Program-made: the position numbers and the translations under genes | Shown: in pieces, positions 1 through 64,000 of the stretch | Layout of the letters: each line of letters starts with the position of its first letter | How positions within the stretch are numbered: the stretch's first letter is position 1 | From: Pecten maximus | Lineage: Eukaryota | DNA: 64,000 nucleotides | Direction of reading: 5' to 3' | Assembly (NCBI RefSeq): GCF_902652985.1 | Contig: NC_047024.1 | Coordinates: forward strand, 35,960,001 to 36,024,000 | The notes under the pieces: model-generated | Database searches by the model: none | Seen by the model: only the letters and a program-made list of their open reading frames with translations | What the model was told of the DNA's origin: nothing

Positions 1-2373
1 GTTCGGAGAGAACAGGAAATGTGCTACTGATATTAGTGGGGAGAGAACAGGAAATGTGCTACTGATATTAGTGGGTAGAGAACAGGAAATGTGCTACTGA
101 TATTAGTGGGCAGAACAGGAAATGTGCTACTGATATCAGTTCGGAGAGAACAGGAAATGTGCTACTGATATTAGTGGGTAGAGAACAGGAAATCTGCTAA
201 TGATATTAGTGGGTAGAACAGGAAATGTGTTACTGATATTAATGGGGAGAGAACAGGAAATGTGCTACTGATATTGGTGGGGAGAGAACAGGAAATGTGT
301 TACTGATATTAGTGGGGAGAAACAGGAAATGTGCTACTGATATTAGTGGGCAGAACAGGAAATGTGCTACTGATATTGGTGGGGAGAGAACAGGAAATGT
401 GTTACTGATATTAGTGGGAGAGAACAGGAAATGTGCTACTGATATTAGTGGGCAGAACAGGAAATGTGTTACTGATATTAGTGGGGAGAAACAGGAAATG
501 TGCTACTGATATTAGTGGGTAGAGAACAGGAAATGTGTTACTGATATTAGTGGGTAGAGAACAGGAAATGTTCTACTGATATTAGTGGGGAGAAACAGGA
601 AATGTGCTACTGATATTAGTGGGGAGAGAACAGGAAATGTGCTACTGATATTAGTGGGGAAAGAACAGGAAATGTGCTACTGATATTATTGTGTAGAGAA
701 CAGGAAATGTGCTACTAATATTAGTGGGGAGAACAGGAAATGTGCTAATGATATTAGTGGGGAGAGAACAGGAAATGTGCTACTGATATTAGTGGGCAGA
801 ACAGGAAATGCATGTGCTACTGATATCAGTGGGGAGAGAACAGGAAATGTGCTACTAATATTAGTGGGTAGAGAACAGGAAATGTGCTACTGATATTAGT
901 GGGGAGAGAACAGGAAATGTGTTACTGATATTAGTGGGTAGAGAACAGGAAATGTGCTACTGATATTAGTGGGGAGAAACAGGAAATGTGCTACTGATAT
1001 TGGTGGGGAGAGAACAAGAAATGTGTTACTGATATTAGTGGAGAGAGAACAGGAAATGTGCTACTGATATTGGTGGGGAGAGAACAAGAAATGTGTTACT
1101 GATATTAGTGGAGAGAGAACAGGAAATGTGTTACTGATATTAGTGGGTAGAGAACAGGAAATGTGTTACTGATATTAGTGGGGAGAAACAGGAAATGTGC
1201 TACTGATATTAGAGGGCAGAACAGGAAATGTGTTACTGATATTAGTGGGGAGAGAACAGGAAATGTGTTACTGACATTAGTGGAGAGAGACAGGAAATGT
1301 GTTACTGATATTAGTGGGTAGAGAACAGGAAATGTGTTACTGATATTAGTGGGGAGAAACAGGAAATGTGTTACTGATATTAGTGGAGAGAGAACAGGAA
1401 ATGTGTTACTGATATTAGTGGGGAGAAACAGGAAATGTGTTACTGATATTAGTGGAGAGAGAACAGGAAATGTGTTACTGATATTAGTGGAGAGAGAACA
1501 GGAAATGTGTTACTGATATTAGTGGGGAGAAACAGGAAATGTGCTACTGATATTAGTGGGCAGAACAGGAAATGTGTTACTGATATTAGTGGGGAGAGAA
1601 CAGGAAATGTGCTACTGATATTAGTGGAGAGAGAACAGGAAATGTGCTACTGATATCAGTGGGGAGAAACAGGAAATGTGCTACTGATATTAGTGGGTAG
1701 AGAACAGAAAATGTGTTACTGATATTAGTGGGGAGAGAACAGGAAATGTGCTACTGATATTAGTGGGAGAGAACAGGAAATGTGCTACTGATATCAGTGG
1801 GGAGAGAACAGGAAATGTGTTACTGATATTAGTGGGGAGAGAACAGAAATGTGCTACTGATATTAGTGGGTAGAGAACAGGAAATGTGTTACTGATATTA
1901 GTGGGGAGAGAACAGAAATGTGTTACTGATATTAGTGGGGAGAGAACAGAAATGTGCTACTGATATTAGTGGGGAGAGAACAGGAAATGTGTTACTGATA
2001 TTAGTGGGCAGAAACAGAAAATGTGCTACTTATATTAGTGGGTAGAGAACAGGAAATGTGCTACTCAAATTAGTGTGGAGAAACAGAAAATGTGCTACTT
2101 ATATTAGTGGGTAGAGAACAGGAAATGTGCTACTGATAGTAGTGGGGAGAGAACAGGAAATGTGCTACTGATAGTAGTGGGTAGAGAACAGGAAATGTGT
2201 TACTGATATTAGTGGGTAGAGAACAGGAAATTTGTTACTGATATTAGTGGGGAGAGAACAGGAAATGTGCTACTGATATCAGTGGAGAGAGAACAGGAAA
2301 TGTGCTACTGATAGTAGTGGGGAGAGAACAGGAAATGTGCTACTAATATTAGTGGGGAGAGAACAGGAAACAG
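1..2373. repeat. Minisatellite, 31-33 bp unit (gagaacaggaaatgtgctactgatattagtggg), runs off the window start
   Basis: Many near-identical tandem units; probably intronic in the minus-strand gene whose first exon is at 3825. Confidence 0.97.
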
Positions 2374-2508
2374 GTAATTACAATTAACAAGGAAAAAGGA
2401 ATGACTACACGGTGTATTGAAATGAAAAGACTTACATGGATTGGAACAGAAAAAGTGTACAAGAAATGACAAATGGCACAAAGAACACTTCACATATTAT
2501 TTTTTGTT

Positions 2509-2990
2509 GTTTCTGAGCATTTTGGTAATGTATACGTAGGAACCCTTTGATCACCAGCCTTGTGTCCTAGTACTAGACCACTATGCATCCACACAAAAAA
2601 AATAAAAAGGTATGTAACTGATGTTACCTACACGATCAAACCAATGACTTTACCAACAATTTACATTATTGTCTCTTTCAACAAACAAGTTGATCTTAAT
2701 GACAAACGATACTATTTTGAATATAATGTACATAAATAATTGCCATGTTTCTGAGCATTTTGGTAATGTATACGTAGCAACCCTTTGATCATGATCACCA
2801 GCCTTGTGTCCTAGTACTAGACCACTATGCATCCACAAAAAAAAAATAAAAAGGTATGTAACTGATGTTACCTACACGATCAAACCAATGACTTTACCAA
2901 CAATTTACATTATTGTCTCTTTCAACAAACAAGTTGATCTTAATGACAAACGATACTATTTTGAATATAATGTACATAAATAATTGCCAT
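2509..2990. repeat. Near-perfect tandem duplication of about 240 bp (2509-2746, 2747-2990)
   Basis: Both copies start gtttctgagcattttggtaatg and end taaataattgccat; followed by a poly-C run at 2999-3028. Confidence 0.9.
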
Positions 2991-2997
2991 GAGTATA

Positions 2998-3028
<31 letters not shown>

Positions 3029-3824
3029 ATTTCTTCATAAACAATCATTCTGGCTCGAACTGGCCACACCACACACCAAAAGAAAAAGAAAACAAATATG
3101 TAACGTTAGAAATACATCTGTACCTGTAACTAGAACAATTAGAGCAATTACCATTACGGATTTTATCAACTTTAATGAAACTTAAATCTACACAAGCTTA
3201 CGCATATTACAAACTGAACTGTTATATTTACATTTGGTTCCATTTACATGTGTATATTATAATATTATAGGATTACTTGGAACTTCATCAGTCATTATAA
3301 CCCTTCAAACTTCCGCTAGCAGCACAATATTACAAGTGAACAATTAATTTACTTCGAGGAATTTCCAGACCAAAACTACGGTTAGCATTGTGTAGTAATA
3401 CGGGGAAACACTAGGGAATTAAGTGACAGTCATAGGTGACTTTATTTTTATTGATGTCGTACTTGTTATAAATCATCAATTTCTCAAAAATACCCAGATA
3501 TCTCTCTAGTCTGATATTCTATTGTAAGAATTCTGAGAATGATCTACGAGTACATTAATTAACCAAAATATCGCTTTCATTTTCTAATGTCTATCGATTG
3601 TAAAATGTGGCACCGAATTACAAATATCGTTATTCACAATTATTCTGATGATATAAACACGACTGAGTGTTCGACAGGACTAAATAAAGGTAAATGGGTG
3701 GGTACGACTTAATATCTTAGACAGCTGAGTCAGGAGCAACCTGTAACACCCTCAACATAAACACACAGCCAACAACAAGTTTACCCCCGATTTGCCACAA
3801 ACAATGACATTATATGTAACCTAC

Positions 3825-3867
3825 CATCAGAATTTATGAGAATTGGTGTATCGGGTGAGGAATTCAT
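3825..3867 (-). CDS. Putative first coding exon of a gene continuing off the left edge (MNSSPDTPILINSD, phase 1)
   Basis: ATG at 3867, donor G|GTAGGT at 3824, CpG-containing 5' UTR with promoter motifs just upstream; product not identifiable from 14 codons. Confidence 0.55.
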
Positions 3868-3943
3868 CGTGTCCCCAACATTTGATTCCGTCCCGTCTAC
3901 ACCTAAAACGCTGTCAAAAGTCCACACTCCTCGTCCGATTCAT

Positions 3944-4006
3944 TCTGCCATTTTCTTGACATCGAGCTGGTACAAAACAGGAAGTGATCGTACGCCGTCA
4001 CGTGAT
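3944..4006 (-). promoter_or_regulatory. Core promoter: YY1-like AAAATGGC (about 3947-3954), ETS site CAGGAAGTG (3978-3986), CLEAR/USF E-box GTCACGTGAT (3997-4006)
   Basis: Three housekeeping-promoter motifs clustered within 60 bp directly upstream of an exon with a good donor. Confidence 0.6.
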
Positions 4007-4224
4007 CATGTAATGTAGGTTCGCAGAACTTTGCTTGAGCAAATAGATGATATGAACACCGACAATACTTACGCATAACTCAGTACTATGTGCTAGAAAT
4101 AATGTTACCAATAAATCATATAAAAAGTAATATTATCCAATTAACCAATTTTATCATTTTACTACATTTTCCACATACAAACATAACTGTTAGGTGTGTT
4201 CGTTTAAAATACATAAAGGATTCC

Positions 4225-4356
4225 CAAGATTAGATGTCAGAAAATATTCATTCACGCAGATGATATAAGGAATAGTCTCCCATTTGATGTTGTAAATGCC
4301 ATATCAATTAAACAATTCGAATATAAACTTGTTGAACATTGGAAAAATCAGCCACA
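4225..4356 (+). mobile_element. CR1-type LINE 3' remnant (ORF2 C-terminus)
   Basis: Translates with a disruption as RLDVRKYSFTQ...NSLPFDVVNAISIKQFEYKLVEHWKNQP, the typical CR1 ORF2 tail. Confidence 0.65.
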
Positions 4357-4799
4357 ATAGTACTGTTTCAAAGAGAAAATCAAGCTCACGGTGAACTGAA
4401 CAATTATTTATTATTTCAATAACTTTATTACGAGCTAACAAACAAAGGATGTAAATTCTGTACATATTTTTATGTATGCTGTCAAAATAAATCTATGTAT
4501 GATCTCTGTGTCATAGTAACTAAATGATCAAGTTTTATTTATCGTAACGACAATGGTCATTATATATGGAAATTATATTTTCACAAACAATTCAATATTT
4601 TAAACTATATAAAATATCTTATATGATTAATAATATATCTTATATAATTTGGTTAAGTACTTGATCAACATTGCTCCAAGAATAAATCACAACTTGGCTA
4701 GCCATAAATCCATTACATCAATGAGAATATTCCATTTGGCTTTGATCTATTGTTGTTGAGTATATTTTCGAACATCAAAAAATACTATCTGCTTGTAAG

Positions 4800-5280
4800 A
4801 TGTTGAATGCTTTATTTCACCCAATGCGACTTTTAGATATTACACCTACTTGGTGCCATGGTGATATTGAAATGAACCCTGGTCCCAATAGATCCGATTT
4901 AAGTGTGCTTCGTTTGAATACTAGATTCTACAAATATTATGAACAACTTATTTGAACTTGATAGTATTTAACTACAGATTTTGATAGTTTGTTTTTACCT
5001 TATCGATTGGAAAATCTTCAAATAAAAAAATAAAGGTAATAAATATGAAAAGGCAAACTTTTTATAGTAATCTCGATCCAAACTTTTGATAGATCAAGGA
5101 ATTCTATATTCCTCGATTCTTTAGAAAAATGCTTAAAATCTTTATGACTAAACAAAAATATATTTGTATATATATATATATGAAATAGCTTATAGTGACC
5201 AATAATAATCCCAGGTACTTAATGATAACTTTTCTTCCATTTCTACTATTGATGATTCTAACGTAAACTTACCAGAATTT
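4800..5280 (+). mobile_element. Decayed CR1/L2-type LINE ORF2 5' part: 2A-like motif followed by the start of the AP endonuclease
   Basis: 4854-4886 encodes CHGDIEMNPGP, then NRSDLSVLRLNTR (first APE motif); further disrupted LINE-like patches follow. Confidence 0.65.
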
Positions 5281-5515
5281 GTTACGAAATGTGCGAATTA
5301 TTCCAGTCATATTGTTGTCAGCGTAGACGGCGTTTATAGAGTTGTGTCTATGCTTGGTATAAGAAAAAGCAATGGGTCACGAAAAAATAGTCATCGGATG
5401 AAGTTTATTCGTGCGTTGTGCTTTGTGAACTTTCGACAAAGTTTGGTTATAAATGATTGTTATTCAAACTCCGCCAGTATGGAATTCAGGGAAACCTACT
5501 GGCATGGTTGTCTAG

Positions 5516-6576
5516 TATGTGGCGCCGTTTTACTATTTATTCCCAGTTGGTGATATCACCTATTCAAATAGGTGATATCACCAATTCATTTTTCAAATAA
5601 GTGATATCACCCATTCGAATAGGTCATATCACTTCATGAAACGAATAGGTGATATCACCTATTCGAATAGGTGATATCACTTATAAAATTCTTAAGTGAT
5701 ATCACCTATTCGAATGAGTGATATCACCTATTCGAATAGGTGATATCACTTATAAAATTTGGAAAACTTTATGCTCCCCAATTCCATCAAGTGTAACATG
5801 TCTTATTTGGGAGCAGTCGTTTGTATTGATTCTAAAGTGATATCACTTATTCGAATAGGTGATATCACTTATGAAATTTTATAAGTGATATCACCAATTC
5901 GAATAGGTGATATCACTTTTAAAATTTCATAAGTGATATCACCTATTCGAATAGGTGATATCACTCATTCGAATAGGTGATATCACTTAATGAAACGAAT
6001 AGGTGATATCACCAATTCGAATAGGTGATATCACTTAAGAATATTTTTAAGTGATATCACCTATTCGAATAGGTGATATCACCTATTCGAATGAGTGATA
6101 TCACCTATTCGAATTGGTGATATCACCTATTCGAATTGGTGATATCACCTATTCGTTTCATTAAGTGATATCACCAATTCGAATTGGTGATATCACGTAT
6201 TTGAAAAATGAATTGGTGATATCACCTATTCGAATAGGTGATATCACTGATTGAATAGGTGATATCACCTATTCGAATAGGTGATATCACCAAATGGGAA
6301 TAAATAGTAAAACGGCGCCCCATAGGTATCACCTATTCGAATTGGTGATATCACCTATTCGTTTCAATAAGTGATATCACCTATTCGAATGAGTGATATC
6401 ACCTATTCGAATGGGTGATATCGCTTAATGAAACGAATAGGTGATATCACTCATTCGAATAGGTGATATCACTTAAAAAAGTTCTTAAGTGATATCACCT
6501 ATTCGAATAGGTGATATCACTCATTTGAATAGGTGATATCACCAAATGGGAATTAATAGTAAAACGGCGCCCCATA
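5516..6576. mobile_element. Non-autonomous DNA transposon (IS3EU-like termini) filled with palindromic 22-bp repeats
   Basis: About 30-bp TIRs tatgtggcgccgttttactatttattccca / tgggaattaatagtaaaacggcgccccata; exact 6-bp TSD GTCTAG at 5510-5515 and 6577-6582; extra right TIR at 6295-6324. Confidence 0.85.
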
Positions 6577-6650
6577 GTCTAGTTATTTACGGAAATGTTA
6601 CTGCTTATTTGAACTATTTATCTGCTGGCAAGCCGCAAGGAACAGTCCTC

Positions 6651-6771
6651 GAAGAGCGATAGGCCTAATGCGCCACGAGAAGAGCGATAGGCCTAATGTG
6701 CCACGAGAAGAGCGACAGGCCTAATGCGCCACGAGAAGAGCGACAGGCCTAATGCGCCACGAGAAGAGCGA
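6651..6771. repeat. 28-bp tandem repeat, about 4.3 copies (gaagagcgataggcctaatgcgccacga)
   Basis: Direct inspection. Confidence 0.85.
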
Positions 6772-8549
6772 CATTGAGCCATTCGAAGAGCGACGGTGCG
6801 CCTGGTCGAAATCGGTCACCACAAATGATGACTTATTAGGACATTTTTTACGCTGTCAAAAATTGTGTGTGTGTGTGTTGTATCTTTGTTGTTTTGTTTG
6901 TTTTTTTAGGAGTTCGGGGGGGGGGGGGGGGGGGGGGGGGTTAAAATCTTCTCGGTACCCAACGTGCCTCTTGCAAAGCATTGTAACCTGCAAATGCCGC
7001 GATTCTCTAAACACCACGAGCTGTAGATATTGAATGATGTCAGGAATCCGCGTCATTTCATTTAAAGTGTTGAATTAAACCTGCATTGTCCAAACATATG
7101 CTGGGAGGGGGTGAGGGTTGGGTGCGCTTTTCGTGATTCAAGATAAATTGCATGTATACTTTTTAAAATTACTTGTTGAATCTATTCAGGTTGCAGTACT
7201 ACTAATTTGGGGCTAGATATCTAATTATCCAACATACGCAATACTTCCCCTCTTTATACACATTATATTTCAGCACTCTCTCCGTAAACACCAGTAATCA
7301 TTCTCGTTTTTTATATAATTGACATTTCATAGTTATCAGTCGTCAAACCTATAACATACACGAGATGAAGATCGAGATACATAGCATATCTTATTATCAT
7401 TTGTTACATGGTACGCTGAAGTGTATCGATTTCTGCTTCTGAGCGGTACACCTTAAATATATATATATTAATCAAAAAAAGTGAAACGGATGATATCGGT
7501 CGGACACTTTTAATACATTTTAAACGTGGTTGGTCGATTTCGAAAATGGTACACATTTTTTTTCAATACACATTTAATTACAAAAGTGGATAAAAGTGTA
7601 CCTGCCACCAGTGAAAATATTTCCTTTGGAGACCGCAAAATGAGGCCTATTCATTTCTAAAAAAAAACCCAACACTTCCAGTAATTTTATTTCACTATTA
7701 AATCACTAAAGTTTCACCAAAACAAAAATTTTAATCGCTGATTTATTATACTTTTAACATTATTATAATTCGGGGGGGGGGGGGGGGTTAACAACACCAT
7801 GAAGGCATTGCTCTCCGGTAGTCGCTCCTAACAACACGTCTCTGTCCATCTTGCTACGTACTGGACATCATGGTTATGTTACAGCCGCCACGTACTTGGC
7901 AGTCACTAGCAGGTTTCCGTAGGTTTGATCTCTATGGTACACACGCGGACCTACGTTTTTTTGTGACGTAGGCCCGCGCCTACCCCCATGTGGTTAAAAG
8001 GTGGAATAATAAGTGTACCGTTTCATATTAAGTTTGAATCGGGTTTCGTAAATATGATTATGTGTACGACTTAATGTATTCGGGGTGTTCAGCACACGCG
8101 ATTCTTCTCTAGCTGTACATATTCATTCTTTGCGATTTCTGATTAATATTGGCTTTTAGTCTTAACTCTCCCAAGACTTTATACAAACTACTGCCATACC
8201 TAGTAAACCTGTTTCACAATCACGCGACTCTTCATACTAGGCGTGGGTTTACGACAGAGAACAAAACTCTCCAACAACTACCTAAATGTTTTACGTGATT
8301 TTACTTGAAGGGATTCAGATTTTTTTTCTCAATATGCTAAAGTATCAATGGATTGTTGACAACATCCGTGACTTTAGAGAGATGTGGGTTGGTGAAAACT
8401 AGTTAAGTTTTGGGTCGTCACTTGGATATCACTATTTGGTTTCTGTATGCACATTGGAGTGGGATAACATGTCAGGAGGCGCAACTGGGAGGGGCAAGGG
8501 AGAAGGAAAAACGGGTGGGCAGGAACAATGTGAACGGATGGAAGCGCGA

Positions 8550-11500
8550 GGGACACGACCAGGGCCCAGGCGGACGCTCGGGACACGACCAGGCCCAGCC
8601 GGGACACGCGGGGACACGACAAGGCCCCAGTGCGGACACGCGGGACACAACCATGACCAAGGCGGACACGCGGGACACGACCAGGGCCCAGGCCGGTACG
8701 CGCGGGAGACGACCAGGCCCCAGGCGTACACAGCGGGACACGACCAGGGCCCAGGCCCGGACACGCGGGGACGCGACCAGGGCCCAGGCGGACGCGCTGT
8801 GACACGACCAGGGCCCAGCCGGACACCCGGGACACGACCAGGGGCCAGCGGACACGCGGGACACGACCAGGGCCCAGGCGGACGCGCGGGACACAACCAG
8901 GACCAAGGCGGACACGCGGGACACGACCAGGGCCCAGGCGGGACACCCGGGGACACGACCAGGCCCAGCCGGACGCGCGGGAGACGACCAGGCCCCAGGC
9001 GGACACGCGGGACACGACGAGGGCCCAGGCGGACGCGCGGGACACGACGAGGGCCCAGGCGGACACGCGGGACACGACCAGGGCCCAGGCGGACACGCGG
9101 GACACGACGAGGGCCCAGGCGGACGCGCGGGACACAACCAGGGCCCAGGCGGACACGCGGGACACGACCAGGGCCCAGGCGGACGCGCGGGACACGACGA
9201 GGGCCCAGGCGGACACGCGGGACACGACGAGGGCCCAGGCGGACACGCGGACACGACCATGGCCAGGCGGACTCGCGGGACACGACCAGGGCCCAGGCGG
9301 ACACGCGGGACACGACCAGGCCCCAGGCGGACGCGCGGGACACGACCAGGGCCCAGGCGGACGCGCGGGACACGACCCAGGGCCCAGGCGGACACGCGGG
9401 ACACGACCAGGCCCAGGCGGACGCGCGGGACACGACCAGGGCCCAGGCGACACCCGGGACACGACCAGGGCCCAGGGCGGACACGCGGGACACGACCAGG
9501 GCCCAGGGGACACGCGGGACACGACCAGGCCCCAGGCGGACGAGCGGGACACAACCAGGACCAAGGCGGACACGCGGGACACGACCAGGGCCCAGGCGGA
9601 CACCCGGGACACGACCAGGGCCCAGGCGGACGCGCGGGACACAACCAGGGCCCAGGCTGACGCGCGGGACACGACCAGCGCCAGGCCGGACACCCGGGAC
9701 ACAACCAGGACCAAGGCGGACACGCGGGACACGACCAGGGCCCAGGCGGACGCGCGGGAGACGACCAGGCCCCAGGCGGACACGCGGGACACAACGAGGG
9801 CCCAGGCGGGCGCGCGGGACACGACCAGGGCCCAGGCGGACACGCGGGACACGAACCAGGGCCCAGGCGGACGCGCGGGACACGACCAGGGCCCAGGCGG
9901 ACGCGCGGGACACAACCAGGGCCCAGGCGGACGCGCGGGACACAACCATGGGCCCAGGCGGACGCGCGGGACACAACCAGGGCCCAGGGGGACGCGCGGG
10001 ACACGACCAGGGCCCAGGCGGACACCCGGGACCACGACGAGGCCCAGGCGGACACGCGGGACACGGACCAGGGCCCAGGCGGACGCGCGGGACACGACCA
10101 GGGCCCAGGCGGACCACGCGGGACACGACCAGGGGCCAGCCGGACACGCGGGACACGACCAGGGCCCAGGCGGACGCGCGGGACACGACCCAGGCCCCAG
10201 GCGGACGCGCGGGACACGACCAGGCCCAAGCGGACGCGCGGGACACGACCAGGCCCCAGGCGGACGGCGGGACACGACCAGGGCCCAGGCGGACGAGCGG
10301 ACACGACCAGGGCCCAGGCGGACACCCGGGACCACGACCAGGGCCCAGGCGTACACCCGGGACACGACCAGGCCCCAGGCCGGACACCCGGGACACGACC
10401 AGTGCCCAGTCGGACACCCGGGACACGACCATTCCCCAGGCGTACACCCTGGACACAGCTTATGGGCCAGGCACCAGGGACGCGCGGTACACGACCAGGC
10501 CCAGGCGGACACGCGGGACACGACCAGGGGCCAGCCGGACACGCGGGACACGACCAGGGCCCAGGCGGACACCCGGGACACGACCAGGGGCCAGCCGACA
10601 CGCGGTGACACGACCAGGGCCCAGGCGGACACCCCGGGACACGTACGAGGGCCCAGGCGGACACGCGGGACACGACCAGGGCCCAGGCGGACGCGCGGGA
10701 CACGACCAGGGCCCAGGCGGACACGCGGGACACGACCAGGGGCCAGCCGGACACGCGGGAAACGACCAGGGCCCAGGCGGAAGCGCGGGACACGACCAGG
10801 CCCCAGGCGGACGCGCTGGGACACGACCAGGGCCCAGGCGGACGCGCGGACACGACAGGGGCCCCAGGCGGACACCCCGGGACATCGGACCAGGGCCCAG
10901 GCGGACACCCGGGACCGACCAGGCCCCAGGCGGACACCCGGGACACGACCATGGCCCAGGCGGACGAGCGGACACGACCAGGGGCCAGCCGGACACGCGG
11001 GGACACGACCAGGGCCCAGGGACGCGCGGGACAAGACAGGCCCCAGGCGGACGCGGGACAAGACCAGGGCCCAGCCGGACACGCGGGACGCGACCAGGCG
11101 CCAGGCGGACGCGCGGGACACGACCAGGCCCCAGGCGGACACGCGGGACGCGACCAGGCCCAAGCGGACGCGCGGGACACGGACCAGGCCCCAGGCGGAC
11201 GCGCGGGACACGACCAGGTCCCAGGCGGACGAGCGGGACACGACCAGGGCCCAGGCGGACACCGGGACACGACAGGGGCCAGGCGGACACCCGGGACACG
11301 ACCAGTGCCCAGGCGGACACCCCGGGACACTACCAGGCCCAGTGCTTACACCCGGTACACAGCGAGGGGCCAGGCGGACGCGCGGGACACGACCAGGGCC
11401 CAGGCGGACACGCGGGACACGACCAGGGCCCAGCCGGACACGCGGGACACGAACCAGGGCCCAGGCTGACACCCGGGAAACGACCAGGACCAGCCGGACA

Positions 11501-14500
11501 CCCGGGGACACGACCAGGCCCCAGGCGGACACCCGGGACACGACCAGGGACCAGGGCGGACACGCGGGACACCAACCAGGGCCCAGGCGGACACGCGGGA
11601 CACAACCAGGCCCCAGGCGGGACACGCGGGACACGACCAGGGGCCAGGCGGACACGCGGGACACGACCAGGGCCCAGGCGGACACGCGGGACACAACCAG
11701 GCCCAGGCGGACACGCGGGACACAACCAGCCCCAGGCGGGACACGCGGGACACGACCAGGGGCCAGGCGGACACGCGGGACACGACCAGGGCCCAGGCGG
11801 ACACGCGGGACACAACCAGGGCCCAGGCTGGACACGGGGACACAACCAGGGCCCAGGGCGGACACGCGGGACACAACCAGGGCCCAGGCGGACACGCGGG
11901 ACACGACCAGGGCCCAGGCGGACACGCGGGACACGACCAGGCCCCAGGCGGACACGCGGGACACAACCAGGGACCAGGCGGACGCGCGGGGACACGACCA
12001 GGGGCCCAGCCGGACACGCGGGACACGACCAGGCCCCAGGCGGACGCGCGGGACACGACCAGGGCCCAGGCGGACACGCGGGACACGACCAGGGCCCAGG
12101 CGGACGCGCGGGACACAACCAGGGCCCAGCCGGACGCGCGGGACACAACCAGGGCCCCAGGCGGACACGCGGGACACGACCAGGGCCCAGGCGGACACGC
12201 GGGACACGACCAGGACCCAGGCGGACGCGCGGGACACGACCAGGACCAGGCAGGACACCCGGGACACGACCAGGGCCAGGCCGGACACCGGGACACGACC
12301 AGGGCCAGGCGGACACCCGGGACACGACCAGGGCCCAGGCGGACACCCGGGACACGACCAGGGCCCAGGCGGACACGCGGGACACAACCAGGACAAGGCG
12401 TACACGCGGGACACGACCAGGGCCCAGGCGGACACCCGGGACACGACCAGGCCCCAGGCGGACACGCGGGACACGACCAGGGCCCAGGCGGACACCCGGG
12501 ACACGACCAGGCCCCAGGCGGACACGCGGGACACGACCAGGGCCAGGCCGGACACGCGGGACACGACCAGGCCCCAGGCGACACGCGGGACACGACCAGG
12601 GCCCATGGCGGACACCCGGGACACGACCAGGGCCCAGGCGGACACGCGGGACACAAACCAGGGCCCAGGCGGACACCCGGGACAGACCAGGCCCCAGGCG
12701 GACACGCGGGACACGACCAGGGCCCAGGCGGACACGCGGGACACGACCAGGGCCCAGCCGGACACGCGGGACACGACCAGGGACCAGGCGGACACCCGGA
12801 CACAACGAGGGGCCCGGCGGACACGCGGACGCGACCAGGGCCAGGCGGACACCCGGGACACGACGTAGGGGCCAGGCGGACACGGCGGGGACACGACCAG
12901 GGCCCAGGCGGACACCCGGGTACACGACCAGGGCCCAGGCGGACGCGCGGGACACGACCAGGGCCCAGGCGGACACCCGGGACACAACGAGGGGCCAGGC
13001 GGACACGCGGACGCGACCAGGGCCCAAGCGGACACCCGGGACACGACCAGGCCCCAGGCGGACACCCGGGACACGACCAGGCCCCAGGCGGACACGCGGG
13101 ACACGACCAGGCCCAGGCGGACACGCGGGACACGACGAGGGCCCAGGCGGACGCGCGGGACACGACCAGGGCCCAGGCGGACACGCGGGACACAAACCAG
13201 GGCCCAGGCGGACAACCGTGACACAACCAGGGACCAGCCGGACACGCGGGACGCGACCAGGGCCCAGGCGGACACGCGGGACACGACCAGGGACCAGCCG
13301 GACACCGGGACACGACCAGGCCCCAGGCGGACGCGCGGGTGACACGACCAGGGCCCAGGCGGACACGCGGACACGACGAGGGCCCAGGCGGACACGCGGG
13401 ACACGACCAGGGCCCAGGCGGACACGCGGACACGAGAGGCCCAGGCGGACACGCGGGACACGACCAGGGACCAGGCGGACGCGCGGGACACGACCAGGGC
13501 CCAGCCGGACACGCGGGACACGACCAGGCCCCAGGCGGACACCCCGGGACACGACCAGGCCCCAGGCGGACACCGGACGCGACCAGGGTCCGGGACAGCG
13601 GACACAACCAGGCCCAGCGGACACCCGGACAACCAGGCCCTCAGGGACGCGGGATCAGACCGGCCAGGTGTACACGACGGGACAAGACCAGGCCCAGGGA
13701 CCCGCACACGACAGGCCCCAGGCGACACGCGGGACACGACCAGGCCATCGGACACCAGGTGACCGACAGTGCCCAGGGACACGCAGGGACACGAGATGGG
13801 CCAGGGACCAAGACAGGGCCAGCCGACACCGGGACCGACAGGCCAGGGACGCGGGCACACCGGTGCAGCGGGGACGACACGCGAGGCCCAGGACGCGGAC
13901 AAACGAAAGGCCAGCCGGACACGCTGGACGACCAGGCTCCTGCTTGACGCTCGGGACTAGACAGGCCACTGAACGGGACACGACGAGGACCAGGCGTACA
14001 GCGGTACACGCCAGGGGATCAGACGCACACACGAGCCCAGCGGACGCAGGGACACTGACCAGGGCCAGCCGATAGCGCGGATACATAGGCCCAGGTCGAC
14101 GCGGGTACACGAACCAGGGCCCGCGGACACGCGGGCACTACAGAGTGGCTCATGCGACTGCGTCTACAAGACACAGGGGAACAGCCCGGGCGGGGCACGA
14201 CGAGGGGCCCGCGGACGCGCGGGGGCACGACCCCGGGCAGCAGCGGACACGACCCGGGGCCCCGGCGAAGGGGGAAAAGACCCGGCCCCCGGGGGAGCGC
14301 GGGGGAGACCAGGGGACGCGGACACGACCAGGGCCCGCCGGGCGGCGGGGCCCGACCAGGGCCCAGCCGGGGCACCCGGGGCACGACCAGGGAAACCCGG
14401 GGGGGGCCGGGGGGACAACCAGACCCGGCGGGCGCCCGGGACAAACCAGGACCCGCCGGGGGACGCGGGACACGACCAGGGCCCGGGGAGCGCGGGACAG

Positions 14501-17500
14501 ACCCGGCCCAGCCGGGAAACCCGGGACACGACCAGGGGCCCCGCCGGACACGCGGGGACAGACCGGGGCCAGTGCGGACACGCGGGACACGACCAGTGGA
14601 CCAGGCGGACGCGCGGGACACGACCATGGCCAGGCCGGACACGCGGGGACACGACCAGGGCCCAGCTCGGACACGCGGGACACGACCAGGGCCCAGGCGG
14701 ACACGCGGGACACGACCAGGGACCAGTGCGGACGCGCGGGACACGACCAGGGCCCAGGCGGACACGCGGGACACGACCCAGGGCCCAGCCGGACACGGCG
14801 GACACGACCAGGGCCCAGGCGGACACGCGGGACACGACCAGGGACCAGGCGGACGCGCGGGACACGACCAGGGCCAGGCCGGACACGCGGGACACGACCA
14901 GGGCCCAGGCGGACGCGCGGGACACGGACCAGGGCCCAGGCGGACGCGCGGGAACACGACCAGGGACCAGGCGGACACGCGGGACACGACCAGGGACCAG
15001 GCGGACGCGCGGGACACGACCAGGGCCAGGCCGGACACGCGGGACACGACCAGGGCCAGCCGGACACGCGGGACACGACCAGGGCCCAGGCGGACACGCG
15101 GGACACGACCAGGGACCAGGCGGACGCGCGGGACAGGACCAGGGCCAGGCGGACAGCGGGACACGACCAGGGCCCAGGCGGACGCGCGGTGACACTGACC
15201 AGGGCCCAGGCGGACGCGCGGGACACGACCCAGGACCAGGCGGACACGCGGGACACGACCAGGGACCAGGCGGACGCGCGGGACAAGACCAGGGACCAGG
15301 CGGACACGCGGGGACACGGACAAGGGCCAGGCCGGACACGCGGGGACACGACAGGGACCAGGCGGACGCGCGGGACACGACAGGGCCAGGGCCGGACACG
15401 CTGGGACACGACCAGGGACCAGGCGGACGCGCGGGACACGACCAGGGCACAGCCGGACACGCGGGACACGACAGGGCCAGGCCGGACGCGCGGGACACGA
15501 CAGGCCCAGGCGGACGCGCGGGTACACGACCAGGGACCAGGCGGACGCGCGGGACACGACCAGGGACCAGGCGGACGCGCGGGACACGACCAGGGACCAG
15601 GGCGGACGCGCGGGACACGACCAGGGACAGGCGGACGCGCGGGACACGACCAGGGACCAGGGCGGACGCGCGGGACAGACCAGGGCCCAGCCGGACACGC
15701 GGGACACGACCAGGCCCCCGGGGGACGGCGGGACAGCCAGGGCCGGCCGGACCGGGGACACGACCAGGCCCCCCGGCGGACACGCGGGACAACCAGGGAC
15801 CAGGCGGACGCGCGGGACAGACCCGGGCCAGGGGGACGGCCGGGACACGACCGGGAAAACCCGGCGGGCGGCGGGACACGACCAGGGCCGCCGGGCCGCG
15901 GGAAAAGACAGGCCCCGGCGGAACGCGGACAGACCAGGGCCAGGCGGGGCCGGGGGACAGACCAGGGCCCCGCCGGACCGCGGGAAAAACCAGGGCCCAG
16001 GGAAGCGGGACAGACCCGGGCCCGGCGGGCGGACACGAAGGCCGGGGGACGCGGGGGACACGACCGGCCAGGGGGACAGCGGAAGACGGGCCCGGGGCCG
16101 GGCACGCGGGGGCCGCCGGGCCCCCCGGGGGCGCGCGGGGAAAGAAGGGCCGGGGACGCGCGGGGCACGACCCGGGGCCAGCCGGACCACCCCGGGCAAG
16201 CCGGAGGGCCCGGAGGGGCGCCGGGACACCCAGGGCCAGGCCGACACGGCAGACAGGCCAGCCGACACCCGGGGGCCGACCGGCCCCAGGCGGGCCGCGG
16301 GACCGCGGGGGCCAGGGGGCCCCGGGACACGACCAGGGGCCCGGCGGACCCACACAACCCCCAAGCCGGGCGCGGGGAAAGACAACCAGCGGACGCGCAC
16401 AAACCAGGGCCAGGCACACGCACCACAGGGGCCACCGACGCGGGGACACACAGGCCAGGGGGAACCGGCACACGGGCCGGCGGGGGCGGACACGACCAGG
16501 CCCCGCCGGACACGCGGGACCGACCAGGGGCCCCCCGGCGGGGGACCGACCAGGGCCCGCCGGACCGGGGGGACCGACCCGGGCCCCGGGACACCGGGGC
16601 CGACCCGGGGCCCCCGCGAAAGGGCCGGGACACGACCAGGGCCCCGGCGGGAAACCGGGACACGACCCGGGGGCCCCCGCCGGGCCGGGGGAACGACCAG
16701 GGCCAGGCGGGCCCGCGGGACGCGACCAGGGCCCAGGCGGACGCGCGGACACGACCCAGGGCCCAGCCGGACGCGCGGGACACGACCAGGGCCCAGGCAG
16801 ACACCCGGGACACGACCAGGGCCCAGCCGGACGCGCGGGACACGACCAGGGCCCAGGCTGACACGCGGGACACGACCAGGGCCCAGGCAGACACGCGGGA
16901 CACGACCCAGGGACCAGGCGGACGCGCGGGAGACGACCAGGGACCAGGCGGACGCGCGGGACACGACCAGGGCCCAGGCAGACACGCGGGACACGACCAG
17001 GGCCCAGCCGGACACGCGGGACACGACCAGGGCCCAGGCGGACACGCGGGACACGACCAGGGCCCAGGCAGACACGCGGGACACGACCAGGGCCCAGCCG
17101 GTACACGCGGGACACGACCAGGGCCCAGGCGTGACACGCGGGACACGACCAGGCCCAGGCGGACACGCGGGACACGACCAGGGCCCAGGCAGACACGCGG
17201 GACACGACCAGGGCCCAGCCGGACACGCGGGACACGACCAGTGCCCAGGCTGACACTGCGGGCACACCCCCCAGGCGACCGCGGGACAGACCAGGCCCCG
17301 GCAACGCGGGACACACCCGGCCCGGCAACACCGGGGCACGACAGGGGGAGGCACCGGGGGGCACGGGGCCAGGGCCCCGGCGGGCACGGGGCAGACCCGG
17401 GGCCCCGCGACCCGGGACACGACCAGGGGCCCCGCCGGACCGGGGGACACGACCAGGGCCCCGGGGGACCGCGGACAGACCAGGGCCAGGCAAAACGCGG

Positions 17501-18020
17501 GACACGACCCGGGGCCCCGGCGGACCGCGGGGAAAAGACCGGGCCCCCGGCGGAAAGCGGGACACGACAGGGCCCGGCGGACCGCGGGACAGACCCGGGC
17601 CCACCACACGCGGGAACGACGGGGCCCAGCCGGGGAACGGGGACAACGACCAGGCCCAGCCCGGGCACGCGGGACACACACCGGCCACCACACCAGGGCC
17701 CGGGGAACGCGGGGCACGACCGGGCCCCGCGGACCGCGGGACAACCGGGGCCCCGCCGGACACGCGGGGACACGACCAGGGCCCCAGCGGACACGCGGGA
17801 CACGACAAGGGCCAGCCGGACAACGGGGACACGACCAGGCCCAGCCGGACACGCGGAAGACCGGGACCAGGCGTGAAGCGCGGGACAGACCAGGGACCAG
17901 CTGACGCGCTGGGACACTCCATGGACCATTCTGACTCGCGTGACACGGACCAGTGACAGGCGTGACACGCTGGACACGACCAGTGCCCCAGGCAGACACC
18001 CGTACACGACCAGGGCCAGT
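8550..18020. repeat. 30-bp tandem array in its G-rich form (cgcgggacacgaccagggcccaggcggaca); T->G version of the unit at 18045-18228
   Basis: Periodic 30-mer with almost no T on the + strand; noisy blocks at about 13600-14550, 15700-16730 and 17260-17830. Confidence 0.95.
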
Positions 18021-18044
18021 AGTACTCTCTGGACACTACATTTC

Positions 18045-18228
18045 CCCATGCTTACTCTATTACACTACTATTACCATTCTTACACTCGGACACGAACCAA
18101 GTTACATTCTACCCCTTTACACTACCATTTACCATTCTTACTCTCTTTACACTACCATTTCCCATTCTTACACTCTTTACACTACCATTCCCCATTCTTA
18201 CTCTCTTTACACTACCATTTCCCATTTC
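18045..18228. repeat. AT-rich, G-free form of the same 30-bp unit (ctctttacactaccatttcccattcttaca)
   Basis: Several tandem copies contiguous with the G-rich array. Confidence 0.9.
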
Positions 18229-18334
18229 CGTCTTCATTCTCCTGTGGTGAGAACCTTATTTCCAAGATAGGTGATCGGTGTCATAATGTAAGTACACCTG
18301 ACTAGGGTTGTAGATGAAACTGGTGAGAATGACT

Positions 18335-18575
18335 TAAGTTTGGTTTCCAGATTTTCCAACAGACTATTTACATCTGACTTGCCTTTGTTTTCTTAATGTA
18401 ATTGAAGAGCTTATTAGAACCTGTGAGAGATACCTAGCATAGTCTCGTCACCCATACTTTGTAGATATATTGACGATGTGTTATCTTTAAATAACAAAAA
18501 TCTTATTTGACCTTGTAGATCGTAAAGAACTAGAAATCAAGGACACTACAGTCACCCTTCAACATCAGCTTCTTT
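18335..18575 (+). mobile_element. Penelope-like retroelement RT remnant
   Basis: Disrupted frames give FQIFQQTI, RYIDDVLSLNN (from 18463) and KELEIKDTT..SAS, matching PLE RT motifs. Confidence 0.65.
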
Positions 18576-18799
18576 AAAAACCTTCAAAGCATGTTATCAA
18601 ATTCTGCATGTCTGGATTTTCCATATTACCTGTAAGCTGGCTCATTTAACTTTTATTTTGTTTTTTGTACGAGATTGTCTATTACAGGTTCAACTTCTAT
18701 ATCAAACTGATGGAGAATCCCATCACAATATACAATGTACTGTACTAAAAAAACATAAGGAAACTCACTTTATAGTAACCATCTAATTAAAACCGCCCT

Positions 18800-19452
18800 A
18801 CTTTAATCATTGATCTGTAAACAATACTTGCTATCGTTATTTCTCATACTTCATATGTAGGTTCCCCTTCACGGATCCCTAGTTGTGTCCATCAAATTTT
18901 GAAGCTGACAGGGAAATTGAAATGGCCGACATGCAGCCATCTTGGATTTTGACAGTTGAAGTTTAAGCTTTATCCTTGAGAAGTAATTGAAGGATTTATA
19001 TGAAACTTGGTATAAATTCCTCTTCGTCCCTTTAAGTTGTGCTTATTCAGTTTTGAGTATGATTTGATAAACAAAATGGTGGACAGGAAGCCACCTTAGA
19101 TTTTGACAGTTTATACTTGTTATCATTGTAATGCTAGAAGTACTGAAGTATATTTCTCAAACTGGCTATGTAAGGTACACTCAGTTCCCTGTTATGTCCA
19201 TTTGATTTCAAGTCTGATGAGAGAAACATGATGGCTGACAGGTGGCAATATTTGAATTTATTAACGCTAGTCCTTATTTCTTTTAAAAGCTCTTCATGGG
19301 TAATCTCCGATTACATCAATTAATTTTGAAGGTTCCACTTGCTTTCAAATGATAAAAAAGGAAAGATGAGAAAAGGAGAGAAAGGTCAGTCTTACATAGA
19401 CCCAATAAATATCATTCAATGATGGGTGTCAAGATCCCTTGGGGATCTCGCG
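18800..19452. mobile_element. Degenerate interspersed repeat, possibly Helentron-like, with internal repeats and a terminal hairpin
   Basis: Recurrent aaatgg..gaca..gcagccatcttggattttgacagtt modules; hairpin agatcccttggggatct at about 19432-19448. Confidence 0.4.
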
Positions 19453-19478
19453 TCTTATAATGTGGCTTAAAAGGATCA

Positions 19479-22400
19479 TTGTATAGACTAGATATAGGGA
19501 CATTGTATAGACTAGATATAGGGATATTGTATAGACTAGATATAGGGACATTGTATAGACCAGATATAGGGACATTGTATAGACCAGATATAGGGACATT
19601 GAGTAGACCAGATATAGGGACATCGTATAGACCAAGTATGGAAACATTGTATAGACCAGATATAGGGACATTGTATAGACCAGATAGGGAAACATTGTAT
19701 AGACCAGATATAGGAACATTGTATGGACCAGATATAGGAACATTGTATAGATCAGATGTAGGAACATTGTATAGACCAGATATAGGGACATTGTATAGAC
19801 CAGATAGGGAAACATTGTATAGACCAGATAGGGAAACATTGTATAGACCAGATATAGGGACATTGTATAGACCAAATATAGGGACATTGTATAGACCAGA
19901 TACAGGGACATTGTGTAGACCAGATATAGGGACATTGTATAGACCAGATATGGAAACATTGTATAGACCAGATATAGGAACATTGTATAGACCAGATATA
20001 GGGACATTGTATAGACAAGATATAGGGACATTGTATAGACCAGATATAGGGACATTGTATAGACCAGATATAGGGACATTGTATAGACCAGATATAGGGA
20101 CATTGTATAGACCAGATACAGGGACATTGTGTAGACCAGATATAGGGACATTGTATAGACCAGATATGGAAACATTGTATAGACCAGATATAGGAACATT
20201 GTATAGACCAGATATAGGGACATTGTATAGACAAGATATAGGGACATTGTATAGACCAGATATAGGGACATTGTATAGACCAGATATAGGGACATTGTAT
20301 AGACCAGATAGGGAAACATTGTATAGACCAAATATAGGAACATTGTATAGACCAGATATAGGAACATTGTATAGACCAGATATAGGGACATTGTATAGAC
20401 AAGATATAGGGACATTGTGTAGAGCAGATATAGGGAGATTGAGTAGACCAGATATAGGGACATTGTATAGATCAGATATAGGGACATTGTATAGACCATA
20501 TATAGGGACATTGTATAGACCAGATAAAGGGACATTGTATAGACCAGATATAGGGACATTGTATAGACCAGATATAGGGACATTGTATAGACCAGATATT
20601 GAAACATTGTACAGACCAGATATTGAAACATTGTATAGACCAGATATAGGGACATTGTATAGACCAGATATAGGAACATTGTATAGACCAGATATAGGGA
20701 CATTGTATAGACCAGATATGGAAACATTGTATAGACCAGATATAGGAACATTGTATAGACCAGATATAGGGACATTGTATAGACCAGATATAGGAACATT
20801 GTATAGACCATATATAGGGACATTGTATAGACCAAATACAGGAACATTGTATAGACCAGATATAGGGACATTGTATAGACCAGATAGGGAAACATTGTAT
20901 AGACCAAATATAGGAACATTGTATAGACCAGATATAGGAACATTGTATAGACCAGATATGGAAACATTGTATAGACCAGATATAGGAACATTGTATAGAC
21001 CAGATATAGGGACATTGTATAGACAAGATATGGAAACATTGTATAGACCAGATATAGGAACATTGTATAGACCAGATATAGGGACATTGTATAGACCAGA
21101 TATAGGGACATTGTATAGACCAGATATAGGGACATTGTATAGACCAAATATAGGGACATTGTATAGACCAGATATGGAAACATTGTATAGACCAGATATA
21201 GGAACATTGTATAGACCAGATATAGGGACATTGTATAGACCAGATATAGGGACATTGTATAGACCATATATAGGGACATTGTATAGACAAGATATAGGGA
21301 CATTGTATAGACCAGATATAGGGACATTGTATAGACCAGATATAGGGACATTGTATAGACCAGATATAGGGACATTGTATAGACCATATATAGGGACATT
21401 GTATAGACCAGATATAGGGACATTGTATAGACCAGATATAGGGACATTGTATAGATCAGATATAGGGACATTGTATAGACCAGATATAGGGACATTGTAT
21501 AGACCATATATAGGGACATTGTATAGACCAGATATAGGGACATTGTATAGACCAGATATAGGAACATTGTATAGACCATATATAGGGACATTGTATAGAC
21601 CAGATATAGGGACATTGTATAGACCAGATATAGGGACATTGTATAGACAAGATATAGGGACATTGTATAGATCAGATATAGGGACATTGTATAGATCAGA
21701 TATAGGGACATTGTATAGACCAGATATAGGGACATTGTATAGACCAGATATAGGGACATTGTATAGACCAGATATAGGGACATTGTATGGACCAGATATA
21801 GGGACATTGTATAGACCAGATATAGGGACATTGTATAGACCAGATATGGAAACATTGTATAGACCAGATATAGGAACATTGTATAGACCATATATAGGGA
21901 CATTGTATAGACCAGATATAGGGACATTGAATAGACCAGATATAGGGACATTGTATAGACCAGATATAGGGACATTGAATAGACCAGATATAGGGACATT
22001 GTATAGACCATATATAGGGACATTGTATAGACCAGATATAGGGACATTGTATAGACCAGATATAGGGACATTGAATAGACCAGATATAGGGACATTGTAT
22101 AGACCAGATATAGGGACATTGAATAGACCAGATATAGGGACATTGTATAGACCAGATATAGGGACATTGTATAGACCAGATATAGGGACATTGAATAGAC
22201 CAGATATAGGGACATTGTATAGACTAGATATAGGGATATTGTATAGACTAGATATAGGGACATTGTATAGACCAGATATAGGGACATTGAATAGACCAGA
22301 TATAGGGACATTGTATAGACCAGATATAGGGACATTGTATAGACCAGATATAGGAACATTGTATAGATCAGATGTAGGAACATTGTATAGACCAGATATA

Positions 22401-22707
22401 GGGACATTGTATAGACCAGATATAGGGACATTGTATAGACCAGATATAGGGACATTGTATAGACCAGATATAGGGACATTGTATAGACCAGATATAGGGA
22501 CATTGTATAGACCAAACAGGGAAACATTGTATAGACCAGATATAGGGACATTGTATAGACCAGATATAGGGACATTGAATAGACCAGATATAGGGACATT
22601 GTATAGACCATATATAGGGACATTGTATAGACCAGATATAGGGACATTGTATAGACCAGATATAGGGACATTGAATAGACCAGATATAGGGACATTGTAT
22701 AGACCAG
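19479..22707. repeat. 24-bp minisatellite (ttgtatagaccagatatagggaca), about 134 copies
   Basis: Highly homogeneous array with no frame-shifting indels; source of the 1099, 1088 and 1129 aa ORFs. Confidence 0.98.
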
Positions 22708-25471
22708 TCATAAATTACAGTAACACTACTTTGAAATACCAGGTTTATTATCAGTTATATTGTACACAAGTTTTTATTCACAGTCAATCTAGGATCAGAT
22801 ACAAGGTCACACTCATACCAATCATACATGTAATCAACATACACATTCAATCTACATATTCATTCTGATTTGTCAGATCACGTATTACTTCTACTGAAAT
22901 AAATATTTTTGCTTAGAAATATTCATCATCATATACCACAATGTGTAACATAAGCCATCTATAAGCTAGATCACAATGTCTTCTATTTCCAACCAAAATA
23001 TTCTTATTTTCTGTATCAGATATTGGAGCTAACATCTTGTTCTCATCTAAATTTGTAAACCCTGATTTTGTATGTCAAAACCAGGTGTTGAAATTAACTT
23101 ATCTTTAATAAATCATTGATGACAGCTTCACACAGTTATACTACTCTGTGTCTAGTACATTGTCACTTTATCAGTACAGAGACCGAATTAAGTTTTAGTA
23201 TGTTTATACCACCTACTGTTTTACCCCCTGGCTGTATCGGCCGGTGTAATGTCATTATGTGTGTCTATAATAATACCATGTCACCCTATAATTTGTAATA
23301 ATGATGCAATTATAAAATATAAAATAATAAAATGAAAGCCAATTTCCTGTCAATTTCATACAAAATAATATTCTCTTTATTTAAACACAAAATTATGACT
23401 TTTAAAGGCATTTGAAAAGTTATCAGGGAGAATTAGATTGTGTGGTGATGTCAGATGAAACTGTAGAGCCAATTACATTACCGATTTGGCCATATAATAT
23501 GAAGCGCTTTACTCTTCTCACGATTAAAGTATGATGTATCACTACATGTATAAAAATGTTTGGATTGTTTACCATTGCAAAATTAAATTGTCCACTTTTG
23601 GAAGGCTGTGGTGGTAGTGTAGTATTTCGACGCCTAAATGGGTTACTAAAGTCAATTTTTTCTTTCTTCTATTGAGTTTTTATGTTGTACATGTATATCC
23701 AACAATAAAAAAAACATAACAAATGCATTGATTAGGAGAACAAAAAGTCCTGAAGATTTCAACATATATGGATACTACATTTAGACACGATTGCTTCCAA
23801 CACCATAAAACATATCTTTGCACAACAAATTCTAGTTATTTCAATAATATACTCTGATCTTCTTTGTATTAACCTTGAAAAGTTCTCCTGTTATCCTGCA
23901 ACTTCAGATTGGCTTAGACAACACATGTCATGTACTACAGAGTTCTACTAGATATGTATGGTTCAATAACGTAGATATTGCACACAAGGATTAAAAAAAA
24001 TATATATATCAACATAGGGATATCATCTAAGCTATAACTATGAGTTATTCTACATACAAATTATTATATTATACATGTATATGTTCGTTTCATGGAGACA
24101 TTTTTAGTAAAAAAATCTGAATGGATAGATCTCAACATAATAGCCACAAGCCATTTTATTATTCCCTAATTCCAAATAAATATTAGAAAATGAGAAAAGA
24201 AAATGTTGTTGTTTTTTTCTTCAAATTTGTGTGACTCTGTTTTCTACTTTTAAGAAGCTTCAGCCGATAGATTTTTGCTAAAAAGAATTTAATTTCAAAC
24301 GTGTCAGAATTTTAAACTAGATAGATTTCCAACAATACAATTATCAGATTAATATCTACAATGTAGCATTGCATGTGAGAAGGTATCAAAGCTCTGTAGT
24401 ATATACATCAATCAACACCAGAAATACTTCAGTCAATTCACATGTAATTTGTGGAAAGAATTTCATTAAAGGGTCATGGGTCCAAAGAAAGGAAAATCAC
24501 AAGAGCACAACTACCTAAGCTACTATATATCATGTCCATGAAGTTTCCTAAGAGTTGGTTGGGAGAGAGTACAACCTTTGGGTTTCGGTAACTCCACCCA
24601 CTGTCGATTTTTATTACAGAGGTACAATCCTAGTCTAGTGGCACATCCGTGTGCTGCCAAACACAGCCATAAAACACTACTCAACAGAGGTACTGTACTA
24701 ACATACAACAGACAGAGTGATAAAATGTGTACTATCGTATAAAAATACCAATCCTAAACAAACACTGATAATAAATATGTTACAACAGACATCTGGTAGG
24801 AATCACAAAATTGCATTAAAGTAAGAGGTCCAAAGACCCGTATCATTTATAAAAGTGTGCATTTTTTTTTGTTATCTGTTTTTTGTTAATTATTTCAAGT
24901 AATAAACATTGCACTTTAATTTGAAAGTTGTCCTCTAAGAGGCAAATCTGAATTTGATACTCTTGTACATAATAAATATGAATATTAATGGTTTAAATTT
25001 GGTATTAATAGTTCCGTACAGATCAAATTCCTTATTTTTACACAAGTCACCATAAATATAAATCTTTAATTTAATGTCCATGGCAAAGTGAAGTAAGCTT
25101 TCCAACATAAAGGCCCAAACAGTGGGAGATATTGTTCACTCACAAAGTTCAGATCACACAAGAAAATGTCATACCAAGATAGAAAATTGTTCAAACATTA
25201 TATCTAATACCAGCAACATGTGAGAATTTTATGTAACAATCCCAGCGAATCAGTCAATAGTATTAGTCATTCAACAACCAGGATTATCTCATTGTGCATG
25301 GCAACAATTATCTTTCTGGTAGAGAGAAGATAAATGTCCACTAGGAACATTCCTTCTAACAACTAAACAGAGATTCATAGCACTTCATGATCATTCCTCA
25401 ATGTCTTTCTTCTTCATTCAGTACCTCAGATCCACTAAACTTTGTCTATTATGTGTCCATCAATAACTGTT

Positions 25472-25519
25472 TTATGTTAATTTGACTTCTACGCGACAAA
25501 CTGGGCAGCTGGCATTTCC
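25472..25519 (-). CDS. RING-H2 E3 ligase, last coding exon (GNASCPVCRVEVKLT*)
   Basis: Acceptor ctcttttcag; final CPVC of the RING; TAA at 25474-25472. Confidence 0.93.
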   Translation of the reverse strand, partial: GNASCPVCRVEVKLT

Positions 25520-25831
25520 CTGAAAAGAGTATAATTCAAAATAAGAATAAAAAGGTCACATAGAAAATCACATTTGTGTATGTTGTTATTTTTTCCAACA
25601 AAAACATCAAAATTCCTCAAAATCTTTAAGTCTGGTATTTTTTATTTTAATGCCAGGATGTGAAAACCCAGCAATCTTTCCTTACCCCTCCCCCCACTAA
25701 TTTTACATTTTGATAAAAATTAAGAAAAAAAAAATCAAATTTCCACCAGGGGTCAATTTCCACAAAGCTGCTAGGAAAAAATAATTGTAAAAGTGCTACA
25801 TGATAAGTATTGTTATAAATTTCTAGCTTAC

Positions 25832-26053
25832 CATGATCCACTTATCGATACACTGGGAATGGAACTCATGGAAACATGGAAGCATTTTCAGTCTGTCACC
25901 CTGGTCATACTCGCACATGCAGATGAGACAGTCTTCGGAATCCTGTTTGTCACCGTTAGCCTGGTATGTACGTACAGGAAGCCTGGAGCTCTGTGCCTCA
26001 GTCAAACCCTTGTTCTTTACATCACCCAGCATTTCTGCTAGATTTAACAGATC
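25832..26053 (-). CDS. RING-H2 E3 ligase exon (DLLNLAEMLGDVKNKGL...CLICMCEY...LPCFHEFHSQCIDKWIM)
   Basis: C3H2C3 RING pattern; acceptor tttgcacag, donor GTAAGC; 222 nt, phase 0-0. Confidence 0.95.
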
Positions 26054-26284
26054 CTGTGCAAAAATTGAATATTTTTTCCCCATTAAATTTGAAATTGTCA
26101 GAATGGAACATCAGACCTATGACAAATTGTAGATTGAATGTTGCAAATGCTTGCTTTTATTACAAATACCATTTAGCATAACTACATTTTTTAGGTGGTC
26201 TAACCATATTTCTTCACACAGTTAAGAATTTTATTGATGCATCAAAATGTGAAGATATCATATCTATATATCATAAAAGCAAAC

Positions 26285-26386
26285 CTCATAGTCATTGCCA
26301 TCTGCTGGACTGCCAATATCTAATCCACGTGGGTTGGTGTTTCGTCTCTGTCCTCTTCGCCGAGACCGTGAGTGTCGTGCTACAGG
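26285..26386 (-). CDS. RING-H2 E3 ligase exon (PVARHSRSRRRGQRR...GNDYE)
   Basis: AG/GT boundaries, 102 nt, phase 0-0; joins to give NDYEDLLNLAE; basic NLS-like stretch. Confidence 0.9.
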
Positions 26387-26544
26387 CTGTAACGAACATG
26401 TATCAGAAAAATATGTGAAGATCAAATTAACTCTGGTTATTCCTTACTATTCTGGAAACATCCGAGGTAAAGTAGGTACAGGGCCGATTTAATTTACAAA
26501 TAACTTCATAATAGCACTGGGCTAGTAACAGGCGATATATATAC

Positions 26545-27577
26545 TTGCTGGGCTAGATACAGGTGGATTATGGGCTAGGTACAGGTGGATTATGGGCTAG
26601 GTACAGGTGGATTATGGTCTAGGTACAGATGGATTATGGTCTAGGTACAGGTGGATTATGGTCAAGGTACAGGTGAAATATTGTACTTACTGGGCTAGGT
26701 ACAGGTGGATTATGGGCTAGGTACAGGTGGATTATGGTCTAGGTACAGATGGATTATGGTCTAGGTACAGGTGGATTATGGTCAAGGTACAGGTGAAATA
26801 TTGTACTTACTGGGCTAGGTACAGGTGGATTATGGGCTAGGTACAGGTGGATTATGGTGTAGGTACAGGTGGATTATAATCTAGGTACAGGTGGAATATT
26901 GTACTTACTGGGCTAGGTACAGGTGGATTATGGTCTAGATACAGGTGGATTGGTCTAGGTACAGGTGGATTATGGTCTAGATACAGGTGGATTATGGTTT
27001 AGGTACAGGTGGATTATGGTCTAGGTACAGGTGGATTATTTTCTAGATACAGGTGGATTATGGTCTAGGTACAGGTGGATTATGGTGTAGATACAGGTGG
27101 ATTATGGTCTAGGTGCAGGTGATATATTTACTTACTGGGCTAGGTACAGGTGGATTATGGTCTAGGTACAGGTGGATTATGGTCTAGATACAGGTGGATT
27201 ATGGTCTAGGTACAGGTGGATTATGGTCTAGGTGCAGGTGAAATATTGTACTTACTGGACTAGATACAGGTGGATTATGGTCTAGGTGCAGGTGATATAT
27301 TTACTTACTGGACTAGATACAGGTGGATTATGGTCTAGGTACAGGTGAAATATTGTACCTACTGGGCTAGATACGGGTGGATTATGGTCTAGGTACAGGT
27401 GAAATATTGTACCTACTGGGCTAGATACGGGTGGATTATGGTCTAGGTACAGGTGATATATTTACTTACTGGACTAGATACAGGTGGATTATGGTCTAGG
27501 TGCAGGTGAAATATAATACTTACTGGGCTAGATACAGCTGGATTATGGTCTAGGTACAGGTGAAATATAATACTTAC
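26545..27577. repeat. Intronic minisatellite, about 22-bp unit (ctaggtacaggtggattatggt) with interspersed donor copies (tacttactgg)
   Basis: Direct inspection; abuts the donor at 27577. Confidence 0.92.
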
Positions 27578-27636
27578 TTGGCCAATAAATGGACTGCCTC
27601 CCTCTAACATTGACAACAGGCTGCTGTTGAGATGAG
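27578..27636 (-). CDS. RING-H2 E3 ligase exon (AHLNSSLLSMLEGGSPFIGQ)
   Basis: Acceptor ttgttacag, donor GTAAGT; 59 nt, phase 1-0, compatible with both neighbours. Confidence 0.85.
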
Positions 27637-27894
27637 CTGTAACAATAGGTTACTGTTAATGAATCGACTTGCAAATTATTAACATGACTTCACAAAATTT
27701 TTCAGAAAAATTAATCAGAACTTATCAAACATTCCATTAAATCGGTTGTCCAATATCTGAAGGTTACACCTGATAACACAGAGTTACTTTTCCCTGTTTA
27801 ATATGGAGACAACAGTACCGAAGGGTACTTTACGTAGTGATAATTAGTGGAAGTTAATTTTTCAGGTGTACATAGACAACACTACTACAGAAAG

Positions 27895-29110
27895 ACAAGA
27901 GGCCCAGAGGGCCTGTATCGCTCACCTGGATTTCATGAGATATGAAACAAGAATGATGATTAAGTATATTTGTCACTGGTATTGCTATGTCAATATATCA
28001 TAGACATTTTATATGGGTACGTGAGGTTTTTATGCCAAAAAAATGCATTAATCCAAGAAATGAAATTGACTTTTGGCGCAACCCCATAGGGATGCTGCCA
28101 CACAAATGTGAGTGATATCCATTGCTTAGTTTCAGAAAAGAAGTTGTTTAAACCAATTGACCCCTTTTGACCCCGCCCTCTGCACTGCGGGGGGTAAGTT
28201 CCTTCCTTTATAAGATTTTGATTCCCTAACCAAAAGGATGCTACCAGTCAAATATGAGCTGTTTCAGAGAAGAAGTTTTTCATATCAATTTAGCCAAATT
28301 GACCCCTTTTGGCCCCACCCCTCAGCCCCCTGGGAGGTCAACCCCAAAGTTTGTACAATTTTGAATCCCCACCCCATGACCATGCTACCATACAAATGTG
28401 AGTGATATCCATTGCTTAATTTCAGAGAAGAAGTTGTTTATATCAATTCTGCCAAAGTGACCCCTTTTGGCCCCGTCTCTTAGCTCCCCAGGGGTCAGCC
28501 CTGTCATTTGTACAATTTTGAATCCCTACCCAAGGGGTTCTACCAGGCAAATATGAGTGATATCCATTGCTTAGTTTCAGAGAAGTAGTTGTTCATATCA
28601 ATTTAGCAAAATTGACCCCTCTTGGCCCCGCCTCTCAGGCCCCCGTGGCGTCAGCCTCACCATTTGTACAATTTTGAATCCCCACCCCATAGTGATGCTA
28701 CCAGGCAAAAATGAGCAATATCCACAGCTCAGTTTCAGAGAAGAAGCCGTTTATATCAATATAGCCCAATTGACCACATTTGGCCCCGCCCCTCAGGCCC
28801 CTTGGGGGTCAGCCCCATCATTTGTACAATTTTGAATCCCCACACCATAGTGATGCTACCAGGCAAATATGAGCGATATCCATTGCTCGGTTTCAGAGAA
28901 CAAGTCGTTATTATCAATATAGCTATAGTGACCCATTTTGGCCCTGCCCCTCAGGCCCCCAGGGGGTCAGCCCCACCATTTGTACAGTTTTGAATCCCTA
29001 CCCCATAGGGATGATTCTGACCAAATTTGGTCAAATTCTGATCTGTGGACGGACGACGGACGCTACGGTATGGCATAAGCTCACCTTGGTCCTTTGGACC
29101 AGGTGAGCTA
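27895..29110 (+). mobile_element. Helentron/HINE-like non-autonomous element carrying about 120-bp core tandem repeats
   Basis: Start acaagaggcccagagggcctgtatcgctcacctgg; internal tandem cores; ggacg microsatellite; terminal stem-loop gctcaccttggtcctttggaccaggtgagc; second copy at 35460. Confidence 0.8.
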
Positions 29111-29218
29111 ATAAGGGCAATTTTCAATTACAAACATTTGTAGCTATGTAATGATACTATTCTATAAAATTAATATGGACAAGTGTCAAATGTCATAGAT
29201 ATTAGTTTTAAAAATCAC

Positions 29219-29297
29219 CAATGTCTTCCAGAAAATGTTGACCTGTTTGTTGCGTCCAAGCCCCATTACGTGTCATTGGTCGACCCTGTGGGGAATG
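29219..29297 (-). CDS. RING-H2 E3 ligase exon (HSPQGRPMTRNGAWTQQTGQHFLEDI)
   Basis: Acceptor tttgttgcag, donor GTGATT; 79 nt, phase 0-1. Confidence 0.8.
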
Positions 29298-29369
29298 CTG
29301 CAACAAACACAATTCATAATGTAACATTAGTTATAGAACAGGATATTATATTTAGGATATATACACATT

Positions 29370-30440
29370 TCATATGAAAATTATAGGACTGATTATAAGG
29401 AAAGACAATTATATTTAGGACATGTACACATTCCATCAGGAAAACTGATGATAGAGTAGGACAATTATATCTAGGGCATGTACATATTTCATATGGAAAT
29501 TATAGGACTGATTATAGGGAAAGACAATTATATTTAGGACATGTACACATTCCATCAGGAAAACTGATGATAGAGTAGGACAATTATATCTAGGGCATGT
29601 ACATATTTCATATGGAAATTATAGGACTGATTATAGGGAAAGACAATTATATTTAGGACATGTACACATTCCATCAGGAAAACTGATGATAGAGTAGGAC
29701 AATTATATCTAGGGCATGTACATATTTCATATGGAAATTATAGGACTGATTATAGGGAAAGACAATTATATTTAGGACATGTACACATTCCATCAGGAAA
29801 ACTGATGATAGAGTAGGACAATTATATCTAGGGCATGTACATATTTCATATGGAAATTTTAGGACTGATTATAGGGAAAGACAATTATATTTAGGACATG
29901 TACACATTCCATCAGGAAAACTGATGATAGAGTAGGACAATTATATCTAGGGCATGTACATATTTCATATGGAAATTATAGGACTGATTATAGGGAAAGA
30001 CAATTATATTTAGGACATGTACACATTCCATCAGGAAAACTGATGATAGAGTAGGACAATTATATCTAGGGCATGTACATATTTCATATGGAAATTATAG
30101 GACTGATTATAGGGAAAGACAATTATATTTAGGACATGTACACATTCCATCAGGAAAACTGATGATAGAGTAGGACAATTATATCTAGGGCATGTACATA
30201 TTTCATATGGAAATTATAGGACTGATTATAGGGAAAGACAATTATATTTAGGACATGTACACATTCCATCAGGAAAACTGATGATAGAGTAGGACAATTA
30301 TATCTAGGGCATGTACATATTTCATATGGAAATTATAGGACTGATTATAGGGAAAGACAATTATATTTAGGACATGTACACATTCCATCAGGAAAACTGA
30401 TGATAGAGTAGGACAATTATATCTAGGGCATGTACTCATT
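29370..30440. repeat. 119-bp tandem repeat (about 9 copies) built from two diverged halves of about 60 bp
   Basis: Alternating gacaattatatttaggacatgtacac / gacaattatatctagggcatgtacat; copies almost identical. Confidence 0.95.
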
Positions 30441-30466
30441 TCACAAGGAAACGGACTGATTACAGC

Positions 30467-30867
30467 ACAAACACGACACAGATTTGATACAAATATTACA
30501 CAGATTTGATACAAATATTACACAGATTTGATACAAATATTACACAGATTTGATACAAATATTACACAGATTTGATACAAACACGACACAGATTTGATAC
30601 AAACACGACACAGATTAGATACATTACAACACAGATTTGATACAAATACAACACAGATTTGATACAAACACGACACAGATTTGATACAAACACGACACAG
30701 ATTTGATACAAACACGACCCAGATTTGATACAAACACGACACAGATTTGATACAAACACGACACAGATTTGATACAAACACGACACAGATTTGATACAAA
30801 CACGACACAGATTTGATACAAAAACAACACAGATTTGATACAAACACAACAAAGATTTGATACAAAC
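30467..30867. repeat. 22-bp minisatellite (acacagatttgatacaaacacg) starting at a splice donor
   Basis: Direct inspection. Confidence 0.93.
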
Positions 30868-30929
30868 CTGAAGTAATCGTTCCTCAGGTTCATCAAGGTC
30901 ACGAAGTAAAGCCTCTACCTCATCTAAAT
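30868..30929 (-). CDS. RING-H2 E3 ligase exon (DLDEVEALLRDLDEPEERLLQ)
   Basis: Acceptor ttgtgtttcag, donor GTTTGT; 62 nt, phase 1-0. Confidence 0.85.
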
Positions 30930-31856
30930 CTGAAACACAAAAAAGTTTTATTGGGATATAAATCTCGGAATAAAATCCTCAAAAGGCATCCAAAGCAGGA
31001 TTGCAATAGCGGACTATGCCCTAGACCTTTGATACCTAGAGCCCATAAACCTTGACCATTGATACCTCACACCTTGACCTTGACCTTTGATACCTCACAC
31101 CTTGACCTTGACCTTTGATATCATACACTATAACTCATTATCTGACTCTAATCCAGGCAAACCCTGAAACCTGACCTCGATCTCTGATGACATGTATCAG
31201 TTCATATTTATATGATCTTAACTTGCCATTGAGAAAAAGAACCTGAAATTAGGTATACACCCATCTGTATTATATATATCATACAGTAAGAAAATAATCA
31301 CGGACCTAGAATATATTTTTATCAATAAAGATTTAAGGCAGTATGACACCTTCAGGAAATAATGAACTGGTTTTCATGAAAATTGACAAAACTATCTATG
31401 TGCCACCCTTTGCTTTCCTTTTGTTGCAAAAAATTACTATCCCTTTCCATGTTTATTTTCTTCATATCTTGGAAGATTTGGAGAAAATAAAAAATATGCA
31501 AAAAAACGATTTTGTCTTGAATGAAAATCAAATAACCTTTATTGCAGTGATAGAATATGATAAATGTTGGATTATGGAAAACTAAAAGCACAAATTTTCC
31601 ATGAAAATAAGAAAATTACAACACATCATCGAGGTTTTTCCTGACTACATATTATATGTATTAGTGCTCACAGGGGGATAACTCTTACAAGTTGGACTCT
31701 AACGTAGGTCAATTGGAAATCTTTTTCTCAGGAGTGATTCAAATCCCATTAAAACATATTACTGAGGTTTACCCTACACTCATATTATCATATATATCCA
31801 TAACAATGCTTAGCTGATATACATTGTGTCTGGCCCTTAGGATCAAGGATACTTAC

Positions 31857-32052
31857 CAGGATAGCGTGATGTTGTCCGGCCCCTCTGTGTGGTGGCCCAC
31901 CTCCCCTGCCCCACAGCCATGGGACCCCTATTGTAGGCAACAGCAGGGTTGGGTGAGGCCACATCATGGTGTGGGAAAGCCCCTGCACCAAACACTGGCG
32001 GCTGGTTCTCCAGGTTCTGGAGGGACATGGCAAACTCCATGTCCATTTGCTC
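31857..32052 (-). CDS. RING-H2 E3 ligase exon (EQMDMEFAMSLQNLENQPP...SRYP)
   Basis: Acceptor ttctacag, donor GTAAGT; 196 nt, phase 0-1. Confidence 0.88.
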
Positions 32053-32559
32053 CTGTAGAAATAAATCGTAAGGTGATTAATTTGTAACCAGATTATTGCT
32101 GGAGATCAATTTATCTCAGCTGAATGTTGATATTCTGTAACAAAAACTTGTTTGAAGTTTCATTAAGAAAGGATCTACAACTGGAAATAAAGTCTAGCAC
32201 ATCTTCATACATTTGCTACAAAACAGGCGATTCATCCTTTTAGCCGAATACCTTTTCCTATTTAACAGATCATTCCTTGTCAACATGATGTGTACTGCAT
32301 AACTTTGACAGAAGACTGTATTTTTACTGTTGGACCTGAATTTTTACTATGAGTTACCTAAGCAAGGTCTACGAGTTATCAGAGCTCTAGACAATTGAGT
32401 TTGACTGTATGATAATTGTCTTAACCTTGCCTAATTACCCTACCTTGAGAGAAGGTTGACTGCATACCTGATGATTGTACCTCATGAGCCAGATATTTGC
32501 ATACTCAATAAATATACCTCATTAACCGGTCGGTGACACCTTAGCCTGATGATTGTGCT

Positions 32560-32876
32560 TCATTAACCTGTTGACTACAGACCTGTATATCGTTAACCTG
32601 TTGACTACAAACCTGTACATCATTAACCTGTTGACTACAAACCTGTACATCGTTAACCAGTTGACTACAAACCTGTACATTGTTAACCTGTTGACTACAA
32701 ACCTGTACATCGTTAACCTGTTGACTACAAACCTGTACATCTTTAACCTGTTGACTACGAACCTGTACATTGTTAACCTGTTGACTACAAACCTGTACAT
32801 CGTTAACCTCTTGACTACAAACCTGTACATCGTTAATCTGTTGACCACGAACCTGTAACTTTCTGGGACTACGAAC
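32560..32876. repeat. 30-bp minisatellite (cgttaacctgttgactacaaacctgtacat) derived from the exon/donor junction
   Basis: About 10 copies; on the - strand each carries CAG|GTTTGT and CAG|GTTAAC. Confidence 0.93.
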
Positions 32877-33035
32877 CTGTAACTTTTTGGCTAACTCTTC
32901 GTCCCCTTCTACCTGCTCTATCTGACTTTGTGGGGCTGTGCTATCTGGCATATTCTCACATATGATTGGCTGGCTCGGACTGCCATCCTGAGGTTTAAGT
33001 GAGTGACCCTGGATCTGTTCCAGAACTTGGATGTG
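32877..33035 (-). CDS. RING-H2 E3 ligase exon ending in a UIM-like motif (QIEQVEGDEELAKKLQ)
   Basis: Acceptor ctttgctacag, donor GTTCGT; the 5' boundary is phase-inconsistent with the preceding exon (see findings). Confidence 0.8.
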
Positions 33036-33384
33036 CTGTAGCAAAGAGAATGTAGTATTACTATGTTAGTAAGGTCTAGGAGAATTTGTCTATGTAATCT
33101 AATGATAATGATATATTTACATAATGAAAGGGCTACACATACTTACACAGTAAGGTAATTATTATTAGGATATGTTTACTAACTAAAGAGATATACATCA
33201 TACACATCTCACCGGAGAGGAATCCAGGCCACCAATCCTCTCATGTTGTCTGTGCACAAGACTATGGCCGTAATAGGAAATATTGTATAAAACCACCTAC
33301 CAACCAACCAACCAATACAAATTCCAATTTTAAACCTGAATTCTATACTTGCTACGGGCAATAACTCATTTTCATCTTAGAATG

Positions 33385-33566
33385 GGTTTGGTTTGGTTTA
33401 TTTATCATCCTATTAACAGCCAGGGTCATTGAAGGACTTGCCAGTTTTTGGAGGTAGAGGAAAGCCGGAGTACCAGGAGAAAAACCATCGGCATACGGTA
33501 AGTACCAGGCAACTGCCTCACATGTGTCGAACTGGCGACCCAGAGGTAGAGGGCTAGTGATAAAGT
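33385..33566 (-). mobile_element. tRNA-derived SINE with V-type core, 5'-truncated
   Basis: Reverse complement has tttttctcctggtactccggctttcct and an aaccaaacc tail; same family as the 52172 copy. Confidence 0.8.
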
Positions 33567-33985
33567 TACCTAAAAATTGGTCTCTCATATTCAGCAATTA
33601 TATGGTTTGAAATCTGGAATTGATTTATTTTCCTGTTATGACTCATGGTTTAAATTGGGTGACCAAATCTTGTTGGCCAATCAGCAATTGTAAATATGCT
33701 TCATACATGCTGAGAGCTGGACCATATATATGGTAGAATGATTGTGTTCACTTGTTAATGTCCAATTAGCAAATATATGACATGGATAGTAGGAAATCTT
33801 AACTGACTCAAGGCTATGGCCCAATTCTTGTACCAATTCAAGTAGGATAAAATTATTTACACATAGAGATGATATAAGACTAGATAAGCTAAAATACATA
33901 CATATAAGAGCCATTTTAAAATCAAACGTTATCTCACAATTTGGAAGGTACAGTAATTTGAAATATCTAAGCAAAATATCCTTAC

Positions 33986-35313
33986 TTCTTTTGTTTTTGT
34001 GCGCCCTCGCTTCTAATGCTGCAGTTTGAATTGGCCTGGACCTTTCTGCAGCCATTTTTCTTGAATGTGACCTTGACTCTTCTCTCACAGTTGGTGACCA
34101 TTCTGATTCTGTCATTCTAGAAAAGCCATCATCAAACCAACCTGACATTTTTTCCCTTTGATCACTTTTCATATTTGTATAAGAATTTTTTGTTTTATTT
34201 CCATCTGATTTTTCTGGTTTTCTACGTGCTCCTGAACTGTTACTGTCAATGTGACCCTGAGGATTATGATTGGTTGACCTTGAAGAAGTAATGTCATGTA
34301 AAGAGGATACATGTGATAAGTGAGGTTTAGGTTGAGCATGCTTAGTCACTGTGTGATTGGCACATTCATTGGACTCATCGTTAAGTCTGTGAACTTGACT
34401 GAACTGTTTGGGAGAGGGGACATGGCAGGCTGGGGATGAAGTTTTGTTAGTCTGTGGGGTACAGCTGCAATCGATCATTGCCTGAAGTGTCTGTGAGCTA
34501 ACAGCATCAAAGTCACTATCATCGGATTCACCACTGTCTGAGGACTCTGAAGGCCAGGTGTGGTACGCAGGGTAGAATTCCTTGGTATGAAATTCGCCAT
34601 CCAGTCGAGCACGTTTGCTTTTGGCTGGAGATGAAGATGTCTCAGCTTTTCTTCTAGCGAAGTTACAGGCGAGCTCCTTATTGTGTTGTTTTTCCTTGTC
34701 AGGGACCTGATATTGCTTTGACATTAGTTTGTGACTTGGTCTAACAGAATGAGGATGGATTAATTTGGTGCTATCATCTACATGATTACAGGACTCAGAG
34801 GAATGGTCCTGGTGTTTCCTAGAAAGTCCTGCAGAAGAATGTGATACTTTTCTTGCACTCTGTTCATGATTCTTATTAGGATGATTTGATTCCGTTCTTG
34901 ATTTAATCTGTTTCCTCTCCATCATTTCCTGTAGAGCTGTTTTAAAATGGATGTCATGGGATGGAATATACGGACTGATTTTTACTTTTCCTGGACTAAG
35001 TGCAATCTTTGATTTAGCATCCAAAAATTTATTTCTAAAACTAGACACAATTTTAGGAGAGCTAATACTCCCGATATTACTTTTCCCCTCATTGTGGTTT
35101 TGTCTCCATGGTGATGAATGCTTTTCCGGTGTTAACATTGGTTCTCTAGGCAGTCTTGACCTGCTGTGGGAGCTGCCCTCTGACCTTTGACTTTTTGTTG
35201 TTGAGTCTGTAGGTCCTCGACTAACATCACCTGTCTCTTCATATCTATCACTGGATAGTTGGTTTCCACCGAGTTGTTTTCCTCTCTTGCCAACAAATCT
35301 TGAAAATACTGGA
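33986..35313 (-). CDS. RING-H2 E3 ligase large exon; S/K/H-rich, probably disordered
   Basis: 1328-nt open frame within the 547-aa ORF; acceptor tttttcag (phase 2), donor GTAAGG (phase 1). Confidence 0.88.
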
Positions 35314-35459
35314 CTGAAAAACAAATCATTTTAAAAACATAAAACATGATCTGAAAGATGGTGGATTTGGAATGAATATTATTATAGTACGGTAGTAGTA
35401 TATTCCTTTTATGGTACATGTAATATTTAAGTACTGGTAAGACCAACAGCAAAATAAAA

Positions 35460-35945
35460 AACAAGAGGCCCAGAGGGCCTGTATCATTCACCTGGTTTGT
35501 ATTCGGCCTATATATTTACAACAGGATTGTGATTATCGTTTGGTGTCCACCTGAGCTATATGGGGTGGGGATATCAATGGCTTCAAAAATACAAATAGCA
35601 ACCTAAAGAACTTACTTAATTGGGCCCCGCACCTCTGGCCCTAGGGGGGGGGGGGGGGGGGTCAGACTCACCAAATAAGATTCAAATCCATTCATAACTT
35701 TATGTCTAGTAGCGATTTAAAGGAACTGCCTCAATTTCCCCTATTGGGCCCCGGCCTTCCGACCCCTTGGGGGTCAGAATCACAATTTAAGCAAAATCTG
35801 ATCCCCTTCTGCCAAGGATGTTTCTGATGAAATTTGGTCAAAATCCAATAAGAAATTTTTGACTAGTAGCGATTTGAAGCAAATGTTGACGGACAGACGC
35901 CGCGCCATGACAAAAGCACACCGGACCTTCGGTCCAGGTGAGCTA
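35460..35945 (+). mobile_element. Shorter copy of the Helentron/HINE-like element at 27895
   Basis: Same start acaagaggcccagagggcctgtatc and terminal hairpin caccggaccttcggtccaggtgagcta. Confidence 0.78.
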
Positions 35946-36001
35946 ATTAAAGACAGGATTTCTTAACACAAAAAAAATTTCACCTACAGATACAGCTTAA
36001 G

Positions 36002-36917
36002 CTAGAACTGTCGTCCAGAGGGCCAACTCATACCCCCCACCCCTCCAGTGAAGATTTTCCAAAAAAAAACCCTGTTTTTATACAGGTTACCACGGCAACC
36101 TAAATTGGTAGGGAAAAAATCTGCATGCATATGTACACATTATGAGTCCCTAACATTCCTATTTATTTCAAATGAAATCGGTTGATAGCTATATAGGAGT
36201 TGTCTGAGTTGTCTTGACAAAATTTTCCACAAGAATAGGGGGAACTGAACCCTGGTAACCATGGAAACCAAAAATTCTGTAGAGAAATATCATGCATGCA
36301 CATTTACACATGGTCCCTATCACTCCTGTGTAGTTTGACTTGAAGCAGTTCACAGGTTTATGAGGAGTTGACGGGACAAAATTCATCCTCACCCAAAACA
36401 CGAAGTATAGTGATGTGGTTACCAGTGTAACCACAAAATTACAACATGATATAGATTGCACACATCTAATATGTATAAGGGTTATTGCCATAAAGTTTCG
36501 TTGAAATTCCCTCATTAGTTCAGGAAGAGTAGCCGGTATATCGTTGTGTCTACAGACTCACCCAAAAAACGAAGTATAGTGACCTGGTTACCATGGTAAA
36601 AACAAAATTACAACATGATATAGATTGCACACATCTAATATGTATAAGGGTTATTGCCATAAAGTTTCGTTGAAATTCCCTCATTAGTTCAGGAAGAGTA
36701 GCCGGTATATCGTTGTGTCTACAGACTCACCCAAAAAACGAAGTATAGTGACCTGGTTACCATGGTAAAAACAAAATTACAACATGATATAGATTGCGCA
36801 CATCTACAATGTATAAGGGTTATTGCCATAAATTTTCGTTGAAATTCCCTCAGTAGTTTAGGAGGAGTAGCCGGTACATCGTTGCGTCTACAGACAGACA
36901 ACCTAATTCCAGTATAA
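36002..36917 (+). mobile_element. Second Helentron/HINE-like family with about 168-bp core tandem repeats
   Basis: Start ctagaactgtcg...ccccc; three cores starting at about 36389, 36557 and 36726; acag microsatellite at the end; similar start at 37670. Confidence 0.6.
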
Positions 36918-36954
36918 TGATGTGTTTATATAGTTTACAATAGAGAAATCTAAC

Positions 36955-37157
36955 CTTGGTGTATCGGGAATGATAATCACACTGTCATTTCCACTTGATG
37001 TTCCCTGTTTCTGCTCTGCAGTATCTGCTGTAGAAGTTGTCTCCTTTGATTGCTGACTCGAGGGTGCATGTCGAAGTGCTCTTTCATGATCTTTTTCTTT
37101 CTTGCCATCTTTTATCTTTTTCTGGACCCTCAAAAACAGGTTGCCATTTGGATCCAT
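36955..37157 (-). CDS. RING-H2 E3 ligase, probable first coding exon (MDPNGNLFLRVQKK...DSVIIIPDTP)
   Basis: Acceptor ctttag|AC ATG, donor AG|GTTAGA (phase 2), matching the next exon. Confidence 0.8.
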
Positions 37158-37412
37158 GTCTAAAGCACCATGATATTGAAAGAATACTTTAGAAAATCTT
37201 GCTATAGTTAATAGTTTTATTGTCCTCAATATATGAAAGTTTATTGCTTGCAAAATAGTGATTGGCTAATGATCAAAAACAATTGAAAATTAAAAAAAAG
37301 AAATGTAATTGATTGATTAAAGCAAAATTAGAAAAAATGATTAATAACTACAGTTTACAAATAACACAACAAGATATGTTATTGTCTCAAAAAGATAAGA
37401 TAATATACCAGT

Positions 37413-37562
37413 ATATAAAATATTGTTTATATTGAGGATATAAAATATTGTTTATATTGAGGATATAAAATATTGTTTATATTGAGGATATAAAATATTG
37501 TTTATATTGAGGATATAAAATATTGTTTATATTGAGGATATAAAATATTGTTTATTTTGAGG
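37413..37562. repeat. 25-bp tandem repeat, about 6 copies (gatataaaatattgtttatattgag)
   Basis: Direct inspection. Confidence 0.9.
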
Positions 37563-38771
37563 TAACTTAAGTGGTTCGTGTGTGTTTGTGTTGCAGTTTC
37601 GAATACAATATTAAACAGAATTAAAGCTTTCAATTTTGAGATTCACACATGTACATAGTAAACTAGATACTAGAGCTGTCACCGAGGGGCTGACAAGTAT
37701 ACCCCCCGCTTTTCCATGATTGGTTTGGATACTTTGTGAAGCTGCCTATTTATGGTACTATAACCAAATCAAACATGTTCTATGTTTAGGTAAGAACTAA
37801 GTGAATGCATAGCTGAACAGAATTTTGCTCGTTTTTAAAGAAAAAGGGGCATAACTCTATTAGAACTGGTAATTCGGCAAAATCTTCGCATAGAGCTAAG
37901 CCTCATAGGGTCCTCTAACTACATACCAAATTTTAGTAAAATCCATTGAAAACAATGCAAATGCATAGCCGGACAAGCTAGTAACCATTTTTTTACATAA
38001 AGGGGCATAACTCTGTAAAAAGGGTGTAGTTTTGCCGATATACAGTCTCAATAAAGTTTCTTTCGCTTATTCACTTCAATAACGATCTGATGTACATGTC
38101 ATGTTTGCAAAAGGAAAACGATAAAATGGAATTTAACCGAATAACAATTTATTAATGTTATATCAAATAACCGTTTAAATTTAACACAGATTATATGTAA
38201 AATGTAACAGAACCAGTACCTTATATTGGACATATAAAATACTGTTTGGTAGTACAACTTATGTTTTACCGACAACCACGCCATTTCTATGTGTATTAGC
38301 ACAGGAAGTTGGGCTGTGCATGTGCGTATAAAATGTTACGGTTACTGAGTTGGCGTGTTATCCGATTTAATAGACAGCACTGACCTTTACAGTCGTACTC
38401 TGAACACCTCGGCAGTAATTACGCTATTGTTTCAGCAGTTTAAAAAACAGAATTTCGATGTTGAAAAAATGTCGGCGTTAACCACAGATCGTTGGGACAC
38501 AAAAATGATACTTCGAGTTATTCGATCATTTCAAATAGGATTTTTGTTGTTAGGACCAAATTTTTACTTCGTATTATCCGAGTTTTACTAGTTTTCTTTA
38601 CTAGGACAAAGAGAGAATTCGGCCGGGACTGACGAAGTACTTCGAGTTAAGCGGGGTATTCAAGTTTTCCGAGTTCTAGTTAACGAAGTTCCACTGTATT
38701 AGAAAACCAACGTCTCCATTTTTTTCTGGGGAGTTTTGTCTTTAATTCTAAGGTGTAAATTAAGCTTGTAC

Positions 38772-38873
38772 CCCTTATCTGAAAAACTGGTATATGATTT
38801 AAGACAAGGCTGGAAGTGGAAGTGGAGCCATTACACAACAGATGTGAGCAACTGTTGCTGGGACATCGAGACA
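38772..38873 (-). other. Candidate upstream exon (5' UTR or coding extension) of the RING gene
   Basis: Acceptor ttattgtcag, weak donor GTACAA; 102 nt, open in the frame that joins in-frame to GAC-ATG at 37159. Confidence 0.35.
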
Positions 38874-39796
38874 CTGACAATAATTTTCACTGATAGATGT
38901 TATTTCATTGTTAACCAACTTTTGGATAAATAAATACCGGTACCTCATTTATACATATATGTAAGGTAGGCATTATGTCATATCAGAACTATTTTACCTC
39001 ACACCTTTATATTACCTGTTTAAACCTGAGTTATTCATTAGACCTCGATACAAACATACATTCTATTGTTGCTGTTCTGTCCGTCATTATCAGGTTGGGG
39101 AAAACTGCCAACTTGTTTATAATTACAAACTCGCAAATTATACGTAAGGATTTGTATTGCAAACTCGCAAATTACATGTAAGGTTTTGTTACTAAAAATG
39201 GCAAAAATCACTTAAACAGCAAATTTGGCAATATAGTATTTAAGGTGCATCAATTTAGGAAAATACTATTTTACTAAAATATGTTTACTGAAAGTTTTGT
39301 CTACTCAGGGAACTTGATGTTACTCTACTGGAACGGATAAATGAGTTATTTATTTACCCCCAAAACACCCATTAGTCCCAAAATGGTGTTCTATTCCGTC
39401 CTTATAGACCCTTAGTTACGTAGGTCAAAATTTCACAATAATGACCCGCCATTTTGTAAGTGACAGTGCAATTAACAACCGGAATCAAAACGCAATGGTC
39501 CGAAAAGACCAAATATCATTTATTGTGCTTTTCTTCCTATATAGTTTAAATCCAGAAAACTAAGCTTATTATTTCCCAAAACCTGTTATATTTTATACAA
39601 GAATACATGATTTACAAATTATAAGCAGTAAACTATGTAAACCTCGTATAGTGATTTTAGTTTGTGGTTCTGTCTCGACTTTTATGGCTGGCTATTTACA
39701 GATCAATGAAATGACTACACAGCTGATAAAGTTCAATCTTTGATAATATACAGAATGTAGTAGTGATGAGAAGACGAAATATGATGACAGAATATA

Positions 39797-41068
39797 CAGT
39801 CGAACCTGTCTATAAAGGACACCTAAGGGACAAGACAAAAGTGTCCTTTATAGAGAGGTGTCCTTTATATAGAGGTTCAACGAGTTATGTCCCTTATAAA
39901 CGAAGAAACAAACCAAAGTCTGTTTATAATACACTATATGTCTCCTGATTTATTATATTTAAACACTTAAACAAATGAATAAAAGACAAATGATTAAAGA
40001 TAAATGCTTAATTAATTAATTTTCAATCATTCATCTGACACAAAAATTGAAGTTGATATTTTTAATAATTGATATTAAGCCTATAGTTTCAAAACAAATC
40101 TTCACAATATCATACTATACTGATGAATATCTATTCAGACAAAAATACTCAACATAGTAAAAAAAATAAGGTAATTCTTATCATAGTAAAACAATTTTCA
40201 TGTTAATCCTCAATATTTTGGAAAATAAATATGTTTGAAATATCTTTTCTATTACAACATTAACTCTTTATAAATGAAAGTGTATTTTCCTCTGATAATT
40301 ATAATCTCTAAGCATTTATTTTGAGACATATTTTCTGAAATCCATGTAGGGATTTAATTTAATAAATACCGTTTTCTGGTTCAGTCAATTAGTATAGTGT
40401 ATACAAAGACACTCGGAACTCTTCAGCTGTTCTTAATATGTTACGTAGTCATATTCCAAGGAGTTCCGAGTGTGAGAAAATGGCGGCTGACAACCATGTG
40501 CCTGCCCTGTCAGATTTGCATACGGTTGATTTTGTAAGTAAAACAATTATGACAGACATAACTATTGCTTTGTCCCTCTTTTGTTGGTCTTGATAATGAT
40601 TTAATTACCCCCTGACCATTCTTGTTGTCTAGGCTATGGTTGAATGGCTAAGCTTAGCTGTCACCGGTGGGGTTGAGTAAACAAACACTTCTGCCGATGG
40701 CGATCGGTCACTCTCTTGTAATTACTGCCCATTGTTACAGCAACTTACAGGTAACAGGACAATTAGTGACTGATGAAGTGGCTTCCTAAGTTAGCATTGC
40801 TGCCAGAGGAGTTGAGTAATTAAGGCTTTGCTTGTTTAAATTAGAAACGTTTTACACACAAATATCAACACGGCTATGGTTTCACGTGTCTGTTATACAG
40901 ATTTTTTAACAACTTTACGGACAAAAATAAGTGTCCGCTGTCCGCATTAGGAAGGTGTCCGCTATATACACGATATTTATATAGTGATTTTCATTGGGGA
41001 TTCCTGTAAGTGTCCGTTATGGACAGGTGTCCGCTATATAAGGGTGTCCGCTATTACAAGTTTGACTG
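39797..41068. mobile_element. Tc1/mariner-pogo type non-autonomous element
   Basis: Imperfect TIRs cagtcgaacctgtctataaaggacac / gtgtccgctattacaagtttgactg; TA on both flanks; subterminal gtgtcc repeats. Confidence 0.8.
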
Positions 41069-42667
41069 TATACACAATGCTTATGTAACCCAACAGTGCG
41101 TCCAGCCCATATCTCATATGAAAAATATCCACCCCTGCCCCTCCCTGGGGATAAATGTACACAAAAATACCATGACTTTAACATGCCTACATGTACAACG
41201 GGAAAAGACCAGCCGAAATAACAATGGAATAACTGACTATATCATGCCTATAATTGAGAGAAAAATACCACCCAACCCGGGAAAATTTAGAGGTCTACGG
41301 CTGAAATATACTACATACTTGCCTCTATGAAAGAGAAAGACGAGCAGGCCAGCTACATGTAAGCCTCTGCCAGACTGTCATATAATAATAAAATGCACAG
41401 CTAAATGTCAGCTATATAGCTAATTTGGATTATGGCAAGACATGACGCTACAGTGATCATAAGAGTAATGTTGCTGTACCAAAACTAAATAAAGACATTT
41501 AACGGTTTAATTTTTTATTAAATATGTTATAGATTTATAAAATGATGGTCCATACATTTTAAAGAATGGCCCATAACAATTTTAAATGGCCCATTGATTT
41601 TTGGCATCAAGGGGCCATTGGCCCATTGGCATTTTTTTCTACCTGACCACTGCAACATGCACTCTGGTTTGTGGGATATGAATATGGAATTATGCACAAC
41701 ATGTAAGTGTTCAAAATCCAAATCTTTTACACTAAATAGAAATAAATGTTGTATTTTGTTTTTCATATTGCTCAATCACGCACTGATTAGGGTGATTAGG
41801 CTAAAGGGTGATTAGGCTACCCGTGACCTACAGTATATAGTTAGCAATATGGCACTGAGTCGAGTGTGAAATTTTGACCAACGTACAGCGAGGGCCTATA
41901 CAGACGGAATACAGCAATGATATGAGACTAAATGGGTGTTTTGGGGTAAATAAATATCTCATTTATCATTATATGTAAGGTAGGTGATATGTCATGCCCA
42001 ATTTTATTGTGTTTGCACCAAAATCTTAGTGATACCAAACAGTGTCGGAGAATTCCACGTTTTCATATTGTAGAGCGCTCTGGCCCTACACTAGACATGG
42101 TGTCAGGGCCAGAGGAAACTCGGGCTACAAGCTTTGGTATTTTCCAACATGCAAATAGTTTTAGTTTTGTAAACTTGTCTCGCTTTTTGTCACATATACC
42201 TTTTCCGTCATAAATGCTTTGATTTGCTACTGTTTTATAGCTATATTTAGCTATTATAGTGGAATATCACTATAATTGTGAAATCAGGACTTCTCCCCGA
42301 CCTGTTCAGAATATCCTCAGTCAAGTGCGTATACGTAATAGGCAAGTCTCCTGTCATGTCATGTCACACCACTCGATATTCCACAACATCAACATTTATA
42401 TAATTGTTTTCTATTTTTGGTGTACATGCTCCAATTCAATTATCTACCAGAGTATTTTGTAAAACCCATTTTTCCTTACCTTGGGCTTACCATTCTATAC
42501 GGGTGACTTTTGTGATCATGACCCAGTAACCCCGAACAGTGGTGTAACAGCACTGTCTTGTGTTTCTCTTGTTCTCCGAGTTATATGGAATCCCAAGGAA
42601 GTAGACAACGGGAAATCAATACAGTATGTATGTATTGCGTTCGAAGAAAATCCTAAAATATACTTAC

Positions 42668-42740
42668 CAATGCCCTTATCTGGGATATTTTATCGTCGAT
42701 CACTCTTGATCGAAGAGTTGCCGCCATTGATACTTGACCT
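42668..42740 (-). other. Probable first (5' UTR/uORF) exon of the RING gene
   Basis: ATGGCGGC (YY1-like) at 42727; perfect donor TTG|GTAAGT at 42667; CpG-containing context. Confidence 0.55.
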
Positions 42741-43442
42741 TTAACCTTTTAAAATAGAATTACGACTGTGATCATAAGGATGCTTGAAGCAGTAGGCTCT
42801 ACCGCAGCCAGTAAGCGTTTGTTAGACGCCGATACGTATATAAACAAAAAAACGGCAACGGACTGAAAGCGAAAGCAGGGAATGGAACATAGGTAATCGG
42901 TAATCGAGCGAAAGATGCTAAATATCTATATTTAAAGGAGAATTGCTGTTTTGAGTTTTACAGGAGTAATGATGCGTTTGAATAATAACTTATTGCATGA
43001 CTTGATAAAAGTGAGGTCGGTCACTGAAGTTCGAAGTTGAACAGGAAGTACGTTCTTGTCCGTAAGATGTTCATTTGTTATTAAAATATTTCTTAACACA
43101 ACGTTAAAATATAAAGACCAAAGTGCCTCTGTTAGTGACAGAATAAATAAAATCATATATATGACAGGTTGTTAAATGTACTGCAACAATGATTAATTAG
43201 TCACACCCTCTGATATGTAGCAGTTTTCATTCTACTTTGAAACTTCCCGCCATCTTGTCAATCATGTACTGGTTACACCCCTTGGTTCTACATAGCAACA
43301 AGGCAACAAACGTTGGCCACGATGTACTAATGATGGGCGGTGTGTTATGGTGATCTGTGACGGACCATACTTAGCAACTTTAGTCTGTCTTTCTGTGTGG
43401 CACCTGCCCTTGTCAGCTGGCCGAACCAAATATCTGGTAAGT
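42740..43442. promoter_or_regulatory. Candidate divergent promoter region with + strand donors at 42893 (GTAATC) and 43437 (GTAAGT)
   Basis: Raised CpG content, CCGCCATCTT motif at about 43247, opposite-strand first-exon-like donors. Confidence 0.4.
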
Positions 43443-46400
43443 AAAAAGGGTTTTATTTCATACTGCACACTATTATCTCCTATAAATATTGATGTATTGT
43501 GCTCCTGAGATTTGGAGTTAATAAATAAATAGGTAGTGTTGTTGAAACATTTAAATGCATTGAAGTATATCACTACATTTATGTATATATGGTTGTGTGT
43601 ATAGAATGTCATGGTCGACGGTGTGATAAATATTGGCTTGTCACCACATAGGAAGATTAGAACTACCTTGTCATCAGACAGGCAATGGTCACTTCCTCAA
43701 TCCTATTGACATTTCATATGGGACTTACACAGGTATATAATGCTACATATCAGTACCTTTCACGTTTGAATATTCTAATGGTGTCAGAAAAAGGCCTGTG
43801 CTATATTTCATACTGAATTGGATTTAACAATAGATTGGTTCACTGATCCCAATGTACATGGGATGTCTATTGTTGTGACTATGTATAGGTGTTACTTAGT
43901 CAAATAAGTTCCAGTCAGCACTATGTGTTAGAAGCCTACACTTATTGTAATCACAAGGATTTAAAAAAAAAAAATTCATTATAGATAATTAGTGTTTCCT
44001 GATTTTAAGGATTTATATGTACATGATACTTTAGATAATGCTGGATAAAACAATACCAGAATTATTGTTCAATAACTTGATAAACGCTTTTTTTCTGTAA
44101 TCATTTTTTCTCTCCGTTATCAACAGAAGAAAATACTTGAAAAAACATAAATTCATAGAACCAAAATTATGTAGGAAGATATATATACTTAAATGTATTA
44201 AGTATTTTCGCTTATTTTGCTCAGTATCAGTTTTAATATGTTTATCATATATTATATTGTGTATAATTAAAATTGATAAGCTGTATTTATTTTACTATAA
44301 GTTAATGAAAACAAGGTTTTTAAACCTTCATGATGCCCTGTCTCTTTATATACCTGGTATGTGAAAGTGTCTTCTCTTCTACCATTTACATCACCTGTCC
44401 TTCCATGATCAGAAATTTAATAAAGAACACAACCTTACAATAGTTGATGACATGCTTTTAACATATTCATATACTTGGAATTATTCGGGTAATTTGTACA
44501 TGAAACACTTCTTAGGGATATGAATTGAATGTTCACAGTTTAATTATGATGTTTTTTTAAATGCAATCCATTGATTTATGTCCGAAGTTTTTTTTCCATG
44601 CAGTTCTAAGTTACATTATATATTCAGTTGCTGAAAGTTGTCTTCACTTTACAGTATTATATATAATACATTGTACATTGACAGTTAACATACCTTTATA
44701 GTTTACATGCTGGGAAATACTGTAGATGCTGAGAGTTGCTGTCCTAAACTTGATAATCTTTATAATTTACATAGTTTTTAAAAGTGAACATCAAGTTTGA
44801 ATTATATTGTTACTGTAGTTGTCTAGTTTTCACTCTAGATTTGAACAGGTGAGTGTTATGTACCTACAGTTAGCAATGTTGAGCATTGTCAGCTCTTGGA
44901 AGGGTGACCATTCTGTTGTACCCACATGGTGCATGTTGCAGTTATCAAAGCCACTAGCTCTCTGTAATGTATCGTATAACATCTAATGTGATAACCTATT
45001 AAAAAATAAAGGTATACCTTTGTAGATTTACAATTAGTACAAAGATTGCATGCTGCAGGTTCTGCAAGAACAAAATGGGATTTATACACAGTTGCTGATT
45101 AAGATTGCATTAAGTCTGTACATTCCCTGTGTAAATGCAGCAGGCATTATACATGATAAAACAGTATTTACCTGGTTACTAACAACTTTAAGATGTTTGA
45201 AAAACAACAGGTAAAGTCATTGTGTAGTTCTAGTTTTAAGTGAAATTAAATCTCCCTTGTTTCTCTTTATACACGGAACCCAAACCCTGACTTGACGTTT
45301 GTTGATTTAGTTACCAGAATTTTAATAATTAACCCTTTGTTAGAATGTTTCCACCCTCGATAATCATTTCAGCTGTTGTTCGGGTTACATGGCTGTAGAT
45401 TCTGTTTTAGGCAGAATGTTATATGAAAGTTTACATTTATGTCGGACATTGGTTTTCTTCAAAGTCTGATCACAAACAGTTTACACAGAGATCCGAGGCT
45501 GACCATAGTTATTGATTTTCCAGGTAAGCAACTTTTCTTTCAGGAACTGGAAAGGAATGTCTGAATTATAGATTGAACAACTGTGTTCCATGGTCATGGA
45601 TCTTACAGCCTTGTGTTATCGTGAATCTTATTGAATGGTAATGTTAATTTTTGTTGGAAAGAATTGGTATTGTTGAAAGAAATATCAACATGGGACTGAA
45701 GTACTCAAGGTCAAGATAACAGGCTGTTAATGTTCATTTTTATGATAAAAGCAGAGCTGTTCCAAAAGGCTATTCAGGTGATATATAATGCTTGAGTATT
45801 GACAGATGTACATTAAAGTGTCACTTTAACCTAAACACTGTATATATACGGTATTTACAGAGTTTTGATAACCCTGAGTTTATTGCTGCCTCTACAATTT
45901 AATGGGTGTGGCTTTAAATCTTTCTTTTTCGCCAATATGACATCTTGTTTAAAATTTGTGCTTGATCCCTATAATTCTGATACATTTACTACAAGTTTCA
46001 CAATTAACAAACTTCAAATGCACCAACAAATATCATAATTGTCAATGACTCGTTCCTCTTGACAGACTTAAACAGCTGAAATAATTTAAAATAAACAAAT
46101 GAGATGAACTTAAGCTATATACTTTGCTATCGCTAGTTTTCGTGTATTGCATTATTGGTACATATAATTTCACATAATAATTTTGAAAAAATACAATATT
46201 CAGTACACATTAAAAACGAACATGTCAGAGATTGTTTTAGATGTTCACTCTTTCAAACAATATTCCTAGTGTATCTGAGTTACCTCCTTTCCTGTTTCAT
46301 GATCAGCTGTTAAGGACTCGCACAACTAAATGATTTACCATATGTTATTAGTAGTGACTCAATCCCCTCATTCGCTCGTTTGAAGTGCAGATGATGTGAA

Positions 46401-47121
46401 ATTTATATCAACTTAAAGTTTGAAGTTTTTGCTACCATAAATGATTTTATTGTATAGGTTTAATGGCAAATAAGAGCACACAGGTACTTGAAAGACAGTA
46501 ACCCTATATGTACATTGGACGGGGAACTACCACCTGGGGAATTCTTACCTTTTTTCACCTGTAGTCCTGCATCTTTCTATTATCAGTAGGTGTGTTTAGT
46601 TTTGTTTTCCAAGTCTTAAGTCATTATGCTCTATTTTCTTATAGAAATACCTATTCCATACATTGCTTAGTCAAGAAAATAGCTACAAACCGCAAAAACA
46701 TATTTCCATTAGGGGCTTGGTAAAAGGTGACACAGCGGTTGATTGGCTAATTAAGTTGTGTGAGTCCTTTCAGAGACTATAAACAGATTGATTTCCTCTT
46801 CGTGACATTTTTTCTGGTAAACTTACGTAAGGTATCCACACCTGAATTCTATTTTGTATTTCGTTATCAACAAGATAACGTGCGAGAAGTGATATCCCCT
46901 CAGTAATCCACACCTACTTACAACTGGAGAGCTGGACTTTTAAACCAGTTTAAAAAACCTTGCACAGTGACGATGCAGTTTAATTTTATTGATCATAGTC
47001 TATAGCATAGCAATGTTTTTTTTATCAAAGTTTATATGAAAGAAAACTAATCTTTTATTTTATCCCGTCTTGGGATAGAATTCATGAAACTAAAGTTATA
47101 TGTAGTTGATGTAACAGTGCA

Positions 47122-48922
47122 TTGTACCAGGTGTTGTACCAGGTGTTGTACCAGGTGTTGTACCAGGTATTATTCCATGTGTTGTACCAGGTGTTGTACC
47201 AGGTGTTGTACCAGGTGTTGTACCAGGTGTTGTACCAGGTATTGTACCAGGTGTTGTACCAGGTATTGTACCAGGTGTTGTACCAGGTATTGTGTCAGGT
47301 GTTGTACCAGGTGTTGTTCCAGGTGTTGTACAAGGTGTTGTACCAGGTATTGTACCAGGTATTGTACCAGGTATTGTGTCAGGTGTTGTACCAGGTGTTG
47401 TTCCAGGTGTTGTACCAGGTGTTGTACCAGGTGTTGTACCAGGTGTTGTTCCAGGTGTTGTACAAGGTGTTGTACCAGGTATTGTACCAGGTATTGTACC
47501 AGGTATTGTGTCAGGTGTTGTACCAGGTGTTGTACCAGGTGTTGTACCAGGTGTTGTACCAGGTGTTGTGTCAGGTGTTGTACCAGGTGTTGTACCAGGT
47601 GTTGTACCAGGTATTGCACCAGGTGTTGTACCAGGTGTTGTACCAGGTGTTGTACCATGTATTGTACCAGGTATTGTACCAGGTATTGTACCAGGTGTTG
47701 CACCAGGTGTTGTACCAGGTATTGTACCAGGTGTTGTACCAGGTATTGTACAAGGTATTGTACCAGGTATTGTACCAGGTGTTGTACCAGGTATTGTACC
47801 AGGTATTGTGTCAGGTGTTGTACCAGGTATTGTACCAGGTGTTGTACCAGGTATTGTACCAGGTGTTGTACCAGGTATTGTACCAGGTATTGTGTCAGGT
47901 GTTGTACCAGGTATTGTACCAGGTGTTGTACCAGGTATTGTACCAGGTATTGTGTCAGGTATTGTGTCAGGTGTTGTACCAGGTGTTGTGTCAGGTATTG
48001 TGTTAGGTGTTGTACCAGGTGTTGAACCAGGTGTTGTACCAGGTGTTGTACCAGGTGTTGTACCAGGTATTGTACCAGGTATTGTACCAGGTATTGTACC
48101 AGGTGTTGTACCAGGTATTGTACCAGGTATTGTGTCAGGTGTTGTACCAGGTATTGTACCAGGTGTTGTACAAGGAGTTGTACCAGGTATTGTACCAGGT
48201 GTTGTACCAGGTGTTGTACCAGGTATTGTGTCAGGTGTTGTACCAGGTATTGTACCAGGTGTTGTACCAGGTGTTGTACCAGGTGTTGTACCAGGTGTTG
48301 TACCAGGTGTTGTACCATGTATTGTACCAGGTGTTGTACCAGGTATTGTACCAGGTGTTGTACCAGGTGTTGTACCAGGTATTGTACCAGGTGTTGTACC
48401 AGGTGTTGTACCAGGCATTGTACCAGGTGTTGTACCATGTATTGTACCAGGTGTTGTACCAGGTGTTGTACCATGTATTGTACCAGGTGTTGTACCAGGT
48501 GTTTTACCAGGTGTTTTACCAGGTGTTGTACCAGGTGTTGTACCAGGTATTGTACAAGGTGTTGTACCAGGTATTGTACAAGGTGTTGTACCAGGTGTTG
48601 TACCAGGTATTGTACCAGGTGTTGTACCAGGTGTTGTACCATGTATTGTACAAGGTGTTGTACCAGGTATTGTACCAGGTATTGTACCAGGTGTTGTACC
48701 AGGCATTGTACCATGTATTGTACCAGGTAGTGTACCAGGTGTTGTACCAGGTATTGTACCAGGTGTTGTACAAGGAGTTGTACCAGGTATTGTACCAGGT
48801 ATTGTACCAGGCATTGTACCAGATATTGTACCAGGTATTGTACCAGGTATTGTACAAGGAGTTGTACCAGGTGTTGTACCAGGTGTTGTACCAGGTATTG
48901 TACCAGATATTGTACCAGGTAT
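47122..48922. repeat. 12-bp minisatellite (ttgtaccaggtg/a), about 150 copies
   Basis: Direct inspection; source of the CCTR, VVPG and TTPG ORFs. Confidence 0.98.
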
Positions 48923-49825
48923 TATACTACTTCTTGCATTGACCGGTCCATGCAGTGAGAATGTAAGAATTGTACCTACTGACTCCCAGCTCAATTCAGT
49001 TTAGCTTCTTGATCTCTCTTCTCTAAATCTGTTTTCTTTCTATTGATACTAAAGTGATACTACTATTTAAATGTACAGGCGTTTCACTATGGCATTCATC
49101 AATGATGAAGTCTTCTAGTAAATGTTTTTAAAATTCTGATTAAGTTTTCAGATAGGATTAGGATAACAGTACCTTACAAATCAAATATAAACCGGATAGG
49201 TAAATCATAACACACCCCTCTGTTATAATATTATTCAATTTAGTGGCATTATATAAAAGTAACACTCATGCAGACCCTTGGAATATATCATAACACACCT
49301 CTGATATGTAGCTCTGGTATAATGGGATTCAGTCTGGTGACATTATAAAGAAGTACCACTCAGACCATGGGAATATATTTCAACACTCCCCTGATATGTA
49401 GCTCTGTGATAATGGAACTCACGCTAGTGGCCTTATACAGAAATACCAGACTCAGACCATGCATTGGAATAAATGACAGTACCGTGACATCTTCTGATTA
49501 TTTAAATGTAAAGGCATTCATTCTTAGTGGTAAAGTCTGATGATATTCAGAAGAACTACGGTATATTATATAGTGTTACTTACCTTGGATTGACTAGTGA
49601 TGGAATTTTGCCAGAATGGTTTTTATTGAAAAATTGTGAAAGATTTTTTTCTTTTAATTTCTTTCAATCAGCATCATCGTAATTGTAATCTTTGATGTTG
49701 TCATGGTCGTTGTCATGGAATCTTTGTATAACTTGGATATGGCTGATTTTACCCCTACAGTATTTATCTGGCAATGATTCTTGAGTCAAAGTATACTGTT
49801 TGCTTGCTGGGATTGCCTGTTACCA

Positions 49826-50095
49826 GTTACCTATCCACTTTGTGCCTTGTGACACCTATATCAAGGCTTTTACACAGCTCTTCCACCTCTTCCAGTTTGC
49901 TGCTGCAATCCAAACTTTGATCCGGGTTGATGATCTCCAACATGCATCTCTTTCTTTCTCCACCGTACGCCTCTACATCATCTTTGGTCGTCGTCTTTTC
50001 CATTTTCTTCTGGGTGCAGATCATTAAGTCACATAGCAGCCATTATTCTTATCTCCCCTCATGACATGTTCTATTATCATCCATCCATGCTGGGC
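49826..50095 (-). mobile_element. RTE-type LINE 3' remnant
   Basis: - strand reads EHVMRGDKNN..APRRKWKRRRPKMM*RRTVEKERDACW..AANWKRWKSCVKAL, like the RTE ORF C-terminus, with stops. Confidence 0.7.
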
Positions 50096-50450
50096 GTACT
50101 TCACACACGTGTTCAGGGTAAATACAGAACATTCTATTATAGCTTATACATTTAAATTGTTGGACTTCTTTACTGTCAGATTAATAAGTGTAGTAATAAC
50201 AAAAGGCTGGGAACAGGGTTTTATATATATCATATCATTCCTGTCTGGAGGGTAAGTTTCAATCTCAGGTAGGGAAAGATTCAATTAACCTCATGATCCA
50301 TAGTCGAAAAGTTAACGTACAACTTCAAATATAAGAAACTACAAAAAGTAGGAGAACCGACACTCCTATCATTTCTAATGGCGGTAATCTTCTTGGATGG
50401 ATATAGCTGATGGTGTTCAATAGAAATCATTCCTATGTGGTGAACATAAC

Positions 50451-50583
50451 GGAAATAAAAGCTTCTCAACATCCATGGTTATCGTCTTTATTATGATCAG
50501 GATGTCATCGAAAACATGTCAACGACATCTAAACCATAATAAAGGAGATTAACAGTCTTGGATGTTGAGAAGCTTTTAATTCC
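50451..50583. repeat. Imperfect 133-bp palindrome (fold-back)
   Basis: ggaaataaaagcttctcaacatcca pairs with tggatgttgagaagcttttaattcc; ctttattatg with cataataaag; gatgtc with gacatc. Confidence 0.8.
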
Positions 50584-51175
50584 AAATATAAACTTCAAAT
50601 TCATTTGATGTAGAGAGACTATTGAGTCTACTAACAAAACTTACCAGGAACATAGCATACTGATTCCAACAGCCAAATTGTAATTAAAATCATGCTCGGT
50701 ACTCAATTACCTTTGTCCTAATTTCTGGATTTTAAATACTCTGTATACATTATAAAGGTGTAGAATTACAAATTTCCCACAGCAGACTAATAGCTATTAA
50801 TTAAAATATATATTAAATTTGATCACACAGGTACTTAATGAGATAGAGTTACCATGTAGTGTGAGAAGACACACCTATAGCATTACACAGGTAATGAGGG
50901 ACACTAGAACAATAGCAGTATAGGGTCAAAGCATTTAAAGTCCCGGATAGTTTGGCAGGTAGAAACGGGAGGCCAGGTTTGTTTATACGCTATCTCCCGT
51001 TACTAGCCTGTGTTGACTGGAGAGCTCGCGATAGGTTGAGAGAGGATTCCTGGTCAATGGTCGGTGTAGTCTACCACGACTCTTTACCTGTCCTTCAATA
51101 ATGAGAGTGGATTGTGTCTTTACCAATAGACACATGTGTTTGTGTTCCCATTTTCTGTCCATTGTTCAAATGTAA

Positions 51176-51195
51176 ATGGAAACATTAGTCCAGAG
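51176..51195 (+). CDS. Candidate start exon of the intermediate filament gene (METLVQR)
   Basis: taaATGG start and perfect donor AG|GTAAGT in phase 2, matching the phase-2 acceptor at 55536. Confidence 0.6.
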
Positions 51196-52171
51196 GTAAG
51201 TGGTTTGTCCGTTGTTTATCTGGACGGCCTCGGCTACTGTGTGTGTACCGGTAAATGTCATTTTGGTTGGAGTTCAATTCTGGCTCCTAAACATATGCCA
51301 CTTGAATGGGAATTTGCCAAAAGTTTTTGACTTATCAAAATATTGTTTTGGAATTGAAAAATGGTATAAGATATTTTGCTTAGACATTTTATGTTGCAAT
51401 GAATGAGAATGCAAATGCTTATAAAGCAATATTCAAAGTTTAATGGTTGTCACATTGGCTATATATATTTTTGGCTGTTAAAAATTTAGCTGACGTTTAA
51501 GAACAAATTGATGTTGAAAAATTATTGGAAGTTAAAGCATGGTCTGATTATATGGAGTAATGACATCCTAACTGACCACTATAAGGATACCTTCAGTGTG
51601 ATATTTCTGAATGTTCAGGATATTATATAGGAAAATCAAACGAACTGTTTTCAAAACCCTGACATTCTCCCATAATATTCTGACCCTGAATGATCACAGC
51701 TGAGGAGATAGAAAAGTCGGATACACAAATCAAACCTGAAGAAATTAGAAATATCCAGGAATATAATTAACTTAGAATGTCCGAAGTATAAACCAGTGAC
51801 CAGTGACTATACTTCAGAAAGTTTATTGATTTACTACCAAGATAAGTCAACAAATACACCTGAAATCTATAGCTCCCGGCCACTTCACAAACGCTCTCTA
51901 AGTAGTCAAATGACCAATAAAATATGAATTACAAACAGTCATGTTATTCCTGCATGAAACAGAGAATGATCAAATCTCTTGTAAATCAATGAATTGTTGC
52001 ATACAGACCTTCCTATAACTGATTAATAACTTATGATTAAAAAAAAAATACAGATAAAATTTGATTTAGACTCATTCCTATTCTGTAGTTTTAAATTTCA
52101 GTTTCATTATCGATTCATTAAAAGCAAATGGTATGTACAGTTAGATGGTGAACTTTCACCTGAAATAAAAT

Positions 52172-52383
52172 GGTGGCCGAGTGGTTAAGGTGTCCCGACA
52201 CTTTATCACTAGCTTTCCACCTCTGGGTTGCGAGTACAAAACCCATGTGGGGTAGTTGTCTGGTACTGACTGTAGGCTGGTGATTTTTCTCCGGGTACTC
52301 CGGTTTTCTTCCACCTCCAAAACCTGGCATGTCCTTAAATGCCTGTGGCTGTTAATAGGACATTAAACAAAATAAACCAAACC
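52172..52383 (+). mobile_element. tRNA-derived SINE with V-type core
   Basis: A box ggtggccgagtggttaagg, degenerate B box, core tttttctccgggtactccggttttc, tail aaaccaaacc. Confidence 0.85.
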
Positions 52384-54027
52384 TTATAGGTTACTATACC
52401 TATATATTATATCTGTGTTGGAGTTATTTTGATGAATGAGGACAGAGGTAGAAATCTCCACTGTCATTCTAACTAAATTAGCATGAACCATTTGCCTTAA
52501 AACTGGACACAAAAAATCTGGTATACCTTATTAACCTTGGAAGTCCTCAAATATATATTGTATATAAGTTGGCAGTATTATTTAAATCTGATGTAAAAAT
52601 ATTGTACACTCTGTCTTCAATCTTCAAATCTAATGTAAAAACATTCTACACTGTGTACAGGGTATAGCATTCTGTAAATCTAGCTATTACAATCAGTTCT
52701 GTATCAGATCAAAATGTAGTCCCAGAAACTATAAAAATAAATAAATAAATATTGACTGGAACATATGTCGAACTATTTGCTGATCGTCTACAAAAGACAT
52801 TTTATGATAATGGCTTTTAGCTTGTTGATAAATTCTTTAGCTAAAGTTTTTAAAACTAAATTTGTTGTTAAAAGAATATTAGTTCTTGTATTAAAAATGT
52901 CCTCCAATATATTAAATTATGTATAGTGCTTACAAAAATAGTCAGAAAAGTGCACTTACAAATATATCATTGATCCATAGGTTACAAGAGGATATGTTTG
53001 GGTAGGCTAGAGAGGAAGACACAGAAGTATAATTGTTTTACCAAAAACATGTGAGCTGAGTTATGACAACAGGTTTTTCCTAAAAATTTGCCCACGATAC
53101 AGTCACAGCTAGGGTTTAAACCTCTGTGTATGTTATAGTCTCGTGATTTCCATGGTGAGGTGGCTCCCACTTCTGGTATGGGTCCATTCTTAACTGTTCT
53201 ATTGGAGATTTACAGACTATTCAAATATTTTTATGGAGTATGGAAACTGCTGGTAATTGTTATGGGAATACAAACTTTATACATATCAATAAAACTGGGA
53301 ATCAGCAGCATTGCTGATGTAGGTTTGATGAATTGAGGATTAAATCAAAGTTAATACAACACGACATGAGGTATACATGACACCTACGAGTTTTACCTGT
53401 ATCTAGTATACCGATCCTTCAATATGTATAGACATAAGGATCAGTTGATGTATGTACCTAATCTTTTCCATATCTAAATTGGATTTGTATCATTACATTA
53501 AAGTCGTTCTGGTGATAAATTTGAATAAAGACAGTCAGGTGTGAAGTTTCTTCCAATAATTAATACTGGAATATTTACAGTAGTCATTTTCAGTAGATAT
53601 CTATAAACATACCTGTTAACACCTAACCAGGTAAATTAATTGTTTTTTTTTGAGAAATATTTGTAAAATAGTGAATAATGTAATGAAAATTTTAGGATAT
53701 AAATAGGATCATTGAATTAACAAACTGATTGAATTGACAGTAAATTAAATTAAATGCTCAAAATATAGCTATACAGTGAATTTGATTTTTGATATCCCAT
53801 AAAATTTTAAGTGGAATTATTTGTGACTTGGATGAGTTTCCTATCCCCCAAAGAGAACCATCATGGCTGTCTGTCTATTACAGGAATTATTTGGTAGTTG
53901 TATTACATCGTATAAATACCCGATAATGTCCTACATTTAGAAATAGATCTACATTTTTCAAATCTATCCTTATAAACTTAATGCTGTATCTTGTGTATTA
54001 AGCACATCCAATTAATTTCCGCGGATG

Positions 54028-54502
54028 TTACAGCGATGTAGACAGCAATACAACAAATATAAACAGATGTTTGTAGTAAGATGTTAATATATTACAGCGA
54101 TGTAGACAGCAATACAACAAATATAAACAGATGTTTGTAGTAAGATGTTAATATATTACAGCGATGTAGACAGCAATACAATAAATATAAACAGATGTTT
54201 GTAGTAAGATGTTAATATATTACAGCGATGTATACAGCAATACAATAAATATAAACAGATGTTTGTAGTAAGATGTTCATATATTACAGCGATGTAGACA
54301 ACAACACAATAAATATTAACAGACGTTTGTAGTAAGATGTTAATATATTACAGCGATGTAGACAGCAACACAATAAATATTAACAGACTTTTGTAGTAAG
54401 ATGTTAATATATTACAGCGATATAGACAGCAATACAATAAATATAAACAGACGTCTGTAGTAAGATGTTGATATATTACAGCGATATAGACAGCAATACA
54501 AT
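54028..54502. repeat. 64-bp tandem repeat, about 7.4 copies
   Basis: Unit ttacagcgatgtagacagcaatacaa...gatgttaatata. Confidence 0.93.
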
Positions 54503-54744
54503 ATACTTAGTATAATAAAGTGAAGCTAAAAGCCAAGGGATTTTAATGAGAATATTTTCATGAAATTATCCCTGTACAAACACTTCAGGTACAGTAAACA
54601 GGTGATATTTAATGGTGTGGCCCCGATGATTGGGTCAAGTGAAAGCTTGTTTATCTCTTTTGTCAATTCCAGAAAGATTAGTGTTCGATTGGTAATATGT
54701 AACTAATGATATGTTTATAGTTACCATAGAGTTCATTACGAGTA

Positions 54745-55470
54745 CCGTATTTGACCTAATAAGGGCGCCTGCCCTAATAAGGGCGCCCCTACCTTTTTTC
54801 AAGGAAATAAATCTTTGACTGAGTGTCAAAATGGTGTTCAAAAGTAATAATTGATGTGAAATATTTTGCTACTTTATGTGTTCAATTTTCCTCAGCAAAT
54901 TAAGTAACTGGAACACATGTTTTCGCCACATTTTGTGTATTCCTACAGGCTACAGATGACATGTCAGTGCAAAGAGCACCCAAAACTAAACACACATACA
55001 AATAATAACTTACCATCTTTATTTGAAGATAAAGTAAAGACTTCATTCTTGTTGATAAATAACTTTTGTTCAGAACAGAAAGCTAGTAAAAGACATTGTA
55101 AATCAATTATGAGGTCAAAGAAAACGATGTCTGATATGATCGGGGAAATCACCTGTTTCTATAAATAGAACACAAAAGAGTTCCATATGAACATAAATGG
55201 TGGAACACACGTTCTCTGGTCTAAAGATCAGCTGGCATAGTTTACAAGTTTACATGAGTATTCAAGTGATGTTTAAGCTTAATATATGATAATGAATAGA
55301 TATCTTCATCTGGAATATTTTGATGACTGAATATTTTACCGTTTCCACAACCTTGGGTATTCTGCTATAAGGTATAGTCTGTTTCATAAAACTTCAGAAT
55401 AACTAATCTTAATAAGGGCGCCCCCACTGTCAATTACCCGCGCCCTGCGCCCTTATTAGGTCAAATACGG
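54745..55470. mobile_element. Tc1/pogo-type MITE with perfect 24-bp TIRs
   Basis: ccgtatttgacctaataagggcgc / gcgcccttattaggtcaaatacgg, TA duplication on both sides. Confidence 0.92.
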
Positions 55471-55535
55471 TATATTCTGCTGTGTGACCTTGAAACTACA
55501 AAATAAAAGACTATTTTTTTTTATTTCTATTGCAG

Positions 55536-56468
55536 ACTCGCGGGGAACTACAAGACAAGCAGCCCCCGTTACCTGGGTGATGATGACCCTCAAATCCAGG
55601 CTTACTTGATTAATCAAGCAACAAGCCCAGAACCAGTGGAAGAGGTTTTCGACGAAGACGGAGTAATACGTCTGTACATTCCAGAGTTTGATAATTACGG
55701 AGGAGAGGAAACCGAAAGAAGTGACACACATTTCCCCGGCAGTGATCCCTCTGACCCTTGTATCCTTGAAGATCAATTCTGTGTTGATGAGGTCACACAT
55801 CAAGGAAATTCTAACACTGTTTATCGTGTAAAATCAGCTCCCCCTGGTGGTCGTGTAGGGAAACAACCTATCAGTAATAATTCTCCAACTTTTTCTCCAA
55901 AGGAATCAGGTCGAACGTACATAACTGCTAATAATTATTTACAGAATTTATATCCAAAATCACAGCGATATATTCATAAAACTGTATATGAAGTTACGTC
56001 CCCTAACAAGAGTGATCCAACCGACAACATTCGAGGAAGGTGTACTAATGTTACTGCCGTCTTAAACAAACCCATAGCCTCACCTTCAGAAACGGGATTT
56101 AAAAAACGAACAAAACCCATTCGTCCCAGTTACAGTGCTAATTCTATTCGTAAAGTAGGAAAACAAAAAGAAACTAAGAAGATGAATTACATCGGTGGAG
56201 AGCGGTTTATATCCAATGGAATGACGTCAGGCAATATGATGTCTACTCACATGACAACGTCATCGTCAAGTCATATAAATCGTGTTCAGGAGAAAGAGGA
56301 GCTACAGCGTTTGAACGATAGGTTCAGTTCTTATGTGCAGCGTGTGCGACAGCTACGTGAACAAAGTGGACAAATTGACTCCTCATCGTTCCTTAAGACC
56401 ACTAAACAATTAGAGGAGGAAGTGGCGAACCTTAAAAATTTATATGAACATGAACTCAACAACATCAG
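55536..56468 (+). CDS. Lamin-type intermediate filament protein: long head plus coil 1A and start of coil 1B
   Basis: Acceptor ttctattgcag; open frame; RVQEKEELQRLNDRFSSYVQRVRQL and LKNLYEHELNNIR match the IF/lamin rod start; donor AG|GTAAGA. Confidence 0.9.
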
Positions 56469-56696
56469 GTAAGATTTATCATGGTTAAGTCACCATTTAC
56501 TAAGAACAATTTTACAGTTTCTATGAAATCATTAATTTTTGTGGATGTTGTTATTTTCATTGTTTTTGTAAGTACTCTTGGTCAAGAAATACATGTGCCC
56601 CTGAATTGTTTGAAGCTGAACACGATTTTAACAGCAAAATGAGCCAATTTAGGCAGTTGATACTTGTCAAACATGATCTGTGTGACTTTTCACATG

Positions 56697-57137
56697 GCCA
56701 AACCCTGTACATCAGGGGACGAGCTGTGACTACCAATACAGGACCAAACCCTGTACATCAGGGGACGACCTGTGTAACTAACCACGGCACCAAACCCTGT
56801 ACATAGGGGACGACCGCGACCTGTGACTACCAATACAGGACCTGTACATCAGGGGACGACCTGTGACTACCAATACAGGACCAAACCCTGTACATCAGGG
56901 GACGACCTGTGACTACCAATACAGGACCAAACCCTGTACATCAGGGGACGACCTGTGTAACTAACCACGGCACCAAACCCTGTACATAGGGGACGACCGC
57001 GACCTGTGACTACCAATACAGGACCTGTACATCAGGGGACGACCTGTGACTACTAATACAGGACCTGTACATCAGGCGACGATCTGTGACTACCAATACA
57101 GGACCAAACCCTGTACATCAGGGGACGACCTGTGACT
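56697..57137. repeat. Irregular 36-48 bp tandem repeat (ggaccaaaccctgtacatcaggggacgacctgtgactaccaataca)
   Basis: Direct inspection. Confidence 0.88.
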
Positions 57138-57315
57138 GACCCAGACCAAGCTCTGCCCCTTGATTTAGTTGCTGTTCTCGGATATAAGACAATAATGGTT
57201 ATTCATTTCTTTTTCATATTTCACGGAAATTAATTTTGAAAAAAAAGGTAAAGGGATCACAAAATCATATAGCATGTATATCAACAAAAAATTTAACTTT
57301 GTACCTTGTGGTCAT

Positions 57316-60155
57316 CAGAATGTAGGTGGTTACTGAAGTTTGTCGATACTTGTATATGGTGGTATTGGTGTGAGTATATGGTGGTATTGGTGTGAGTGAC
57401 ATGAGAGTGTAGGTCGTTACTGAAGTTTGTCGATACTTGTATATGGTGGTATTGGTGTGAGTATATGGTGGTATTGGTGTGAGTATATGGTGGTATTGGT
57501 GTGAGTATATGGTGGTTTTGGTGTGAGTATATGGTGGTATTGGTGTGAGTGACATGAGAGTGTAGGTGGTTACTGAAGTTTGTCGATACTTGTATATGGT
57601 GGTATTGGTGTGAGTATATGGTGGTATTGGTGTGAGTATATGGTGGTTTTGGTGTGAGTATATGGTGGTATTGGTGTGAGTGACATGAGAGTGTAGGTGG
57701 TTACTGAAGTTTGTCGATACTTGTATATGGTGGTATTGGTGTGAGTGACATGAGAGTGTAGGTGGTTACTGAAGTTTGTCGATACTTGTATATGGTGGTA
57801 TTGGTGTGAGTGACATGAGAGTGTAGGTGGTTACTGAAGTTTGTCGATACATGTATATGGTGGTATTGGTGTGAGTATATGGTGGTATTGGTGTGAGTAT
57901 ATGGTGGTATTGGTGTGAGTATATGGTGGTATTGGTGTGAGTGACATAATAGTGTAGGTGGTTACTGAAGTTTGTCGATACTTGTATATGGTGGTATTGG
58001 TGTGAGTATATGGTGGTATTGGTGTGAGTATATGGTGGTATTGGTGTGAGTATATGGTGGTATTGGTGTGAGTATATGGTGGTATTGGTGTGAGTGACAT
58101 GAGAGTGTTGGTGGTTACTGAAGTTTGTCGATACTTGTATATGGTGGTATTGGTGTGAGTATATGGTGGTATTGGTGTGAGTATATGGTGGTATTGGTGT
58201 GAGTATATGGTGGTATTGGTGTGAGTATATGGTGGTATTGGTGTGAGTATATGGTGGTATTGGTGTGAGTATATGGTGGTATTGGTGTGAGTATATGGTG
58301 GTATTGGTGTGAGTGACATGAGAGTGTTGGTGGTTACTGAAGTTTGTCGATACTTGTATATGGTGGTATTGGTGTGAGTATATGGTGGTATTGGTGTGAG
58401 TATATGGTGGTATTGGTGTGAGTATATGGTGGTATTGGTGTGAGTATATGGTGGTATTGGTGTGAGTATATGGTGGTATTGGTGTGAGTGACATGAGAGT
58501 GTTGGTGGTTACTGAAGTTTGTCGATACTTGTATATGGTGGTATTGGTGTGAGTATATGGTGGTATTGGTGTGAGTATATGGTGGTATTGGTGTGAGTGA
58601 CATGAGAGTGTTGGTGGTTACTGAAGTTTGTCGATACTTGTATATGGTGGTATATGGGGCATTGTTGATGTAGTATATGGTGGTATTGGTGTGAGATATA
58701 TGGTGGTATTGGTGGTGAGTGACATGAGAGTGTTGGTGGTTACTGAAGTTTGTCGATACTTGTATATGGTGGTATTGGTGTGAGTAATGGTGAGAGTAGG
58801 TAGGTGGTGGGTTAGGACTGAGAGTGTGGTTCTGGTTCGATACTTGTATATGGTGGTATTGGTGTGAGTGACATAATGTGGTAGGTGGTTACTGAAGTTT
58901 GTCGGATGACATTGAGATGGTTGGGTATGGTGTCGCGTGATATGGTGGTGATTGGTTGTGAGGACATGAGAGTGTAGGTGGTTACTGAAGTGTCGGTACT
59001 GATATGGTGGTATTGGGTGGTATATAGGCCGATGTGACTTGGAGGGTGAGTATGGGTGGTTAGGTGGGTCTGGTGAGGTAGAGGGGTGGGAGGTGGTCTT
59101 GTGGGGAGTGGGGTGTATATGGTGGCTCTTGTGTGAGGTAATGGTGTGAGTGACATAAGAATGTAGGTGGTTACTGAAGTTTGTCGATACTTGTATACGG
59201 TGGTATTGGTGTGAGTATATGGTGGTATTGGTGTGAGTGACATAAGAATGTAGGTGGTTACTGAAGTTTGTCGATACTTGTATATGGTGGTATTGGTGTG
59301 AGTATATGGTGGTATTGGTGTGAGTGACATAAGAGTGTTGGTGGTTACTGAAGTTTGTCGATACTTGTATATGGTGGTATTGGTGTGAGTATATGGTGGT
59401 ATTGGTGTGAGTGACATAAGAGTGTTGGTGGTTACTGAAGTTTGTCGATACTTGTATATGGTGGTATTGGTGTGAGTGACATAAGAGTGTTGGTGGTTAC
59501 TGAAGTTTGTCGATACTTGTATATGGTGGTATTGGTGTGAGTATATGGTGGTATTGGTGTGAGTATATGGTGGTATTGGTGTGAGTATATGGTGGTATTG
59601 GTGTGAGTGACATAAGAGTGTTGGTGGTTACTGAAGTTTGTCGATACTTGTATATGGTGGTATTGGTGTGAGTGACATGAGAGTGTAGGTGGTTACTGAA
59701 GTTTGTCGATACTTGTATATGGTGGTATTGGTGTGAGTATATGGTGGTATTGGTGTGAGTGACATGAGAGTGTAGGTCGTTACTGAAGTTTGTCGATACT
59801 TGTATATGGTGGTATTGGTGTGAGTATATGGTGGTATTGGTGTGAGTGACATGAGAGTGTAGGTCGTTACTGAAGTTTGTTGATACTTGTATATGGTGGT
59901 ATTGGTGTGAGTGACATGAGAGTGTAGGTCGTTACTGAAGTTTGTCGATACTTGTATATGGTGGTATTGGTGTGAGTGACATGAGAGTGTAGGTCGTTAC
60001 TGAAGTTTGTCAATACTTGTATATGGTGGTATTGGTGTGAGTATATGGTGGTATTGGTGTGAGTATATGGTGGTATTGGTGTGAGTGACATGAGAGTGTA
60101 GGTGGTTACTGAAGTTTGTCGATACTTGTATATGGTGGTATTGGTGTCAGTGACA
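57316..60155. repeat. Compound minisatellite: about 65-bp unit with a variable number of nested 22-bp units (gagtatatggtggtattggtgt)
   Basis: Direct inspection; noisy block at about 58650-59150. Confidence 0.95.
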
Positions 60156-60842
60156 TTCAATAAAGGACCTACATATCTACCCCAGGCTAAGCCATATTCA
60201 AATCATGAAATTTATAATGAAAAGATACAGTATTTTCTAAATAATATGTAGATTGTTGTTCATAGCTACGATAGTATGTTCTGGCCCGTGATAGCCACAG
60301 ATTAAACTAATGCTTTATTCATGAGTATTAAAGCACCAAGTCTCAGACCGTTGTGTATTGACAGATATTTAAAACCTTTACGGCATCAGACAGATTTGTT
60401 TATTTATTATCAGCAAAGTTTGTACAGGTTACGGCATGTGTAATGTACGTGTTGTGTCAAAAGAATATGTAATGAATTAGAAACATTTTACTTTGTAATT
60501 AATTTCTGTTGACATGCCAGCAGTGTACTTGTCTTTTGTTAGGTATCCGGATATCCACCAAAGATTATCATAAGATAGCAATTGCACATGGTATATTAGG
60601 AACTTAATGAATACAGTTTACATAACTTCATAGGAATTGTGTAGACCTAAAAACTGTTTGTTTAGCCAGCCTATAATATAATAATAAGAATTTATTACCA
60701 TATTTGTCCAGATAAGACGTAGAGCACATTACACTTTATCAAACCATATACGTGAAATAAAGGTCGGAAAAGAAAAACATAATATATTCTTAAGAAACAC
60801 AAGAATATGATGTACATAGCAAGTTGCTTCTCTGTGACAGAG

Positions 60843-61153
60843 GACCGTGATAGCTCAGGCAGGAGAGCTCTGGCCACGTAGCCTCAGGCGAAGGTCCGAG
60901 GTGTGTGGCTTGGCACTCCCTACCCGTGGCAATTTGTGTTTCTCGGGAAGCTGAAGATCAGTCTCTGTTGTCGTTGTTGTGTACTTGGGCATTTAAAACA
61001 CAGTACTCTTTACCCTGATTGTTCTGGGTGACATACGAGTGGCCCTCAGTATGTTGTTCTGTGAGGTAGCCACCAACTACTACAAGGAGACCCCACCTCA
61101 AAATGACCCTGGTTGTTCACGGGGTGATAAACCCAACAAACAAAACAAACAAA
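60843..61153 (+). mobile_element. tRNA-derived SINE with a CORE-like central domain
   Basis: A-box-like gatagctcaggcagg, core-like tgttgtgtacttgggca...ctttaccct, 3' aaatgaccctggttgtt and (caaa)n tail. Confidence 0.65.
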
Positions 61154-61464
61154 TTCTCTGCGACATCTGTTTACAAAGGGTTATCATAGTGCCTTGAGAG
61201 ATTGGTGAATTAAGTAACCATTTTATAGACTCAAAATTAAATAGTGCACATACTTTCATTCCCAGAAAAATGACAGTGGTGCACTTATAGAGACATGTGT
61301 ACTAGGACTAATATGGTATTTTATAGCGCATGCTTGACTTCAGTAAATATACTAATTTTAGCCACAATCTTATTTTAGCGATTTTTGCACTTAAAACAAT
61401 TTGCTAATTGATGATTGCGCTAATGACACTTAATTTATATGGTTTTACCCATTCATATTGCGCA

Positions 61465-63030
61465 ATTATACTACATTAACCTCTTATACGCCATATCAAT
61501 ATAATTACATTATACCTCTCCGGATAACAGCAGATAAAGGAGGACACAGTAGACCGACAGAGACAAGAGACAACATGAGACCGCGGATAACATCAGAGCA
61601 AGATACGTACAGTATACCACCCAGCAAGAGACGTACAGTATACCACCAGAGCAAGATAAGCAGGTAACCACCATGCAAGAGACGACAGGAGACCACCAGA
61701 GCAGGAGACGACAGGAGACCACCAGAGCAAGAGACGACAGGAGACCGCCAGAGCAAGAGACGACAGGAGACCACCAGAGCAAGAGACGACAGGAGACCAC
61801 CAGAGCAAGAGACGACAGGAGACCACCAGAGCAAGAGACGACAGGAGACCACCAGAGCAAGAGACGACAGTGAGACCACCAGAGCAAGAGACGACAGGAG
61901 ACCACCAGAGCAAGAGACCACAGGAGACCACCAGAGCAAGAGACGACAGGAGACCGCGGAGACCAGCAGAGCAAGAGACGACAGGAGACCACCAGAGCAA
62001 GAGACGACAGGAGGACAGCGGAGACCAGCAAGAGACGACAGGAGACCGCGGAGACCAGCAGAGCAAGAGACGACAGGAGACCGCGGAGACCAGCAGAGCA
62101 AGAGACGACAGGAGACAGCGGAGACCACCAGAGCAGGAGACGACAGGAGACCACCAGAGCAAGAGACGACAGGAGACCGCCAGAGCAAGAGACGACAGGA
62201 TACCACCAGAGCAAGAGACGATCAGGAGACCCACCAGAGCAAGATGACGGAAGGAGACCACCAGAGCAAGAGACGACAGGAGACCACAGAGCAAGAGACG
62301 ACAGGAGACCACCAGAGCAAGAGACGACAGGAGACCACCAGAGCAAGAGACCACAGGAGACCACCAGAGCAAGAGACGACAGGAGACCTGCGGAGACCAG
62401 CAGAGCAAGAGACGACAGGAGACCACCAGAGCAAGAGACGACAGGAGACCCCCAGAGCAAGAGACGACAGGAGACCACCAGAGCAAGAGACGACAGGAGA
62501 CCACCAGAGCAAGAGACGACAGGAGACCACCAGAGCAAGAGACCACAGGAGACCACCAGAGCAAGAGACGACAGGAGACCACCAGAGCATAGAGACGACA
62601 GGAGACCACCAGAGCAAGAGACGACAGGAGACCGCGGAGACCACCAGAGCAAGAGACAGGAGACCACCAGAGCAAGGACGACAGGAGACACCCAGAGCAA
62701 TGAGACGACAAGACCCCCAGAGCAAGAGGACGACAGGAGACCACCAGAGCAAGAGACGACAGGAGACCCCCCAGAGCAAAGTACACCAGAAGGACTAAGT
62801 GAGACCACCAGATGCAATGAGACTACAGTATACCACCCAGATCAATATAGCTTACATGTATTACCACCATTATTCAATATTTCCTACATTATACCACCAT
62901 ATGCAATAACTACATTATACCACCATATTCAATCTACTACATTATACACCATAGTCAATGATACCACATTTATACCACCATATCAATATACTACATTATA
63001 CCACCATATCAATATACTACATTATACCTC
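61465..63030. repeat. 26-bp tandem array: edges ccaccatatcaatatactacattata, centre (61680-62775) ccaccagagcaagagacgacaggaga (T->G form)
   Basis: Direct inspection; mixed units at both transitions. Confidence 0.93.
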
Positions 63031-63185
63031 TTCCTTCACACAGTTAATGGTTGATTTTGGATTTGTTGTACCATTATCAGAGATGGGTTAACTAAGTCAT
63101 TTCTCAATGATGTTCTTCACTTGGTGTTGAATATGTAAAATATATTGAAATTGTATATGTAATCTATCTTTTTTTACACATATAG

Positions 63186-63275
63186 GTGTCAGCTAGATGA
63201 GGTGACAAAGGAAAAGAACTCCTTTCATCTACAGTTCAACAAGAGTAACCAAACTGCAGCTGACCTTCAGGACAG
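63186..63275 (+). CDS. Intermediate filament exon, coil 1B (RCQLDEVTKEKNSFHLQFNKSNQTAADLQDR)
   Basis: Acceptor tttttacacatatag, donor AG|GTATTG, 90 nt phase 2-2; aligns by eye to lamin RKTLDSVAKERARLQLEL; gene continues beyond the window. Confidence 0.88.
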
Positions 63276-64000
63276 GTATTGAATGTCAATCGGATGGAAA
63301 CAAATTAGATGCCACTATTAAGAATAAAATAGATTAATCATTTGGAGCTTTTTCATGCTGCGCATAATCAATTTGGTGAATCAGCCCTAAAATCATTCAT
63401 TTCATATTCATGTCATACACAGTTTACATCATACAGGACCATTTTTCCACTTGGATCTTCAGGCTCGTCTGGTAATGTGACCTAACTATGTATGGTAGCA
63501 GTCATTGCGGTTGATGACTTTTGCCCGTTCTCGTAGAGAACACAGGACCACGCCTGGCCACAACCTGCTCTTTCAATTCCAATCATGTATTTGTTCATTG
63601 TCTATCAGCTCTAAAAAAAAAAATAATACTTAACCCATTTTCCTTAACCAGGACAACATTTCCCTTAATAATGGTAATTGTATAATTATATGCCGCAGCT
63701 AAGACAGCCCTAAGTGCTATTTGTTTGATTTTGTTGACTTTGTATTATTTAGTATGTTAGAATAGTTTATAATGTTAATACCTAGTGATTTGTTTCATAA
63801 TACAGTTGTCAGTCTTTAAACTGTGTTTTTGATTGTTTATGAAATTTAAAGGAAAAAAAGCTCTGTTCATTGGTTGTAGGGATGACCAGAATTTGTCCCG
63901 AGAAAAATGTTTGTCTCAAGTAAAATGACCTCCCTTTTTGTCCCTAATAGAATTACCTCCCTTTTTGTCCCTAATAGAGTTACCTCCCTTTTCAACAATA

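What the first reader, a model, noticed from the sequence alone, without database searches (positions are those of the whole stretch)
8460..18228. The 9.5-kb GC-rich array is an exact T->G transliteration of the AT-rich 30-mer at its own right edge
Seen: the edge unit ctctttacactaccatttcccattcttaca becomes cgcgggacacgaccagggcccaggcggaca, the array consensus, at all 30 positions when every T is replaced by G; A and C positions are unchanged. The change is gradual (mixed units at about 17900-18100). The native unit has no G on + (no C on -). Inference: most likely a base-calling or consensus failure on three-letter templates, since T/G and A/C are the spectrally paired dye channels in four-dye optical sequencing. 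If real, it would be a strand-specific, near-saturating T:A->G:C conversion (or a modified base misread) for which I know no mechanism.
Basis: partly seen in the sequence, partly recalled or inferred. Interest (0 to 1): 0.85.

Follow-up and report, generated by a model that had tools for sequence, protein, structure and literature searches.

The report
Miscalled scallop minisatellite: sequencing artefact
The 9.5-kb GC-rich array is not real DNA: it is an ordinary AT-rich 30-bp minisatellite of the king scallop that the PacBio Sequel miscalled (A read as C on the C-free strand, seen as T->G on +), and the error was kept in the published reference assembly.

Summary
The array at 8550-18017 is a letter-for-letter T->G copy of the G-free 30-mer at 18023-18226, and the switch is gradual over about 17860-18130. 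I found a second case in the same window: the 26-mer array at 61594-62779 against the units at 62804-63028.

The genome is the published Pecten maximus assembly, matched on exact size and scaffold count. It was built from PacBio Sequel 1 continuous long reads, then polished with Arrow and with 10X Illumina data.

Contigs from four short-read-like runs of three samples were laid at only 80% likeness. None covers any of the 4.6 kb of G form tested. T-form words are present at depths far above single copy, although the assembly holds only about seven T-form units.

A published report on Sequel reads describes the same error, A read as C in long C-free repeats, correct at first and then converted. 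A->C on the minus strand is T->G on plus.

Verdict: this is a base-calling artefact fixed in a reference assembly. The real locus is an ordinary minisatellite of about 37% GC. The artefact creates a false CpG-rich island and stop-free ORFs of up to 1,879 aa. Biological interest is low, but it is useful for assembly quality control.

The parts
8460..8549 (.). Non-repeat left flank, T-poor and G-rich: probably spill-over of the miscalling past the end of the array (inferred)
   Evidence: 8470-8549 has T 7/80 and G 36/80. Only 4 of 25,209 background 80-bp windows in 264 kb are as T-poor and as G-rich. T+G (54%) is close to that of the normal flank (66%). The flank is unique in the genome, so it cannot be checked against paralogues.
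8550..17859 (.). G-form array: about 310 noisy copies of the 30-mer with nearly every T written as G. Artefactual text; the true sequence is the T form.
   Evidence: TRF: period 30, 79% matches, 9% indels. T 1%. 92.8% G at T-positions. Zero contig depth over 13400-17999 in 4 runs at 80% likeness.
17860..18129 (.). Mixed zone: units with both T and G at T-positions, in patches
   Evidence: T fraction at T-positions rises from 0.08 to 1.0. A converted half-unit at about 18087-18100 lies between T-form units.
18130..18226 (.). Clean T-form units (G-free on +, C-free on -): the true minisatellite sequence
   Evidence: T fraction 0.92-1.0 and no G. Covered by contigs of all four runs; the anchored contigs reach 18174-18197.
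61470..61680 (.). Second array, left edge: T-form units (61470-61521), then mixed units
   Evidence: T fraction 1.0, then 0.2-0.38.
61681..62769 (.). Second array, G-form core: 26-mer that is 26/26 identical to its edge unit after T->G
   Evidence: TRF 61594-62779. Hamming distance 0 after T->G against 8 without. G 301, T 3, C 3 at T-positions. No reads were laid on this array.
62770..63028 (.). Second array, right edge: mixed units (62770-62873), then T-form units
   Evidence: T fraction 0.2, 0.77, 0.93, 0.87, 1.0. TRF 62804-63028.

Best explanation
The real locus is an ordinary AT-rich minisatellite: a 30-bp unit, about 320 copies, 37% GC, with no G on the + strand and so no C on the - strand.

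In the PacBio Sequel 1 continuous long reads used for the Pecten maximus assembly, polymerase reads of the C-free (-) strand entered the array from the right and were called correctly for about 100-200 nt. The base caller then began to call A pulses as C. It kept doing so for about 9.3 kb and for about 90 nt beyond the array into unique sequence. On the + strand this reads as T->G.

Converted and unconverted reads are only 60% alike, so they cannot be aligned to each other. The assembler (wtdbg2) and Arrow therefore built the consensus from converted reads alone, possibly only a few of them while filling a gap, which would explain the raw-read-like indel noise. Illumina polishing with freebayes could not repair it, because true T-form reads do not map to the G form. 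At most it cleaned the edges.

The likely root cause is misassignment between the two nucleotide analogues that share a detection colour on Sequel 1 and differ only in pulse amplitude, when one of the pair is absent for a long time.

Shown: the transliteration, the platform, the absence of the G form from independent contigs, and the published precedent. Inferred: read direction, the A->C (rather than T->G) read-level error, and the amplitude mechanism.
For: 1. The transliteration is exact. It is saturating at T-positions only, and the A/T difference between units at the last position is mirrored as A/G in the G form.
2. A second array in the window shows the same thing with an unrelated 26-mer, so it is a property of composition and not of one sequence.
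3. G000 has 918,306,378 bp in 3,983 pieces, exactly the published P. maximus assembly. That assembly used Sequel 1 reads, wtdbg2, Arrow, 10X/freebayes applying only homozygous edits, and a second Arrow round that filled gaps from spanning reads.
4. Contigs of four runs from three samples, laid at 80% likeness, give zero depth in all 23 bins of 13400-17999. The T-form bin 18000-18199 has summed word depths of 18,571, 13,708, 16,894 and 1,119, against about 11-30 for single-copy contigs next to it. The assembly holds the T form only here, in about 7 units.
5. Mitsuhashi et al. 2019 report for PacBio Sequel reads that TAAAA is read as TCCCC and TTTTA as TTTTC. Reads 'start with TTTTA ... but mostly consist of TTTTC', and other reads of the same loci are unaffected. 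This is the same letter swap on the C-free strand with the same delayed onset.
6. The edges are asymmetric, as expected for one read direction. There is a correct start and patchy onset at the right, and T-poor, G-rich unique sequence just past the left end.
7. The array has 9% indels, and only 23 of about 320 units are exact, while neighbouring arrays are clean: 19477-22707 has 93% matches and 0% indels, and 29345-30451 has 98% and 0%.
Against: - No raw PacBio reads could be examined, because none of the listed runs was a served long-read run. The step at which the error arose and its strand are therefore inferred.
- The runs laid are Logan contigs with coded identities. The tool itself warns that holes in contig cover prove nothing and that summed depth is not copy number. 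A 77% GC sequence could also be under-represented in Illumina data.
- In the second array the T form and mixed units also appear at the left (exit) edge. The simple one-direction hysteresis picture does not predict that; it needs Illumina edge repair or real G in degenerate end units.
- Three shorter three-letter arrays (400-750 bp) in the 264 kb examined were not converted, so composition alone is not sufficient.
- I could not document the colour/amplitude pairing of Sequel 1 from the paper library.
Confidence: 0.92

Rival explanations
1. The conversion arose downstream of base calling, in the wtdbg2 consensus, Arrow polishing or gap filling, or in freebayes/bcftools editing, and not in the instrument's primary analysis.
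For: The assembly went through several consensus and editing rounds, including gap filling by Arrow. The array is of very poor consensus quality.
Against: None of these tools has a reason to replace one letter by another at every T-position while keeping A and C. freebayes edits would go towards the Illumina (T) form. The same conversion is documented in raw Sequel reads.
Confidence: 0.04
2. The G form is real DNA: a GC-rich minisatellite derived from the AT-rich one by a strand-specific, near-saturating T:A->G:C process. Short-read data miss it because of extreme GC content.
For: 77% GC sequence is under-covered by amplified Illumina libraries. Contig holes are not proof of absence (caveat).
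Against: - Zero cover in four runs of three samples over 4.6 kb, even at 80% likeness.
- T-form words are far more abundant than seven assembled units can explain.
- 93-98% conversion at T-positions only, with unit polymorphisms mirrored, is not how mutation behaves.
- An unrelated 26-mer 43 kb away shows the same swap.
- The T-poor stretch runs on into non-repeat flank.
- No known mechanism exists.
Confidence: 0.02
3. A modified base in the array (a hypermodified T, or a modified A on the other strand) made the polymerase or the caller misread it.
For: The error is base-specific and strand-consistent.
Against: In SMRT sequencing the call comes from the label of the incoming nucleotide. Known template modifications change kinetics, not identity, and those that mispair give transitions, not T->G or A->C (established knowledge). 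The Illumina-derived contigs read plain T. The same swap occurs in human TTTTA repeats on the same instrument.
Confidence: 0.01

Closest known systems
Systematic A->C conversion of long C-free tandem repeats in PacBio Sequel reads (Mitsuhashi et al. [quoted passage not shown]
   Same: Same instrument family. Same letter swap once strand is taken into account: A->C on the C-free strand is T->G on +. The whole repeat becomes a different repeat. Reads start correct and then convert.
   Different: That report concerns 5-bp A/T-only repeats in individual raw human reads, with other reads unaffected. Here the units are 30-bp and 26-bp three-letter minisatellites, and the error survived assembly and polishing into a chromosome-scale reference, over 9.5 kb and 1.2 kb.
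Strand-specific repeat-calling errors of nanopore base callers at telomeres (Tan et al. 2022, Genome Biol 23:180; PMC9414165)
   Same: A tandem repeat is systematically rewritten as another repeat (TTAGGG->TTAAAA, CCCTAA->CCCTGG). The error is strand-specific, is absent from an orthogonal platform, and co-occurs with correct repeats at read ends.
   Different: A different platform and cause: similar ionic-current profiles and a neural base caller. This assembly used no nanopore data.
Genuine GC-rich minisatellites
   Same: Tandem 30-bp units, high GC, many CpG and ApaI sites as written.
   Different: The written sequence has no support in independent read sets and is a mechanical letter swap of its own edge.

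Membership tests
PacBio Sequel systematic A->C repeat miscalling | Data produced on a PacBio Sequel | tested here: met
   G000's size and piece count equal the published P. maximus assembly, which was made from Sequel 1 reads.
PacBio Sequel systematic A->C repeat miscalling | Long template stretch without C on the read strand, with A written as C and other letters kept | tested here: met
   The - strand of both arrays is C-free in the T form. 92.8% and 98% of T-positions (+) read G, and A and C are kept. This was tested on the assembly text, not on reads.
PacBio Sequel systematic A->C repeat miscalling | Correct calls at the start of the repeat, conversion after a lag | tested here: met
   T form for about 100-200 nt at the right edges, then patchy, then converted. 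Illumina edge polishing may also contribute.
PacBio Sequel systematic A->C repeat miscalling | Converted form absent from orthogonal sequencing of the same DNA | tested here: met
   Zero depth over 13400-17999 in X1 and X2 (same sample as the best holder), X4 and X5. These are contigs, not raw reads.
PacBio Sequel systematic A->C repeat miscalling | Seen in raw subreads, on reads of one orientation, with some reads unaffected | not testable with these tools
Nanopore repeat-calling errors | Nanopore reads and a neural base caller | tested here: not met
   The assembly used PacBio, 10X Illumina and Hi-C only.
Real GC-rich minisatellite | Sequence present in independent read sets of the species | tested here: not met
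   No contig of four runs matches at 80% or more.

The most novel reading that the evidence does not exclude
The most novel reading still open is technical. Sequel-1-era reference assemblies may systematically carry false T-free (or A-free) GC-rich arrays wherever a three-letter minisatellite exceeds about 1 kb. There are two in this 64-kb window and none in the next 200 kb. Such arrays would produce false CpG islands, false restriction sites and stop-free ORFs that could inflate gene counts. That the G form is real DNA made by an unknown strand-specific T:A->G:C process is nearly excluded (about 2%).
Probability: 0.5. Interest if true: 0.35.

Novelty: not a real feature. Interest (0 to 1): 0.12.

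Why it matters
It removes an apparent biological oddity. About 10.7 kb of this window (9.5 kb plus 1.2 kb) is mis-written in a widely used chromosome-level reference.

As written, the array creates several false features:
- a 77% GC, CpG-dense 'island' in a 37% GC genome;
- an ApaI site about every 30 bp;
- open reading frames of up to 1,879 aa on both strands, because a T-free strand has no stop codons.

Anyone using this assembly for repeat, CpG, GC-content or gene-prediction work should mask such arrays. A simple screen would find them genome-wide: look for base-depleted tandem arrays whose letter-swapped unit matches their own edge and which have no short-read k-mer support.

Tried and rejected
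- Notes of this scan, searched by place and by words: nothing on this locus or on similar arrays. One note named the species.
- Left flank 8150-8560 searched in the genome for paralogues, to read the true letters of 8460-8549: the flank is unique, so no comparison was possible.
Prevalence therefore rests on 264 kb only.
- Three paper searches for a description of Sequel 1's colour/amplitude pairing of nucleotides, and the C9orf72 long-read paper, gave nothing usable. The channel argument stays an inference from memory.
- I did not run a genome-wide IUPAC search for long T-free runs, because it would need a long repetitive typed pattern.
- Real GC-rich satellite, modified base, and polishing-step origin were considered and rejected; see the rival explanations.
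- I did not treat the summed contig depth as a copy number, as the tool warns against it. I use only the contrast of two orders of magnitude.

Full report
**1. The observation**

The window has a 9.5-kb block at about 8550-18017 with 73-80% GC and almost no T, set in sequence of 30-40% GC. Tandem Repeats Finder calls it a 30-bp array of 320 copies with 79% matches and 9% indels. Directly to its right it calls a 7-copy 30-bp array at 18023-18226 that has no G.

- The two TRF consensus units agree at 29/30 after the swap, against 13 mismatches without it.
- No other single-letter swap comes closer than 12 mismatches.

I aligned all units with T and G treated as one letter. The twelve T-positions then read G 92.8%, T 1.8%, C 4.0%, A 1.4%, while A and C are kept. 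67 of the 73 T that remain inside the array sit on T-positions.

The difference between T-form units at the last position (A or T) reappears in the G form as A or G. The T fraction rises from 0.08 to 1.0 between 17860 and 18130, in patches. For example, a converted half-unit at about 18087-18100 lies between T-form units. Both unit forms occur only at this locus in the genome.

**2. A second case in the same window**

The T-free 26-bp array at 61594-62779 equals, at 26/26 positions after T->G, the G-free 26-mer at 62804-63028. In its core, T-positions read G 301, T 3, C 3. The unit is unrelated to the 30-mer, so the effect follows composition (no G on +, no C on -) and not one particular sequence.

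In the 264 kb I could read (the window plus 200 kb to its left), these are the only T-depleted stretches. Three shorter three-letter arrays are not converted: two G-free ones of 700 and 400 bp, and one C-free one of 750 bp.

**3. Where the sequence comes from**

The genome has 918,306,378 bases in 3,983 pieces. These are exactly the figures of the published king scallop (Pecten maximus) assembly (PMC7191990).

That assembly was made from PacBio Sequel 1 continuous long reads (66x) with wtdbg2. It was polished with Arrow and then with 10X Illumina reads through freebayes, applying homozygous edits only. [quoted passage not shown]

**4. Independent reads**

The look-up of sequencing runs returned runs of the species held as Logan contigs. 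I laid four of them on 13400-19399 at only 80% likeness, so that a real but noisily assembled G form could still be matched: X1 and X2 from the best-holding sample, X4 from a second sample, and X5 from a third.

- All 23 bins from 13400 to 17999 have depth zero in all four runs.
- Cover begins in the bin 18000-18199, the T form, with summed word depths of 18,571, 13,708, 16,894 and 1,119.
- Single-copy contigs just to the right have depths of about 11, 12, 28 and 30.
- Anchored contigs reach left to 18174-18197.

The tool warns that contig holes are not proof and that summed depth is not copy number, so I use only the contrast. The G form is nowhere. The T form is about two orders of magnitude more abundant than the seven units the assembly gives it, and it has no other home in the assembly. 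The run identities are coded. That X1-X3 are the 10X runs of the sequenced animal is my inference from the year, the shared sample, the contig totals near genome size, and the depth.

**5. A published precedent**

Mitsuhashi et al. (Genome Biol 2019; PMC6425644) describe PacBio Sequel reads in which TAAAA is read as TCCCC and TTTTA as TTTTC. [quoted passage not shown]

That error is A->C where C is absent. T was left alone there although G was absent too. On the minus strand our arrays are C-free, and A->C on minus is T->G on plus. The nanopore counterpart, in which telomere repeats are rewritten strand-specifically, is described in PMC9414165. It does not apply here, because no nanopore data were used.

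**6. How it most likely happened**

Steps marked 'inferred' are not shown.

- Reads of the minus strand travel right to left in window coordinates. They are correct for the first 100-200 nt of the array, then flicker, then call A as C throughout (inferred from the edge pattern and the precedent).
- Just past the left end, the non-repeat stretch 8470-8549 has T 7/80 and G 36/80. Only 4 of 25,209 background windows reach that combination, and T+G stays near the flank's normal value. This looks like the error persisting about 90 nt after the array ended (inferred; the flank is unique, and no reads were laid there).
- Converted and true reads are only 60% alike, so they form separate paths. The consensus was then built from converted reads only, perhaps from few of them. 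This fits the 9% indels and the fact that only 23 units are exact, while neighbouring arrays are clean.
- freebayes could not repair the interior, because true reads cannot map there. It may have cleaned the edges.
- The root cause is probably confusion between two nucleotide analogues that share a colour and differ only in pulse amplitude on Sequel 1, when one of the pair is missing for a long time. I found no paper to cite.

One detail is unexplained. The second array also has T-form and mixed units at its left (exit) edge. That needs edge repair by Illumina polishing, or real G in degenerate end units.

**7. Rivals**

- Real GC-rich satellite missed by short reads. It cannot explain the T-form excess, the saturating swap at T-positions only, the second unrelated unit, or the spill-over. 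About 2%.
- Modified base. It would change kinetics and not the called letter, the contigs read plain T, and the same swap occurs in human DNA on this instrument. About 1%.
- Origin in a consensus or polishing step rather than in base calling. This has no mechanism and is contradicted by the raw-read precedent. About 4%.

**8. Consequences and verdict**

As written, the array is a false 9.5-kb CpG-rich island with an ApaI site per unit. Because a T-free strand has no stop codons, it also carries open frames of up to 1,879 aa on both strands.

The true locus is an ordinary minisatellite of about 37% GC in a very minisatellite-rich region. The finding is a well-spotted artefact of a known kind, here fixed in a reference assembly. 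It is not a biological feature. Interest for biology is low; for assembly quality control it is moderate.

Noticed in passing
window 61470-63030: A second T->G transliterated array: a 26-mer, 26/26 after the swap, with 98% conversion in the core. T-form units are present at both edges.
   Followed up: yes
window 8374-18049, both strands: The T-free text creates stop-free ORFs of 1,243-1,879 aa in several frames on both strands. The second array does the same (up to 435 aa). Gene predictors could take them for genes.
   Followed up: partly
window 57352-60156 vs 61470-63030: The C-poor 22-mer (and 65-mer) array at 57.3-60.1 kb is related, in inverted orientation, to the 26-mer array (shared core ATATGGTGGT; local score 19 against 4 on the same strand). 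It was not converted. It contains C every 65-150 bp.
   Followed up: partly
window 55606-56472 (+): The end of this ORF (residues 228-288) matches the start of the Pfam intermediate filament rod (PF00038; E 2.8e-09, 37.5 bits, just under the 40-bit cut-off). It is probably the first exon of an intermediate-filament gene.
   Followed up: no
window 18800-19000: A very high-copy interspersed repeat: summed contig word depth of 0.3-1.1 million in all four runs, with many joints and loose ends at 18920-18964.
   Followed up: no
window 1-64000: Minisatellites are unusually dense: more than 15 separate arrays with 12-244-bp units, several of them 1-3 kb long (5-2370, 19477-22707, 47122-48920, 29345-30451). 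There is also a C30 run at 2999-3028 and a G25 run at 6916-6940.
   Followed up: no
L020 about 5001-5700 and L032 about 3701-4100 (G000:C10:35835001-35835700 and 35953701-35954100): G-free three-letter stretches of 700 and 400 bp that were not converted. They are useful as lower bounds on the length at which the artefact sets in.
   Followed up: partly

Follow-up and report, generated by a model that had tools for sequence, protein, structure and literature searches.

Conversion of T to G inside a G-free 26-bp tandem array: an assembly artefact of probable long-read origin

The wholesale rewriting of repeats during long-read base calling has been described for nanopore data. Tan et al. 2022 (PMC9414165) describe telomeric arrays that are rewritten as a whole beside correct units and that can enter an assembly, the products they report being strand-specific and altered in several letters (TTAAAA; CTTCTT, CCCTGG) and not seen in HiFi reads. 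A Drosophila nanopore assembly (bioRxiv 10.64898/2026.07.13.738322) provides a false satellite which was exposed by another assembly and by short reads; there the error was strand-skewed and involved changes in unit length, and nanopore is called uniquely prone to satellite miscalls. As for single substitutions, Dohm et al. 2020 (PMC7671305) report A-C and G-T exchanges to be slightly elevated in PacBio reads and transitions to be elevated in nanopore reads.

The locus examined here resembles the first two cases in that a whole array has been rewritten beside correct units and is exposed by a second assembled copy and by short reads. It differs in that the change is a single-letter, context-independent T to G (A to C on the other strand) which affects complex 26-mers and 30-mers as well as the telomeric hexamer, and in that the letter pair appears to be of the PacBio type. 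The two letter pairs of the PacBio bias, which are mutual complements, are the same as those observed here, but that bias is reported as a slight scattered excess in E. coli whereas in the present case the switch is almost total, extends over kilobases and is linked to the absence of a base. The variant hexamer found in this assembly is absent from the main text of PMC9414165. No description of a T to G or A to C switch caused by base absence was found in the literature covered, which leaves most subscription papers and vendor notes outside.

Structure of the 26-mer array

At 61465-63026 of the window (the whole 64,000-nucleotide stretch of DNA that was analysed) a 26-bp unit is repeated in tandem, together with variant monomers of 9 and 21 bp. 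A first-pass annotation had described a T to G conversion in this array with T-form units on both sides, and the conversion is evident when every unit is aligned. Of the 335 T sites of the core (61690-62770), 329 read G, three read T, three read C and none reads A, so that the substitution is confined to the G/T pair. A sites were kept as A in 433 of 443 cases (98%) and C sites as C in 282 of 290 (97%); the G-form core is therefore fairly clean, with about 3% noise.

The array can be divided, on the plus strand, into five parts. The left edge (61465-61514) is noisy and in T form, with 13 of 13 aligned T sites reading T, and is collinear with the start of a T-form array in contig C1479, described below. 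In the left mixed zone (61515-61692) both T and G occur at T sites together with G/T doublets, and one to four T are retained per unit. The G-form core proper, with its 9-bp and 21-bp variant monomers, occupies 61693-62766 and is followed by a right mixed zone (62767-62863) whose units show T to G counts at T sites of 1/3, 2/5, 3/5 and 6/2. The right edge (62864-63026) is in T form according to the per-unit alignment and to short-read contigs, and its final two units are exact. Both edges are in pure T form, within limits slightly different from those of the first-pass annotation (62880-63030 and about 61470-61520), and a zone of mixed T and G separates each edge from the core. Its further statement that the variant 9-bp insert maps to the core holds as a near match; the left-edge copy has one base missing before it and is not the exact 14-mer that was quoted.

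Exact copies tell the same story. The T-form 26-mer has two exact copies in the window, at 62975-63000 and 63001-63026, and its T to G image is present in 16 exact copies within 61719-62766. When 512 combinations of letter map and strand were examined for their ability to place 139 edge 12-mers in the core, the four plus-strand maps with T to G and with A and C kept placed 72-73 of them. The identity map placed none of the 139 and the best remaining map only 14. Since only maps with T to G place the edge 12-mers in number, the relation between edge and core is not due to chance.

The letters inserted in the mixed edges are also informative. In 17 of 21 cases the inserted letter is a T or G beside a T site (a G adjoining a T site in 3 of 3 cases at 61590-61692, and a T or G adjoining one in 14 of 18 at 62767-62974). 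Such doublets are as expected if both letters were written at one position, and they fit disagreeing reads or disagreeing signal states. Overall the edges contain 21 insertions, mostly these doublets, and 23 deletions; as insertions do not outnumber deletions, the edge noise does not point to any platform.

Outside the array, at about 61040-61145, lies a short element of very high copy number (summed contig depth up to 10^5-10^6) with A-rich loose ends to its right; in appearance it resembles a SINE.

The same locus in T form

An unplaced 14,965-bp contig of the same assembly (G000), C1479, carries both unique flanks of the window array. The left flank (60201-61410) is identical to it in 1202 of 1211 alignment columns (99.3%) and the right flank (63027-63926) in 888 of 905 (98.1%), and the two sequences remain collinear for about 6 kb further beyond the end of the window at 97-99%. 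Between these flanks the array of C1479 is in T form over 4,595 bases and includes 10 G, with G-free runs of up to 763 bp; the unit had been called natively G-free on the plus strand, which is almost but not wholly the case. The exact G unit has 16 copies in G000, all at the window locus, and the exact T unit has 54, two in the window and 52 in C1479. With G changed to T, 29 of the 42 monomers of the window core, belonging to 7 of its 19 types, have an exact counterpart among the C1479 monomers; without this change none has. The appearance of the remaining 12 types suggests fused units or noise from indels and substitutions. The parallel data therefore contain the same locus in another form.

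Approximately 0.6-2% of flank sites differ between C1479 and the window, and the arrays are 4.6 kb and 1.56 kb long. Judged from the sequences, C1479 is probably the other haplotype rather than the same molecule, and it would therefore show the form of the array at this locus and not the form of the window's own molecule. Within C1479, at about 1800-6390 (L011), a 1,178-bp block is repeated about 3.9 times, three times identically at the level of monomers, and is either a higher-order repeat or an assembly duplication. At 12923-14111 (L012) about 1.2 kb are without a counterpart in the C10 scaffold, part of this segment matching window positions 38023-38444 in inverted orientation; it is probably an insertion polymorphism.

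Short-read contigs were then considered. Five runs from three studies contain 0.47-0.61 of the words of 60200-64000, and four of them were examined, X3 (from the sample of X1) being left out. X1 and X4 come from one sample, which may be the source sample of the assembly, hence independent support amounts to two studies. In four of four runs (three samples) contigs lead from T-form units into the right flank, starting at 62999-63003 with 0-1 other letters, and in four of four runs the loose ends of contigs join the left flank to T-form sequence. The 9-bp insert is in T form in contigs of X2 and X5. Word depth on T-unit contigs reaches 385-1627 as against 11-47 on the flank, individual comparisons being 1627 versus 15 in X4, 563 versus 45 in X2 and 368 versus 32 in X5. 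As the 31-mers of these T units have about one copy in the window and about 24 in C1479, this depth indicates that the T form predominates in these samples. In the X1/X4 sample the array may exceed both assembled versions in length. Accurate short reads thus speak for the T form, through the junctions at the borders and through depth, with no contig bridging the core. The G-form or mixed stretches 62715-62867 and 61452-61600 have no contig depth in any of the four runs, contigs being evidence of presence and not of absence; G-form 31-mers within these stretches have 13-16 copies in the window. The best run contains 0.61 of the sampled words of 60200-64000 and the flanks make up 0.66 of the distinct 31-mers, two figures that are compatible with each other and no more than that.

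Because the C1479 copy is in T form throughout and short reads join both flanks to T, the G-form core is an assembly artefact and not a real genomic feature (probability about 0.96), as the first-pass annotation had proposed. The locus is an ordinary G-free 26-bp minisatellite whose middle was very probably miscalled, the error probably having arisen in long reads.

If the G form were instead a real allele, mutation and concerted evolution would have turned T into G in the core of one haplotype, and C1479 would represent the haplotype left unchanged. The haplotype-like appearance of C1479, the fairly clean core with its 3% noise and the lack of any contig across the core would all suit such an allele. 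It would nevertheless have needed the same rare transversion at eight sites per unit and in seven variant monomer types without any other change, and the same change again in unrelated 30-mer and telomere repeats (see below), and mutation does not leave a pattern such as the T/G doublets at the switch. The mixed spectrum of changes, fixed one site at a time, and the variants private to each sub-array that concerted evolution would leave were not observed; all T sites change in one direction and seven variant monomer types are shared with the T-form array. A real allele is very improbable, and the least credible of the explanations considered.

A modified base in the cores of native arrays, read as G (or C) by a single-molecule platform and as T in amplified short reads, would likewise leave short reads with T and a long-read consensus with G. 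No modification is known to template an exchange of T for G. The same array is in T form in C1479 of the same assembly, the trigger follows the absence of a letter and not a motif, and a possible spill-over into unique sequence at 8471-8550 fits a memory of the caller. A modified base is accordingly very improbable, if marginally less so than a real allele.

Other arrays and the limits of the rule

The artefact at 61465-63026 is not the only converted array in the window. A second one, of a 30-bp unit and about 9.5 kb long, lies at 8550-18226 on the plus strand; 105 of its 115 edge 12-mers are found in its core after T to G and none as they stand. It is in G form up to about 18017 and in T form at its right end only. 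The unique sequence immediately to its left (8471-8550) is poor in T and rich in G (6 T, 37 G), only 2 of 24,006 sampled 80-bp pieces being as extreme, and going by this composition it may be an overshoot of the G form into the flank. A second copy of the flanks or unit of the 30-mer array was not found and it has no twin contig. That two converted arrays occur within 45 kb may reflect the richness of the window in arrays or the sharing of reads. Near the right end of the 30-mer array, at about 18840-19260, the window contains a copy of a dispersed repeat whose internal periodicity is close to 155 bp and which is about 70% identical to over 100 places in G000.

Arrays using all four bases had been called unaffected, and this is borne out by eight such arrays in the window, including the three that had been named, in which no comparable drift of G/(G+T) or C/(A+C) is seen. 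At 57352-60064 a C-poor 22-mer array, in which C-containing units are interspersed and the longest C-free run is 182 bp, is unconverted; being a near miss, it acts as a control for the rule.

Since one strand of the telomere repeat lacks G, a T to G rule predicts one specific variant of it. The predicted variant is represented in G000 by 425 triplets, the canonical repeat by 3113, another one-base variant taken as a control by 18 and the reversed pattern by 3. The predicted change is therefore present inside telomere-type arrays, and the excess of the A to C variant over the control variant (425 versus 18) fits a substitution confined to the A/C pair. The expectation of further such loci is borne out as well, in telomere-type arrays of at least five other contigs or scaffolds. 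Five telomere loci were examined, chosen for the variant among the matches listed, and they consequently give no rate of conversion. Together with the sampled DNA they yielded 15 telomere-type pieces. Four of these, 793-2630 bp long, are canonical at both ends and carry the one-letter variant inside, where doublets occur now and then; the ten that lack a variant run do not exceed 532 bp, and one is a noisy contig end. The four converted arrays are interstitial and lie at about 22500-25100 of C3707 (L136), 186700-188250 of C3006 (L134), 1870-2710 of C2056 (L132) and 42330300-42331100 of C12 (L138), the core in C3707 being more than 2 kb of nearly pure variant.

In all four, the longer of the two correct stretches lies towards the 5' end on the C-free strand (414/122, 800/211, 156/84 and 423/229 bp). 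The same holds for the arrays of the window, with 162/49 bp of pure T for the 26-mer and about 200 bp against none for the 30-mer. This asymmetry hints at a lag that depends on direction. C509 was left out of the comparison as the gap rule split it into three pieces; its variant-bearing piece taken alone runs the opposite way (23 versus 173), and in C509 taken whole the first variant run occurs about 1.1 kb into the array. Positions 3200-5068 of L131, from this contig, are a contig end of telomere type; there the A of the unit is frequently missing or replaced by C, and the sequence terminates in noise of G and T only.

The deterministic form of the rule, that long G-free tracts switch, does not survive. 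In C1479 the array, whose G-free runs reach 763 bp, has stayed unconverted along 4.6 kb, and a noisy G-poor array at 62-3889 of L113 (from C600) is unconverted over 3.8 kb with 81 G (2% G); unconverted arrays of such length in the same assembly had been named beforehand as weakening the rule. In addition, 987,873 bases outside the window (0.1% of G000) were sampled from the window's neighbours, both ends of the 19 largest scaffolds, interior pieces of C1-C4 and 22 smaller contigs. Among these bases there were 12 G-poor or C-poor tracts of at least 200 bp and no T-poor or A-poor tract of that length. These observations indicate a switch that is occasional and length-dependent and that is better stated for both strands, T to G on the G-free strand being A to C on the C-free strand.

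Proposed origin of the error and its consequences

Given that the G-form core is an artefact, drift of a long-read caller on a strand lacking one base is its likely mechanism, as far as this can be read from consensus sequence. The caller would drift and read T as G once the strand has been without G for a few hundred bases, and on the complementary C-free strand the matching error would be A to C. A caller may drift because an adaptive signal model gives the class of the absent base to its neighbour. G and T, and likewise A and C, are neighbours in the dye or amplitude scheme of the instrument. PacBio continuous long reads appear to be the best fit for the source of the error because G-T and A-C are the substitution pairs elevated on PacBio.

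Since both strands' errors would write the same letter, a consensus would not cancel them. Each read would be correct on entering the array and would switch after a lag; the ends would then be covered by both kinds of read, giving mixed zones and doublets, and the core by switched reads only. Switched and unswitched reads would differ at 31% of sites, and an assembler would keep them apart. T-form short reads, being 31% different, would for their part not map to the G core, which would stay unpolished. The escape of long G-poor arrays requires the additional assumption that some reads stay unswitched or were polished.

An artefact of another origin, such as strand-specific nanopore miscalling of repeats or a step of consensus or polishing, with no drift of dye or amplitude on two strands, is unlikely though far less remote than a real allele or a modified base. 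G000 may rest on nanopore data, and the wholesale rewriting of repeats by nanopore callers is well documented (PMC9414165; bioRxiv 10.64898/2026.07.13.738322). The nanopore products reported in PMC9414165, however, change several letters and differ by strand and nanopore substitutions are described as mainly transitions (PMC7671305), whereas here one letter is changed in every context of the 26-mer, the 30-mer and the hexamer. A multi-letter product of the Tan et al. 2022 type was looked for in the 26-mer and is not what is found, as the one-letter map applies at all eight T contexts with A and C intact.

Caller drift may bear on published telomere sequences. TTCGGG, TTTCGGG and CCCGAAA, listed as telomere variants in PacBio-based assemblies, are the exact product of T to G on the G-free telomere strand. 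In a PacBio-based assembly (PMC7653826) a single tapeworm chromosome is described as having the predicted hexamer or heptamer as its dominant telomere unit. A plant assembly from PacBio CLR reads lists it as a variant (PMC9883528), and elsewhere it is among the standard words used to search for telomeres (PMC11208153, PMC12239627); in the passages concerned these four sources list such words as variants or search k-mers and not as errors. The hexamer is also reported among interspersed human telomere variants in HiFi reads (PMC9845338), so that its occurrence does not by itself identify the error. Certain of the published telomere variants may nevertheless have arisen in this way. The wider proposal is of a general and so far undescribed error of older long-read assemblies, in which any array lacking G on one strand (C on the other) can be rewritten T to G or A to C on both strands and survives consensus and polishing, and which would explain long homogeneous blocks of TTCGGG or TTTCGGG at telomeres and GC-rich T-free 'satellites' that have been taken for biology in other genomes; we put its chances at somewhat below even.

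The locus itself carries no new biology and its value is that of a quality warning and a diagnostic. The error is letter-perfect, resembles a clean GC-rich satellite and inflates local GC and the number of CpG sites. The case offers a simple filter, namely a T-free or A-free array with its G to T image at the border, as well as a cheap test for published telomere variants. The error also takes away most minus-strand stop codons. The three minus-strand frames contain 0, 0 and 1 stop codons in the G form compared with 36, 37 and 42 in the T form, and the converted sequence includes stop-free stretches of 409 and 443 codons, which are long because one letter is missing.
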